A stretch of 27,824 nucleotides of DNA, counting the filler, from a bacterium (GTDB lineage: Bacteria > UBA9089 > CG2-30-40-21 > SBAY01), in NCBI GenBank assembly GCA_040757115.1. It is 2 parts of 2 records of this genome, joined end to end, with 100 filler letters (N's around TTAATTAATTAA, not from the genome) between each part and the next. Parts side by side here need not be neighbours in the genome. Positions count along the whole stretch, not along the records: positions 1 to 13,886 come from JBFLYA010000098.1; 1 more part is not named here. One strand, 5' to 3'. Below, one piece after another: positions 1-27,824 of the stretch. The notes under the pieces were generated by a model. The model worked only from the letters and a program-made list of their open reading frames with translations. It had not been told where the DNA came from and ran no database searches. The position numbers and the translations under genes were made by a program. Numbering within the stretch: position 1 is the first letter of the stretch; each line of letters starts with the position of its first letter.

Positions 1-78
1 AAGCAGTCCTGGTCCAAGTTCCTTATGCACCGCAACCGCAACATCAACTATGATTTTCCCGATTTCATTTTCATTCAT
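1..78 (-). CDS. GxxExxY family protein, 5' end only (runs off window); cassette gene
   Basis: Manual translation from ATG at 78: MNENEIGKIIVDVAVAVHKELGPGLL, the typical N-terminus leading into the GPGLLExxY motif; preceded by CACAGAGAC/CGCAAAGGA/CACAAAG nonamer-like repeats. Confidence 0.85.
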   Translation of the reverse strand, partial: MNENEIGKIIVDVAVAVHKELGPGLL

Positions 79-117
79 CTTTGTGTCCTTTGCGTCTCTG
101 TGTGAGTATTTTTATTA

Positions 118-256
118 TTCTAACGATAGAGCTCACCTGCCCAGCCCTTTTAGCAGATTTACTACCTAACAACGATTTAACGACTCGTAGACATATAATC
201 TTTCTGCTTTAATGACTCAGCAAAAGGGCTGGGTCAGGTGCAGCGATTTGTTAGCA
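118..256 (-). repeat. attC site (139 bp variant)
   Basis: Plus strand TTCTAAC-GATAGAGCTCACCTGCCCAGCCCTTTTAGC...GCAAAAGGGCTGGGTCAGGTGCAGCGATTT-GTTAGCA; immediately follows the stop of ORF 260-553. Confidence 0.88.
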
Positions 257-259
257 CAA

Positions 260-553
260 CTAATCGTGCTTTTGTTTCATGCGGTCGATCAGCTTCCCGT
301 TCTTCTGTTCGATCAGAAGAAGAGGGAACAGAATCTCCCGCCAGTCCTCAATGGTTCCATTGACACCAGCGACTTCCAATCCATCATCGGCGTACCATAT
401 CTCAAATTTCTGCTCACAGCATCCACACTTGAGCAGATACCGGGGAGTCTTCTTTCCTGTACCCTTCTTGTGGTACACCCGGATTTGCGGCTGGCTGAAT
501 CGGGATGTGTCGTAGAACCGATTGGTTCGTTTTGGGATTTGCTGCTTCATCAT
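260..553 (-). CDS. hypothetical cassette protein with CGCC motif
   Basis: 97-aa ORF exactly filling the space between two attC sites; AAGGT upstream. Confidence 0.75.
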   Translation of the reverse strand: MMKQQIPKRTNRFYDTSRFSQPQIRVYHKKGTGKKTPRYLLKCGCCEQKFEIWYADDGLEVAGVNGTIEDWREILFPLLLIEQKNGKLIDRMKQKHD

Positions 554-569
554 TTCATTATTACCTTCG

Positions 570-701
570 GGCTAACGATAAAGTTCAGGTGCGGCGGGGA
601 GAATTACCACAAAAGTTTGATAGCAAGATAAAACTTTGAGAGACCACAAAACTCTGACCACGGCACAGTCCCCCGCCGTCAACTGCAACGCAGGGTTAGA
701 C
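570..701 (-). repeat. attC site (132 bp family), followed on + by conserved ~90-bp tail 702-790
   Basis: GGCTAAC...GTTAGAC with GCGGCGGGGA/TCCCCCGCCG arms; near-identical to 7 other copies. Confidence 0.92.
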
Positions 702-812
702 AAAAGCTTTGATTCGCTGTCTTTTCCTTTTCCTCTGCCTCACCGAATTATTGTGCATTCCACATTCAGGTCTGACCCCCAAAAATTTCTACTACGATAA
801 CAACATATTTCT

Positions 813-1061
813 TTAGTTCAACCCAAGATGTTGTCTGACTTGAGCAAGTGTAGAGGTCATCATTTCTTGGGAGCGTTTATCTAAAAATGCCATTAACTCT
901 GCATTCTCCCTGATAAGTTGTATCTCTCGATCCATGTCATCCACTTCGGCTATTAAAAATTCTCGCCCCTCTGATGTTCGGACAATAAGGTTTTCATGAC
1001 TGGCAATGGTGAGAACATCAGGAAAACTTAATTTCTCTCTTGATAATTCAATGGTTTTCAT
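813..1061 (-). CDS. putative antitoxin (Phd/YefM-like), partner of RelE toxin
   Basis: 82 aa, 4-bp overlap with toxin stop, acidic C-terminus ending TLAQVRQHLGL. Confidence 0.7.
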   Translation of the reverse strand: MKTIELSREKLSFPDVLTIASHENLIVRTSEGREFLIAEVDDMDREIQLIRENAELMAFLDKRSQEMMTSTLAQVRQHLGLN

Positions 1062-1351
1062 AAATGAAACTCCTTTCCTCGAAAGAATAGTTGATTATGA
1101 ACTTTATAACCAACCGCTTTAATCTTCACAGTGAACGTATCTTCATCAACATCATAGAAAACTCGATATTCCCCAATCCGAAGTTCCCATCGTGAAAGAT
1201 CATTGGGAACTAAGGCCTTGCGATTTTTGGTTTCTGTCGTTGGTTCCCATATTAACTGGTTTTCAATCGTATCAAGAATAGTCTTTTGCTCATGTTTTCT
1301 AAAATACCGCAAATCTTCTTCTGCTCTTACAGTAATTTTGATCTCAAACAT
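1058..1351 (-). CDS. type II toxin, RelE/ParE family
   Basis: 97 aa with WELRIGEYRVFYDVDE...VKIKAVGYK RelE signature. Confidence 0.9.
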   Translation of the reverse strand: MFEIKITVRAEEDLRYFRKHEQKTILDTIENQLIWEPTTETKNRKALVPNDLSRWELRIGEYRVFYDVDEDTFTVKIKAVGYKVHNQLFFRGKEFHL

Positions 1352-1470
1352 TTGTCAATCCTGTATGCTATGGTTAATTTTTTCGTAGATTACCAAGAGG
1401 TTCTCATATTGTATTCTCAATTTTATCCAAGAAGATAAACATGTTTATGCTTCTGTGGATACGGTCACAC

Positions 1471-1602
1471 ACCTAACGATAAAGTTCAGGTGCGGCGGGG
1501 AGGATTGCCACAAAAGTTTGATAACAAGACAAAACTTTGATAAACCACAAAACTCTGACCACGGCACAGTCCCCCGCCGTCAACTGCAACGCAGGGTTAG
1601 AC
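1471..1602 (-). repeat. attC site (132 bp family) with tail 1603-1692
   Basis: ACCTAAC...GTTAGAC, family copy. Confidence 0.92.
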
Positions 1603-1703
1603 AAAAGCTTTGATTCGCTGTCTTTTCCTTTTTCTCTGCCTCACCGAATTATTGTGCATTCCACATTCACGGTTTGACCCTAAAATATCTCCTTTTTATT
1701 TTC

Positions 1704-1777
1704 TCACACAAAGCCACAAAGAACACAAAGGTTTATTGTTTTATTCAATTCCTTTGTGACTTTGTGTCTCTGTGTGA
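1704..1777. repeat. inverted nonamer-array hairpin (empty GxxExxY-type element) in an ORF-less cassette
   Basis: TCACACAAAGCCACAAAGAACACAAAGG...CCTTTGTGACTTTGTGTCTCTGTGTGA; second copy at 13790-13863; right arm matches 79-106 upstream of the GxxExxY gene. Confidence 0.8.
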
Positions 1778-1789
1778 TTATTTTTATTA

Positions 1790-1808
1790 GTCTAACCTTA
1801 GATTATAC
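1790..1808 (-). other. attI-like simple recombination site
   Basis: Minus strand GTATAAT-CTAAG-GTTAGAC (degenerate inverted L box, 5-bp spacer, GTTRRRY R box), located where the attC of the creD-like gene should be. Confidence 0.5.
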
Positions 1809-1817
1809 TGCCCATTA

Positions 1818-3047
1818 TTATTTGTTACTGATAAGTTGTTTTTCCCAGTCAATTCGACCAGTAAATTGCATTACTACAAACAATGTTAAGATACAACAGA
1901 TAGTTATTGCTAATCCTGTAAATCCTTCAAGAAAGAAAGCATACGAAAAAAGCACCAAATATACGAATTGTGAAAGACCTGTCTCTAAAAGAGCAAAGCG
2001 CACTCCTACTACAAGCCGCATGTAGGAGATTACCAAGAATATTGAAACTGCTGAGCAAATTACAAAAGCCAAGTGAATATCAATGTGATCTACTAAATAT
2101 GCCAAAAGCAGGTGGAAACTAAAAAATGCCGCTGAAATGAAGAAATAATTCATTGGATGGATATTGATTTTCTTCACTACTGTAATTATGAAGATCAAAA
2201 ATAAGAAGAGGAAAAGAGAAACTGGTGCAAAGAAACTGACTCTACTGACAAAGGGACCCGGATTCAACCTCTGGGGCATATCCATACCGATTTGAATACC
2301 CGAGATTAAATTAGAATATCGCCAGGTAAGTTCCCAACCTTTGTCTTTTCTCTCCTTTTTTGTTGGAGAAATGCTATTCTCTGGAAAATCAATCTTATCA
2401 AAGTTTGTTATCATTGTCAGCTTGAAATTTTGAATCTGGGAAACATCAGCTCCAAAAAGATACCACCACTCATCCATTCCCTGCGATTCATAAGTAATTT
2501 CGATCTTTTTTGCTTCGCCTGAACCAAAGTTTAATTTCTTCAATATTTTTCCTGAAGTTGGTTGAAGCTCTTTAATCTTTTTTCCATCAACAATAAAGCA
2601 AAAATTGTCATAGATACCTTCTTTAGTAGGAAAGGTATAGTCAAAGAAAATATCACGATTCTCTTTAGCAGTATTTATAATCTGATACTTCCCAGAGTAT
2701 CCAATTTGATATGTCGAATACCAAAGCAATCCCTTTCTTCGGTGATCGAGTTTAAAATTTACTGTAATATCGCTACTCTCAAGGGTAATGGGATGATCTG
2801 TTGTTTCTACCTTTGTCTCTATAATTGTTTCAGTTCCCCGAGTCGTTTTAACCTTCTTCTCACTTCTTGTTTGGTAGTATACATAGGGTGCCTGCTGCGT
2901 TTGAATAGTTCCCCATAATTGTCCAACTGCTCCTTTTAGCTTTACATCCTGTCTGTGAGTCCGCAAGTTGGTAACATTACCTAAAATAATCCAGGCTATG
3001 CTTGTGCAGATAAAGATAAAGATAATCGCTTTAATATGTTTCCACAT
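1818..3047 (-). CDS. creD: inner membrane CreD-family protein
   Basis: 409 aa; N-terminal TM, WG..Q motif, periplasmic domain, then about 6 TMs with IHPMNY...FHLLLAYL...LSQFVYLVLF pattern typical of CreD; RBS AAGGAGG. Confidence 0.75.
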   Translation of the reverse strand: MWKHIKAIIFIFICTSIAWIILGNVTNLRTHRQDVKLKGAVGQLWGTIQTQQAPYVYYQTRSEKKVKTTRGTETIIETKVETTDHPITLESSDITVNFKLDHRRKGLLWYSTYQIGYSGKYQIINTAKENRDIFFDYTFPTKEGIYDNFCFIVDGKKIKELQPTSGKILKKLNFGSGEAKKIEITYESQGMDEWWYLFGADVSQIQNFKLTMITNFDKIDFPENSISPTKKERKDKGWELTWRYSNLISGIQIGMDMPQRLNPGPFVSRVSFFAPVSLFLFLFLIFIITVVKKINIHPMNYFFISAAFFSFHLLLAYLVDHIDIHLAFVICSAVSIFLVISYMRLVVGVRFALLETGLSQFVYLVLFSYAFFLEGFTGLAITICCILTLFVVMQFTGRIDWEKQLISNK

Positions 3048-3096
3048 CTTGTATCCCTCCTTATATTCTCCGATTATTCAGATACTTTCTTTAGTA

Positions 3097-3228
3097 GCCT
3101 AACGATAAAGTTCAGGTGCGGCGGGAAGAATTACCACAAAAGTTTGATAGCAAGATAAAACTTTGAGAGACCACAAAACTCTGACCACGGCACAGTCCCC
3201 CGCCGTCAACTGCAACGCAGGGTTAGAC
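3097..3228 (-). repeat. attC site (132 bp family) with tail 3229-3317
   Basis: GCCTAAC...GTTAGAC, family copy. Confidence 0.92.
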
Positions 3229-3368
3229 AAAAACTCTGATTCGCTGTCTTTTCCTTTTCCTCTGCCTCACCGAATTATTGTGCATTCCACATTCACGGTT
3301 TGACCCTAATATCTCCCTATCTTTATTTATCCAAGAGGCTTCTTCATATCGCTACGTTTCTATGTGTC

Positions 3369-3388
3369 GTCTAACATATAGATTATAC
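3369..3388 (-). other. second attI-like simple site
   Basis: Minus strand GTATAAT-CTATAT-GTTAGAC, same boxes as 1790-1808 with a 6-bp spacer. Confidence 0.5.
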
Positions 3389-3435
3389 AGTTTTTCTCTA
3401 CTTTATCTCATCTGAATCAAAAAGTCAAGTAAATG

Positions 3436-3464
3436 TTGACAAAAAATAATAAATTTTGTATAAT
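3436..3464 (+). promoter_or_regulatory. sigma70 consensus promoter facing against the array
   Basis: TTGACA-17 bp-TATAAT, perfect consensus; a weaker divergent TTGACT-17-TAAAGT lies on the minus strand at 3428-3400. Confidence 0.75.
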
Positions 3465-3612
3465 TCTAACTGGCTAATCATACTTTTAGGATATTATCCA
3501 GAAAAGAGGATAACTCTGCATATTTAATATCATAAGGGATGTATTGTCCCAATATAGTTTAATCCCTCTTACCCTGATTCTACTTTCCTATCAGGTTAGG
3601 CTTTATCTATGT

Positions 3613-3849
3613 CTATAGTTTATCATATTCTTCTGGTTCAATGTTTGGGATGTGTGATAATGCTTCTTTAAACTTTTTCTTATTCGCCCTCCCTGCGCGT
3701 TCTTCCAGATAGTTTTGAGTAGCAAATGCAGATATTTTTTCTGCTGTTGCACTTGAGATAAACTGGTCTATTGAAATTCCTTCTTTTCTAACTATTTCCT
3801 CCACTTGCTGATACAATGAATCAGGCAGTCTTACACTAACCGCACTCAT
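3613..3849 (-). CDS. RHH/CopG-type antitoxin
   Basis: 78 aa, MSAVSVRLPDSLYQQV...EGISIDQFI RHH pattern; coupled to PIN gene. Confidence 0.85.
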   Translation of the reverse strand: MSAVSVRLPDSLYQQVEEIVRKEGISIDQFISSATAEKISAFATQNYLEERAGRANKKKFKEALSHIPNIEPEEYDKL

Positions 3850-4274
3850 TATTCTAACCCTCCTATCTTCTCTAAAAACTCTTTTGGTGTTAATACTTGA
3901 ATACCAAATTTTCCAATACCCTTAAAGTCTTTTTTATTATATGTGATAATGTATTCGCTTTGAGATTCAATGGCTAATTCTAATACCATATCATCTTTTA
4001 TATCTTTTAAGTAAGGTCTCCACAAGAAGAATATTTTACACTTGTTGGAGATATTACAAATCATATCTATAATTGCATCAATTTGCTCATTAGTTAATTT
4101 AGTTTCCCTTTTTGCTACACTTTCATATTCAAAAATCAAGGGAGTAGAGATATTTTGTTCAAACTTATCTCTGCTGATTTCAAAAAGTAGCTTATACGAC
4201 GCTCCTCGTTTGGAAAGTAAAGCCGCTACAAATACATTTGTATCTATGACTACTTTGTGCTTGTAATGTTTCAT
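3849..4274 (-). CDS. PIN-domain toxin (putative TA toxin, PIN family)
   Basis: VVIDTNVFVAAL, EYE, DxKDDMVLELA, IITYNKKDF PIN motifs. Confidence 0.92.
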   Translation of the reverse strand: MKHYKHKVVIDTNVFVAALLSKRGASYKLLFEISRDKFEQNISTPLIFEYESVAKRETKLTNEQIDAIIDMICNISNKCKIFFLWRPYLKDIKDDMVLELAIESQSEYIITYNKKDFKGIGKFGIQVLTPKEFLEKIGGLE

Positions 4275-4280
4275 AATGAT

Positions 4281-4309
4281 ATTATAAATGATATTATTCC
4301 ACTTGTTAA
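4281..4309 (-). promoter_or_regulatory. cassette-internal promoter for PIN TA (probably leaderless mRNA)
   Basis: TTAACA-17-TATAAT, with the -10 ending 6 nt before ATG 4274 and no SD. Confidence 0.55.
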
Positions 4310-4344
4310 TCTACTTATCTGAGTTTATAAAGTTTTATTTTAGC

Positions 4345-4476
4345 CCCTAACGATAGAGCTCACCTGCTGCGGGGCGGATTACCACCAAACTTTGTAAACA
4401 AGATAAAAGCTTGAGATACCACAAAACTCTAATTACGGCACAGCCCCCCGCAGTCAGGTGCAGTGAATGGTTAGGT
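4345..4476 (-). repeat. attC site (132 bp, no tail)
   Basis: CCCTAAC...CACCTGCTGCGGGG...CCCCGCAGTCAGGTG...GTTAGGT; R'' overlaps the TAA of ORF 4471-4716. Confidence 0.92.
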
Positions 4477-4716
4477 TTTCTTACTTTCTAAGTATAAAGT
4501 ATCAGGACATAAATCTTGCCCATTCTTCCATTGAATACTGCCCAAAAATGGTTTAACAGAGTTAAATAAGTTAGCATTCGTTAATTCTTTAAATATCCCT
4601 TTGTCTAAATATGGCTTCACATCAAATACCTTAACTTCATCATTGGTAAAAGTTAAGGTTAATGTATAGTTAGAATTCGGTTTAACATCTTTAATTCTTG
4701 GATTCATGCTAATCAC
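4471..4716 (-). CDS. DUF2442 domain protein (putative antitoxin)
   Basis: VKP..NYTLTLTFTN...FDVKPYL...GSIQWKNGQDLCPDTLY. Confidence 0.85.
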   Translation of the reverse strand: MISMNPRIKDVKPNSNYTLTLTFTNDEVKVFDVKPYLDKGIFKELTNANLFNSVKPFLGSIQWKNGQDLCPDTLYLESKKT

Positions 4717-4718
4717 CC

Positions 4719-4988
4719 CTATTTTAGTGGATCTATCTTGAAGACATTCTCGCCACTACTGGCAAGTTCCCAATCAGCCATCAATTCTTCTTTATGTATT
4801 TCAAGCCATGCCTGAACCAGTTTCATCTTGCTTGATTTAATCTTGCCTTCTAACACTTTACCATCTGGAATTGAAAGAATAGTTTCTTGAGCCTGATACT
4901 TGACATGAACATGAGGCATCTGATGTTTTCTTTTGTCGAAATAATACATCGAGATAATGATACCATAAAACATTGCAATTACTGCCAT
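4719..4988 (-). CDS. DUF4160 domain protein (putative toxin)
   Basis: IAMFYGIIISMY...PHVHVKY...LVQAWLEIHKEELMADW...FKIDPLK; RBS AGGAGG. Confidence 0.88.
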   Translation of the reverse strand: MAVIAMFYGIIISMYYFDKRKHQMPHVHVKYQAQETILSIPDGKVLEGKIKSSKMKLVQAWLEIHKEELMADWELASSGENVFKIDPLK

Positions 4989-5020
4989 CTTTTACCTCCT
5001 TTTGCTTAATTTCTCTCTGA

Positions 5021-5152
5021 ACCTAACGATAAAGTTCAGCGGCGGCGGGGAGGATTGCCACAAAAGTTTGATAGCAAGATAAAACCTTGAGAGACCACAA
5101 AACTTTGACCACGGCACAGCCCCCCGCCGTCAACTGCAACGCAGGGTTAGAC
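5021..5152 (-). repeat. attC site (132 bp family) with tail 5153-5243
   Basis: ACCTAAC...GTTAGAC, family copy. Confidence 0.92.
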
Positions 5153-5302
5153 AAAAGCTTTGATTCGCTGCCTTTTCCTTTTCCTCTGCCTCACCGAATT
5201 ATTGTGCATTCCACATTCACGGTTTGACCGTAATATCTCCCCCAATTCAAGATGCGACCCTCTATTGCCCTCCTACTCTATTGCCCTATTGCCCCGACCT
5301 TA

Positions 5303-6182
5303 CTATTGCCCCCTTGAAGTCAGTTGTTGCAACACTGAAAATGCTCGTTGTGCATCATTGTCATTTGGGTTTTTCTCAAGAATATCTTTTGCGAGAAGCA
5401 ACCCATCTTCAATTTTCCCTTGACCTGCGAGTGCCAATGCAAGGAACAATGATACATTTTTGTCATTTCCATATTTAGATAAATACTCTTGACACAGAGA
5501 TTCGCATTTTGAATACTTCTTTTTGTTAATACTTTCTGCGATTAGAGAGGGTATGACTTTTTTCGCATATTCTGTCTCTTTTGCCTCTAGCTCTTCCAGA
5601 TCCGCATCGGTTATTCCAAATGGTGCGAGCTTTTCCTCATCCAGATTCTCGCGAGCTATCATTGCGCCAAGTGTAAATAGATTGACATATTTGAGAAAAT
5701 TGCCCAAGCTGTCCGGCTGTATGACGCCTATAATTGTCAAGGAAGAGCTCAATAGAAAAACTAAAACCACCAAACAGGGGTATTCCTTCAATAACTGCTA
5801 AACAGAGCAATTTAAAGCAGCAGTCGGGGAGCCTTCTCTTGTTAACAAAATCCCAAATTATGGGGAGAAAAATCCATATTAGAAAATAAGGTGTTACCGA
5901 GAAAAAGAGCTTGCCTGCTGTTGCCCAAGAACTTAACAATCCAATTCCATCTTCTAAAGGCAAGAACGGAACTAACCTCGCAGTATGAAAAGAAAGGAAT
6001 GAGTCAGCTCTTTTGAAAAACTGCCAGCCGAAAAACCCGAAAATTTGAACCAAAGTGGTTAACCCCAATGCAAACACAAAAAGTTTTGCAACTATTCCCA
6101 CAGTAAGTAAGATCGGCTCAAAAAATTTCCACCTACTAAATGCAGACATGAAAAGGAAGATCGGTCGAAAAAATTTCTTCAT
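5303..6182 (-). pseudogene. probable single frameshifted gene: membrane protein with C-terminal TPR-like repeat (ORFs 5637-6182 and 5303-5791)
   Basis: Two ORFs overlap by 155 bp inside one cassette; removing one T from the T run near 5756-5760 fuses them into ...IPLFGGFSF-LLSSSLTIIG...; C-terminus LALALAGQGKIEDG..AKDILEKNPNDNDA is TPR-like. Confidence 0.55.
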
Positions 6183-6205
6183 AATCTTCTCCTATTTGCC
6201 TTGGC

Positions 6206-6337
6206 GCCTAACGATAAAGTTCAGGTGCAGCGGGGAGAATTACCACAAAAGTTTGATAGCAAGATAAAACTTTGACAGGCCACAAAACTCTGACCACGGC
6301 ACAGTCCCCCGGCGTCAACTGCAACGCAAGGTTAGAC
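6206..6337 (-). repeat. attC site (132 bp family) with tail 6338-6427
   Basis: GCCTAAC...GTTAGAC, family copy. Confidence 0.92.
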
Positions 6338-6415
6338 AAAAGCTCTGATTCGCTGTCTTTTCCTTTTCCTCTGCCTCACCGAATTATTGTGCATTCCACA
6401 TTCACGGTTTGCCCC

Positions 6416-6808
6416 TCATATCTCCCCTCTTTTGTTATTATTTAGCTGGAGTTCTAAGTTCAAATTCCCCTCCAAATCCAGAAGCATCTTTTCAAATACT
6501 GGTCTAATTGGTGGCAACTCCTCTTTGACTGCTCTCCAAACTAAATCTGTTTTAACCCCAAAATATTCATGGATGAGTTTATCTCTCATACCTGCGATAT
6601 CCCGCCAGGGAATCTCTGGATATTTCTTTTTTGTTTCATTCGGTATGTTTTTGACTGCTTCGCCAATAATTTCTAAAGCCCTTATAACAGCAAAATTTGT
6701 TTTATCATCGCATAGGAATTCCTCATAAGGCATATTCCAGGTGAAACTTTCTGCTTTATTTATTGCTTCAATTATATCTTGAATATAATCACCAATTTCC
6801 CTTTTCAT
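6416..6808 (-). CDS. HepT-like HEPN ribonuclease toxin (DUF86)
   Basis: AVIRALEIIGEA...IPWRDIAGMRDKLIHEYFGV (Rx4H motif); stop codon lies inside the conserved attC tail. Confidence 0.92.
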   Translation of the reverse strand: MKREIGDYIQDIIEAINKAESFTWNMPYEEFLCDDKTNFAVIRALEIIGEAVKNIPNETKKKYPEIPWRDIAGMRDKLIHEYFGVKTDLVWRAVKEELPPIRPVFEKMLLDLEGNLNLELQLNNNKRGEI

Positions 6809-7104
6809 AGATACACTACTTCCTCTAATATATGCTTTCCTATCTTTGGCTTAAGGGAAGACCTCATTACTAAATCAACCTTTATTCTTAAAAGGTCACT
6901 TAAATAGTTTTCTAAATTTATAAATCTTAAAAGTCCAATCTTTGCATCATCATCAAAATCAACAAGAATATCCAAATCGCTTTTTTTTTGGTTTTCCCCT
7001 CTAACATAAGAGCCAAACATTCCTATTTGATTAACATTGTATCTTTTTTTTAATTCCCATTTATTATCTCTTAATATCTGCTCAATCTCTTCTATTTTTT
7101 TCAT
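6805..7104 (-). CDS. MntA-like minimal nucleotidyltransferase antitoxin
   Basis: FGSYVRGE..KSDLDILVDF...KVDLV; start moved from 7194 to ATG 7104, which has SD GAGGAGG. Confidence 0.92.
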   Translation of the reverse strand: MKKIEEIEQILRDNKWELKKRYNVNQIGMFGSYVRGENQKKSDLDILVDFDDDAKIGLLRFINLENYLSDLLRIKVDLVMRSSLKPKIGKHILEEVVYL

Positions 7105-7222
7105 CTGCTCCCTCCTCAAATTTTCGACGGTATTGTCAAAAGTTTCGGGTTGACTTTTCCTAAAAGATATGAGGGCATATCTTTTCATAAACATCTTTAT
7201 GCTTCTGTAGATGCGGTTACAC

Positions 7223-7414
7223 GCCTAACGATTGAGCTCACCTGCTGCGGGGAGGACTACCACTAACCTTTGTAAACAAGATAAAAGCTTGAGATACCAC
7301 AAAACTCTAATTCCGGCACAGCCCCCCGCAGTCCACTTCCGGGTAGAATCAGCGGTTACCCAACCAATCCCAGAGCTTCGGATTTAACTTGACACGAGCA
7401 ACGATTGGTTAGGA
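7223..7414 (-). repeat. attC site interrupted by a 60-bp insertion (7338-7397)
   Basis: 192 bp = 132-bp family length + 60; removing 7338-7397 restores GTCCACTGCAACG, matching GTCAACTGCAACG/GTCCGCTGCAACG of sister sites. Confidence 0.88.
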
Positions 7415-7699
7415 TTAATATACTTCATCGTGTGTTCCAATCTCAAGCAAAAGAATATCGTCTTCATCTTGCTCTTTACTCTTTACAAAATCAAATACTA
7501 TTCGCAGGTCGTATCCAACGCTACATGCCCAGGAGCCCAATAGTTTACCTTTAAGTTTATGAGTCTCCAATTGCGGAGTAAAAGGATCTTTGGTCAAAAG
7601 TTCCACGGCTTCTTTAATATCTTGCTTAAGAATTGGATGCTTTTTGATAGTTCGTTTGAATGCCCTTATAAAGGTTTTGCCCCAAATGAGTGTTCTCAT
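7415..7699 (-). CDS. type II toxin, RelE/StbE-YafQ-like mRNA interferase
   Basis: THKLKGKL.GSWACSVGYDLRIVF...LLEIGTHDEVY. Confidence 0.92.
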   Translation of the reverse strand: MRTLIWGKTFIRAFKRTIKKHPILKQDIKEAVELLTKDPFTPQLETHKLKGKLLGSWACSVGYDLRIVFDFVKSKEQDEDDILLLEIGTHDEVY

Positions 7700-7917
7700 T
7701 CGAAAAGCTCCTTCATCAGGTCATCTACACTACCACTTTTTACTTCTCCTCTAGCATATTCTTCTCTTGCTTCCCTGATGTTCTTTGCAAGTAACTCTCG
7801 TCTCTGGTCTATTAACCTATGCCGAATAATATCAATGAGGTTTTCCTGCTGATATTCAGGTAACGATTCTACAACATCTAAAGCCTCTTGTAAAATTGTA
7901 GCACTTTGACTGGACAT
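7696..7917 (-). CDS. antitoxin partner of YafQ-like toxin
   Basis: 73 aa, EAREEYARGEVKSGSVDDLMKEL, 4-bp overlap with toxin; RBS AGGGGG. Confidence 0.8.
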   Translation of the reverse strand: MSSQSATILQEALDVVESLPEYQQENLIDIIRHRLIDQRRELLAKNIREAREEYARGEVKSGSVDDLMKELFE

Positions 7918-7944
7918 TTAAAATACCCCCTTTCTTCTTGAAAA

Positions 7945-8065
7945 GCCTAACAATAAATAGGGGAAATGTCCCCCTATTTCCGTAAGCATGATTACCCATT
8001 GAGATACTGCAAAACTTTCAATCACGGCACAGTCCCCCGCCGTCCGCTGCAACGATTTGTTAGCT
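7945..8065 (-). repeat. chimeric/degenerate attC
   Basis: Normal R''/L'' arm (CACGGCACAGTCCCCCGCCGTCCGCTGCAACGATTTGTTAGC), but the other arm is replaced by GCCTAAC followed by the hairpin AAATAGGGG-AAATGTC-CCCCTATTT. Confidence 0.7.
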
Positions 8066-8079
8066 TTTATGCAACTATT

Positions 8080-8712
8080 TCATGGACAGAGTTCTATTGT
8101 GGATTTTGCATTTATAAGAACCATATCTCCTTTTCCTTTCAAGACACCATTTTCATTAATATATTCAACTTTTCCGACAAAAGCTTTGGTTGGATATAAC
8201 TTAGCTTTAAGGGTCTCCTTTGAAGTTGAAATTATTCTATACTGGGCTTCTGGATCAAAGGTATTCTTTCTTACAGGTAGAATTAACTTAATCCCTCCAT
8301 CTTTAAGTTCTAACACATCGCCATCTAAAGTACTCCGCAAAACTTCAATGGGAGGTTCAAGGGTTACTCTTCCCTCTTGATCTATTATATTTCTTATCTT
8401 GTTAACATAAATTTGAGCATTTAGGCTGTCTTTTTCCTTTTTAAAAAAAGCAACCTCGCCTATCCAATTTTCCCCTGCCCATTGCCATTCGTATCTCTCT
8501 CCAACTTTAGGCACGGGTAAATAGGAAAAGTATTTGGAGGAAAAGATTGACAAGACAATGATTGAGGCTACTAATAACAAAAAGAAAATAGAAGCATATG
8601 CAATCTTTGTCCACTTTCCTTGCTTTATGTTTCCTATTATTTGCCATAACAAACTCCCCATTGCTGGAAAAACACCAATTATGGCGGCAATGATTATTGG
8701 GTCCATTTTCAT
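8080..8712 (-). CDS. hypothetical protein, two N-terminal TM helices plus soluble domain
   Basis: 210-aa ORF, RBS AGGGGG, ends 14 bp before the attC. Confidence 0.75.
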   Translation of the reverse strand: MKMDPIIIAAIIGVFPAMGSLLWQIIGNIKQGKWTKIAYASIFFLLLVASIIVLSIFSSKYFSYLPVPKVGERYEWQWAGENWIGEVAFFKKEKDSLNAQIYVNKIRNIIDQEGRVTLEPPIEVLRSTLDGDVLELKDGGIKLILPVRKNTFDPEAQYRIISTSKETLKAKLYPTKAFVGKVEYINENGVLKGKGDMVLINAKSTIELCP

Positions 8713-8728
8713 TTCTACCCCCTTTAAT

Positions 8729-9640
8729 TTATTTAAAGTAATAAGTAAAATTTAGAATTGCTTCAGAGCTTTCAGCAGTATTTTTTCCATAAAAAGTATA
8801 ACCATATCCTAATTCGAAAGAGAATCCCTGATTTGCTCTGGTTGCTCCAAATGAACCTATATTAATAAGGAAAATCTATTTAGAATATTCTTCGTATTTC
8901 TTTTTAATAACTTCTTTTTCGGTAGGGTCTTTTGTTGAACTTGAAGTAACTTTGACCCCATCTAATATAGCTCTTAAAAAAACTTTGTTTGGTACTTTTA
9001 ACGGTAATTCTAAATTCATCTCAGCAAAATAAGGTATTTTATCTACAAATTCCCTCGCTCTTATTCTGTAGCCAATTTCTGCACCAATACTATGGAGCAA
9101 TTTATCAGTATTATCGGGACTATCGGGTGATTTGTTAAATTTTTTCCCTATTAACAAACGAGTTTCAGTTTCTCTTTCTCCATCACCAAGAGATGGTGAC
9201 TTGTTCTCATCGTAACCACTTGGAAATTTTTCTCTAAGTAATATACTTATTGTAGGATAGTATTTATCTTGATAATCATCTTCATTTAAAACTCTATATT
9301 TCAATCCTACAAAAATATCCTCAATATGTTTATTTTTAAAGGTATCAAACTCATTTTCAAATTTTGCCCATTTGTAGGGAATAGAAAATGATAAATTTAT
9401 ATTATCTAATACCCCATATTCCATTTTAAATTCTGTTCTCTGTTCATCGTACTTACCACCAAAAGGAATTTCTTCTTTCTTGCCGTTATTATCAAAGTTT
9501 TTATCTGACCAATAATATTTATAATACATTTCAGTGAAAATATCACTTTTTCCGATAGTCCACGCACCAGCGAATATATTCTTTGGTAAATATATAATTG
9601 AAAATAGAATTAATAGCTGAGTAATTGTCTTTATATGCAT
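8729..9640 (-). pseudogene. exported outer-membrane beta-barrel-like protein with one in-frame TAG (8876-8878)
   Basis: Signal peptide (..IFA-GAWT); beyond the TAG the same frame continues IFLINIGSFGATRANQGFSFELGYGYTFYGKNTAESSEAILNFTYYFK to TAA 8729, ending in a barrel-type aromatic C-terminus. Confidence 0.7.
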
Positions 9641-9667
9641 AGCTCTATCCCCACCAATATTTATTAA

Positions 9668-9799
9668 AGCTAACGACAAAGTTCAGGTGCGGCGGGAAGA
9701 ATTACCACAAAAGTTTGATAGCAAGATAAAACTTTGAGAGACCACAAAACTCTGACCACGGCACAGTCCCCCGCCGTCAACTGCAACGCAGGGTTAGAC
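9668..9799 (-). repeat. attC site (132 bp family) with tail 9800-9890
   Basis: AGCTAAC...GTTAGAC, family copy. Confidence 0.92.
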
Positions 9800-9915
9800 A
9801 AAAGCTCTGATTCGCTGTCTTTTCCTTTTCCTCTGCCTCACCAAATTATTGTGCATTCCACATTCACGGTTTGACCCTACTATCTCCCCCTAACCTATCT
9901 TATTTCCATAAATTC

Positions 9916-10239
9916 TTACGGTCTAACTCTAACTCTTTCCTCACTCCTTCTCTGAATTAAGTCATGTTCCAGCATCCTGGTAGCGTTGCGTATCTTTTCT
10001 CTCAACCAGGTATTGATTAACGACTCAGATGAAACTTTCTTTATTTTTGCTATTTCAGTAAGATTAGCCACAATATCTTCTTCAAGAGCAACCAAATACT
10101 TTCTCCTTTTGATATTTACATCAAAATGGGCTTCTGGCATTTGTTCCCAATAATTCCCCATGTCATGAATATCAAAGAAGTCAATAAGTTCATCTATAGA
10201 TCTTGAAGGTGGTAGAGTTTTTAATTTATTTTTTACCAT
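9916..10239 (-). CDS. CopG-family antitoxin (BrnT partner)
   Basis: SIDELIDFFDIHDMGNYW...LTEIAKIKKVSSESLINTWLREKI. Confidence 0.85.
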   Translation of the reverse strand: MVKNKLKTLPPSRSIDELIDFFDIHDMGNYWEQMPEAHFDVNIKRRKYLVALEEDIVANLTEIAKIKKVSSESLINTWLREKIRNATRMLEHDLIQRRSEERVRVRP

Positions 10240-10510
10240 ATTGTTTCCTCTCTTTCTTTTTCATATTTCTGGCACTCAAGATGAGTGTTTCTCTCGTCTT
10301 TTTGTAGATAAAGAGTACGGATAGGTATCTTCCACTATTAGTTTGTCCCAAAGCCAGATAAACATCTTCGCCTTTTCGCTCACCTTTTTCAACAAAACGG
10401 AATTTTGGTTTATTATTTAACACCTCTTCAACTTCATTGGGAGTAACATTGGGTTTAACTGCCAGTTTATCAACAATGTTTCTGAGCCAAATAATATCTT
10501 CTATCTTCAT
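10226..10510 (-). CDS. BrnT-family toxin
   Basis: VTPNEVEEV...YLALGQTNSGRYLSVLF...ILSARNM...ERKQY; likely start MKIEDIIW at 10510 (the ORF track starts at 10534). Confidence 0.88.
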   Translation of the reverse strand: MKIEDIIWLRNIVDKLAVKPNVTPNEVEEVLNNKPKFRFVEKGERKGEDVYLALGQTNSGRYLSVLFIYKKTRETLILSARNMKKKERKQYGKK

Positions 10511-10564
10511 CCGTTTTTTATATCCTCTTTTCATTCAGCATGTTATATCTATTATTCACAGGTA

Positions 10565-10696
10565 GGCTAACGATAAAGTTCAGGTGCGGTGGGGAGAATT
10601 ACCACAAAAGTTTGATAGCAAGATAAAACTTTGAGAGACCACAAAACTCTGACCACGGCACAGTCCCCCGCCGTCAACTGCAACGCAGGGTTAGAC
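10565..10696 (-). repeat. attC site (132 bp family) with tail 10697-10785
   Basis: GGCTAAC...GTTAGAC, family copy. Confidence 0.92.
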
Positions 10697-10785
10697 AAAA
10701 GCTCTGATTCGCTGTCTTTTCCTTTTCCTCTGCCTCACCGAATTATTGTGCATTCCACATTCACAGTTGCTCCTAATATCTCCCC

Positions 10786-10907
10786 TGAGTTCATCGGCGG
10801 CGGGGAGAATTACCACCAAACTTTGTAAGCGAGACAAAACTTTAATAAAACACAAACATTTAAAAAGCAGTTAACCCCCCGCCGTCCGCTGCAACGATTA
10901 GTTAGGA
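10786..10907 (-). repeat. truncated attC lacking its R' (GTT) box
   Basis: TGAGTTCATCGGCGGCGGGGAG...CCCCGCCGTCCGCTGCAACGATTAGTTAGGA; the initial CTAACGA of the family is replaced by the tail of the neighbouring attC. Confidence 0.8.
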
Positions 10908-10958
10908 AAAAATTCACACATACTTAATTCTGCTTTCGAGGTCTGAACCAGATATTGG

Positions 10959-11017
10959 TCCCAACGCCAAAACTCAGCGGTGGGCTACTACCCGTCCGCT
11001 GGAATGTTTTGTTAGAA
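10959..11017 (-). repeat. short attC (59 bp)
   Basis: TCCCAAC-GCCAAAACTCAGCGG-TGGG-CTACTA-CCCG-TCCGCTGGAATGTTTT-GTTAGAA. Confidence 0.8.
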
Positions 11018-11231
11018 GCTGTGTCGCTTTCGTTAAATCAAGTAAAGACCTCAATGCCTTATTTACGGCATCTGAATCTGCAAATGATTTAGCAATATCC
11101 GGCTCAAGCATTACGATATTAGCTCCTTCTGATAGAAGACGTTTGTAATACTTGCCACGAATAGCTTTTGAATAATCAAAATCATATTCGGGGCGTAACT
11201 CATCACTACTTTTTTTTTCTTTAATTTTCAT
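10974..11231 (-). CDS. BrnA-like antitoxin
   Basis: DELRPEYDFDYSKAIRGKYY...LEPDIAKSF.DSDAVNKALRSL; likely start 11231; reads into the attC. Confidence 0.8.
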   Translation of the reverse strand: MKIKEKKSSDELRPEYDFDYSKAIRGKYYKRLLSEGANIVMLEPDIAKSFADSDAVNKALRSLLDLTKATQLLTKHSSGRVVAHR

Positions 11232-11490
11232 GTCTTTTCCTTTCATGTGCGGTTGCAGTCCGCGCATTTATTATCCATATTATTTTTCCCCTCTCGGTAT
11301 GTGATACTACAAGTAGACGACTACCAGAAGAGTAACCAACAGTTATTAATCTTTCCTCGTCATTCGAATGATCTGGATCATCAAAAGTTGCTGATAAAGG
11401 ATTATAAAATACCGTCATAGCTTCTTCAAATGGCACCTTGTGTTTTTTGATGTTCTTTTTTGCTTTTTCCTTGTCCCATTCAAATTGCAT
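11221..11490 (-). CDS. BrnT-family toxin
   Basis: MQFEWDKEKAKKNIKKHKVPFEEA...DPDHS.DEER...LLVVSHTER...INAR.AT..ER. Confidence 0.93.
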   Translation of the reverse strand: MQFEWDKEKAKKNIKKHKVPFEEAMTVFYNPLSATFDDPDHSNDEERLITVGYSSGSRLLVVSHTERGKIIWIINARTATAHERKRHEN

Positions 11491-11572
11491 GTAATTAATT
11501 TATCCTATTTTTTACGCCATTTTTCCAAAACTCTTTTTTCGTATAAAACATTCCCTACTTATATCACTTTAT

Positions 11573-11601
11573 ATTATACAGCATAAAAATTTATATGTCA
11601 A
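11573..11601 (-). promoter_or_regulatory. cassette-internal sigma70 promoter of BrnTA pair
   Basis: TTGACA-17-TATAAT perfect consensus on the minus strand. Confidence 0.75.
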
Positions 11602-11628
11602 TCAAAAAATCCTCTGCACTATTCATAC

Positions 11629-11691
11629 CACTAACGGCAAAACTTACCGGCATGCGGTGTTTTGTGCGTCCAGTGGAACGCAGTGTTAGGG
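11629..11691 (-). repeat. short attC (63 bp)
   Basis: Minus strand CCCTAAC-ACTGCG-TTCCACTGGAC...CCGGTAAG-TTTTGCC-GTTAGTG. Confidence 0.75.
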
Positions 11692-11719
11692 CATATTACA
11701 GTCAGTAAACCCCTTGGAA

Positions 11720-13516
11720 TCATAGCAATTCAAACCATGTTTTGATTTTCTGTGCCATTAACTTACGTCGCTCTTCAAGGAAATCATCGTAGGGTGGAAT
11801 TGTGCCGTCCAATAAAGACTCAGGTAGGCAGCTTGCCTTCAGGTTGGCCTTCATCTCTTCAAAGTTAGTGATACCGCCATATTTTTTCTTTCCACCGCGA
11901 CACTGTTCAGCCAGTTCCTCAAAGTATGTTTCCGGTGGGTTATCGCCGATGGCGATATTGATTTCACTCTGCGCAAGTACAAAGTTAGCGATTTGATTAT
12001 AACGTCCTCGCGAAAGTCCCTGCTTTTTTAAATAGTTCCTGGGATAGATGTGGTGTACGTCGCTACGGTTGAGCAGCAGGTCGAGCACAGTAATATCACG
12101 AGACAAAAAACCTTTATCGCCGAGTTTTACCTGCGCTGCTTGAAAACATAGGAAGTAAGGACTGTTTGATGAGGATGTGTCCATAATTTGAGGAAGCATT
12201 CCTGTCCAGAAGCTGTCTGGGAGCTCATTCTCAACGACAGAAGCAGCATAAGTCGTCAGCCCGCGATTTTCAATTTGGCGTATATCAAAATCAAAGGCTG
12301 TCTCAGGACTAGCGGCATAACGTCCGCGTAGTAGTGACATGGCATACCATCGCCGCACCAAACGTTCAAGATCAGCTGCAGGGATGCCTTCCGTCCGACC
12401 ACGCAGGTAAAGTATATACGCAAAGTTGACGGCATTACGTCCTCCAATCAAATCACTGGTCACGAATCCCGCTGAACGCAAGATCATCGTGATACGATCG
12501 AAGTGGGTTTTGTTGACAAACGAGAGAATACCCTTTTTTAGTTTTCCGAATGACGCCTCAACAATTGACTCTTCAAATTGTTTAGTCTCGAAGTTACGGC
12601 CTGATAGTAGCGCTACCAAATCCTGGAGCTTTCCTCTGCCAAATTCAGACGTAAAAGCCACACGCAACATATCGGTGTAAGTTGGATCGTATATGTCGTC
12701 GTTGACATCTTTGAGCCAGCGCATTTGTGGCAGGAATTCAGAATCCGCAAACGCTTTATCGTTCTTTTCAATGTTTGACAAGAATTCTGGTGCGACAGCC
12801 AAATGGCAGAAATAGTCGATTGCCTTGCGCAAAAGGTTTCCGCCGTAAATCTCGTTGACGGCAATTTTTGACATAGCAAAGTCGGCTTGCGAAAGCTCTG
12901 CACCTGCTGAGGTTACGCGGATAAATATTTCTGTGACGGTTTCAATATCAAGATCTTCGGCAAGATCGATTACGCCGACGTGGTTGTTGATGATCTTGCG
13001 AAGCTTCTCGATGCTGGCAAAAATAGCATCCTGTGATACGCCAGGATTGGCAGCGCAGTAATTACCAACAAGTTGGAACAGGCTGGTAGAGGGTGCAAAT
13101 ACATCCGCCACATCGTGAATCCACGATGCGTCTTTGCGTATAGCCGGATTTGCGACTTCAAACCGTTCTTCTTGCGGATGAAAAGCAATACGGATTTGGA
13201 CGGTTTCGTAATCTTTAGTTAGAACATCGCGGCCTAACAATGCCGCCATGAGTGCCGTTACTCGTTGTTGACCATCAATAAGGATGCGCTTCCCAATGGA
13301 TGATGTGCCATCCTTAAGTTTTACAGTCGGATTTCGCCAGGCTATCAAATACCCAACAGGGTATCCTTGATAAAGTGAATCGAGGAGGTTGCGAACTTTT
13401 GTTGCCTCCCACACAAATGGCCGCTGGATCTCTGGGATCGCGATTTCCCCAGACTTGACCCATGTAAGCAGAGTTTCGATTGGATGGGGAGTTACCGAAT
13501 AGCGTTGTGTACTCAA
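11720..13516 (-). CDS. GmrSD-like type IV restriction endonuclease (DUF262 + DUF1524/HNH)
   Basis: [17 protein letters not shown] and EIFIRV DUF262 motifs; C-terminal DVHHIYP...NQIANF...N HNH-like motif; TTG start with AGGAGG. Confidence 0.88.
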
Positions 13517-13557
13517 TTCAATAATCCTCCTTTTTGTGGTAAGTAGATGGTTGAAGC

Positions 13558-13689
13558 CCCTAACGATAAAGTTCAGGTGCGGCGGGGAGGATTACCACAA
13601 AAGTTTGATAGCAAGATAAAACTTTGAGAGACCACAAAACTCTGACCACGGCACAGTCCCCCGCCGTCAACTGCAACGCAGGGTTAGAC
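13558..13689 (-). repeat. attC site (132 bp family) with tail 13690-13778 and hairpin 13790-13863
   Basis: CCCTAAC...GTTAGAC; 13558-13868 nearly duplicates 1471-1782. Confidence 0.92.
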
Positions 13690-13886
13690 AAAAGCTTTGA
13701 TTCGCTGTCTTTTCCTTTTCCTCTGCCTCACCGAATTATTGTGCATTCCACATTCACGGTTGACCCTAAAATATCTCCTTTTTATTTTCTCACACAAAGC
13801 CACAAAGAACACAAAGGTTTATTGTTTTATTCAATTCCTTTGTGACTTTGTGTCTCTGTGTGATTATTTATTTCTCCATTGACTAT

Positions 13887-13986
13887 NNNNNNNNNNNNNN
13901 NNNNNNNNNNNNNNNNNNNNNNNNNNNNNNTTAATTAATTAANNNNNNNNNNNNNNNNNNNNNNNNNNNNNNNNNNNNNNNNNNNN
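13887..13986. other. artificial contig linker
   Basis: 44 N + TTAATTAATTAA (stops in all six frames) + 44 N = 100 bp. Confidence 0.97.
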
Positions 13987-14194
13987 TAGAAATTGATTGT
14001 GGAAAACAACAAATTTCCATAAATTTCTATTAGTTTCTATTAATTTCAATTTTTTTAATAATATCTCCCTATCTCCTTAATCTCCACATCTCCTTTTGTT
14101 ACACCACCTGAACACTTACTAATATTTAATATTTATTTGTTGTCTCCCCCAAATCCTATTTTGCAGAACCCTATGTTCCTATTTAACAATACCC

Positions 14195-14743
14195 TCAAGA
14201 GCCAAAAAATTCCTGGAATCTCTGGTAAGAAAGAGTTTCTTTCCCTATCAATCTTTCTATATTCTTTTTAATATAATCAGTATCAATAGTTGTTTGAATC
14301 TCTTTTATTCCGGCAATGTCTTTTCTATCATATTCTCTATCAGAGAGAAGTTTCAAAATGATTACATCTTCACAAGTAGCAAATCTTATCTCTTTATCAT
14401 ATAAAGAAAAACACCTTGCCCTTCTTATTACCTCTCTAAAATAAGGAAGAACTGGGAGAATGATATCTATCCTTACATCTTTATAATAAACTTCAGAGAG
14501 ATAGCCTTGGGTTAGTTCCTTCAAAAGATGGTCTTTATCAAAACTAAATCCACTTTTTTTCAAACTTTCTAAGAATTTAGGTATCTTTATCTTTTCTATC
14601 TCTATTAGTACATCTATATCGTATGTGGCACGAGGTAAGCTATATATCCCTGAAGCTAAAGCGCCTATAATAACATACCCAATAGATTCATCTTCCAAAA
14701 CAGAGATAAATTTTATCAATCCTTCTTCAAATACATTTTTCAT
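14195..14743 (-). CDS. nucleotidyltransferase-family protein
   Basis: YVIIGALAS..Y..PRATYDIDVLI and EDVIILKLLSDR..DRKDI motifs. Confidence 0.8.
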   Translation of the reverse strand: MKNVFEEGLIKFISVLEDESIGYVIIGALASGIYSLPRATYDIDVLIEIEKIKIPKFLESLKKSGFSFDKDHLLKELTQGYLSEVYYKDVRIDIILPVLPYFREVIRRARCFSLYDKEIRFATCEDVIILKLLSDREYDRKDIAGIKEIQTTIDTDYIKKNIERLIGKETLSYQRFQEFFGS

Positions 14744-14979
14744 TTCTTTGTCCGCTGGTTATTTATAAAGGCTTGGAAAGATTTTTTCTTTTCTTCCTTT
14801 TCTTTTTGGTAGAGCCTTAGTTTTTTATCTTTTTCTTTTATCTCCAGGAGACTATTAGATACCGAATAGAGTTCAATGATTGATTTAAGCTTCTGGCAAG
14901 GAGGTATTCTCTTTATCTCCTCTATTTCCTCTTTTCTCTTTTTGTGAAATATATCTTTCAAATCAGTGATTTCTTTCAT
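14740..14979 (-). CDS. small basic hypothetical protein, coupled to the nucleotidyltransferase
   Basis: 79 aa, 4-bp overlap. Confidence 0.6.
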   Translation of the reverse strand: MKEITDLKDIFHKKRKEEIEEIKRIPPCQKLKSIIELYSVSNSLLEIKEKDKKLRLYQKEKEEKKKSFQAFINNQRTKK

Positions 14980-15048
14980 CTTTTTATCTATTATTTTCCT
15001 AAAATTAGTAGTCAGTAGAGAGTAGTTAGTAGGTTGGTAGCTGCAGTT

Positions 15049-15960
15049 TTATCCTCCTGAAGAACAACCCCCAACTAACCCTATCGGTCTAATCAAATGC
15101 CTTTTCAACCACCTCTCTACCTCTTTCATCCCCAACGCCAGACCCAATATCTCGGTAAAATAAAAGATAGGCATATTTGTTCCATCCTGGCGCATTTCAA
15201 GGTTTGTTTGACACAACGGGCAGGCAGTAACAATACATTCTGCACCCGCCTGTTTTGCCATACTAACAAGTTTCCCCACCAATTCAACTACCACTGGAGA
15301 TTGCGATAAAGATAATCCTGCCCCACAACAGTCTGTTTTATATGACCAGGAAACCACATCACAGCCGCAAGCATCAAGGATTTTATCCATAGATTGTGGC
15401 TGTTCTACAGAATCAAATCCATCCTTTTGTGGTGGTCTGGTTATCAAACAGCCGTAATAAGGAGCAACCTTTAACCCGGACAAAGGTTTTTTTACCATTT
15501 TAGCAATTTGTCCTACTTCCTGATAGAGCACATCTAACAAATGCCTGACCTTAAGTTCACTGGAAAGTGGAACTCCCTCTTTTTGTTCCAACCTTTGAAT
15601 GTCCCCCGCTGGCGGGGGTAAGGGGGTGGAATATCGTGCGATACCAACTATTTGTTCCAACCTTTGTCTTTTCTCACCATCCTCTCTTAATTCCTTATCC
15701 GCCTGTTTGAGATTGCTATAACAGGCTGAACAAGGGACAGCTATATCCAGACCTGCATTTTGAGCCAGCAGGATATTGCGACTACTCAGGTCTGTAGATA
15801 AGTTATGATTCAAGCTATGCGCCGCACTGGCTCCACAACAATTCCAGTCAGGAATATCTATCAATTCTATATCCAATTTATGACACACTGCTCGTGTTGA
15901 CTCATCATATTCCTTGCCTGTAGAATGAAGTGAACAACCGGGATAATACGAAAATTTCAT
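15049..15960 (-). CDS. hdrB: heterodisulfide reductase subunit B family protein, with a 23-aa insertion
   Basis: YYPGCSL, DWNCCGA, PCSACY, YYGC, CCGA, ACPLCQ.NL: two CCG domains. Confidence 0.92.
   Translation of the reverse strand: MKFSYYPGCSLHSTGKEYDESTRAVCHKLDIELIDIPDWNCCGASAAHSLNHNLSTDLSSRNILLAQNAGLDIAVPCSACYSNLKQADKELREDGEKRQRLEQIVGIARYSTPLPPPAGDIQRLEQKEGVPLSSELKVRHLLDVLYQEVGQIAKMVKKPLSGLKVAPYYGCLITRPPQKDGFDSVEQPQSMDKILDACGCDVVSWSYKTDCCGAGLSLSQSPVVVELVGKLVSMAKQAGAECIVTACPLCQTNLEMRQDGTNMPIFYFTEILGLALGMKEVERWLKRHLIRPIGLVGGCSSGG
15582..15666. mobile_element. palindromic insertion in hdrB flanked by a 16-bp direct repeat
   Basis: TTTGTTCCAACCTTTG at 15582-15597 and 15651-15666 (69-bp offset, in frame) around CCCCCGC-TG-GCGGGGG-TAAGGGGGTGG. 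Confidence 0.8.
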
Positions 15961-15961
15961 T

Positions 15962-16480
15962 TTATTTACACCTCTTAAACATTTGCTTCACAGCCTTTCT
16001 GCCTTTAATAATCTCTGGGAATATACTTAACTTACCCTTAATAAACATATCCCGTCCCAGTTGCATATCCTGGAACAGGTTGGCACTTCTTAGCTTGTAG
16101 AGCCCAATCAATTCTACCTCGTGTGTCCTGCCCCATCTTTTAACACTATCAAGGAATAGTTGATGGAACATAGTCACATTTGGTTGTTTGCTGGGTATTT
16201 TTTCTTTTATGGCTATTTCTCGAAGGGTATCCATCACTCTGGGAATATCAATTTGCATCGGGCATCTGGTAAGACAGGTTTGACATCCAACACATAACCA
16301 AATGACAGAAGAGCAAAGCACTCTATTTTTGTCTCCCATCTGAATCATTCGGTTAATCTGATTAGGTTTGTAGTCCATCCAGGAGGCGATGGGACAACCG
16401 GATGAGCACTTCAAACATTGAAGACATTTATTTACATTTTGATTACTTTTTTCTCTTATTTGTAACTCTAAATTCATCAT
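15962..16480 (-). CDS. hdrC: heterodisulfide reductase subunit C family (2x4Fe-4S)
   Basis: CLQCLKCSSGCP and IWLCVGCQTCLTRCP; directly upstream of hdrB. Confidence 0.9.
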   Translation of the reverse strand: MMNLELQIREKSNQNVNKCLQCLKCSSGCPIASWMDYKPNQINRMIQMGDKNRVLCSSVIWLCVGCQTCLTRCPMQIDIPRVMDTLREIAIKEKIPSKQPNVTMFHQLFLDSVKRWGRTHEVELIGLYKLRSANLFQDMQLGRDMFIKGKLSIFPEIIKGRKAVKQMFKRCK

Positions 16481-16502
16481 CTAAATTCCTTTTTGTGAAA
16501 TT

Positions 16503-16531
16503 ATTATATCAGAATAAAGTAGTTATGTCAA
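16503..16531 (-). promoter_or_regulatory. sigma70 promoter of hdrCB
   Basis: TTGACA-17-TATAAT on the minus strand. Confidence 0.75.
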
Positions 16532-16609
16532 GAAGAAAACAAACGAATCATATTGACCCATTACGATTTCTACCATTTTTTCCCTTGATTATATAGGAAA
16601 GTATAACAT

Positions 16610-16748
16610 ACCACGAATTTCACGAATTGGACGAATAAAAATGTGTCTAATTGTCTGGTAGTCTATGTAACACAGACACCAGACTACCTGAATGGTTACA
16701 TTATTCTAATAATTAGTATTCATTCGTAAAATTCGTTTAATTCGTGGT
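16610..16748. repeat. inverted nonamer-array element with a nested partial element
   Basis: ACCACGAATTTCACGAATTGGACGAAT...ATTCGTAAAATTCGTTTAATTCGTGGT enclosing TGTCTGGTAGTCT/AGACACCAGACTAC and CTGAATGGTTAC. Confidence 0.75.
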
Positions 16749-16757
16749 AACTTTTCC

Positions 16758-16786
16758 TTGACTTTTTTCCTGATTTTTGTTATCAT
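16758..16786 (+). promoter_or_regulatory. sigma70 promoter of MFS gene
   Basis: TTGACT-17-TATCAT, 10 nt before ATG 16797. Confidence 0.6.
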
Positions 16787-16796
16787 TCGAGTTGTT

Positions 16797-17945
16797 ATGG
16801 ATAAAGAAGTAGCAAGAAAACCAATTAAAATATTTGCTTTAGCATCATTTTTAAATGATTTAGGTTCTGATATGATTTATCCCATCTGGCCATTATTTGT
16901 CACCTCTGTCTTAGGAGCCAATATGGCTGTTCTTGGTTTCATCGACGGACTGGGTGAGGCTATCGTTTCCATATCACAAGCCGCCTCTGGTTACATCTCT
17001 GACAAAATGAGAAAAAGGAAGGTTTTTATCTGGGTAGGTTATTTGTGTGGTTCGGTATCAAGGGTTGGTTACGCTCTATCAACTACCTGGCAGTATTTAA
17101 TTCCATTCAGGATTTTAGATAGAGCAGGCAAAATAAGAGCCGCTCCAAGAGATGCTATTGTGGCTGATATTTCTACAAACGAAAATAGAGGCAGAAACTT
17201 TGGATTAATCAGAGCGATGGATAATTTGGGGGCGGTATGTGGGATTATAGTTTGTATCTTATTTGTTGAATTATTAGGATATAGAAATTTATTTTTAATA
17301 GCCGCTATACCATCAACTATTAGTAGTTTGTTAATTTTTGCTTTAATAAAAGAAAAAACAGCAACTGGTAATATCTACAAGGGATTTTCTCTGAAAAACT
17401 TAGATAAAAACTTTAAATTATTTCTCCTCTTAAGCTCTTTTTTTGCTCTGGGTTCTTTTAGTTACTCTTTTTTACTGGTATATGCAAAGGAATTGGGTTT
17501 TCAGGTAACATTTATCCCGGTTCTGTATTTGGTATTTACTCTGACTGCTTCTATTTCTTCTTTACCTTTTGGGAAACTTTCTGATAAGATAGGTAGAAAA
17601 CAAGTCCTGCTGTTATCTTATATTTGTTGGGGATTAGTTGCCTATAGTTTTATCTTTATTCAAATCTATTGGGTAATCATTTTGACATTCGTTTTATACG
17701 GTTTGCACAAAGGGATGTTAGAACCTGTTCAAAGAACATTAGTCAGTGAACTAACCCCGGTAGAATACAGAGCAAGCGGTTTGGGTCTATTTCAGATGGT
17801 TGTAGGTTTGTGTGCCTTGCCATCTTCTCTGATTGCAGGGATACTCTGGGACAGAATTAATATATTTATGCCATTTTATTTTTCCTTGAGCCTAACCATT
17901 TTGTCAATTATTATGCTAATGTTTGTGAGGGAGAAACGGTTATGA
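16797..17945 (+). CDS. MFS transporter
   Basis: About 12 TMs, GYISDKMRKRK and GKLSDKIGRK motif A copies; start moved to ATG 16797. Confidence 0.92.
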   Translation: MDKEVARKPIKIFALASFLNDLGSDMIYPIWPLFVTSVLGANMAVLGFIDGLGEAIVSISQAASGYISDKMRKRKVFIWVGYLCGSVSRVGYALSTTWQYLIPFRILDRAGKIRAAPRDAIVADISTNENRGRNFGLIRAMDNLGAVCGIIVCILFVELLGYRNLFLIAAIPSTISSLLIFALIKEKTATGNIYKGFSLKNLDKNFKLFLLLSSFFALGSFSYSFLLVYAKELGFQVTFIPVLYLVFTLTASISSLPFGKLSDKIGRKQVLLLSYICWGLVAYSFIFIQIYWVIILTFVLYGLHKGMLEPVQRTLVSELTPVEYRASGLGLFQMVVGLCALPSSLIAGILWDRINIFMPFYFSLSLTILSIIMLMFVREKRL

Positions 17946-18059
17946 CCTTACGGTTCGCAAAGGACAAAGTATCGTAACTGTTCACCGCAGAGACACAGAG
18001 ACGCAGAGAAAAAATTAAAATTTATTGGTAATTATTCAGCCACAGATGGACACGGATGA

Positions 18060-18366
18060 GTAAGCGTTCAGGTCATTGCAAAATATCTAATAATAATGTA
18101 AAATGGGCAATGTAAAATGAAAAATGTAAAATGAGAGGATGGATGAAATAAAAGGTGATGATATGACTGAAAGCTTGCTTGAAGGTAATAGATCGGGCAC
18201 AATTGCTTCCACAGGCTCGGTTACAAAATATACTTGATCAGGCTGAAGAATTATGCAAGATGATTGGGAAATCAATTCTTACTGCCAGAACACAGAATTG
18301 ACTTTTAAATTTTTAATTGCTCATTTTACATTTTACAGTTATTTTTTTAAGTAGCTGAACGCTTAC
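18060..18366. mobile_element. inner MITE-like element with perfect 12-bp inverted ends GTAAGCGTTCAG/CTGAACGCTTAC
   Basis: Perfect TIR; inverted AATGTAA/TTACATT heptamer arrays inside, around a gene remnant. Confidence 0.78.
18139..18301 (+). pseudogene. internally deleted four-helix-bundle (23S IVP/Avd-like) gene
   Basis: MDEIKGDDMTESLLE fused out of frame to LKVIDRAQLLPQARLQNILDQAEELCKMIGKSILTARTQN*, resembling the N- and C-termini of that family; AGAGG upstream. Confidence 0.65.
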
Positions 18367-18612
18367 ACGGATAAAACACTGAAAATTCATAATCTGTGTC
18401 CGTTTTCCGTGTCCGTAATCAGGCTGAAGGTTTTTCCTCCTGTTGTCCTCTGTCCTCTGTCCTCTGCCCTCTGCCTTCTGCCCTCTGCCCTCTGCCCTCT
18501 GCCTTCTGCCCTCTGTACTTATCCGTGCTAATCCGTGTTAATCAGTGGCTGAATAGATACTATTCCAGAGGTTCATGAATTTTCCGAATGCCTCCAAACG
18601 AATTTAATTCAC

Positions 18613-18641
18613 TTGACAAAATGAGGAGTAAATGGTATTAT
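18613..18641 (+). promoter_or_regulatory. sigma70 promoter
   Basis: TTGACA-17-TATTAT upstream of ATG 18665. Confidence 0.65.
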
Positions 18642-18664
18642 TGAGTTCAACATTTTAATAGAAA

Positions 18665-21634
18665 ATGGAGAAGAAAATGACAGGTCAATTTTTAGACGAG
18701 AAAAAAAAGATATTAACAAATGGCTCACGAAAACTTGGTTTTCTTGAAGTTAATGAGAATGAAACAAAGGCATATTTTACCTTTTTCCCGCCAGAAAATG
18801 GTAAAGTAGTTAACCCTGAAGAAATAATTTCATCTTTACACGAGGAAGGTATTTTAGATATAGATATGGATATTATTCGGCGGACAATTATAGAAAACCA
18901 ATTTAATCAGAGAATACTTATTGCTACAGGAATACCACCAACTAATGGTGAAAGTGCATACTTTTTATATCAATTTGGCGCCGAAGGAGAATGTCCAACG
19001 ATAGAAGTCATTCCAGGTCAAATTTTAGCCGTAAAAGTTCCATGCGGTTATGGAATTCCAGGAACAACCGTTACTGGAGAAAAGGTTCCTCCTTTAATGG
19101 GAGAAGATATTGAGATTATTCCAGGTAATAATACGGCTATTTCTCCAGATGGACTAAAAGTTTATGCGACTGGATTTGGAAATGTGATGTGGACAGGAAA
19201 TAAAGTTGAGGTGGAAAGGATATTTGAAATCCCCAATGATGCAAAGGAAAATATTGATTTTCAAGGCAGTGTCTTAATCGGTGGTAATGTTCATAATGGG
19301 GTTGAAATAAAGGCAACTGGTAATGTGAATGTTAAAGGAGAGGTTCTACCACAAGCCCAAATAAAAGCAGGTAAAGATATTATTGCTAGAGCAATCAAAG
19401 GCGCTATTTTAGAGGCTAAAGGAAATGTAGTCAGTGAAGAGATTATTGATGGGCAAATCACGGCTCAAAATGTCCTCCTGAAAGATAAAGGAATTCTTTG
19501 TGGTGGAAAGATTAAGGCTAATTCTTTGATTGAAGCAAAAATAATTGGTAATGAAAATAATCTCCCAACAACACTTATAGTTGATGAAGATGGTAAGGTT
19601 TCGGCATCTTCTTTTATCTACCCGGAAACTAAAATTACTATTGGGAAAATAACCATAAAGATAAAAAAAGAAGTCAAAGAGGTCTTATATTACAAACTTA
19701 GAGATTCTGTTGTTCAATCCAGATATAAACCTGCTGAAATAAGAAAAGAACAAGGAACGCAAATATTGGAATCTCAGATATATTCATCCACAATACCTCC
19801 ATCAGTAGTTATTAAAGCCACCTCTTTATCAGAGGCAAAAGAAATAGGTGCTGAACTCCTGAATTTACCTCCTTCAGAGGTAGATTGTCAGATAGGAATA
19901 GCGGACGAGGATATTTCTTTAATGCGGGTTTTTCAACTGGGTATTAAAGGACCGTGGGAAGAAGGATGGAAAAAAAGGGTAAAAGAAGAAATTTCGCGTG
20001 CCAGAATAGATAACATTGATGGAATGTTTGAATTCTTCAACACGGATAGCGGTTTATATTTATCTATACTTTCCCCTAAAGGAAGTGGAAAAGAAGTTAC
20101 TTTAGAAGAAATTTTGATGTATGCAGCAACCAAAGGCTTTGTGAATGTTAATAAAGATATACTTAAAAAAGCAGTTGAAACTCCATCTTCTAAACCAATA
20201 ATGGTTGGACCAAGACAAAGGCTATTAGAATTAGACGGCAAGATTGAACTAGAGATTACCCCGGATTACTCAAAGGCATATATTATAGTTACTCCACCTC
20301 AGGTAGGTGGACTTCCAGCCACTTTTGAGGAGGCAATGTGTGCCTTACGAGAAAATGGTGTAGTTGCGGGAATTAAAGAGAAGGTACTTGCAGAAGCAGT
20401 ATTTGCTCAGAAAAATAGGCCTGAATTGGTTGCTGAGGCTATTTTACCTGTCCCGGGCGAACCAGCAACATTAGAATATAAATTCCGCGCAGATAGGTCT
20501 AAAGTAATATTAGAAGAAGATGAGTATGGTCGGGTGGATTTTAAAAAATTAAATCTTATTGAGAATGTTCGTGCTGGACAGGTTTTAGTGGTAAAAAAAG
20601 CCCCAGGAAAAGGCACGCCAGGTAGACTAATCAATGGCCTCGAAATTCCTGCCCTACCAGGACAGGATATAAAAATGCCTGCTGGAAGAAATACAGAGGT
20701 ATCGATAGGTGGCACAGAATTAATTGCAACGACAAATGGCCAGGTAATTTTAGCCGCAGATAATAAAGTGAATGTTGAAGATACCATTCAAATTAAAGGA
20801 GATATTAATTTACAAACTGGAAATATATATTTCCTCGGCACGGTTATCATTGATGGGAGTGTCGAGGATGATTTTGAAGTCGAGGCAACGGGTGATGTCC
20901 AGATTAAAAATACTGTTGGTAAATGCTATATTTCTGCTGGCGGAAGTATTGCTATTGGAGAAGGCGTAAAAGGTAAAGGTGCGGCACGATTATTTGCCGG
21001 CGGACATATCTTTGCTAAATATATTGAAAATGCTAAAGTAGAGGCAAAAGGCACTATTCAGGTAACTCAAGAAATTATGCACAGTCAGGCTGACGCCGGT
21101 AAATCTGTCCTTTTAGAAGGTAAACAACGAGGTTCTATTATTGGAGGTAGGGTTAGAGCAGGTGATGAAATCCACGCTCGAGAAATTGGTGCCCCAGCTG
21201 GAACTTACACAAAAATAGAAGTCGGTGGCACACCACGAGTCCGAGAACAATTAGATAACTTAAATAGAGTTTATCAAAGAGATGTTAATAGATTAGAAAC
21301 AATAAAAAGAGATATTGCCGTTCTAAAAGATAAGAAAAAACAAGAAAAAGAAAAGTTTCCTATTGAAAAAGAGGCTAAACTACAAAAACTTATTCGCGAA
21401 CATAATAAATTAACCGTAAAATTACAACGATATACTGACCAAAAGGAATTTTTAGAGGTGAGAATACAAGAGTCACTTGGTGGCAAAATTTATGTATCAC
21501 ATACCTTATTTCAAGGCGTAACTATAACCATCCGAAATGCTACTCTGGAAATAAAAGATAATTACAGCTCCGTTAGCCTTGGTCCTAAAGGAGAAGATGA
21601 AGTCGGCATCTATCCGTATGGAATAACGAAATGA
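18665..21634 (+). CDS. FapA/DUF342 family protein with duplicated modules
   Basis: Two DUF342-like units (GNIDFxGSVxIxGxV, GRVDFKKLNLIENVRAGQVL, IIGG.V.AG..I.A..IG), the second with a coiled coil. Confidence 0.85.
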   Translation: MEKKMTGQFLDEKKKILTNGSRKLGFLEVNENETKAYFTFFPPENGKVVNPEEIISSLHEEGILDIDMDIIRRTIIENQFNQRILIATGIPPTNGESAYFLYQFGAEGECPTIEVIPGQILAVKVPCGYGIPGTTVTGEKVPPLMGEDIEIIPGNNTAISPDGLKVYATGFGNVMWTGNKVEVERIFEIPNDAKENIDFQGSVLIGGNVHNGVEIKATGNVNVKGEVLPQAQIKAGKDIIARAIKGAILEAKGNVVSEEIIDGQITAQNVLLKDKGILCGGKIKANSLIEAKIIGNENNLPTTLIVDEDGKVSASSFIYPETKITIGKITIKIKKEVKEVLYYKLRDSVVQSRYKPAEIRKEQGTQILESQIYSSTIPPSVVIKATSLSEAKEIGAELLNLPPSEVDCQIGIADEDISLMRVFQLGIKGPWEEGWKKRVKEEISRARIDNIDGMFEFFNTDSGLYLSILSPKGSGKEVTLEEILMYAATKGFVNVNKDILKKAVETPSSKPIMVGPRQRLLELDGKIELEITPDYSKAYIIVTPPQVGGLPATFEEAMCALRENGVVAGIKEKVLAEAVFAQKNRPELVAEAILPVPGEPATLEYKFRADRSKVILEEDEYGRVDFKKLNLIENVRAGQVLVVKKAPGKGTPGRLINGLEIPALPGQDIKMPAGRNTEVSIGGTELIATTNGQVILAADNKVNVEDTIQIKGDINLQTGNIYFLGTVIIDGSVEDDFEVEATGDVQIKNTVGKCYISAGGSIAIGEGVKGKGAARLFAGGHIFAKYIENAKVEAKGTIQVTQEIMHSQADAGKSVLLEGKQRGSIIGGRVRAGDEIHAREIGAPAGTYTKIEVGGTPRVREQLDNLNRVYQRDVNRLETIKRDIAVLKDKKKQEKEKFPIEKEAKLQKLIREHNKLTVKLQRYTDQKEFLEVRIQESLGGKIYVSHTLFQGVTITIRNATLEIKDNYSSVSLGPKGEDEVGIYPYGITK

Positions 21635-22605
21635 AAAAAATAACACCCCTGTTAATTTTACTATTCTTTTCCTGGATAAGCGCTGTTTTATTCCTCTATT
21701 TCAAAGTCCATTATTCTTATCTGGCTTTATTTTTAAGCAAAAATAATATCTTTGATGAATTATACCTTTTATTTATATTGGCTTTATTAAGTTATGCCTC
21801 AGGTCGAAGGATATTTTTACTGACTAATGTCAAATTTTCCTCTTTCCTCGAAGAATTTATCTTTGCCAATGGTGTTGGATGGATAATATTAGCTTGTGGG
21901 CTAATGATTGGGAAAATAGCCCTGCTCATACTCCTTTTATTCTTTATTATAGAATTATTCCCAATTATCAGAATTATATTAAATAAGATAAAATGTCTTT
22001 TTGGTATCAAACCTGTCGGCTTAAATATAATTTTATGGTTTTTATTGGGTATAACTATATTTTTTACCTTCCTAATGGCATTAACACCTTCTTTTATCTC
22101 TTTTAATTTCATATTTCCAATAGGATTTAAGTTGATTTATTTCTATTTTGGAATTTTAATCATTATGACTATCTTTGCTTTAACCAGAAGGCATTTTAAT
22201 CAAAATTGTGGACTCCTCGCAAGTTGCATATTTTATATCAATAGTTTATGGATTTTTCCATTTGAAAGAACAACAATCGAGTTTGTAGTAATTTTTTATG
22301 GATTATTAGCCGTTTATTTATTACTGAAATGGAATCAAACTTTGAAGGATGGGTATTTTAAATTCATCTTTCGATGTCTGATTCTATTAGTTCTTTTCCC
22401 TATCTTTATCTCGCATCTTATCTATAGATATTCTGGAGAATATACCTTATTAAGGCGGGTTATTCTTTGTGTAATTACGGGTGTTTTTATACTCATTTTG
22501 GGCTATGAATCCTACATTATATTCAATTATGCTCCATTGAAATTTATCTTTGGATTACAAACGGCTTCAGAATATCTTGCTCGAATTGTTTCTGTATTAA
22601 AATAA
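21631..22605 (+). CDS. polytopic membrane protein (possibly a reduced GT-C/ArnT-like protein)
   Basis: 324 aa, highly hydrophobic, 4-bp overlap with upstream gene; the IFALTRRHF...GLLASCIF segment is reminiscent of GT-C proteins. Confidence 0.55.
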   Translation: MKKITPLLILLFFSWISAVLFLYFKVHYSYLALFLSKNNIFDELYLLFILALLSYASGRRIFLLTNVKFSSFLEEFIFANGVGWIILACGLMIGKIALLILLLFFIIELFPIIRIILNKIKCLFGIKPVGLNIILWFLLGITIFFTFLMALTPSFISFNFIFPIGFKLIYFYFGILIIMTIFALTRRHFNQNCGLLASCIFYINSLWIFPFERTTIEFVVIFYGLLAVYLLLKWNQTLKDGYFKFIFRCLILLVLFPIFISHLIYRYSGEYTLLRRVILCVITGVFILILGYESYIIFNYAPLKFIFGLQTASEYLARIVSVLK

Positions 22606-22659
22606 CACAAAACTCATTAAAATACAAGGGGCTTTATCGTTTTTTTTCTATCCTATGTC

Positions 22660-22840
22660 TATAGCAGTTATTATTCAAAACTTTACTTAGAATTAAATTT
22701 TCTACCAATATATCGTTCCTACGGAACTGATTGATTTGTCTATCTATTCCTACCGATATTATGTTCCTAACGGAACGATTATTCTCCTGCCTTATTTATG
22801 GGTATTATCCTATGTAAACTTCCAGTTAATAACCGCTATA
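22660..22840. mobile_element. MITE-like element with TATAGCRGTTATTA inverted ends carrying two REP-like repeats
   Basis: TATAGCAGTTATTA...TAATAACCGCTATA; internal CTACCAATATATCGTTCCTACGGAAC and CTACCGATATTATGTTCCTAACGGAAC. Confidence 0.75.
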
Positions 22841-22863
22841 TTTTTCGGTTTAACATTTTTTTC

Positions 22864-22892
22864 TTGCCTTTTTTTTAAAAATATGGTATAAT
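22864..22892 (+). promoter_or_regulatory. sigma70 promoter
   Basis: TTGCCT-17-TATAAT with TG extension. Confidence 0.6.
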
Positions 22893-22905
22893 AACAGTCG
22901 ATTAA

Positions 22906-23799
22906 ATGATGAAAAGGCTTATCTTCATAAGTATATTTCTTTTTATCAGTTCTTTTGTCTGGGCAAAAAATAATACCGGTGCGACATTCTTGAAAATTAA
23001 TGGTGGAGCAAGACCAGCGGGAATGGGTGATGTCTTTTGTGCCGTTGCCAATGATGTTAATGCGTTATATTTTAACCCCGCAGGATTAGCTCAGATTAAA
23101 GGAGAAGAGTGTTTATTAACCTATACTCAATGGTTTGAAGATGTTAAATATAACTACCTTGCCTTTGCCCAAAATATTAGTCGTGCTCGAACCATAGGTG
23201 GCAATGTTACCTACCTCCGCATAAATGACCTCATTGGTAGAGATGATGACGGAGACCTGACAGGTAATTTTGATGCTTATGACTTAGCCTTAGGATTAGC
23301 TTATGCTGAAAGGTTATCTAAACATTCATTAGTTGGGTTACATTTAAAATCTATCTATCAATTAAATGAAAATACCTCTGGAAGTAGCATAGCGATTGAC
23401 TTCGGCTGGTTATACAAAAACATCATTAAAGATTTAGATCTAGGACTATGCATCCAAAATATTGGAACAAAGATAAAATTTATTAAAAAAAAAGAAGAAT
23501 TACCTTTAAATATCAAAGTAGGTCTTGCTTACAAATTACCTCGTATCTTGATTATAGCCGTAGATGGAAATATACCTGAAGATGGTAAAGTATCTGTTAA
23601 TGCAGGAACAGAAATTACTCTCCTGCGTTTTCTATCTCTGCGCACTGGTTATAAATCCCAGACTGATTTAGATTCAAAAAGTCATTGGAGTTATGGAGTA
23701 GGATTAAAAATAAGTGATTATCAGATTAATTATGCCTTTGTTCCGTATGGAATATTAGGGGATACACATAGAGTGTCTTTATTACTTAAGTTTCTTTAA
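22906..23799 (+). CDS. PorV/PorQ-family (UPF0164-like) outer membrane protein
   Basis: Signal peptide; FLKINGGARPAGMG..F.AVAND.NALYFNPAGLA; C-terminal YAFVPYG.LG.THRVSL. Confidence 0.88.
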   Translation: MMKRLIFISIFLFISSFVWAKNNTGATFLKINGGARPAGMGDVFCAVANDVNALYFNPAGLAQIKGEECLLTYTQWFEDVKYNYLAFAQNISRARTIGGNVTYLRINDLIGRDDDGDLTGNFDAYDLALGLAYAERLSKHSLVGLHLKSIYQLNENTSGSSIAIDFGWLYKNIIKDLDLGLCIQNIGTKIKFIKKKEELPLNIKVGLAYKLPRILIIAVDGNIPEDGKVSVNAGTEITLLRFLSLRTGYKSQTDLDSKSHWSYGVGLKISDYQINYAFVPYGILGDTHRVSLLLKFL

Positions 23800-24250
23800 C
23801 TATAGTTTCGTGATTTTTAGAAGATTGAAATCCCCTGAAAACACAAGGAAGAGGAATTATTGCAAAGTTATAGCTAAACCATGAGTTGCAAAAAATAGTG
23901 AGTGAATTACAAAATTCCAAATCACAAATTCCAAATTACAAATAAATTCCAATGACCAAAAATCAAAATTCCAAACAAAAGAAGGAGAAGTGCTTTTCAA
24001 TGAGGCAATAGAATTAAAGAAAAGTTATCTTCCCCTCTTGAGAGGGGTTAGAGGTGTGTCCTTCAATTATTGAAAAACCTAAATCTGACATTATTGAGCA
24101 AAATATTCAACTCCCTTTAACAAAATTGATAAAGCAATAGGTTTAGGAATTTGGTGTTTGGAATTTATTTGGAATTTGGTATTTGAAATTTGGAATTTAT
24201 ATTGCAAGGTTATGGTTAAACCATGATAAATAAATTCACGAAACTCCAGT
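23799..24250. mobile_element. composite element: 15-bp inverted ends, 27-bp direct repeats, AAATTCC/GGAATTT arrays and a four-helix-bundle remnant
   Basis: ACTATAGTTTCGTGA / TCACGAAACTCCAGT; DR 23858-23884 and 24200-24226 (3 mismatches); MTKNQNSKQ (ATG 23952) joined to KEGEVLFNEAIELKK..SIIEK. Confidence 0.7.
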
Positions 24251-24273
24251 TTAAGGAAAAAGGAGGATAATAA

Positions 24274-25665
24274 ATGTTAAAAAAGATAACTTTTATTAGT
24301 TTAATCATTGGGATAGTATCAGTCACATCCATAAGTCTGGCACAACAGCCGATAGAGCAAGGTGGAACAGAGACAACCGCAGTTTTGGGTCCAACATTAC
24401 AATTTGCTACTAAAACGGGTGGAGGGATTCAATCTGCCATTGTCTTAGGGGATATAGATGGTGATGGAAAATTAGAAGTGGTTACTGCGGCTTTTGATCA
24501 AAATGTCTATGTCTTAAATGAAGATGGAAGTTTATTGCCTGGCTGGCCTGTAAAACTCCCTCAAGCCTGGCTTTTACGGTCATCTCCGGCTATTGGAGAT
24601 ATTAATAACGATGGGAATTTAGAGATAGTCATTGGAACATTAGAGGCAGAGGTCTATGCCCTGGATAAAACTGGTAAATCCATTCCTGGTTGGCCAGTAA
24701 AGGTTATGGGAGGAATCTTCTCCTCGCCTGCATTAGCTGATATTGACCAGGACAAAAAATTAGAAGTGATAATAGGCTCAATAGGTGAAGGAGAGGCGAT
24801 TTTTGTCTATGCCTTTAATGAAGATGGAACTATAGTTCCAGGTTGGCCGGCAAAGATTAATGCTACCACCTGGTCTTGTGCCAGCATAGGGGATATAGAT
24901 AAAAATGGTAAATTAGAAATAGCCGTAACGACTTGTAGTGGAAATACTTACCTCTGGGATAGAAAAGGGAAATTACTTTCTGATTGGCCTGTCCTCGCCG
25001 GTTTCTGGAATATTTCTTCTTCGGTATTTGGAAATATAGATAAGGATAAAAAATTAGAGATAATTGTAAGTTCAAATGATAAAAAGGTATATGCTTTTAA
25101 GACAAACGGAAAATTAGTTTCTGGCTGGCCTGTTCAAACTGACGGGGCAATTATCTCTTCTCCTGCATTAGGAGATATTGATGAAGATGGAGAGTTGGAG
25201 ATAATAATTGGTTCTGATGATAAAAAGGTATATGCCTTTAATGGAGATGGGAGTTTAGTTCAAGGTTGGCCTGTAACTTGCGGCGGAGGTATCCAGGCAT
25301 CTCCTATCCTGGGAGATATTGATAAAGATAGGAAAATAGAGATAATCGTTGGTTGCACAGATAAAAAGGTATATGCCTTCAATGGAGATGGAACATCGGT
25401 TACAGGATTTCCATTACAGACAGAAGGTGCCATCTTCTCAACTCCAGCATTAGGGAATATCGATGATGATGATGGGCTTGAATTAATTGTGGCATCATTT
25501 GATTCAAAGGTATATTGTTGGGATTTTGGACCAGGAACATACAATATCCCTCCAGATAAAGGGAAAAACAAGAAAAAGACAAATACCTCAAAATTATTAC
25601 CCTGGCCAATGTTTCAACATGATGAATGTCATACAGGAACACATCCGGGCATATCCTCCAGATAA
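24274..25665 (+). CDS. secreted FG-GAP/VCBS repeat beta-propeller protein
   Basis: Signal peptide; about 8 repeats of SSPALGDIDxDGxLEIIxGS...VYAFNxDG...GWPV; C-terminal WPMFQHD..HTG; RBS AGGAGG. Confidence 0.9.
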   Translation: MLKKITFISLIIGIVSVTSISLAQQPIEQGGTETTAVLGPTLQFATKTGGGIQSAIVLGDIDGDGKLEVVTAAFDQNVYVLNEDGSLLPGWPVKLPQAWLLRSSPAIGDINNDGNLEIVIGTLEAEVYALDKTGKSIPGWPVKVMGGIFSSPALADIDQDKKLEVIIGSIGEGEAIFVYAFNEDGTIVPGWPAKINATTWSCASIGDIDKNGKLEIAVTTCSGNTYLWDRKGKLLSDWPVLAGFWNISSSVFGNIDKDKKLEIIVSSNDKKVYAFKTNGKLVSGWPVQTDGAIISSPALGDIDEDGELEIIIGSDDKKVYAFNGDGSLVQGWPVTCGGGIQASPILGDIDKDRKIEIIVGCTDKKVYAFNGDGTSVTGFPLQTEGAIFSTPALGNIDDDDGLELIVASFDSKVYCWDFGPGTYNIPPDKGKNKKKTNTSKLLPWPMFQHDECHTGTHPGISSR

Positions 25666-25673
25666 CTATTTTG

Positions 25674-26006
25674 GTAAGCGTTCAGCCACAGAGGCACAGA
25701 GTTCACAGAGAATTAAGGAAATTAGCCACAAATGGACACGCATTATAGCACTTATTAATCGAAATTTGACATAGATAGGGCTATGAAATTCCAAATCACA
25801 AATTCCAAATTCCAAATAAATTCAAATAACCAAAATTCAAAACATTACCCCCATAGTTTGGTATTTAGGACTTGAAATTTGGTGCTTATTTGAGATTTGG
25901 TGCTTGGGATTTGGGATTTTTTTTACTTATCCACTCTGAGTAAAGTTTTGACTAATAACTGCTATATTCCCTCTGTGTTCTCTGTGGCTATATCCTGAAC
26001 GGTTAC
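25674..26006. mobile_element. GTAAGCGTTCAG / CTGAACGGTTAC element with a nested TATAGC-ended element (25744-25966)
   Basis: Outer arms AGCCACAGAG..CACAGAG / CTCTGTGTTCTCTGTGGCT; inner TATAGCACTTATTA...TAATAACTGCTATA around AAATTCC-type inverted heptamer arrays. Confidence 0.78.
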
Positions 26007-26162
26007 AAAAAATTGTAGTTATTGTCAGACACTACCAAAATTACAAGACATTAAATTCCATTTCGTGTCCTTCGTGCTGAATAGTTACAAATTAAGTAAA
26101 AAATAAGGTGACCATTTAGACGATTACAAAATAAGAAGTAATTGAACAGTTGCAAAAAATAT

Positions 26163-26191
26163 TTGCAATTCTATTATAAATATTGTATAAT
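26163..26191 (+). promoter_or_regulatory. sigma70 promoter of ATPase gene
   Basis: TTGCAA-17-TATAAT with TG extension; the -35 lies in the palindrome TTGCAAA-N5-TTTGCAA (26150-26168). Confidence 0.6.
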
Positions 26192-26228
26192 ATACGCAAT
26201 AACAATGCACATATTATAAGAGGCATCT

Positions 26229-27593
26229 ATGAACAAGGAATACTTGAAGAATGTAATTATTGACCAACAAAAAGACATTCTTGAGAAAATTATGAATACA
26301 AATGTCATATCCCGTGAAGGTGCGGATAGATGTGAAAGGTATATAAGATACCCGAATGTCTTGTTAATAACCGGGTTACGAAGAGCGGGTAAGTCATTTT
26401 TTGCCAGCCAGCTTGTGAAAAACAAAAAATATGCATATTTAAACTTTGATGATGAAAGATTGATTGAATTTAATATCCAGGATTTTAATCTTATTCTGGA
26501 ATGTTTTTATGAACTCTATCCTGATTTTGAGTATCTGTTATTTGACGAAATACAAAATGTAGGTGGCTGGGAACTCTTTGTCAGTAGATTAAGGGATAAA
26601 TACAAAATAATTATCACTGGTTCAAACGCAAATCTATTAAGTAAAGAAATGGCAACCCATTTGACAGGAAGATATAGTGATTTTGTCCTCTTTCCGATGA
26701 GTTTTAGAGAATACCTTGATTACAATAATGTTGGGATAATATCATCATATTCTACCACTGAGAGAAGTAAGATTACTTCATTCTTTGACAGATATGTTAA
26801 GGAAAGTAGTATTTTTGATTATTATAAATTCGGTAAGGAGTTTTTAAGAAATTTATGGGCTTCTGTAATTGTCAAGGATATCACTATTCGTTACAAGATA
26901 AAGTATCCTTCAGTGTTGGAGAAACTATCTGTTATGCTGATAAATTATTTTACATCTAAAATTTCTATTAGTAATCTAACCAGAAATCTAAAAGTAAAAA
27001 GTCCAAATACAGTGGCTGAATATATAAGGTATCTGGAAAACAGTTTTCTCGTTTTTACCTTAAATAAATTTTCATATAAAATCAAGGAACAGTTATCAAC
27101 ATTTAAAAAGATATATATTATGGACAATGGTTTTATTAATGCTATGATTTTTAATTTCAGTGAAAACAGAGGAAAACTCCTGGAAAACATTGTGGCTATT
27201 GAATTGAAGCGTAGAAGCATAAGAGACGATTTTGAAATATTTTACTGGAATAATTACTATGTAGAATGTGATTTTATAATAAAAAAGGGAAAACAAGTTA
27301 TTTCTGCATATCAGGTATGTTCTGAACTAAATATCAATAATAAGGAAAGAGAGATTAGCGGATTAACTGCGGTAATGAAAGAATTTGATTTAAAAAACGG
27401 CACGATTCTTACTGAATCAATGGAAGATGAAATATCAATAAACAGTTCTAAAATACAGGTAACACCGGTATGGAAATGGCTTTTGTCTGAATTTTCGATG
27501 GTGTCTGAAAATAACTCTAATAGTGAAATCTATGCAGATTTGGTGTCCAAAAGGGATTTCCTCCAAAGAGCAAAATGCAAAACTCGTTTATAG
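26229..27593 (+). CDS. AAA+ ATP-binding protein (AAA_14 + DUF4143)
   Basis: GLRRAGKS Walker A, LFDEIQN Walker B, ITGSN, LTGR, KKIYIMDNG, LENIV, ECDFI, PVWKWLL. Confidence 0.92.
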   Translation: MNKEYLKNVIIDQQKDILEKIMNTNVISREGADRCERYIRYPNVLLITGLRRAGKSFFASQLVKNKKYAYLNFDDERLIEFNIQDFNLILECFYELYPDFEYLLFDEIQNVGGWELFVSRLRDKYKIIITGSNANLLSKEMATHLTGRYSDFVLFPMSFREYLDYNNVGIISSYSTTERSKITSFFDRYVKESSIFDYYKFGKEFLRNLWASVIVKDITIRYKIKYPSVLEKLSVMLINYFTSKISISNLTRNLKVKSPNTVAEYIRYLENSFLVFTLNKFSYKIKEQLSTFKKIYIMDNGFINAMIFNFSENRGKLLENIVAIELKRRSIRDDFEIFYWNNYYVECDFIIKKGKQVISAYQVCSELNINNKEREISGLTAVMKEFDLKNGTILTESMEDEISINSSKIQVTPVWKWLLSEFSMVSENNSNSEIYADLVSKRDFLQRAKCKTRL

Positions 27594-27704
27594 TTTAGGG
27601 TTTATAGTGTATAGTTTATAGTTTATAGTGTATAGTTTATAGTGTATAGTTTATAGTCCTTCAACTATCAACTATAAACTATCAACTATAAACTATCAAC
27701 TATC
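27587..27704. repeat. inverted heptamer tandem arrays (TATAGTK)n / (AACTATM)n
   Basis: About 10 TATAGTT/TATAGTG units facing about 6 AACTATA/AACTATC units across a short spacer. Confidence 0.85.
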
Positions 27705-27755
27705 TTTGCCAAAGTTCAGTAAAATTATCTCTTTCCTTTCAGCGTTAAAATACTT

Positions 27756-27824
27756 GTAACTGTTCAGATAGTAATTCACCGCAGAGACGCAGAGAAACAG
27801 AAAGGAAAATATCTTTTTTTTCGT
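27756..27824. repeat. left end of another GTAA-N3-TTCAG element
   Basis: GTAACTGTTCAG then TTCACCGCAGAGACGCAGAG, as at 17974-18008. Confidence 0.65.

Follow-up and report, generated by a model that had tools for sequence, protein, structure and literature searches.

A composite tail and attC unit in the cassette arrays of Ca. Desantisbacteria, and its possible spread by overwriting of cassette 3′ ends

How do cassettes carrying unrelated genes come to share not only an attC site but also the sequence beside it? The question is raised by an array of an uncultivated groundwater bacterium, contained in a window (the whole stretch of DNA analysed, 27,824 nt) that consists of two contigs separated by an N linker and has no intI inside it. 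A repeat search found eight copies of a 235-nt unit (starts at 556, 1457, 3083, 5007, 6192, 9654, 10551 and 13544), with 89-93% identity to c3097, the reference copy, and each made up of an attC site of ~130 nt and a tail of ~90 nt (Table 1). An earlier, sequence-only reading had placed eight near-identical attC sites with a ~90-bp tail at these positions, as was found, and had proposed that the unit is repeatedly copied and joined by its tail end to new DNA, which thereby becomes a cassette.

Table 1. Coordinates and features of the array (positions in the window)
Feature	Position	Strand	Remark
Unit c570	570..790	-	attC ~572-699, tail 700-~790
ParE/RelE-type toxin	1058-1351	-	Pfam
Unit c1471	1471..1692	-	attC 1471-1600, tail 1601-1692
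Palindromic gene-less element	1691..1799	-	Directly upstream of tail c1471; starts with a G|TTAGAC core-like site
CreD-like	1818-3047	-	Pfam
Unit c3097 (reference copy)	3097..3316	-	attC 3097-3226, tail 3227-3316
Inner part of reference tail	3227..3276	-	Short linker and purine-rich conserved segment (M2) abutting R″
Outer ~40 nt of reference tail	3277..3316	-	Match to one arm of a dispersed REPIN-like palindrome
Unit c5021	5021..5240	-	attC 5021-5150, tail 5151-5240
Relic of a c-type tail start	5243..5266	-	Cut off, with a complete A-type tail right after; local score 22
TPR, weak match	5303-5791	-	Pfam
Unit c6206	6206..6425	-	attC 6206-6335, tail 6336-6425
HepT	6416-6808	-	Pfam; with MNT
MNT	6805-7194	-	Pfam; with HepT
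Unit c9668	9668..9887	-	attC 9668-9797, tail 9798-9887
CopG antitoxin	9916-10239	-	Pfam; with BrnT
BrnT	10226-10534	-	Pfam; with CopG
Unit c10565	10565..10783	-	attC 10565-10694, tail 10695-10783; no gene in front
attC of another type, without R′ end	10787..10905	-	Fused straight to tail c10565
Unit c13558	13558..13778	-	attC 13558-13687, tail 13688-13778
N linker	13887-13986	.	Joins two contigs; array contig ends at 13886, inside a repeated palindromic element

The eight units and their junctions

An 80-nt tail core gave four matches at ≤3 mismatches in the window and none in 100 shuffles; the remaining four copies, which have indels or more mismatches, were recovered in the alignment, and a search of the window with a tail profile returned these eight copies only. 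The genes lie on the minus strand and the bulged bases on the 3′ arm of the folded plus strand, an arrangement that makes the plus strand the bottom strand of attC and puts the tail between the cassette content and R″, on the gene side as had been claimed. The other seven attC sites had been described as lacking the tail; the profile scored three as 'none' (4346-4474, ~7950-8063 and 10787-10905), and three (~117-250, 7223-7352 and 11632-11700) lack it as judged by eye only. Per-column identity across seven copies (leaving out c13558, which shares its next element with c1471) averaged 0.32-0.36 in both flanks, which is background and bears out the claim that the DNA beyond the tail is unrelated. 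It rose to 0.74-0.81 across the 20 outermost tail nucleotides and to 0.86-1.0 across the remaining tail and attC, and dropped to 0.34 beyond R′. The tail is thus as conserved as attC; the lower identity toward the outer end is expected from conversion tracts and from repeat-mediated joining alike and does not discriminate between them. The tail also supplies the HepT stop codon, as had been noticed: TGA (6416-6418) corresponds to tail positions 8-10 of c6206, where other copies have TTA, and the HepT domain is already complete at residue 107 of 130. What had been called ORF-less DNA beyond the tail is indeed gene-less, but is itself a repeated palindromic element (1691-1799 and again at 13779-13869).

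The source is a MAG contig rich in 235-nt repeats, and the array contig terminates in a repeat, as an assembly artefact would have it. Contigs from a separate assembler (Logan), however, enter the tail from unique DNA and cover 37-57 nt of it at three junctions in sample X1 and two in sample X2, and the same units are present on dozens of contigs of genome G001 and in 16 other genomes; the chance of a repeat-induced artefact is negligible. Confirmation by spanning sequence, which the sequence-only reading had called for at each junction, was obtained at several tails: X1 contigs span the tail/unique junctions with at least 31 nt on each side at c570 (739-1498), c5021 (5204-6237) and c6206 (6387-7100), and contigs from X2, a second sample that holds a diverged strain, cross c6206 (6387-7249) and c9668 (9831-10595), whereas X1 contigs at c3097 and c9668 extend just 28 and 20 nt inside the tail. 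These contigs bear on the tail/unique junctions and not on cassette order across the 235-nt repeats.

Composition, age and spread of the tail

The tail is non-coding, has no conserved fold or sigma-70 promoter, and has no match in Rfam. Its outer ~40 nt correspond to a single arm of a dispersed REPIN-like palindrome (copy c1471 and contig C512 of G001, where the palindrome folds at -40.5 kcal/mol, agree at 35 of 42 positions). A 13-nt motif occurs 47 times in G001, compared with 0 for the reversed control, and ~26 of these occurrences are on contigs without known tails. A check for an HUH/Y1 transposase, also suggested earlier, found RAYT-like Y1 genes flanked by the motif that forms the outer end of the tail, with scores of 79.5 and 68.4 bits to NF047646 (just under the NCBI equivalog cut-off of 80) and 61.7 and 53 bits to Y1_Tnp. 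The motif lies on both sides of the gene in inverted orientation at two loci of G006 (C93 and C253), motif copies were seen upstream only at C335 of G001, and a flanking motif was present at 3/14 Y1 loci examined. An IS110-family gene was found beside one solitary unit only.

The tail has one repeat arm only, and one arm alone does not amount to the hairpin that RAYTs are known to act on. The possibility that the tail is simply an IS or MITE end had been raised; this applies to the outer ~40 nt, but the remainder is not REPIN-like and the tail as a whole is no simple insertion: it lacks a second arm and a target duplication, and its divergence follows that of attC. That the whole tail is a MITE inserting at a fixed place beside R″ would fit its mobile-repeat arm and one copy lacking the tail interior (L053), yet the inner segment occurs in subfamily-specific variants on every attC type, diverging with its attC, a Tn3-family transposase was found in 0/11 genomes, the second arm and target duplication are both absent and Rfam is blank at the tail, leaving this explanation a slim outside chance.

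The search of related genomes proposed earlier was positive: with a model built on sequence only, the tail was found in 11/11 genomes of the order and 17/24 of the phylum (Ca. Desantisbacteria). At E ≤ 0.01 this model, R1, matched G001 105 times and the order's ten remaining genomes 4-36 times each, and at E ≤ 1e-4 it covered the 17/24 genomes and 10/13 genera of the phylum. Tails adjoin unrelated attC types across the phylum, and those detected by BLAST in other genera, where the adjoining attC sites are short (~60 nt), are 72-79% identical. The tail is therefore old. It is mostly, but not always, attached to attC as had been asked: a recognisable attC follows about 12/16 tails in other genera and 8/11 on long contigs, and a minority of tails stand without one. 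A census of the nearest genome and the window gave 103 attC 5′ ends, 12 of them at contig ends and 91 scorable; 48 of the 91 had a full tail and 12 its inner (attC-proximal) half, 6 had a fragment that was short or disrupted, and 25 had no tail. A full or attC-proximal tail at 60/91 sites, a fraction biased by the choice of census contigs through matches to the window, shows that the earlier premise, under which similarity is confined to attC, does not hold in this lineage. Tail and attC distances were correlated across 44 units (Mantel r = 0.59, reached by 0/2000 permutations, which ignore kinship among copies), bearing out that tail and attC behave as one unit. The eight window copies are best explained as members of a composite repeat found across the phylum, within its youngest subfamily ('A').

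Relics and the origin of the junctions

The unit always begins at the same outer end, and the DNA in front varies, with attC sites and older tails, both truncated, among it. The relic in front of c5021 (Table 1) exceeds 500 shuffles, which had a mean score of 8.5 and a maximum of 14. At L045 a full A tail comes after an inner segment and the opening 10 nt of another attC, and the attC there is chimeric, with an A-type 5′ part and a B-type 3′ arm; L064/L063 have two tandem tails, and c10565 comes after an attC that lacks R′. Copies c570, L033:141 and L061 are also chimeric, joining a dispersed-type arm to an A-type remainder; c570 has an outer arm of the dispersed GGGGTCAGACC type instead of the A type. 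Judged by such remnants, existing cassettes had an earlier tail or attC apparently replaced at the historically readable junctions, none of which turns non-cassette DNA into a cassette. Of the earlier proposal, one unit with a constant outer end stands; the joining of its tail end to new DNA gives way to apparent replacement on existing cassettes. It is slightly favoured (probability roughly 0.55) that the arm-plus-site unit spreads by overwriting the 3′ ends of existing cassettes in a gene-conversion-like manner. For Vibrio, gene conversion has been proposed both for attC sites and for non-coding cassettes (Boucher 2006, PMC1382264). No replacement event was seen between the strains compared, and the same relics could stem from deletions whose downstream end was kept by selection.

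The constant unit start with a varying upstream partner is also what would be seen if a repeat-ended tail and attC unit were attached de novo to genes, giving them an attC. The join would be made either by a RAYT-like HUH enzyme acting on the repeat end, or through recombination of the tail arm with a REPIN already present 3′ of a chromosomal gene. Relatives of the repeat arm at the outer end are dispersed in the chromosome, RAYT-like genes are present, some copies join a dispersed-type arm to an A-type remainder, and the L080 REPIN and the L045 unit both abut the first few bases of an attC that is cut at an almost identical position beyond R″. How cassettes arise is unexplained; chromosomal-integron hosts are thought to be where it happens (Loot 2017, PMC5371416). 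Such construction is nevertheless unlikely: no non-cassette gene was found whose homologue differs by the added unit only, all historically readable junctions sit on existing cassettes, a new cassette needs a 5′ boundary that the unit does not supply, the tail has one arm only, and the integrases of the nearest genome are broken, making current mobility there doubtful.

Alternatively, tail and attC could be a gene-less cassette moved by IntI, with gene-tail junctions left by loss of the preceding attC. A true tail-only cassette exists in G001 (L003), with an intact R′ directly before the tail, and c10565 is the orthologous place, where ~10 nt of R′ is missing; precise attC loss between short direct repeats was seen in G003 (L070 compared with L079), and purine-rich R′-like bases are often ahead of the tail. 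But this is one independent tail-only locus among ~60 tails with readable upstream DNA, most tailed cassettes have no attC remnant between gene and tail, and conservation begins ~9 nt ahead of any TTAG-like core, making this origin very improbable.

The integrase, known systems and a model of replacement

The IntI proteins of this lineage have 412-457 aa, with a core scoring 381-421 bits to TIGR02249 (cut-off 265) and matching VchIntIA (2a3v) at E = 2.5e-73. The N-terminal 95 aa alone match Phage_int_SAM_4 at 31.8 and 30.3 bits (cut-off 27), and an AlphaFold2 model has four helices in residues 1-88 (pLDDT 75-92) followed by a linker (88-133, block-mean pLDDT 22-32); the lineage IntI is thus predicted to carry an extra N-terminal SAM-like, DNA-binding-type domain on a flexible linker. 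The extension is present at the IntI loci of eight genomes (G001, G003, G004, G008, G010, G014, G019 and, as a fragment, G017). Accessory sequences serve tyrosine recombinases in the arms of lambda att and in cer and psi for XerCD, and the present case resembles these in its one-sided conserved flank beside a core site and a recombinase with an extra N-terminal domain on a flexible linker. Use of arm sites by integron integrases is not known. The tail, or its inner segment together with two 7-nt direct repeats in the arm, may be an arm-type binding site for this IntI, as its conserved sequence without conserved structure and the likeness of the linked domain to heterobivalent recombinases would suggest. 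This is quite doubtful, since G012 has four tails and, unlike arm-type systems, a complete IntI (327 aa) without the extension, IntI pseudogenes with the extension occur in G017 and G019, where no tail is found at E ≤ 1e-4, 25/91 attC sites have no tail at all, and tail and extension both track phylogeny, so that their co-occurrence is weak evidence. It concerns function and could hold together with replacement; that the inner purine-rich segment is a cis-acting accessory sequence for recombination is a guess.

IS1111-attC insertion sequences are attC-targeting elements, which the tail resembles in its fixed place and orientation at attC. Unlike such elements, it comes with neither a transposase nor an intron RNA or RT of its own, its place is outside the hairpin, and its divergence parallels that of attC. 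Group IIC-attC introns are mobile DNA of this kind, with a fixed place and orientation in attC (PMC3001079). The dispersed palindromic doublet, the RAYT-like genes with inverted flanking motif and the tandem partial copies recall REP/REPIN and RAYT systems (background in PMC3116915 and PMC3337134), but the tail has one arm permanently fused to a non-REP segment and attC, and there are several RAYT-like genes per genome, whereas RAYTs are described as single copy. Paralogous non-coding cassettes of Vibrio are gene-less, highly repeated and kept between species, and gene conversion or selfish spread has been proposed for them (PMC1382264); those are whole cassettes, whereas the conserved piece here is a 3′ module of cassettes with unrelated genes, and a tail-only cassette occurs at one locus only. 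Close similarity of the attC sites within a host, as in Vibrio VCRs and CALIN arrays, is read as an indication that cassettes are made or homogenised there (PMC5371416 and PMC1382264), and the present attC sites share it. The array is like sedentary chromosomal integrons and CALIN in its folded attC with R″ and R′, its same-direction genes and its many toxin-antitoxin cassettes, and unlike such integrons in that the homogeneous unit extends ~90 nt past R″ into the cassette, an extension conserved in the phylum while the attC hairpin varies from ~60 to ~130 nt.

The unit consists, in cassette orientation, of a REPIN-like arm (~40 nt), ~50 nt of unstructured purine-rich conserved sequence and the attC hairpin. 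In the replacement model, these parts would be inherited and homogenised jointly. An A unit would overwrite cassette 3′ ends, with one side of the replacement anchored by homology inside or beyond attC and the other stopping at the outer end of the repeat arm, where a RAYT-like Y1 transposase may act. Because replacement would end there, unrelated DNA would always meet the same tail end, and because the whole unit would be replaced, tail copies would be as alike as the attC sites.

The attC-tail unit in the window and across the phylum

The sequence-only reading had placed eight near-identical attC sites with a shared tail in the window, and a repeat search of the window recovered all eight as a 235-nt unit, with copies 89-93% identical to the reference copy, c3097 (copies are named by position; see the table). 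Calculated over seven copies, per-column identity rises from 0.32-0.36 for flanking DNA to 0.74-0.81 over the outermost 20 nt of the tail, and reaches 0.86-1.0 across the remaining tail and the attC; tail and recombination site are thus equally conserved. What precedes the tails is unrelated from copy to copy, namely ParE-type, CreD-like, weak TPR, HepT/MNT or BrnT/CopG genes, a palindrome with no gene, or an attC that is truncated. In the cassette orientation the ends run from GTCTAAC to GTTAG(G/C), with R'' (RYYYAAC) and R' (GTTRRRY) boxes as in integron attC sites, and R'' pairs with R' in the predicted fold. All cassette ORFs are on the minus strand, with genes upstream of attC in the same orientation, and the plus-strand fold has three single-base bulges on the 3' arm and one on the 5' arm, extra-helical bases as on the R''/L'' arm of an attC bottom strand. 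The plus strand is therefore the bottom strand of the attC, which places the tail between R'' and the cassette content.

Features of the window and of related loci (window positions unless a locus is named; L, examined locus; G, genome of the phylum, G001 being the nearest; C, contig of that genome)
Position	Strand	Feature
570; 1471; 3097; 5021; 6206; 9668; 10565; 13558		The eight copies of the unit (A-type subfamily)
1-13886		First contig; integron cassette array without an integrase in view
1691-1799; 13779-13869		Palindromic gene-less element; begins at a G↓TTAGAC core-like site
1800-1830		Stretch following the CreD-like gene; its final ~24 nt, next to the palindromic element, are identical to the end of a G001 region with a promoter
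3267-3296		Example of the 9-codon mini-ORF of the tail
3436-3464	+	Perfect 12/12 sigma-70-like promoter, opposite to cassette orientation, followed by a small hairpin
4481-5108		Candidate orthologous cassette, paired with G001:C124
5243-5266		c-type tail start cut after ~20 nt, then a whole A-type tail
11720-13516	-	598-aa GmrSD-type restriction endonuclease gene as a cassette; short attC, tail absent
13887-13986		N linker joining the two contigs that make up the window
16758-17945		Second contig ORF, MFS transporter
18050-18375		~320-bp element with terminal inverted repeats, second contig
18087-18275		62-aa ORF of the ~320-bp element
L060:8936 and 10952; L051		The ~320-bp element inside G001 tails, with an apparent 9-bp duplication
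L066:880-960		Stretch resembling the promoter and hairpin of 3436-3464
L003:422		Variant tail with a stop in the A-type 20-codon frame
L046:10310-12100 (G001:C212)		Solitary tail and attC on a 20-kb contig; tail contains a ~260-bp insert with 9-bp inverted ends; IS110-family transposase gene starts ~130 nt past the outer end of the tail
L144 (G021:C27:7714-7823)		A-type tail and attC almost identical to those of the window in a genome of another family; recent cassette transfer or binning error
L145:1460-1600 (G012:C73); L095; L084; L078; L068		Other-genus tails, often directly preceded by a repeated strong promoter (TTGACT, ~18 nt, TATAAT); the cassette content there is merely a promoter
L106:1495-2868 (G003:C16); L099:1492-2730; L101:1495-2757; L067:700-1200 (G001)		Integrases with the N-terminal extension

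G001 shares 38% of the window's 31-mers, and a BLAST search with the tail gave at least 40 matches in it, 40 of the 79 candidates having been scored. An attC census was taken over 39 G001 contigs chosen by their matches together with the window array, and its fractions are biased by that choice: 103 attC 5' ends were counted, 12 of them at contig ends, and the other 91 divide into 48 with a full tail, 12 with the attC-proximal half, six with a short or disrupted piece and 25 with no tail. Other attC subfamilies have tail variants of their own, and tail and attC distances correlate (Mantel r = 0.59, reached by 0 of 2000 permutations, n = 44 units; the copies are related, so this gives no clean probability). 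Tails in other genera are 72-79% identical to those of the window and adjoin attC sites that are short (~60 nt) and of a very different kind. Thirty diverse tails were used to build a sequence-only model, which matched all 11 genomes of the order at E <= 0.01, with 105 matches in G001 and 4-36 elsewhere among the 150 candidates scored per genome; at E <= 1e-4 it matched 17 of the 24 genomes and 10 of the 13 genera of the phylum. Judged by this distribution, the tail is neither local nor young. Whether it is always attached to an attC had been raised by the sequence-only reading, and this holds for most tails: in other genera a recognisable attC follows about 12 of 16 tails, and on long contigs, judged by eye because a crude attC finder overlooked known sites, 8 of 11; the rest stand without a recognisable one.

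A repeat arm at the outer end of the tail

Over its first ~40 nt the tail resembles one arm of a palindromic repeat that is dispersed in the genome: c1471 and an arm on G001:C512, where the palindrome folds at -40.5 kcal/mol, agree at 35 of 42 positions. Counts of a 13-nt core motif of the repeat were 47 in G001, 17 in G006, 11 in G010, 5 in G008 and 3 in G012, compared with 0-2 for the reversed control (0 in G001). Contigs on which no tail is known hold about 26 of the G001 copies, most of these being hairpin doublets, and in G009-G011 the arm makes perfect mini-palindromes. A complete REP doublet was not found in the tail, the second arm being absent and only the first ~40 nt matching. An HUH/Y1 transposase, named in the sequence-only reading as a possible companion of the unit, is present in the lineage, with 9, 9, 6, 5 and 1 Y1 genes in the five genomes searched. 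The motif occurs on both sides of the Y1 gene, in inverted orientation, on G006:C93, where the ORF is 320 aa long, and on C253, and only upstream of it on G001:C335; overall, 3 of the 14 Y1 loci examined have flanking motifs and the other 11 are without such flanks. NF047646 ('REP-associated tyrosine transposase') is the best NCBIfam model for two of these Y1 proteins, which score 79.5 and 68.4 bits, just under the cut-off of 80. Because of the arm match, the dispersed motif and the Y1-flanking copies, the sharp outer boundary of the tail throughout the phylum is read as the end of a REPIN-like element. The alternative that the whole tail is the end of an IS or MITE inserted next to attC therefore applies to the outer ~40 nt, which are a REPIN-like arm, and fails for the rest, which is something else, namely a short linker and a purine-rich segment abutting R''.

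Several other identities were rejected for the tail. A structured RNA is not indicated, as the tail alone has no significant fold against shuffles (z-scores of -0.53 on the plus strand and -2.19 on the minus strand) and RNAalifold on 30 diverse tails gave 0 pairs; Rfam returned nothing at the tail, its weak miRNA-like matches lying on the neighbouring palindrome only. Protein or peptide coding was dismissed since frames are not kept, the A-type 20-codon frame being interrupted in one variant and the purine tract differing in length by 1-2 nt among variants. By eye, a 9-codon mini-ORF at tail positions ~21-50 (start GTG or TTG, stop TGA or TAA) is intact in 15 of the 30 diverse tails and broken or altered in the remaining 15. 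No sigma-70 promoter was found inside the three tails of window 3000-6500, a stretch with 15 promoter-like sites (10.1 +/- 3.1 expected). The tail presumably resembles a Tn3-type inverted repeat; a Tn3-family inverted repeat or MITE was rejected because the Tn3 transposase (PF01526) was found in 0 of the 11 genomes of the order. A processive antitermination site in the inner segment was likewise rejected, each of the 11 genomes having one NusG-family gene without a specialised paralogue.

Junctions, relics and a proposed replacement of cassette ends

The junctions of the window were compared with Logan contigs of two sequencing runs, X1 and X2. Contigs of X1 reach 37-52 nt into the tail from unique DNA at c570, c5021 and c6206, and 28 and 20 nt only at c3097 and c9668, respectively. 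X2 contains a strain with a few percent differences, and its contigs span the c6206 and c9668 junctions. Since X1 is probably the source sample, X2 alone provides independent support, and the contig evidence covers the junctions rather than cassette order across repeats.

The repeat end is always where the unit starts, whereas the break in the preceding partner has no fixed position. The truncated c-type tail start that precedes an A-type tail in the window (c-type being a different type of tail) scores 22, with a maximum of 14 in 500 shuffles, and five loci have partial tail starts in tandem. At c10565 the tail is preceded by an attC without R'; the orthologous place in G001 (L003) retains R' and is the only true tail-only cassette seen, with attC crossovers on both sides and no ORF, c10565 being a degraded copy of it, and other tailed cassettes carry genes. 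At locus L045, a full A-type tail comes after the inner segment and the initial 10 nt of one attC, and the downstream attC is chimeric, with an A-type 5' part, a B-type 3' arm and mismatched arms. Two tails stand in tandem at L064/L063, and a dispersed-type arm is joined to an A-type remainder in three copies, c570 among them. For an orthologous cassette with a tail in one place and none in the other, the single candidate pair is that of the window and G001:C124; the region is rearranged, with an intI fragment adjacent, and allows no clean comparison.

These relics suggest, from their sequence arrangement, that an older tail or attC was replaced on existing cassettes, in an exchange with one end anchored in attC homology and the other stopping where the repeat arm ends. 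For Vibrio, attC sites and also non-coding cassettes have earlier been proposed to undergo gene conversion (PMC1382264). Given the relics and this precedent, the eight near-identical copies are interpreted as a young subfamily sweeping through arrays. They are not taken as proof of newly built cassettes, the possibility that the sequence-only reading had raised; the relics sit on existing cassettes.

Other rearrangements were seen at cassette ends. Between L070 and L079 (in G003 and G006), an attC was apparently lost exactly between two ACAAGA direct repeats, so that the tail joins the start of the next cassette. Fifteen G001 copies of the palindromic element, a number of which are truncated where a contig ends, come with tail and A-type attC, and the element is joined directly to B-type attC without a tail at 5-6 loci; in the L053 copy only the first and last few tail bases are left. 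The last ~24 nt in front of the element in the window match the end of a region with a promoter that lies ahead of first cassettes on several G001 contigs (L021, L053, L060, L040), and this may be an attI-like junction.

Integron integrases and a possible route of cassette birth

No integrase was found in the window. In G001, intI is present as TIGR02249 fragments only, at 215, 208 and 125 bits (cut-off 265), interrupted by small MITE-like inserts or a TGA stop, which fits arrays in which change now comes from recombination and decay and no longer from IntI. At L067 and L066 (G001:C220 and C611) intI is split by MITE-like inserts within which the contigs break, and at L065 (G001:C745) a second, N-terminally truncated copy has an in-frame TGA. 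TIGR02249 matches above the cut-off were found in 7 of the 24 phylum genomes, and contigs with intact intI genes end within a few hundred bases of them. The integrases of the lineage are 412-457 aa long, the intact protein of G003:C16 having 457 aa, with a core that is bona fide IntI. Their N-terminal ~95 aa match PF13495 at 31.8 and 30.3 bits (cut-off 27), indicating a second SAM-like domain, and the structure model of the extension is a confident four-helix bundle followed by a disordered linker. BLASTP of the extension against the core SAM domain gave no alignment; the Pfam profile does detect it. By profile and model, a separate domain is thus present besides the core-binding and catalytic domains, as a heterobivalent recombinase with an arm site requires. 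The extension measures ~100-145 aa including the variable linker, and 12 homologues (298-490 aa) were found in a protein collection. Eight genomes have the extension at their IntI loci, and the complete IntI of G012 is without it, yet G012 has four tails, which makes the co-occurrence of tail and extension imperfect. Across the 24 genomes, 11 have tails and IntI, six tails without IntI, two IntI without tails (both pseudogenes) and five neither. Given the modelled domain, the tail could possibly be an arm site for the extended integrase. No paper on an extended or arm-binding integron integrase was found in the open-access main texts searched.

Passages in PMC5371416 and PMC8352920 describe de novo cassette formation as largely unknown, conclude from attC likeness in chromosomal integrons that the hosts of these are where cassettes arise, and treat the acquisition of attC by cassettes and attC likeness within a host as open questions. 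A search of open-access main texts found no paper on integrons in Desantisbacteria, and nothing past an analogy linking attC with REP, REPIN or RAYT. Every model needs the original joins of gene and tail, and the repeat end may offer a mechanism for them, through RAYT action or through REPIN homology 3' of genes. The unit can be read as combining two systems that recombine single-stranded DNA, in which case the outer end would be a substrate or homology patch for a host REP/RAYT (HUH) system and the inner end an IntI site. The tail arm would join REPINs 3' of ordinary genes, which would thereby receive a ready-made attC, and an integrase with a tethered extra DNA-binding domain would use the tail as its arm site. 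This joint reading, in which repeat-end joining births cassettes and the tail is an IntI arm site, is given a probability of about one in five, and no gene was caught before and after gain of the unit among the loci compared.

The repeated unit outreaches the recombination hairpin and ends in a piece of another mobile system, and thereby sets a fixed, sequence-defined joint that any model of cassette birth or attC homogenisation has to explain, with two candidate proteins named, the extended integrase and an HUH enzyme of RAYT-like type. If the unit does no more than overwrite the ends of existing cassettes, it would still illustrate plainly how attC sites evolve in concert, the relics marking the tracts. 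If the joint reading is true, joining at the repeat end would be a specific way in which integron cassettes, whose origin has long lacked an explanation, could arise.

Follow-up and report, generated by a model that had tools for sequence, protein, structure and literature searches.

Why should a repeat that is nearly invariant over most of its length end differently each time it occurs? In the window, by which we mean the whole 27,824-nt stretch of DNA analysed here (two records of the bacterial genome GCA_040757115.1, joined by 100 filler letters; positions 1 to 13,886, the first contig, come from JBFLYA010000098.1), a 235-nt repeat is found eight times (556-790, 1457-1691, 3083-3317, 5007-5241, 6192-6426, 9654-9888, 10551-10785 and 13544-13778), and the eight copies have eight different ends. 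Variation along the repeat was profiled in 34 genome-wide copies with unrelated neighbours; 13 more copies, which all precede the same repeat, were left out. The number of events per site per copy was 0.030 in the attC part of the repeat, 0.020 over positions 1-72 of the adjoining tail and 0.154 in the last 18 nt (n = 34), the latter comprising 35 substitutions, 15 deletions and 44 insertions (indels, 59 of 94 events). The last 18 nt occur as 20 distinct strings and the preceding 18 nt as 8. The original prediction that the start of the tail is near-invariant and its last ~22 bp variable thus stands genome-wide, the per-position density of changes being non-uniform and concentrated in the last 18 nt; the run at the terminal edge of the tail, also said to vary, does differ in length among copies as a C/G run. 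Seven of the eight end strings originally quoted are verbatim, and the first (762-790) reads A-GGTCTGACC-CCC rather than GGGTC..GACCC.

Variable bases of this kind could be miscalls at the edges of a collapsed repeat, and the assembly is a draft of 462 contigs with repeats at many contig ends. Yet the contigs of run X1 that lead from unique cargo into the tail ends, at a depth of 285-341, show 0 other letters there, and the same pattern, including one identical variant, is present in the independent sister genome G001. Because contigs of ~300-fold depth and the sister genome show the same variants, the end variants are not consensus errors, and we regard the chance of an assembly artefact as negligible.

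The repeat is a module made of a 128-nt attC site and a ~90-nt non-coding tail that lies between the cargo and the attC (Table 1), and it represents the downstream end of integron gene cassettes, seen on the strand opposite to the genes. Inverted cores CTAAC...GTTAG are found in all eight modules, in the tail-less sites and in the array beside the integrase. The + strand of the attC folds into the expected hairpin, with an imperfect inner palindrome and single-base bulges on the 3' arm; read by eye, the bulged bases are a T and a C separated by 6 bp, where the canonical extrahelical pair of attC sites is G and T. Twelve attC sites in one orientation occupy the 13.9 kb of the first contig, and ~130 attC-like matches were retrieved genome-wide. 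The Pfam-annotated cargo ORFs, with toxin-antitoxin and defence domains, are all on the minus strand. An integron integrase (TIGR02249, 368.6 bits, cut-off 265) is encoded elsewhere than on the window's first contig, at C322:13643-14572 on the minus strand, divergent from cassettes to its right that carry the same module; TIGR02249 scored above the cut-off in 8 of the 26 genomes searched. With core sites, palindrome, array layout, integrase and an attI-like region all represented, the site of the module is, on sequence criteria, an integron attC, and its surroundings a cassette array. The tail at 3227-3317 lies within an ORF-less cassette (57 nt, tail and attC), since the integrase-proximal homology with C322 stops at GTTAGAC.

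Table 1. Positions of attC sites, tails and associated features on the first contig of the window (positions 1 to 13,886).
Feature	Positions	Strand	Remarks
attC type 1	572..699	-	CTAAC...GTTAG inverted core sites, imperfect inner palindrome; family folds into attC-like hairpin on + strand
Tail copy	700..790	-	variable end ~765-790; stop of cargo ORF 813-1061 lies 23 nt beyond
attC type 1	1473..1600	-	core sites and palindrome
Tail copy	1601..1691	-	repeat H directly after
Hairpin repeat H, content of ORF-less cassette	1692..1796	-	~30 copies in genome
attC type 1, reference copy	3099..3226	-	
Tail, reference copy	3227..3317	-	positions 1-55 pyrimidine-rich on + strand; remainder is REP-like arm
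attI-like region with promoter-like sites	3370..3564	-	homology to integrase-proximal region of contig C322, ending at GTTAGAC
attC of other type, without tail	4347..4474	-	
attC type 1	5023..5150	-	
Tail copy	5151..5241	-	sole end variant with stable small hairpin
attC type 1	6208..6335	-	
Tail copy	6336..6426	-	stop of HepT-like ORF 6416-6808 falls within last bases of tail
attC of other type, without tail	7225..7352	-	
Partial attC, without tail	7985..8063	-	
attC type 1	9670..9797	-	
Tail copy	9798..9888	-	end variant same in orthologous cassette of sister genome G001
attC type 1	10567..10694	-	
Tail copy	10695..10785	-	directly against next attC; cassette is tail and attC only
attC of other type, without own tail	10788..10915	-	
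attC type 1	13560..13687	-	
Tail copy	13688..13778	-	followed by repeat H, then contig end
Hairpin repeat H, second copy	13779..13886		to contig end

The tail is firmly linked to the attC. Each of the 50 tail cores that lie clear of contig ends follows an attC arm, and a tail comes after 59 of the 61 full-length attC-arm matches and after none of the 24 matches that end short of the core site. Tail copies 73-80% identical were detected in other genera and orders, beside ~60-nt attC sites of different sequence, suggesting that tail and attC have long gone together in this lineage; the exact 19-nt tail pattern has two matches in the genome collection (L001 and L002), the one in L001 without an attC beside it. 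In gene sense the inner 55 nt of the tail are purine-rich, and the outer 35-45 nt form a REP-like arm: the tail end matches the arms of a ~70-nt palindrome, of which the genome holds 21 full copies, 18 of them between ORFs of at least 80 aa (ORF scan), and which has matches in 16 of the 26 genomes searched. Compensatory changes are seen in 6 of the 13 stem pairs, with no broken cell in 11 of 13, as in a dispersed intergenic palindrome of the REP/REPIN kind. The GGTCWGACC core is well kept in the free palindromes and degenerate in the tails (GGTTTGACC, GGTTGACC, GGTTTGCC). When a free palindrome site was compared with G001, another high-copy repeat was found to abut the palindrome, obscuring the empty site.

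This kinship bears on the small hairpin that had been proposed at the tail end. Folded as single-stranded DNA, seven of the eight ends reach 0 to -0.6 kcal/mol and do not surpass shuffled sequences, and the sole stable variant is that at 5213-5241 (-3.8 kcal/mol), so that a mini-hairpin is not upheld as a structure. Neither is the proposal that two variants had perfected it independently, because GGTCTGACC is the consensus of the wider repeat family. The supposed mini-hairpin is the palindromic core (GGTCWGACC) of the REP-like arm and not a structure of its own.

What lies on the other side of the variable end was read by eye, without a scoring model, for 31 of the 35 junctions. Most tails share near-identical first bases, a G-run followed by GAGATAT. 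At the seam we found one full attC (10788-10915), four half sites (C322:18360-18440, C22 twice and C456) and one collapsed site (C50), and the G-run of an attC arm merges with that of the tail in C456 and C22. Tandem duplications occur in C127 (22 nt), C322 (12 nt), C22 (17 nt), C46/C456 (12 nt) and G001 (25 nt). A search for paralogous cargo with and without a tail gave C127/C21, C77/C322 and C223/C352/C408, the other matches being repeats. The same cargo is followed by different modules in C77 and C322:10429-10615, and again in C322 and C222, which implies that modules have been exchanged.

Our preferred reading, to which we give a probability of about 0.55, is that the last 18-22 nt are the outer seam of a shared module, joined to unrelated DNA by events that would not be site-specific, and that this joining, combined with homogenisation of the interior and with the anatomy of the module, explains the variable end. 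A cassette would become fused, by deletion, with the tail-attC unit that follows it, and short G-run microhomologies beside hairpin-forming DNA would be the sites of slippage or template switching; the scars of such events would be attC sites halved or collapsed, a G/C run of variable length, 1-3-nt indels and 12-25-nt tandem duplications. The interior would be kept alike among copies by exchange or recent spread, homogenisation stopping short of the last bases before homology ends. The heterogeneity of the junctions argues against a conservative integrase crossover and against ongoing hypermutation, and it fits slippage or template-switch joins with a homogenised interior.

The integron integrase might nevertheless make the joins if the tail's TTAGGG, which nearly matches the GTTRRRY core, served as a secondary site. 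A G directly precedes TTAGGG in ~3 of the 31 junctions (in one with the canonical spacer before it, C22:9891), GTTAGG stands directly before the G-run in ~2, and one tail cassette of G001 lies 3 nt after a full attC. Most junctions, though, contain no core-site match, and the homology with free palindromes continues past TTAGGG, so the edge of the seam is not there; a role of the integrase seems to us highly improbable.

One joint lies in the middle of a gene. On C21, beside a MoxR gene, lies a 385-aa fn3 gene whose promoter and first ~200 codons are matched at 98.2% identity by the segment C127:2147-2908. Cut at about codon 200 of 385, the fragment runs straight into a duplicated tail end, with no core site at the joint, a further point against the integrase. 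The sister genome G001 has the intact fn3 gene only, and since the C127 fragment is closer to that gene (99%) than to the one on C21, C127 possibly records an insertion into the gene and not a duplication. The contig could derive from a second strain in the sample; alternatively, the joint may be that of a chimeric contig. A bolder view of the module would make the tail-attC unit a ready-made 'cassette maker', its REP-like arm serving as a handle for placing the unit downstream of any gene or part of a gene. Such attachment might use microhomology, a template switch or recombination with the many REP-like palindromes behind ordinary genes, and the fusion on C127 would be a fresh case of de novo cassette formation. 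We consider such a role speculative and on the whole unlikely.

How stable an end variant is can be judged from the only orthologous tail-bearing cassette pair found (the copy at 9798-9888 and its counterpart in G001). The end variant is identical in the two genomes, and the module interior differs at 4 sites. At 3 of the 4, the minority allele of one genome is also present in 3 of its other copies and in none of the scored copies of the other genome, a pattern suggestive of gene conversion, which may be the homogenising force; both the stability and this signature are based on a single pair with 4 sites. These data qualify the original prediction of an error-prone or template-switching step in place of conservative recombination. 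That the variable end is the joining end, and that the joints are mostly non-conservative, agrees with the 31 junctions; an error-prone process that continues does not agree with the identical orthologous end. Joining on single-stranded nucleic acid or by template switching remains plausible.

The stable orthologous end is also what passive decay would produce. In that case the outer arm would be a dead half-palindrome free of constraint, the attC and inner tail would be constrained or homogenised, and the arrangement of cargo and tail would be old everywhere, with no special joining. If the REP arm is dead, relaxed constraint would by itself raise variation at the end, and both the core kept in free palindromes and degenerate in tails and the genome-specific alleles common to interior copies are in line with it. 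But decay leaves the half and collapsed attC sites, the tandem duplications and the recent mid-gene joint unexplained, as well as the cassettes of the same cargo with different modules. We therefore rate it as possible but rather doubtful.

The seam reading also has to be set against enzymes that could cut or copy the tail. A nuclease or transposase (Y1/RAYT or other) might cut the outer end of the REP-like arm and join arm, tail and attC to new DNA, in a one-ended transposition. The tail edge is indeed the natural end of a free palindrome's arm, G-run included; the free palindromes are dispersed, so that some agent must spread them; end duplications like those of the tails are also found at free palindromes (C168, C213 and C439); and the genome has 7 Y1 matches. 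The comparison with Y1/RAYT genes that the original prediction had called for nonetheless disclosed no link, none of the Y1 genes examined being immediately flanked by the palindrome. The RAYT-like gene on C430 has different GTAG-type hairpins of its own on both sides, a copy of the palindrome lying ~400 nt downstream beyond them, and nothing like the palindrome occurs within 420 nt on either side of the Y1 loci on C200, C333 and C119. Reading by eye disclosed no target duplication. Use of the arm core was observed for one enzyme only, that of an IS110-family element: at C311:6700 its transposase gene (PF01548, 85.2 bits) interrupts the palindromic core of a tail arm, and the same element end also borders a free palindrome arm (C24:3779) and, in genome G010, a tail arm. 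Insertion into the arm is a different act from joining its edge to cargo, and an enzyme-cut origin appears to us improbable. The sharp edge of G-run and GAGATAT is, all the same, unexpected from purely random deletion end points and might reflect enzymatic production of a defined DNA end. An IS200/IS605-type end was rejected on the instability of the small hairpin in seven of the eight copies and on finding no Y1 gene beside any module; the 409-aa ORF at 1818-3047 is CreD-like and not TnpB.

Reverse transcription offers another route, in which an RNA starting at the first bases of the tail would be copied, untemplated C's would be added (the C-run of the + strand), and a template switch would fuse cargo to tail and attC. 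The edge run of variable length and the imprecise joints would suit such a process, as would a motif resembling an extended -10 that precedes the tail start closely in the abundant ORF-less cassette (by eye, unscored). Against it, no RNA run was found to contain the locus, and RVT_1 gave 4 matches at 3 loci, namely an RT-TPR-primase fusion of conflict-system type, a 498-aa RT gene on C148 that is ~0.5 kb from an attC-like match and whose product has no other domain, and a broken gene, and no intron maturase domain was present in the two RT proteins scanned. Moreover, microhomology with an attC arm can explain the G-run in at least 2 junctions. We find this route very unlikely. Junctions made by a known type of retroelement (group II intron or DGR) were likewise discarded, neither of the two RT proteins scanned being of a matching type. 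The group IIC-attC intron model of cassette formation, which invokes hairpin targets and reverse transcription, addresses the same question of how a gene acquires its attC; no group II intron or maturase domain was found in the two scanned RT proteins of this genome.

Several known systems resemble parts of the array. Sedentary chromosomal integrons with the Vibrio cholerae repeats VCR/VXR, as outlined in PMC13638679 and PMC5371416, similarly combine large arrays, near-identical long attC sites (128 nt here), many toxin-antitoxin cargos and an integrase at one array; here, in contrast, the conserved block extends 90 nt past the attC into the cassette, an extension that is also found beside unrelated attC sites in other genera and that ends in a REP-like arm. 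A conserved extension of attC sites was not encountered in the titles and abstract openings covered by a literature search, which is weak evidence of absence. REP/REPIN-RAYT systems, as summarised in PMC8266576 and PMC3733652, share with the palindrome its short length and intergenic position, tens of copies, compensatory stem changes and occurrence as single arms and inverted pairs, but here no RAYT gene is flanked by the palindrome, no GTAG tag is visible at its foot (by eye), and one of its arms is fused with an integron site. Elements of the IS110/IS1111 kind that target REP or attC, in the account of PMC11187229, parallel the insertion in the tail-arm core, and such insertion leaves the joining of arm edge and cargo unexplained.

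The array bears on how genes acquire an attC and on the close likeness of attC sites within a single chromosomal integron. The lineage can serve as a marker for these questions: the shared block is larger than the attC, its REP-like origin is recognisable, and the seam carries readable scars, namely microhomology, duplications, half sites and a chromosomal gene that has been cut. Should the unit prove to be a cassette maker, C127 would exemplify the unexplained step of integron biology, the de novo formation of a cassette. If the union of cargo and attC is recorded in the seam, the process can be tested in sister genomes. If it is not, the findings still show that hairpin-associated deletion makes integron arrays in these groundwater bacteria decay and fuse, and that the recombination sites undergo concerted evolution, which has a sharp limit.

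Candidate functions of the tail were also evaluated, and any such function would be a matter of conjecture. For a structured RNA, Rfam gave no match to the module at E values up to 1, and RNAalifold no consensus fold on either strand of 27 tails from several genera. The 9-codon frame in the arm keeps its start and stop in several genera, but it changes at all codon positions, and one tail type is without the stop (read by eye), arguing against a small peptide. The minimum-energy fold of the gene-sense strand does pair the tail with the attC arm, as a decoy would, but z is only -0.62. As to a promoter or terminator role, no terminator-like site was found, and 11 promoter-like matches compare with 7.9 expected from shuffles; the only one at a tail end is that at 1674-1702 (9/12), in the copy before repeat H.

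Positions 1-13886 of the window correspond to contig C461 of a draft genome of 4.3 Mb (462 contigs, 36.8% G+C), also present in sequencing runs labelled groundwater metagenome, and the variable-end finding is confined to this contig within the window. A 235-nt repeat occurs in 8 copies, and shorter matches raise the family to 11-12 sites; when its module was used as a BLAST query against the whole genome, 143 matches were obtained, 55 covering the full module and 57 only its first part. The first 128 nt start with CTAAC, end with GTTAG and enclose an imperfect palindrome, whose predicted + strand fold is a hairpin with one-base bulges in the 3' arm; this is the anatomy of an integron attC viewed on the recombined (bottom) strand. 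All ORFs with Pfam matches between these sites lie on the minus strand. Contig C322 encodes an integron integrase (368.6 bits for TIGR02249, cut-off 265), which is divergent from its array; the cassettes there end in the same module in gene sense. Given this attC anatomy, the minus-strand cargo and the integrase found beside the same module, C461 is a cassette array, its cassettes running from right to left in the window. Integrase fragments were found on seven further contigs, and the TIGR02249 family scored above its cut-off in 8 of the 26 genomes searched. The array ends by 13886; at 13887-13985, runs of N with a short linker join C461 to C462.

The remaining 90 nt of the module form a non-coding tail, which is part of the cassette that lies to the right of it in the window. 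Each of the 50 tail cores lying away from contig ends follows an attC arm, and the tail came next in 59 of 61 full-length matches of the attC arm and in none of the 24 matches stopping short of the core site. The order in tail-bearing cassettes, in gene sense, is thus cargo, tail, attC, and in four window cases 0 to about 60 nt separate the cargo stop from the tail. Among 41 related genomes searched, the whole module was retrieved from the sister genome G001 and once from G018, while nine more genomes, belonging to other genera and orders, contained pieces that match the tail alone (72-80% identity). There too the tail comes immediately after GTTAG, but the attC sites beside it are about 60 nt long and have an unrelated sequence. 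The tail is therefore old. It yielded no consensus RNA structure on either strand, no Rfam match, and no promoter-like match except where the hairpin repeat H comes next; nothing thus marks it as a structured RNA or an ordinary promoter. On the recombined strand the inner tail is almost pure pyrimidine and is unpaired in the predicted fold while the attC hairpin forms, which may be a lead to the role of the tail.

Copies of the module are nearly identical up to CACGG, then differ over about 20 nt, beyond which the alignment reveals no likeness. To quantify this pattern, 47 complete copies were aligned to the window copy at 3099-3316; 13 were dropped since they all adjoin one and the same repeat and hence represent a single cassette, and 34 with unrelated neighbours were kept. 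Events per site per copy amounted to 0.030 for the attC part (128 nt), 0.020 for positions 1-72 of the tail (where one C/T polymorphism at position 10 accounts for 14 of 50 events) and 0.154 for the final 18 nt, where insertions or deletions make up 59 of 94 events. The contrast between the last two is about 7.5-fold, on which no probability was put because the copies are related. Distinct strings among the 34 copies numbered 20 for the last 18 nt and 8 for the preceding 18 nt. The original prediction of a near-invariant tail with a differing end is thus borne out; seven of the eight end strings quoted with it recur verbatim, the first having been slightly misread. Errors of consensus calling, a possibility it had left room for, are not the source of the differences: contigs of sequencing run X1, at a depth of 285-341, lead from unique cargo into the tail ends without other letters (these being contigs and not reads, rare variants are invisible), and 19 copies fetched from G001 display the same pattern.

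When the last 37 nt of the tail were used as a query, many places outside the arrays were found to carry the sequence twice, inverted and about 10 nt apart. They represent a palindrome about 70 nt long, of which the genome has 21 full copies in several subfamilies, 18 of the 21 lying between ORFs in a mechanical ORF scan, with matches in 16 of 26 related genomes and compensatory changes in 6 of 13 pairs of its inner stem. Among the parts of the arm are a core, GGTCWGACC, and past it a CCCYAA motif and a pyrimidine run, which are exactly the components of the last 25 nt of the tail. The outer part of the tail is therefore a REP-like arm, and the supposed 'hairpin' is the core of that arm. As a structure of its own the mini-hairpin finds no support, seven of the eight window copies folding alone at only 0 to -0.6 kcal/mol, and its 'perfect' form is merely the family consensus of the palindrome. 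The core is well kept in free palindromes and degenerate in tails; tail types of other genera carry arms from different palindrome subfamilies.

We read 31 junctions in gene sense, of 35 with unrelated neighbours. In most tails the first bases are two to six G's and then GAGATAT, a start that about eight do not have, and the DNA before the tail is of several kinds (see the table). The attC arm's G-run merges into that of the tail on contigs C456 and C22, as expected of the remnant of a deletion between two short repeats, which would account for the variable length of the + strand C-run. Several seams carry tandem duplications, and comparable ones occur at free palindrome ends on C168, C213 and C439. 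The same cargo may also be followed by different modules: a tail and long attC at C77:6050-6230 as against a short attC without tail at C322:10429-10615, and C322:18300 and C222:600-800 differ likewise. Downstream modules can thus be exchanged between cassettes.

Features at the tail junctions and in the array, with related loci
Feature	Location	Details
DNA before tail: cargo stop codon		
DNA before tail: full attC	10788-10915	one more in G001
DNA before tail: first attC arm	C322:18360-18440; C22 (twice); C456	broken at or before the loop
DNA before tail: collapsed attC	C50	two core sites only
DNA before tail: another palindrome arm	5242-5300	
DNA before tail: attI-like region		
Seam tandem duplication	C127	22 nt
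Seam tandem duplication	C22	17 nt
Seam tandem duplication	C322	12 nt
Seam tandem duplication	C46/C456	12 nt
Seam tandem duplication	G001	25 nt; two copies differ at three places
Collapsed attC still marking cassette boundaries	window 110-150; C50:7720-7760; C407:1745-1775	two core sites and a few bases
Cargo domains	minus strand	including ParE, PIN, HepT and its nucleotidyltransferase, BrnT, YafQ, DUF4160/DUF2442, GmrSD
IS110-family element	L095, a fetched stretch (G000:C311:6400-8700), ORF 440-1597	PF01548 85.2 bits; PF02371 36.9 bits
Y1 transposase gene	C119:1846-2208	151.8 bits; contig also with attC-like matches
Reverse transcriptase gene	C148:2478-2885	contig also with attC-like matches
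Repeat H	1692-1796; 13779-13886	105-nt long hairpin; about 30 copies in genome

The seam is neither integrase-made nor noise. The series of full, half, collapsed and no attC before the tail suggests that many cargo-tail fusions arose from attC loss, a cassette that lost its own attC becoming one unit with the following tail-attC unit. As for the joins themselves, slippage or template switching close to DNA that forms hairpins is suggested by microhomology, by duplications and by a joint in the middle of a gene. At this joint, C127:2147-2908 matches C21:11535-12295 at 98.2% identity (99.6% over the last 488 nt), where C21 has the promoter region and the initial ~200 codons of a gene that encodes a 385-aa fibronectin-type-III protein and neighbours one for a MoxR ATPase. 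The match breaks off within the gene on C127, giving way to the duplicated tail end. The assembly contains the remaining half of the gene only once, and no GTTRRRY was found at the joint; G001 carries only the intact gene, 99% identical to the C127 piece.

The error-prone step originally proposed, if it were a mutator still acting at the seam, is spoken against by one orthologous tail-bearing cassette (window 9670-10746 and G001:C760:7632-8713, 95% identity), whose modules differ at 4 interior sites and at none of the last 18. This single pair shows no change at the seam after the divergence of the two genomes. At three of the four interior sites, the minority allele of one genome recurs in 3 of its other copies and is absent from all scored copies of the other genome, as exchange between copies within a genome, leaving out the seam, would predict, albeit for one pair only. 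Such homogenisation of the interior would sharpen the contrast with the seam, which would escape because the last bases before homology ends are out of its reach.

Less probably, the end of the arm may reflect a defined enzymatic cut. The only enzyme seen using the arm is that of an IS110-family element, which interrupts the palindrome core in one tail arm (C311:6700); the element's end recurs next to a free palindrome arm at C24:3634-3779 and next to a tail arm in the related genome G010 (near 3230 of the fetched stretch L013). Targeting of REP sequences and attC sites is known for members of this family (PMC11187229). Y1/RAYT transposases, whose recognised ends had been proposed for comparison with the hairpin, offer no such link: the genome has seven Y1 matches, including one within a cassette array of C119, and none of those examined has the palindrome at its flanks. 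At C430:13100-14020, a RAYT-like Y1 gene has its own, different hairpins of GTAG type on both sides and lies amid 36-nt repeats at CRISPR-array-like spacing. Reverse transcriptase matches occur at three loci, including an RT-TPR-primase fusion and an RT gene with an attC-like match some 0.5 kb away, both without an intron maturase domain.

Several other features were encountered. Repeat H makes up, with a tail and an attC, a cassette of about 330 nt devoid of any ORF; this repeat is found at the ends of many contigs, and a T-rich run comes after it on the + strand. Mid-array, at 3370-3564, is an attI-like stretch that contains promoter-like sites (among them a 12/12 match at 3436-3464, + strand) and adjoins no integrase gene. 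Its identity to the DNA near the integrase on C322 is 73%, and six other contigs carry similar copies. The CreD-like cassette at 1817-3103 is 98% identical to a stretch of G001 and 95% identical to one of G018, from another family of the phylum, which suggests cassette transfer or a binning error. Three more high-copy dispersed repeats (window 14001-14100, at the start of C462; G000:C441:30572-30695; G000:C127:1850-2170) comprise one recorded at about 75 sites, most of which are contig ends, another, about 124 nt long, with more than 35 copies in G001, and another, about 300 nt long, with more than 25. Finally, tandem 141-147-nt repeats at 24429-25418, within a 463-aa ORF (24274-25665), look like repeats of a protein domain.

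What the first reader, a model, noticed from the sequence alone, without database searches (positions are those of the whole stretch)
14108..27767. Family of intergenic elements defined by GTAA-N3-TTCAG inverted ends with variable interiors
Seen: left ends at 17974, 18028, 18060, 25674, 27756 and right ends (CTGAA-N3-TTAC) at 14108, 16688, 18355, 18549, 25995, 26077. That is 11 copies in 14 kb (two with one mismatch), all intergenic. The interiors differ: CACAGAG, CACGGAT or CACGAA nonamer arms, heptamer arrays, ATCTCC repeats and gene remnants. No transposase or obvious target duplication is visible. Inference: a shared 12-bp bipartite recognition end used by an unidentified enzyme in trans to move or nest diverse short-repeat modules. 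I know no named element with this organisation.
Basis: partly seen in the sequence, partly recalled or inferred. Interest (0 to 1): 0.75.

Follow-up and report, generated by a model that had tools for sequence, protein, structure and literature searches.

The report
Miniature transposons with IS66-type ends
The repeated 12-base ends are real and mark small gene-less transposons that carry the end sequence of a known insertion-sequence family (IS66, ISBst12 group), so this is a familiar kind of element.

Summary
GTAA-N3-TTCAG occurs 9 times exactly in the window against 0.27 expected.

The motif is not an orphan. It is the terminal inverted repeat of the ISBst12 group of the IS66 family. On Geobacillus plasmid pHTA426, a single gene for a PF03050/zf-IS66 transposase is bounded by GTATCTATTCAGCCC and GTAACTATTCAGCCC, with a perfect 8-bp target duplication. 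Both 12-mers occur letter for letter in the window (18549, 26077). ISDge4, seen transposing, has nearly the same ends and an 8-bp duplication (PMC12898284).

Relatives fetched from other genomes show 8-bp duplications in 17 of 29 complete copies, against 0.8% of shuffled flank pairs. The nested window copy 18060-18366 has a 7/8 duplication.

The window copies are therefore non-autonomous MITE-like elements, most likely moved in trans by an IS66-type DDE transposase that was not seen here. Full-length relatives carry a GxxExxY nuclease gene or a four-helix-bundle gene as cargo. That cargo is the only part that may be new.

The parts
14108..14119 (-). Solo end GTAAGTGTTCAG facing left, followed inward by ATCTCC/GGAGAT units (14061-14095). 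No partner end seen; the stretch 13887-13986 to its left is masked (N).
16599..16759 (.). 161-bp hairpin with CACGAA nonamer arms. Its centre holds an end GTAACCATTCAG (16688-16699, minus) next to a small inner stem-loop. The outer terminal 12-mers are degenerate.
   Evidence: I8, 41-nt arms 78%; DNA fold z -6.9
17974..18009 (+). Solo left end GTAACTGTTCAC (one mismatch) with CGCAGAG/CACAGAG arm; truncated or interrupted by the next element.
18028..18560 (.). Outer 533-bp composite element. Ends are GTAATTATTCAGCCACAGAT... and GTATCTATTCAGCCACTGAT..., with CACGGAT arms. It holds the inner element and the CCTCTGC array 18447-18515. No clear target duplication (3/8).
   Evidence: (I10, 33-nt arms 82%)
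18060..18366 (.). Inner 307-bp element nested in the left arm of the outer one. Perfect 12-bp inverted ends GTAAGCGTTCAG. Flanked by the 8-bp duplication ACGGATGA (18052-18059) / ACGGATAA (18367-18374).
   Evidence: 7/8; DNA fold z -4.5, ends paired
18179..18298 (+). 40-codon remnant resembling the C-terminus of a four-helix-bundle protein (TIGR02436, the '23S rRNA intervening sequence protein' family). Weak match, below the family cut-off.
   Evidence: E 0.048, profile positions 73-107 of 109
25674..26006 (.). 333-bp element with ends GTAAGCGTTCAG / GTAACCGTTCAG, CACAGAG arms and an inner AAATTCC/GGAATTT hairpin. Starts 9 nt after the stop codon of the gene 24274-25665. No target duplication (2/8).
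   Evidence: DNA fold z -7.6, end-to-end hairpin
26077..26088 (-). Solo end GTAACTATTCAG(CA) with CACGAAG arm. The 12-mer is identical to the right inverted repeat of the pHTA426 IS66-family element, and it is 1 mismatch in 14 from the published ISDge4 ends.
27756..27767 (+). Left end GTAACTGTTCAG with CGCAGAG arm. The element runs off the end of the window.

Best explanation
The sites are the terminal inverted repeats of a family of miniature, transposase-less DNA transposons (MITE-like elements; the larger relatives are cargo-carrying cassettes). They use the end sequence of the ISBst12 group of the IS66 family. A single-ORF IS66-type DDE transposase (zf-IS66 plus DDE_Tnp_IS66), encoded by an autonomous copy elsewhere in the genome, would bind the roughly 15-bp ends (GTAA-N3-TTCAG-C/CC). 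It would then insert the element into AT-rich intergenic DNA through cuts staggered by 8 bp, which gives an 8-bp target duplication.

Inside the 12-mer each element has its own subterminal arms, mostly variants of CACAGAK repeated every 7-10 nt. These arms make the whole element a long hairpin and are not present in the IS itself.

Shown: identity of the ends to a real IS66-family element; 8-bp duplications in relatives and in one window copy; nesting; absence of a transposase in the window.

Inferred: that an IS66-type transposase is present in this genome and actually moves these copies; that most window copies are old (duplications decayed, solo ends); any role of the hairpins in transcription.
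For: 1) Direct sequence comparison. On plasmid pHTA426 (L125) the gene annotated 'IS66-like element ... family transposase' (14182-15639) has PF03050 DDE_Tnp_IS66 (E 1.9e-64) and zf-IS66. It is bounded by GTATCTATTCAGCCC (14107) and GTAACTATTCAGCCC (ends at 15741), with a perfect 8-bp duplication GACGAGTT on both sides. The two 12-mers occur exactly in the window, at 18549-18560 and 26077-26088. With their next bases, w18560R matches 14 of 15 and w26088R matches the first 13.
2) Literature passages. ISDge4 (IS66 family, ISBst12 group, one 449-aa transposase) has ends GTGACTACTCAGCA / GTAACTGCTCAGCA and an 8-bp repeat, and was caught transposing (PMC12898284). IS66 inverted repeats start with GTAAGCG and make 8-bp repeats (PMC11946415; PMC12888890; PMC3281130 table).
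4) Relatives. Of 29 non-redundant complete elements fetched with the end pattern, 17 have at least 7 of 8 identical flanking 8-mers (12 perfect), against 0.8% of 2000 shuffled flank pairs.
5) Window. The nested copy 18060-18366 has perfect 12-bp ends and a 7/8 duplication. There is no transposase among 27 ORFs.
6) Control. In pHTA426 the motif is not enriched (8 against 12.2 expected at up to 1 mismatch) and marks only the IS ends. The window's enrichment therefore reflects amplification of short copies.
Against: Only 1 of the 3 end pairs in the window shows a target duplication (2/8 and 3/8 for the others), and 5 ends are solo. No IS66-type transposase was seen in the window, nor among 127 long ORFs scanned in the relatives' loci (0 of 96, 0 of 31; 10 of the 136 ORFs of 420-640 aa were left out). 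Co-occurrence of MITE and IS in one genome is therefore not shown. In relatives, complete pairs whose arms are not of the CCACAGA type showed no duplication (0 of 3). The subterminal heptamer arms have no counterpart in the pHTA426 IS.
Confidence: 0.85

Rival explanations
1. REP/REPIN-like palindromes moved by a RAYT-type (IS200/IS605-like, HUH Y1) transposase: a conserved 5' tetranucleotide tag followed by a hairpin, often as inverted dimers nested in longer palindromes.
For: Passages of PMC3733652 describe GTAG-tagged REPs in Anabaena and Nostoc whose dimers sit inside long palindromes. The window elements also start with a conserved GTAA and form nested hairpins.
Against: Each end is not itself a palindrome; the two ends pair with each other. 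Relatives have exact 8-bp target duplications (17 of 29), which HUH single-strand transposition does not make (established knowledge). The ends equal those of a DDE IS. No Y1 transposase was seen.
Confidence: 0.03
2. The cargo protein is the mobility enzyme. The about 458-bp full-length relatives would be autonomous mini-transposons or homing elements driven by their own GxxExxY PD-(D/E)XK nuclease, and the window copies would be their deletion derivatives.
For: Full-length relatives hold exactly one ORF, TIGR04256 GxxExxY (E 1e-39 and 2e-37), embedded between the ends. They have 8/8 or 7/8 duplications (L042, L044, L070, L001). Short copies look like internal deletions of them.
Against: Cassettes with a different cargo (four-helix bundle) or no ORF use the same kind of ends. 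The ends and the 8-bp duplication are those of an IS with a DDE transposase. A 125-aa nuclease has no known strand-transfer activity (established knowledge). No solved relative was found (0 PDB hits). No GxxExxY gene lies in the window.
Confidence: 0.05
3. Not mobile DNA at present: structural hairpins kept for RNA functions (terminators, mRNA stabilisers, RNase III processing sites as in 23S rRNA intervening sequences) and spread by duplication.
For: Strong end-to-end hairpins (z -7.6, -4.5, -6.9). Four of the 5 window regions lie just 3' of genes. 23S IVS elements are ORFs of the same four-helix family bordered by an inverted-repeat stem cut by RNase III (PMC4990558 passages).
Against: This does not explain the exact 8-bp duplications or the match to IS ends. 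Rfam finds nothing in the window. The sequences outside the ends are unrelated. A secondary, exapted RNA role is not excluded and is compatible with the best explanation.
Confidence: 0.05
4. RNA-mediated very small mobile repeats of the SDR type described for Nostoc (Elhai et al. 2008, recalled; the paper could not be read).
For: Heptamer arrays, nesting within copies of themselves and intergenic location resemble what I recall of that paper's abstract. PMC5861425 mentions SDR5 only in passing.
Against: The window has no HIP1 octamer (0 GCGATCGC) and the relatives are mostly not cyanobacteria. The elements are 100-530 bp with defined inverted ends and 8-bp duplications.
Confidence: 0.02

Closest known systems
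IS66 family, ISBst12 group (for example ISDge4 of Deinococcus geothermalis; the copy on Geobacillus kaustophilus plasmid pHTA426)
   Same: Terminal inverted repeat GTAAC/GTATC-TATTCAG-CC (12-mers identical, 14 of 15 with the next bases) and 8-bp target duplication.
   Different: The window elements are 300-530 bp or solo ends, have no transposase gene, and carry long subterminal heptamer-type arms that the IS lacks.
Bacterial MITEs (for example Nezha of Anabaena/Nostoc, which shares ends with ISNpu3; PMC3184786 passages)
   Same: Short, intergenic, inverted ends shared with an IS, direct repeats at the flanks, stable hairpin, several copies.
   Different: The parent IS family differs. One short terminal motif is combined with many unrelated interiors, and copies nest in one another.
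Mobile insertion cassettes (MIC231 of Bacillus cereus; recalled, not read)
   Same: IS-type ends around passenger genes without a transposase. This fits the GxxExxY and four-helix-bundle relatives.
   Different: MIC231 uses IS231 (IS4 family) ends. No intact cargo remains in the window, only a weak remnant.
ORF-bearing 23S rRNA intervening sequences (Coxiella, Leptospira; PMC4990558 passages)
   Same: A small four-helix-bundle ('S23p') ORF enclosed by a terminal inverted-repeat stem. A mobile origin was proposed long ago.
   Different: The window copies are not in rRNA (Rfam: no hit). I could not compare IVS end sequences with this motif.
REP/REPIN elements with RAYT transposases (PMC3733652)
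   Same: A conserved terminal tag, hairpins, inverted dimers, nesting in palindromes.
   Different: The 8-bp target duplications and DDE-IS ends argue against the HUH mechanism.

Membership tests
MITE / non-autonomous derivative of IS66 family (ISBst12 group) | Terminal inverted repeats match those of the autonomous IS | tested here: met
   The pHTA426 IS ends GTATCTATTCAGCCC / GTAACTATTCAGCCC match window 18549-18560 and 26077-26088 (12 of 12), and relatives' ends in 14 of 15. ISDge4 ends as published are 1 mismatch in 14 from window 26075-26088.
MITE / non-autonomous derivative of IS66 family (ISBst12 group) | 8-bp target-site duplication | tested here: met
   Relatives: 17 of 29 have at least 7/8 against 0.8% in the control. 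Window: 18060-18366 has 7/8, but 25674-26006 has 2/8 and 18028-18560 has 3/8. The feature is met for one window copy and decayed or absent in the others.
MITE / non-autonomous derivative of IS66 family (ISBst12 group) | Small size and no transposase gene | tested here: met
   307, 333 and 533 bp. No transposase domain in 27 window ORFs. Only short ORFs lie inside 17950-18660.
MITE / non-autonomous derivative of IS66 family (ISBst12 group) | Cognate autonomous IS with the same ends in the same genome | not testable with these tools
0 of 127 long ORFs in relatives' loci are IS66-type.
MITE / non-autonomous derivative of IS66 family (ISBst12 group) | Evidence of movement (filled against empty sites) | tested here: inconclusive
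   Nesting of 18060-18366 inside the arm of 18028-18560, with a duplication, implies one insertion event. No orthologous empty site could be fetched.
REP/REPIN (RAYT-mobilised) | Each unit is a short self-palindrome with a GTAG/CGTC tag, no target duplication, and an associated Y1 transposase | tested here: not met
   The ends pair with each other, not with themselves. 8-bp duplications are present. No Y1 transposase was found.
23S rRNA intervening sequence | Inserted in a 23S rRNA helix and excised from the rRNA by RNase III | tested here: not met
   No rRNA or any Rfam family in the window. The sites lie between protein genes. RNase III processing is not testable here.

The most novel reading that the evidence does not exclude
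Two very widespread small protein families of unknown function may travel between phyla as passengers of transposase-less cassettes that use ISBst12/IS66-type ends. The families are the GxxExxY PD-(D/E)XK nucleases (TIGR04256/PF13366) and the four-helix-bundle '23S rRNA intervening-sequence' proteins (TIGR02436). Their start and stop codons lie in the subterminal arms. Loci titled Desulfobacterales, Methylococcales, Cytophagia, Nitrospira, Armatimonadetes and perhaps ANME archaea carry such cassettes. ORF-bearing 23S rRNA intervening sequences would then be such cassettes that landed in rRNA, where the inverted-repeat stem happens to be an RNase III site. The window's elements would be decayed members of this system.
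Probability: 0.3. Interest if true: 0.6.

Novelty: new member of a known kind. Interest (0 to 1): 0.3.

Why it matters
For this window the result is mainly a clarification: an apparently orphan repeat family is assigned to a known IS family, which explains its ends, its nesting and its intergenic spread.

Beyond the window, the same ends frame cassettes for GxxExxY nucleases and four-helix-bundle proteins in many phyla. If that holds up, it offers a concrete and testable vehicle for two enigmatic gene families, and a candidate origin for ORF-bearing rRNA intervening sequences. It also gives annotators a simple 12-15 nt signature plus an 8-bp duplication for masking these elements.

Tried and rejected
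- I first assumed a Nostocales origin because of the heptamer arrays and pursued SDR, Nezha and REP leads. The window has no HIP1 octamer and the relatives are mostly not cyanobacteria. Elhai 2008 is not held.
- Rfam found nothing in the window.
- A literal search for six 12-mers in papers gave only unrelated primer hits among the 20 listed of 25.
- A plasmid BLAST with element 25660-26020 gave one weak 41-nt hit.
- I looked for larger copies with a transposase between matching GTAA...TTAC ends 0.9-4.5 kb apart. There were 4 candidates and none was IS66. L040 is two separate ends around an Asn-tRNA synthetase gene, and L010:167-1478 is an unrelated DDE_Tnp_1 IS.
- A Pfam scan of 127 long ORFs of the loci found no IS66 transposase.
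- tblastn of a GxxExxY protein against plasmids gave 8 records. The best one (Fusobacteria plasmid, L123) has the gene between direct repeats without these ends.
- I tried to fetch known IS66 copies. NC_002142.1 and NC_009939.1 are not in the collections. pO157 positions 1-50000 has no IS66. pHTA426 succeeded.
- The supplement of PMC12898284 holds no ISDge4 sequence as text.
- tblastn found no GxxExxY or four-helix gene in the window.
- The PDB holds no relative of the GxxExxY protein.
- Not checked: metagenome contigs and viral contigs (closed), ISfinder (not available), and the source genome.


Full report
OBSERVATION

The pattern GTAANNNTTCAG occurs 9 times exactly in the 27.8-kb window against 0.27 expected, and none of 100 shuffles reached 9. 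Oriented with GTAA outward, the DNA outside the 12-mer is AT-rich and unrelated between copies. The DNA inside starts with short repeated units: CACAGAG, CGCAGAG, CACGGAT, CACGAAG or GGAGAT. All 9 exact sites lie in the 29% of the window not covered by the 27 ORFs I took as genes.

Three end pairs can be drawn:
- 18060-18366 (307 bp, perfect 12-bp ends), which is nested inside
- 18028-18560 (533 bp; 33-nt arms 82% complementary), and
- 25674-26006 (333 bp).

The other five ends are solo. As single strands, two of these three elements and the 16590-16765 hairpin fold into end-to-end hairpins far more stable than shuffles (z -7.6, -4.5 and -6.9). Rfam finds nothing in the window, and Pfam finds no transposase among 27 ORFs.

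RELATIVES ELSEWHERE

I spent the single genome-contig scan on the end plus its commonest extension, GTAANYRTTCAGCCACAGA, with 10-kb flanks.

Contrary to my first guess of a heterocystous cyanobacterium, the titles are mostly other groups (my hand count):
- 77 of 122 are Desulfobacterales-type (Thermodesulfobacteriota) MAGs.
- 12 are Methylobacter or Methylococcales.
- The rest include a Cytophagia MAG, Nitrospira, Armatimonadetes, Calditrichaceae, Anaerolineae, three archaeal MAGs and two cyanobacteria.
- A few are probably chance hits (for example Fusobacterium, Pelagibacteraceae).

MAG binning errors could inflate this spread. The window itself has no HIP1 octamer and 36.7% G+C, and it does not overlap any locus.

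Of 130 distinct ends, 102 have CTA as the N3. In the 26 bases that follow, 65 match one consensus (a 'left' end) and 11 a second consensus (a 'right' end).

The left consensus runs into an ORF. Full-length elements of about 456-458 bp (L044:10001-10458, L042:3120-3575, L070) hold exactly one gene, a GxxExxY protein (TIGR04256; E 1e-39 and 2e-37). Its start codon lies in the left arm. In L044 its stop codon lies inside the right 12-mer.

Many copies of 87-350 bp look like internal deletions of this element. Others carry a second element nested just inside the left arm. Some of these nested elements encode the N-terminus of a four-helix-bundle protein behind ends such as GTAACTACTCAGGC. The window's remnant 18179-18298 weakly matches the C-terminus of that family (TIGR02436, E 0.048, below the cut-off). 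No GxxExxY or four-helix gene is otherwise present in the window.

TARGET DUPLICATION

I took 29 non-redundant complete elements whose partner end aligned right up to the last base. In 17 of them, the 8 bases before GTAA and the 8 bases after TTAC agree in at least 7 positions (12 are perfect). Only 0.8% of 2000 shuffled flank pairs do so. The termini are therefore exactly the G of GTAA and the C of TTAC, and insertion duplicates 8 bp.

With a second, stricter pairing rule:
- the CCACAGA class gave 17 of 24;
- three pairs with other arms gave 0 of 3.

In the window:
- the nested copy 18060-18366 has ACGGATGA / ACGGATAA (7 of 8);
- the other two pairs have 2/8 and 3/8.

IDENTIFICATION

An 8-bp duplication and ends starting with GTAA recalled the IS66 family. 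Passages I read support this:
- IS66 inverted repeats of 20-30 bp start with GTAAGCG and make 8-bp direct repeats (PMC11946415).
- The ISPsk01 repeat begins GTAAGCGTCCGGC (PMC12888890).
- Two trapped IS66 members made 8-bp repeats (PMC3281130 table).

Closer still is ISDge4, an ISBst12-group member with a single 449-aa transposase. It has ends GTGACTACTCAGCA / GTAACTGCTCAGCA and an 8-bp repeat, and it was observed to transpose (PMC12898284). That pattern finds 13 window sites at up to 3 mismatches against 3.7 expected, including 26075-26088 at 1 mismatch.

I then looked at real sequence. PMC8024623 lists one ISBst12-group element on Geobacillus kaustophilus plasmid pHTA426. In that record (L125):
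- The gene annotated as an IS66-like transposase (14182-15639) has DDE_Tnp_IS66 (E 1.9e-64) and zf-IS66 domains.
- It is bounded by GTATCTATTCAGCCC at 14107 and GTAACTATTCAGCCC ending at 15741.
- GACGAGTT lies on both sides.

These two 12-mers are letter for letter the window's sites 18549-18560 and 26077-26088. With the next three bases they match the window's 18560 end and the relatives' consensus in 14 of 15 positions. In pHTA426 the motif is not enriched (8 against 12.2 expected at up to 1 mismatch) and marks only the IS ends.

MECHANISM

The best reading is that the window holds decayed and nested MITE-like elements with ISBst12/IS66-type ends, moved in trans by a DDE transposase of that group.

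Shown:
- the identity of the ends;
- the 8-bp duplication in relatives and in one window copy;
- the nesting;
- the lack of a transposase locally.

Inferred:
- that the source genome has the transposase (0 of 127 long ORFs in relatives' loci are IS66-type, which is unsurprising for MITEs but leaves co-occurrence untested);
- that the CACAGAK-type subterminal arms, which the IS lacks, serve as extra binding sites or merely as hairpin-forming sequence;
- that the hairpins affect neighbouring transcripts (4 of the 5 regions lie 3' of genes).

The RAYT/REPIN, self-mobilising nuclease, purely structural RNA and SDR readings explain the duplications and the IS match less well. Their evidence is set out under the rival explanations.

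NOVELTY

What I did not find in print is the link between these ends and the GxxExxY and four-helix-bundle cargo. The relevant searches were:
- GxxExxY, four helix bundle protein, 23S rRNA intervening sequence and PDDEXK_3 gave 45 papers. I read the GxxExxY and PDDEXK_3 passages.
- IS66, MITEs, ISBst12 and passenger genes.
- ISBst12 gave 6 papers.
- literal 12-mers.

The library lacks most subscription journals and ISfinder, so this absence is weak. A mobile origin of ORF-bearing 23S rRNA intervening sequences has long been suspected (PMC4990558 passages). I could not compare their ends with this motif.

LIMITS

- The source genome is unknown.
- The genome scan was truncated.
- Elhai et al. 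2008 and MIC231 are cited from recall only.

Noticed in passing
window 557-13705 (repeat copies near 606, 1508, 3133, 5058, 9704, 10601, 13594), minus strand: Seven copies of a repeat of about 147 nt, 93% identical. On the minus strand it begins near GTCTAAC, holds an imperfect internal palindrome (GACGGCGGGGG ... CCCCGCCGC) and ends at GTTAG, exactly where identity stops. The copies separate co-oriented small cassettes (ParE, PIN, DUF4160/DUF2442, MNT-HepT, YafQ, BrnT/CopG, GmrSD). This looks like an array of attC sites of a chromosomal integron, or a cluster of attC sites without an integrase. No intI gene lies in the window.
   Followed up: partly
window 13887-13986: Two runs of N around TTAATTAATTAA: a masked stretch just left of the solo end at 14108. 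It may hide that end's partner.
   Followed up: no
window 27586-27704, 23905-24200 and 25786-25919: Inverted arrays of tandem heptamers (GTTTATA/TCAACTA; AAATTCC/GGAATTT) forming long hairpins after genes, without the 12-mer ends. The heptamer hairpins therefore also exist independently of the IS66-type ends.
   Followed up: no
L044:10001-10458, L042:3120-3575, L070:1071-1528, L001:4827-5364: Complete cassettes of about 456-538 bp, each holding one GxxExxY (TIGR04256) gene between ISBst12-type ends, with 8/8 or 7/8 target duplications. They come from loci titled Desulfobacterales and Methylobacter.
   Followed up: partly
L028 (minus strand, about 7144-7460), L054, L078, L030, L073, L076, L077, L087, L096: A composite recurs many times within single MAGs: the first roughly 53 nt of the GxxExxY cassette joined at ...TTTAAATRCA to a four-helix-bundle cassette with ends GTAAnTACTCAGGCACAGAGG. 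The shared junction suggests that the composite itself amplifies. The complete composites checked (L028, L032) show no 8-bp duplication around the inner element.
   Followed up: partly
L028, L041, L073, L076, L079, L121 (arm of the cassette); L078, L085, L097: Small G+C-rich palindromes are inserted at a fixed place in the left arm of some cassettes. One type begins CACCCCAGTACGATC...GGGGCAGG and another GACCCGCCCGCC...GGGCAGGTG. They form a further layer of nested short elements of unknown kind.
   Followed up: no
L123:10400-10920 (plasmid CP102406.1): A GxxExxY gene lies between two direct copies of a roughly 50-nt repeat containing ATCAGTG/ATCCGTG units, with no GTAAC ends. The same gene family therefore also sits in a differently organised repeat context.
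   Followed up: no
window 26229-27593 and L063:4714-6033: An AAA_14/DUF4143 ATPase gene lies next to these elements both in the window and in a Desulfonema MAG locus. This is possibly coincidence.
   Followed up: no
L040:10001-12219: Two cassette ends in inverted orientation lie 2.2 kb apart and enclose an Asn-tRNA synthetase gene. One end belongs to a GxxExxY cassette in reverse orientation. It is not an autonomous element, but such pairs could in principle mobilise host genes.
   Followed up: partly
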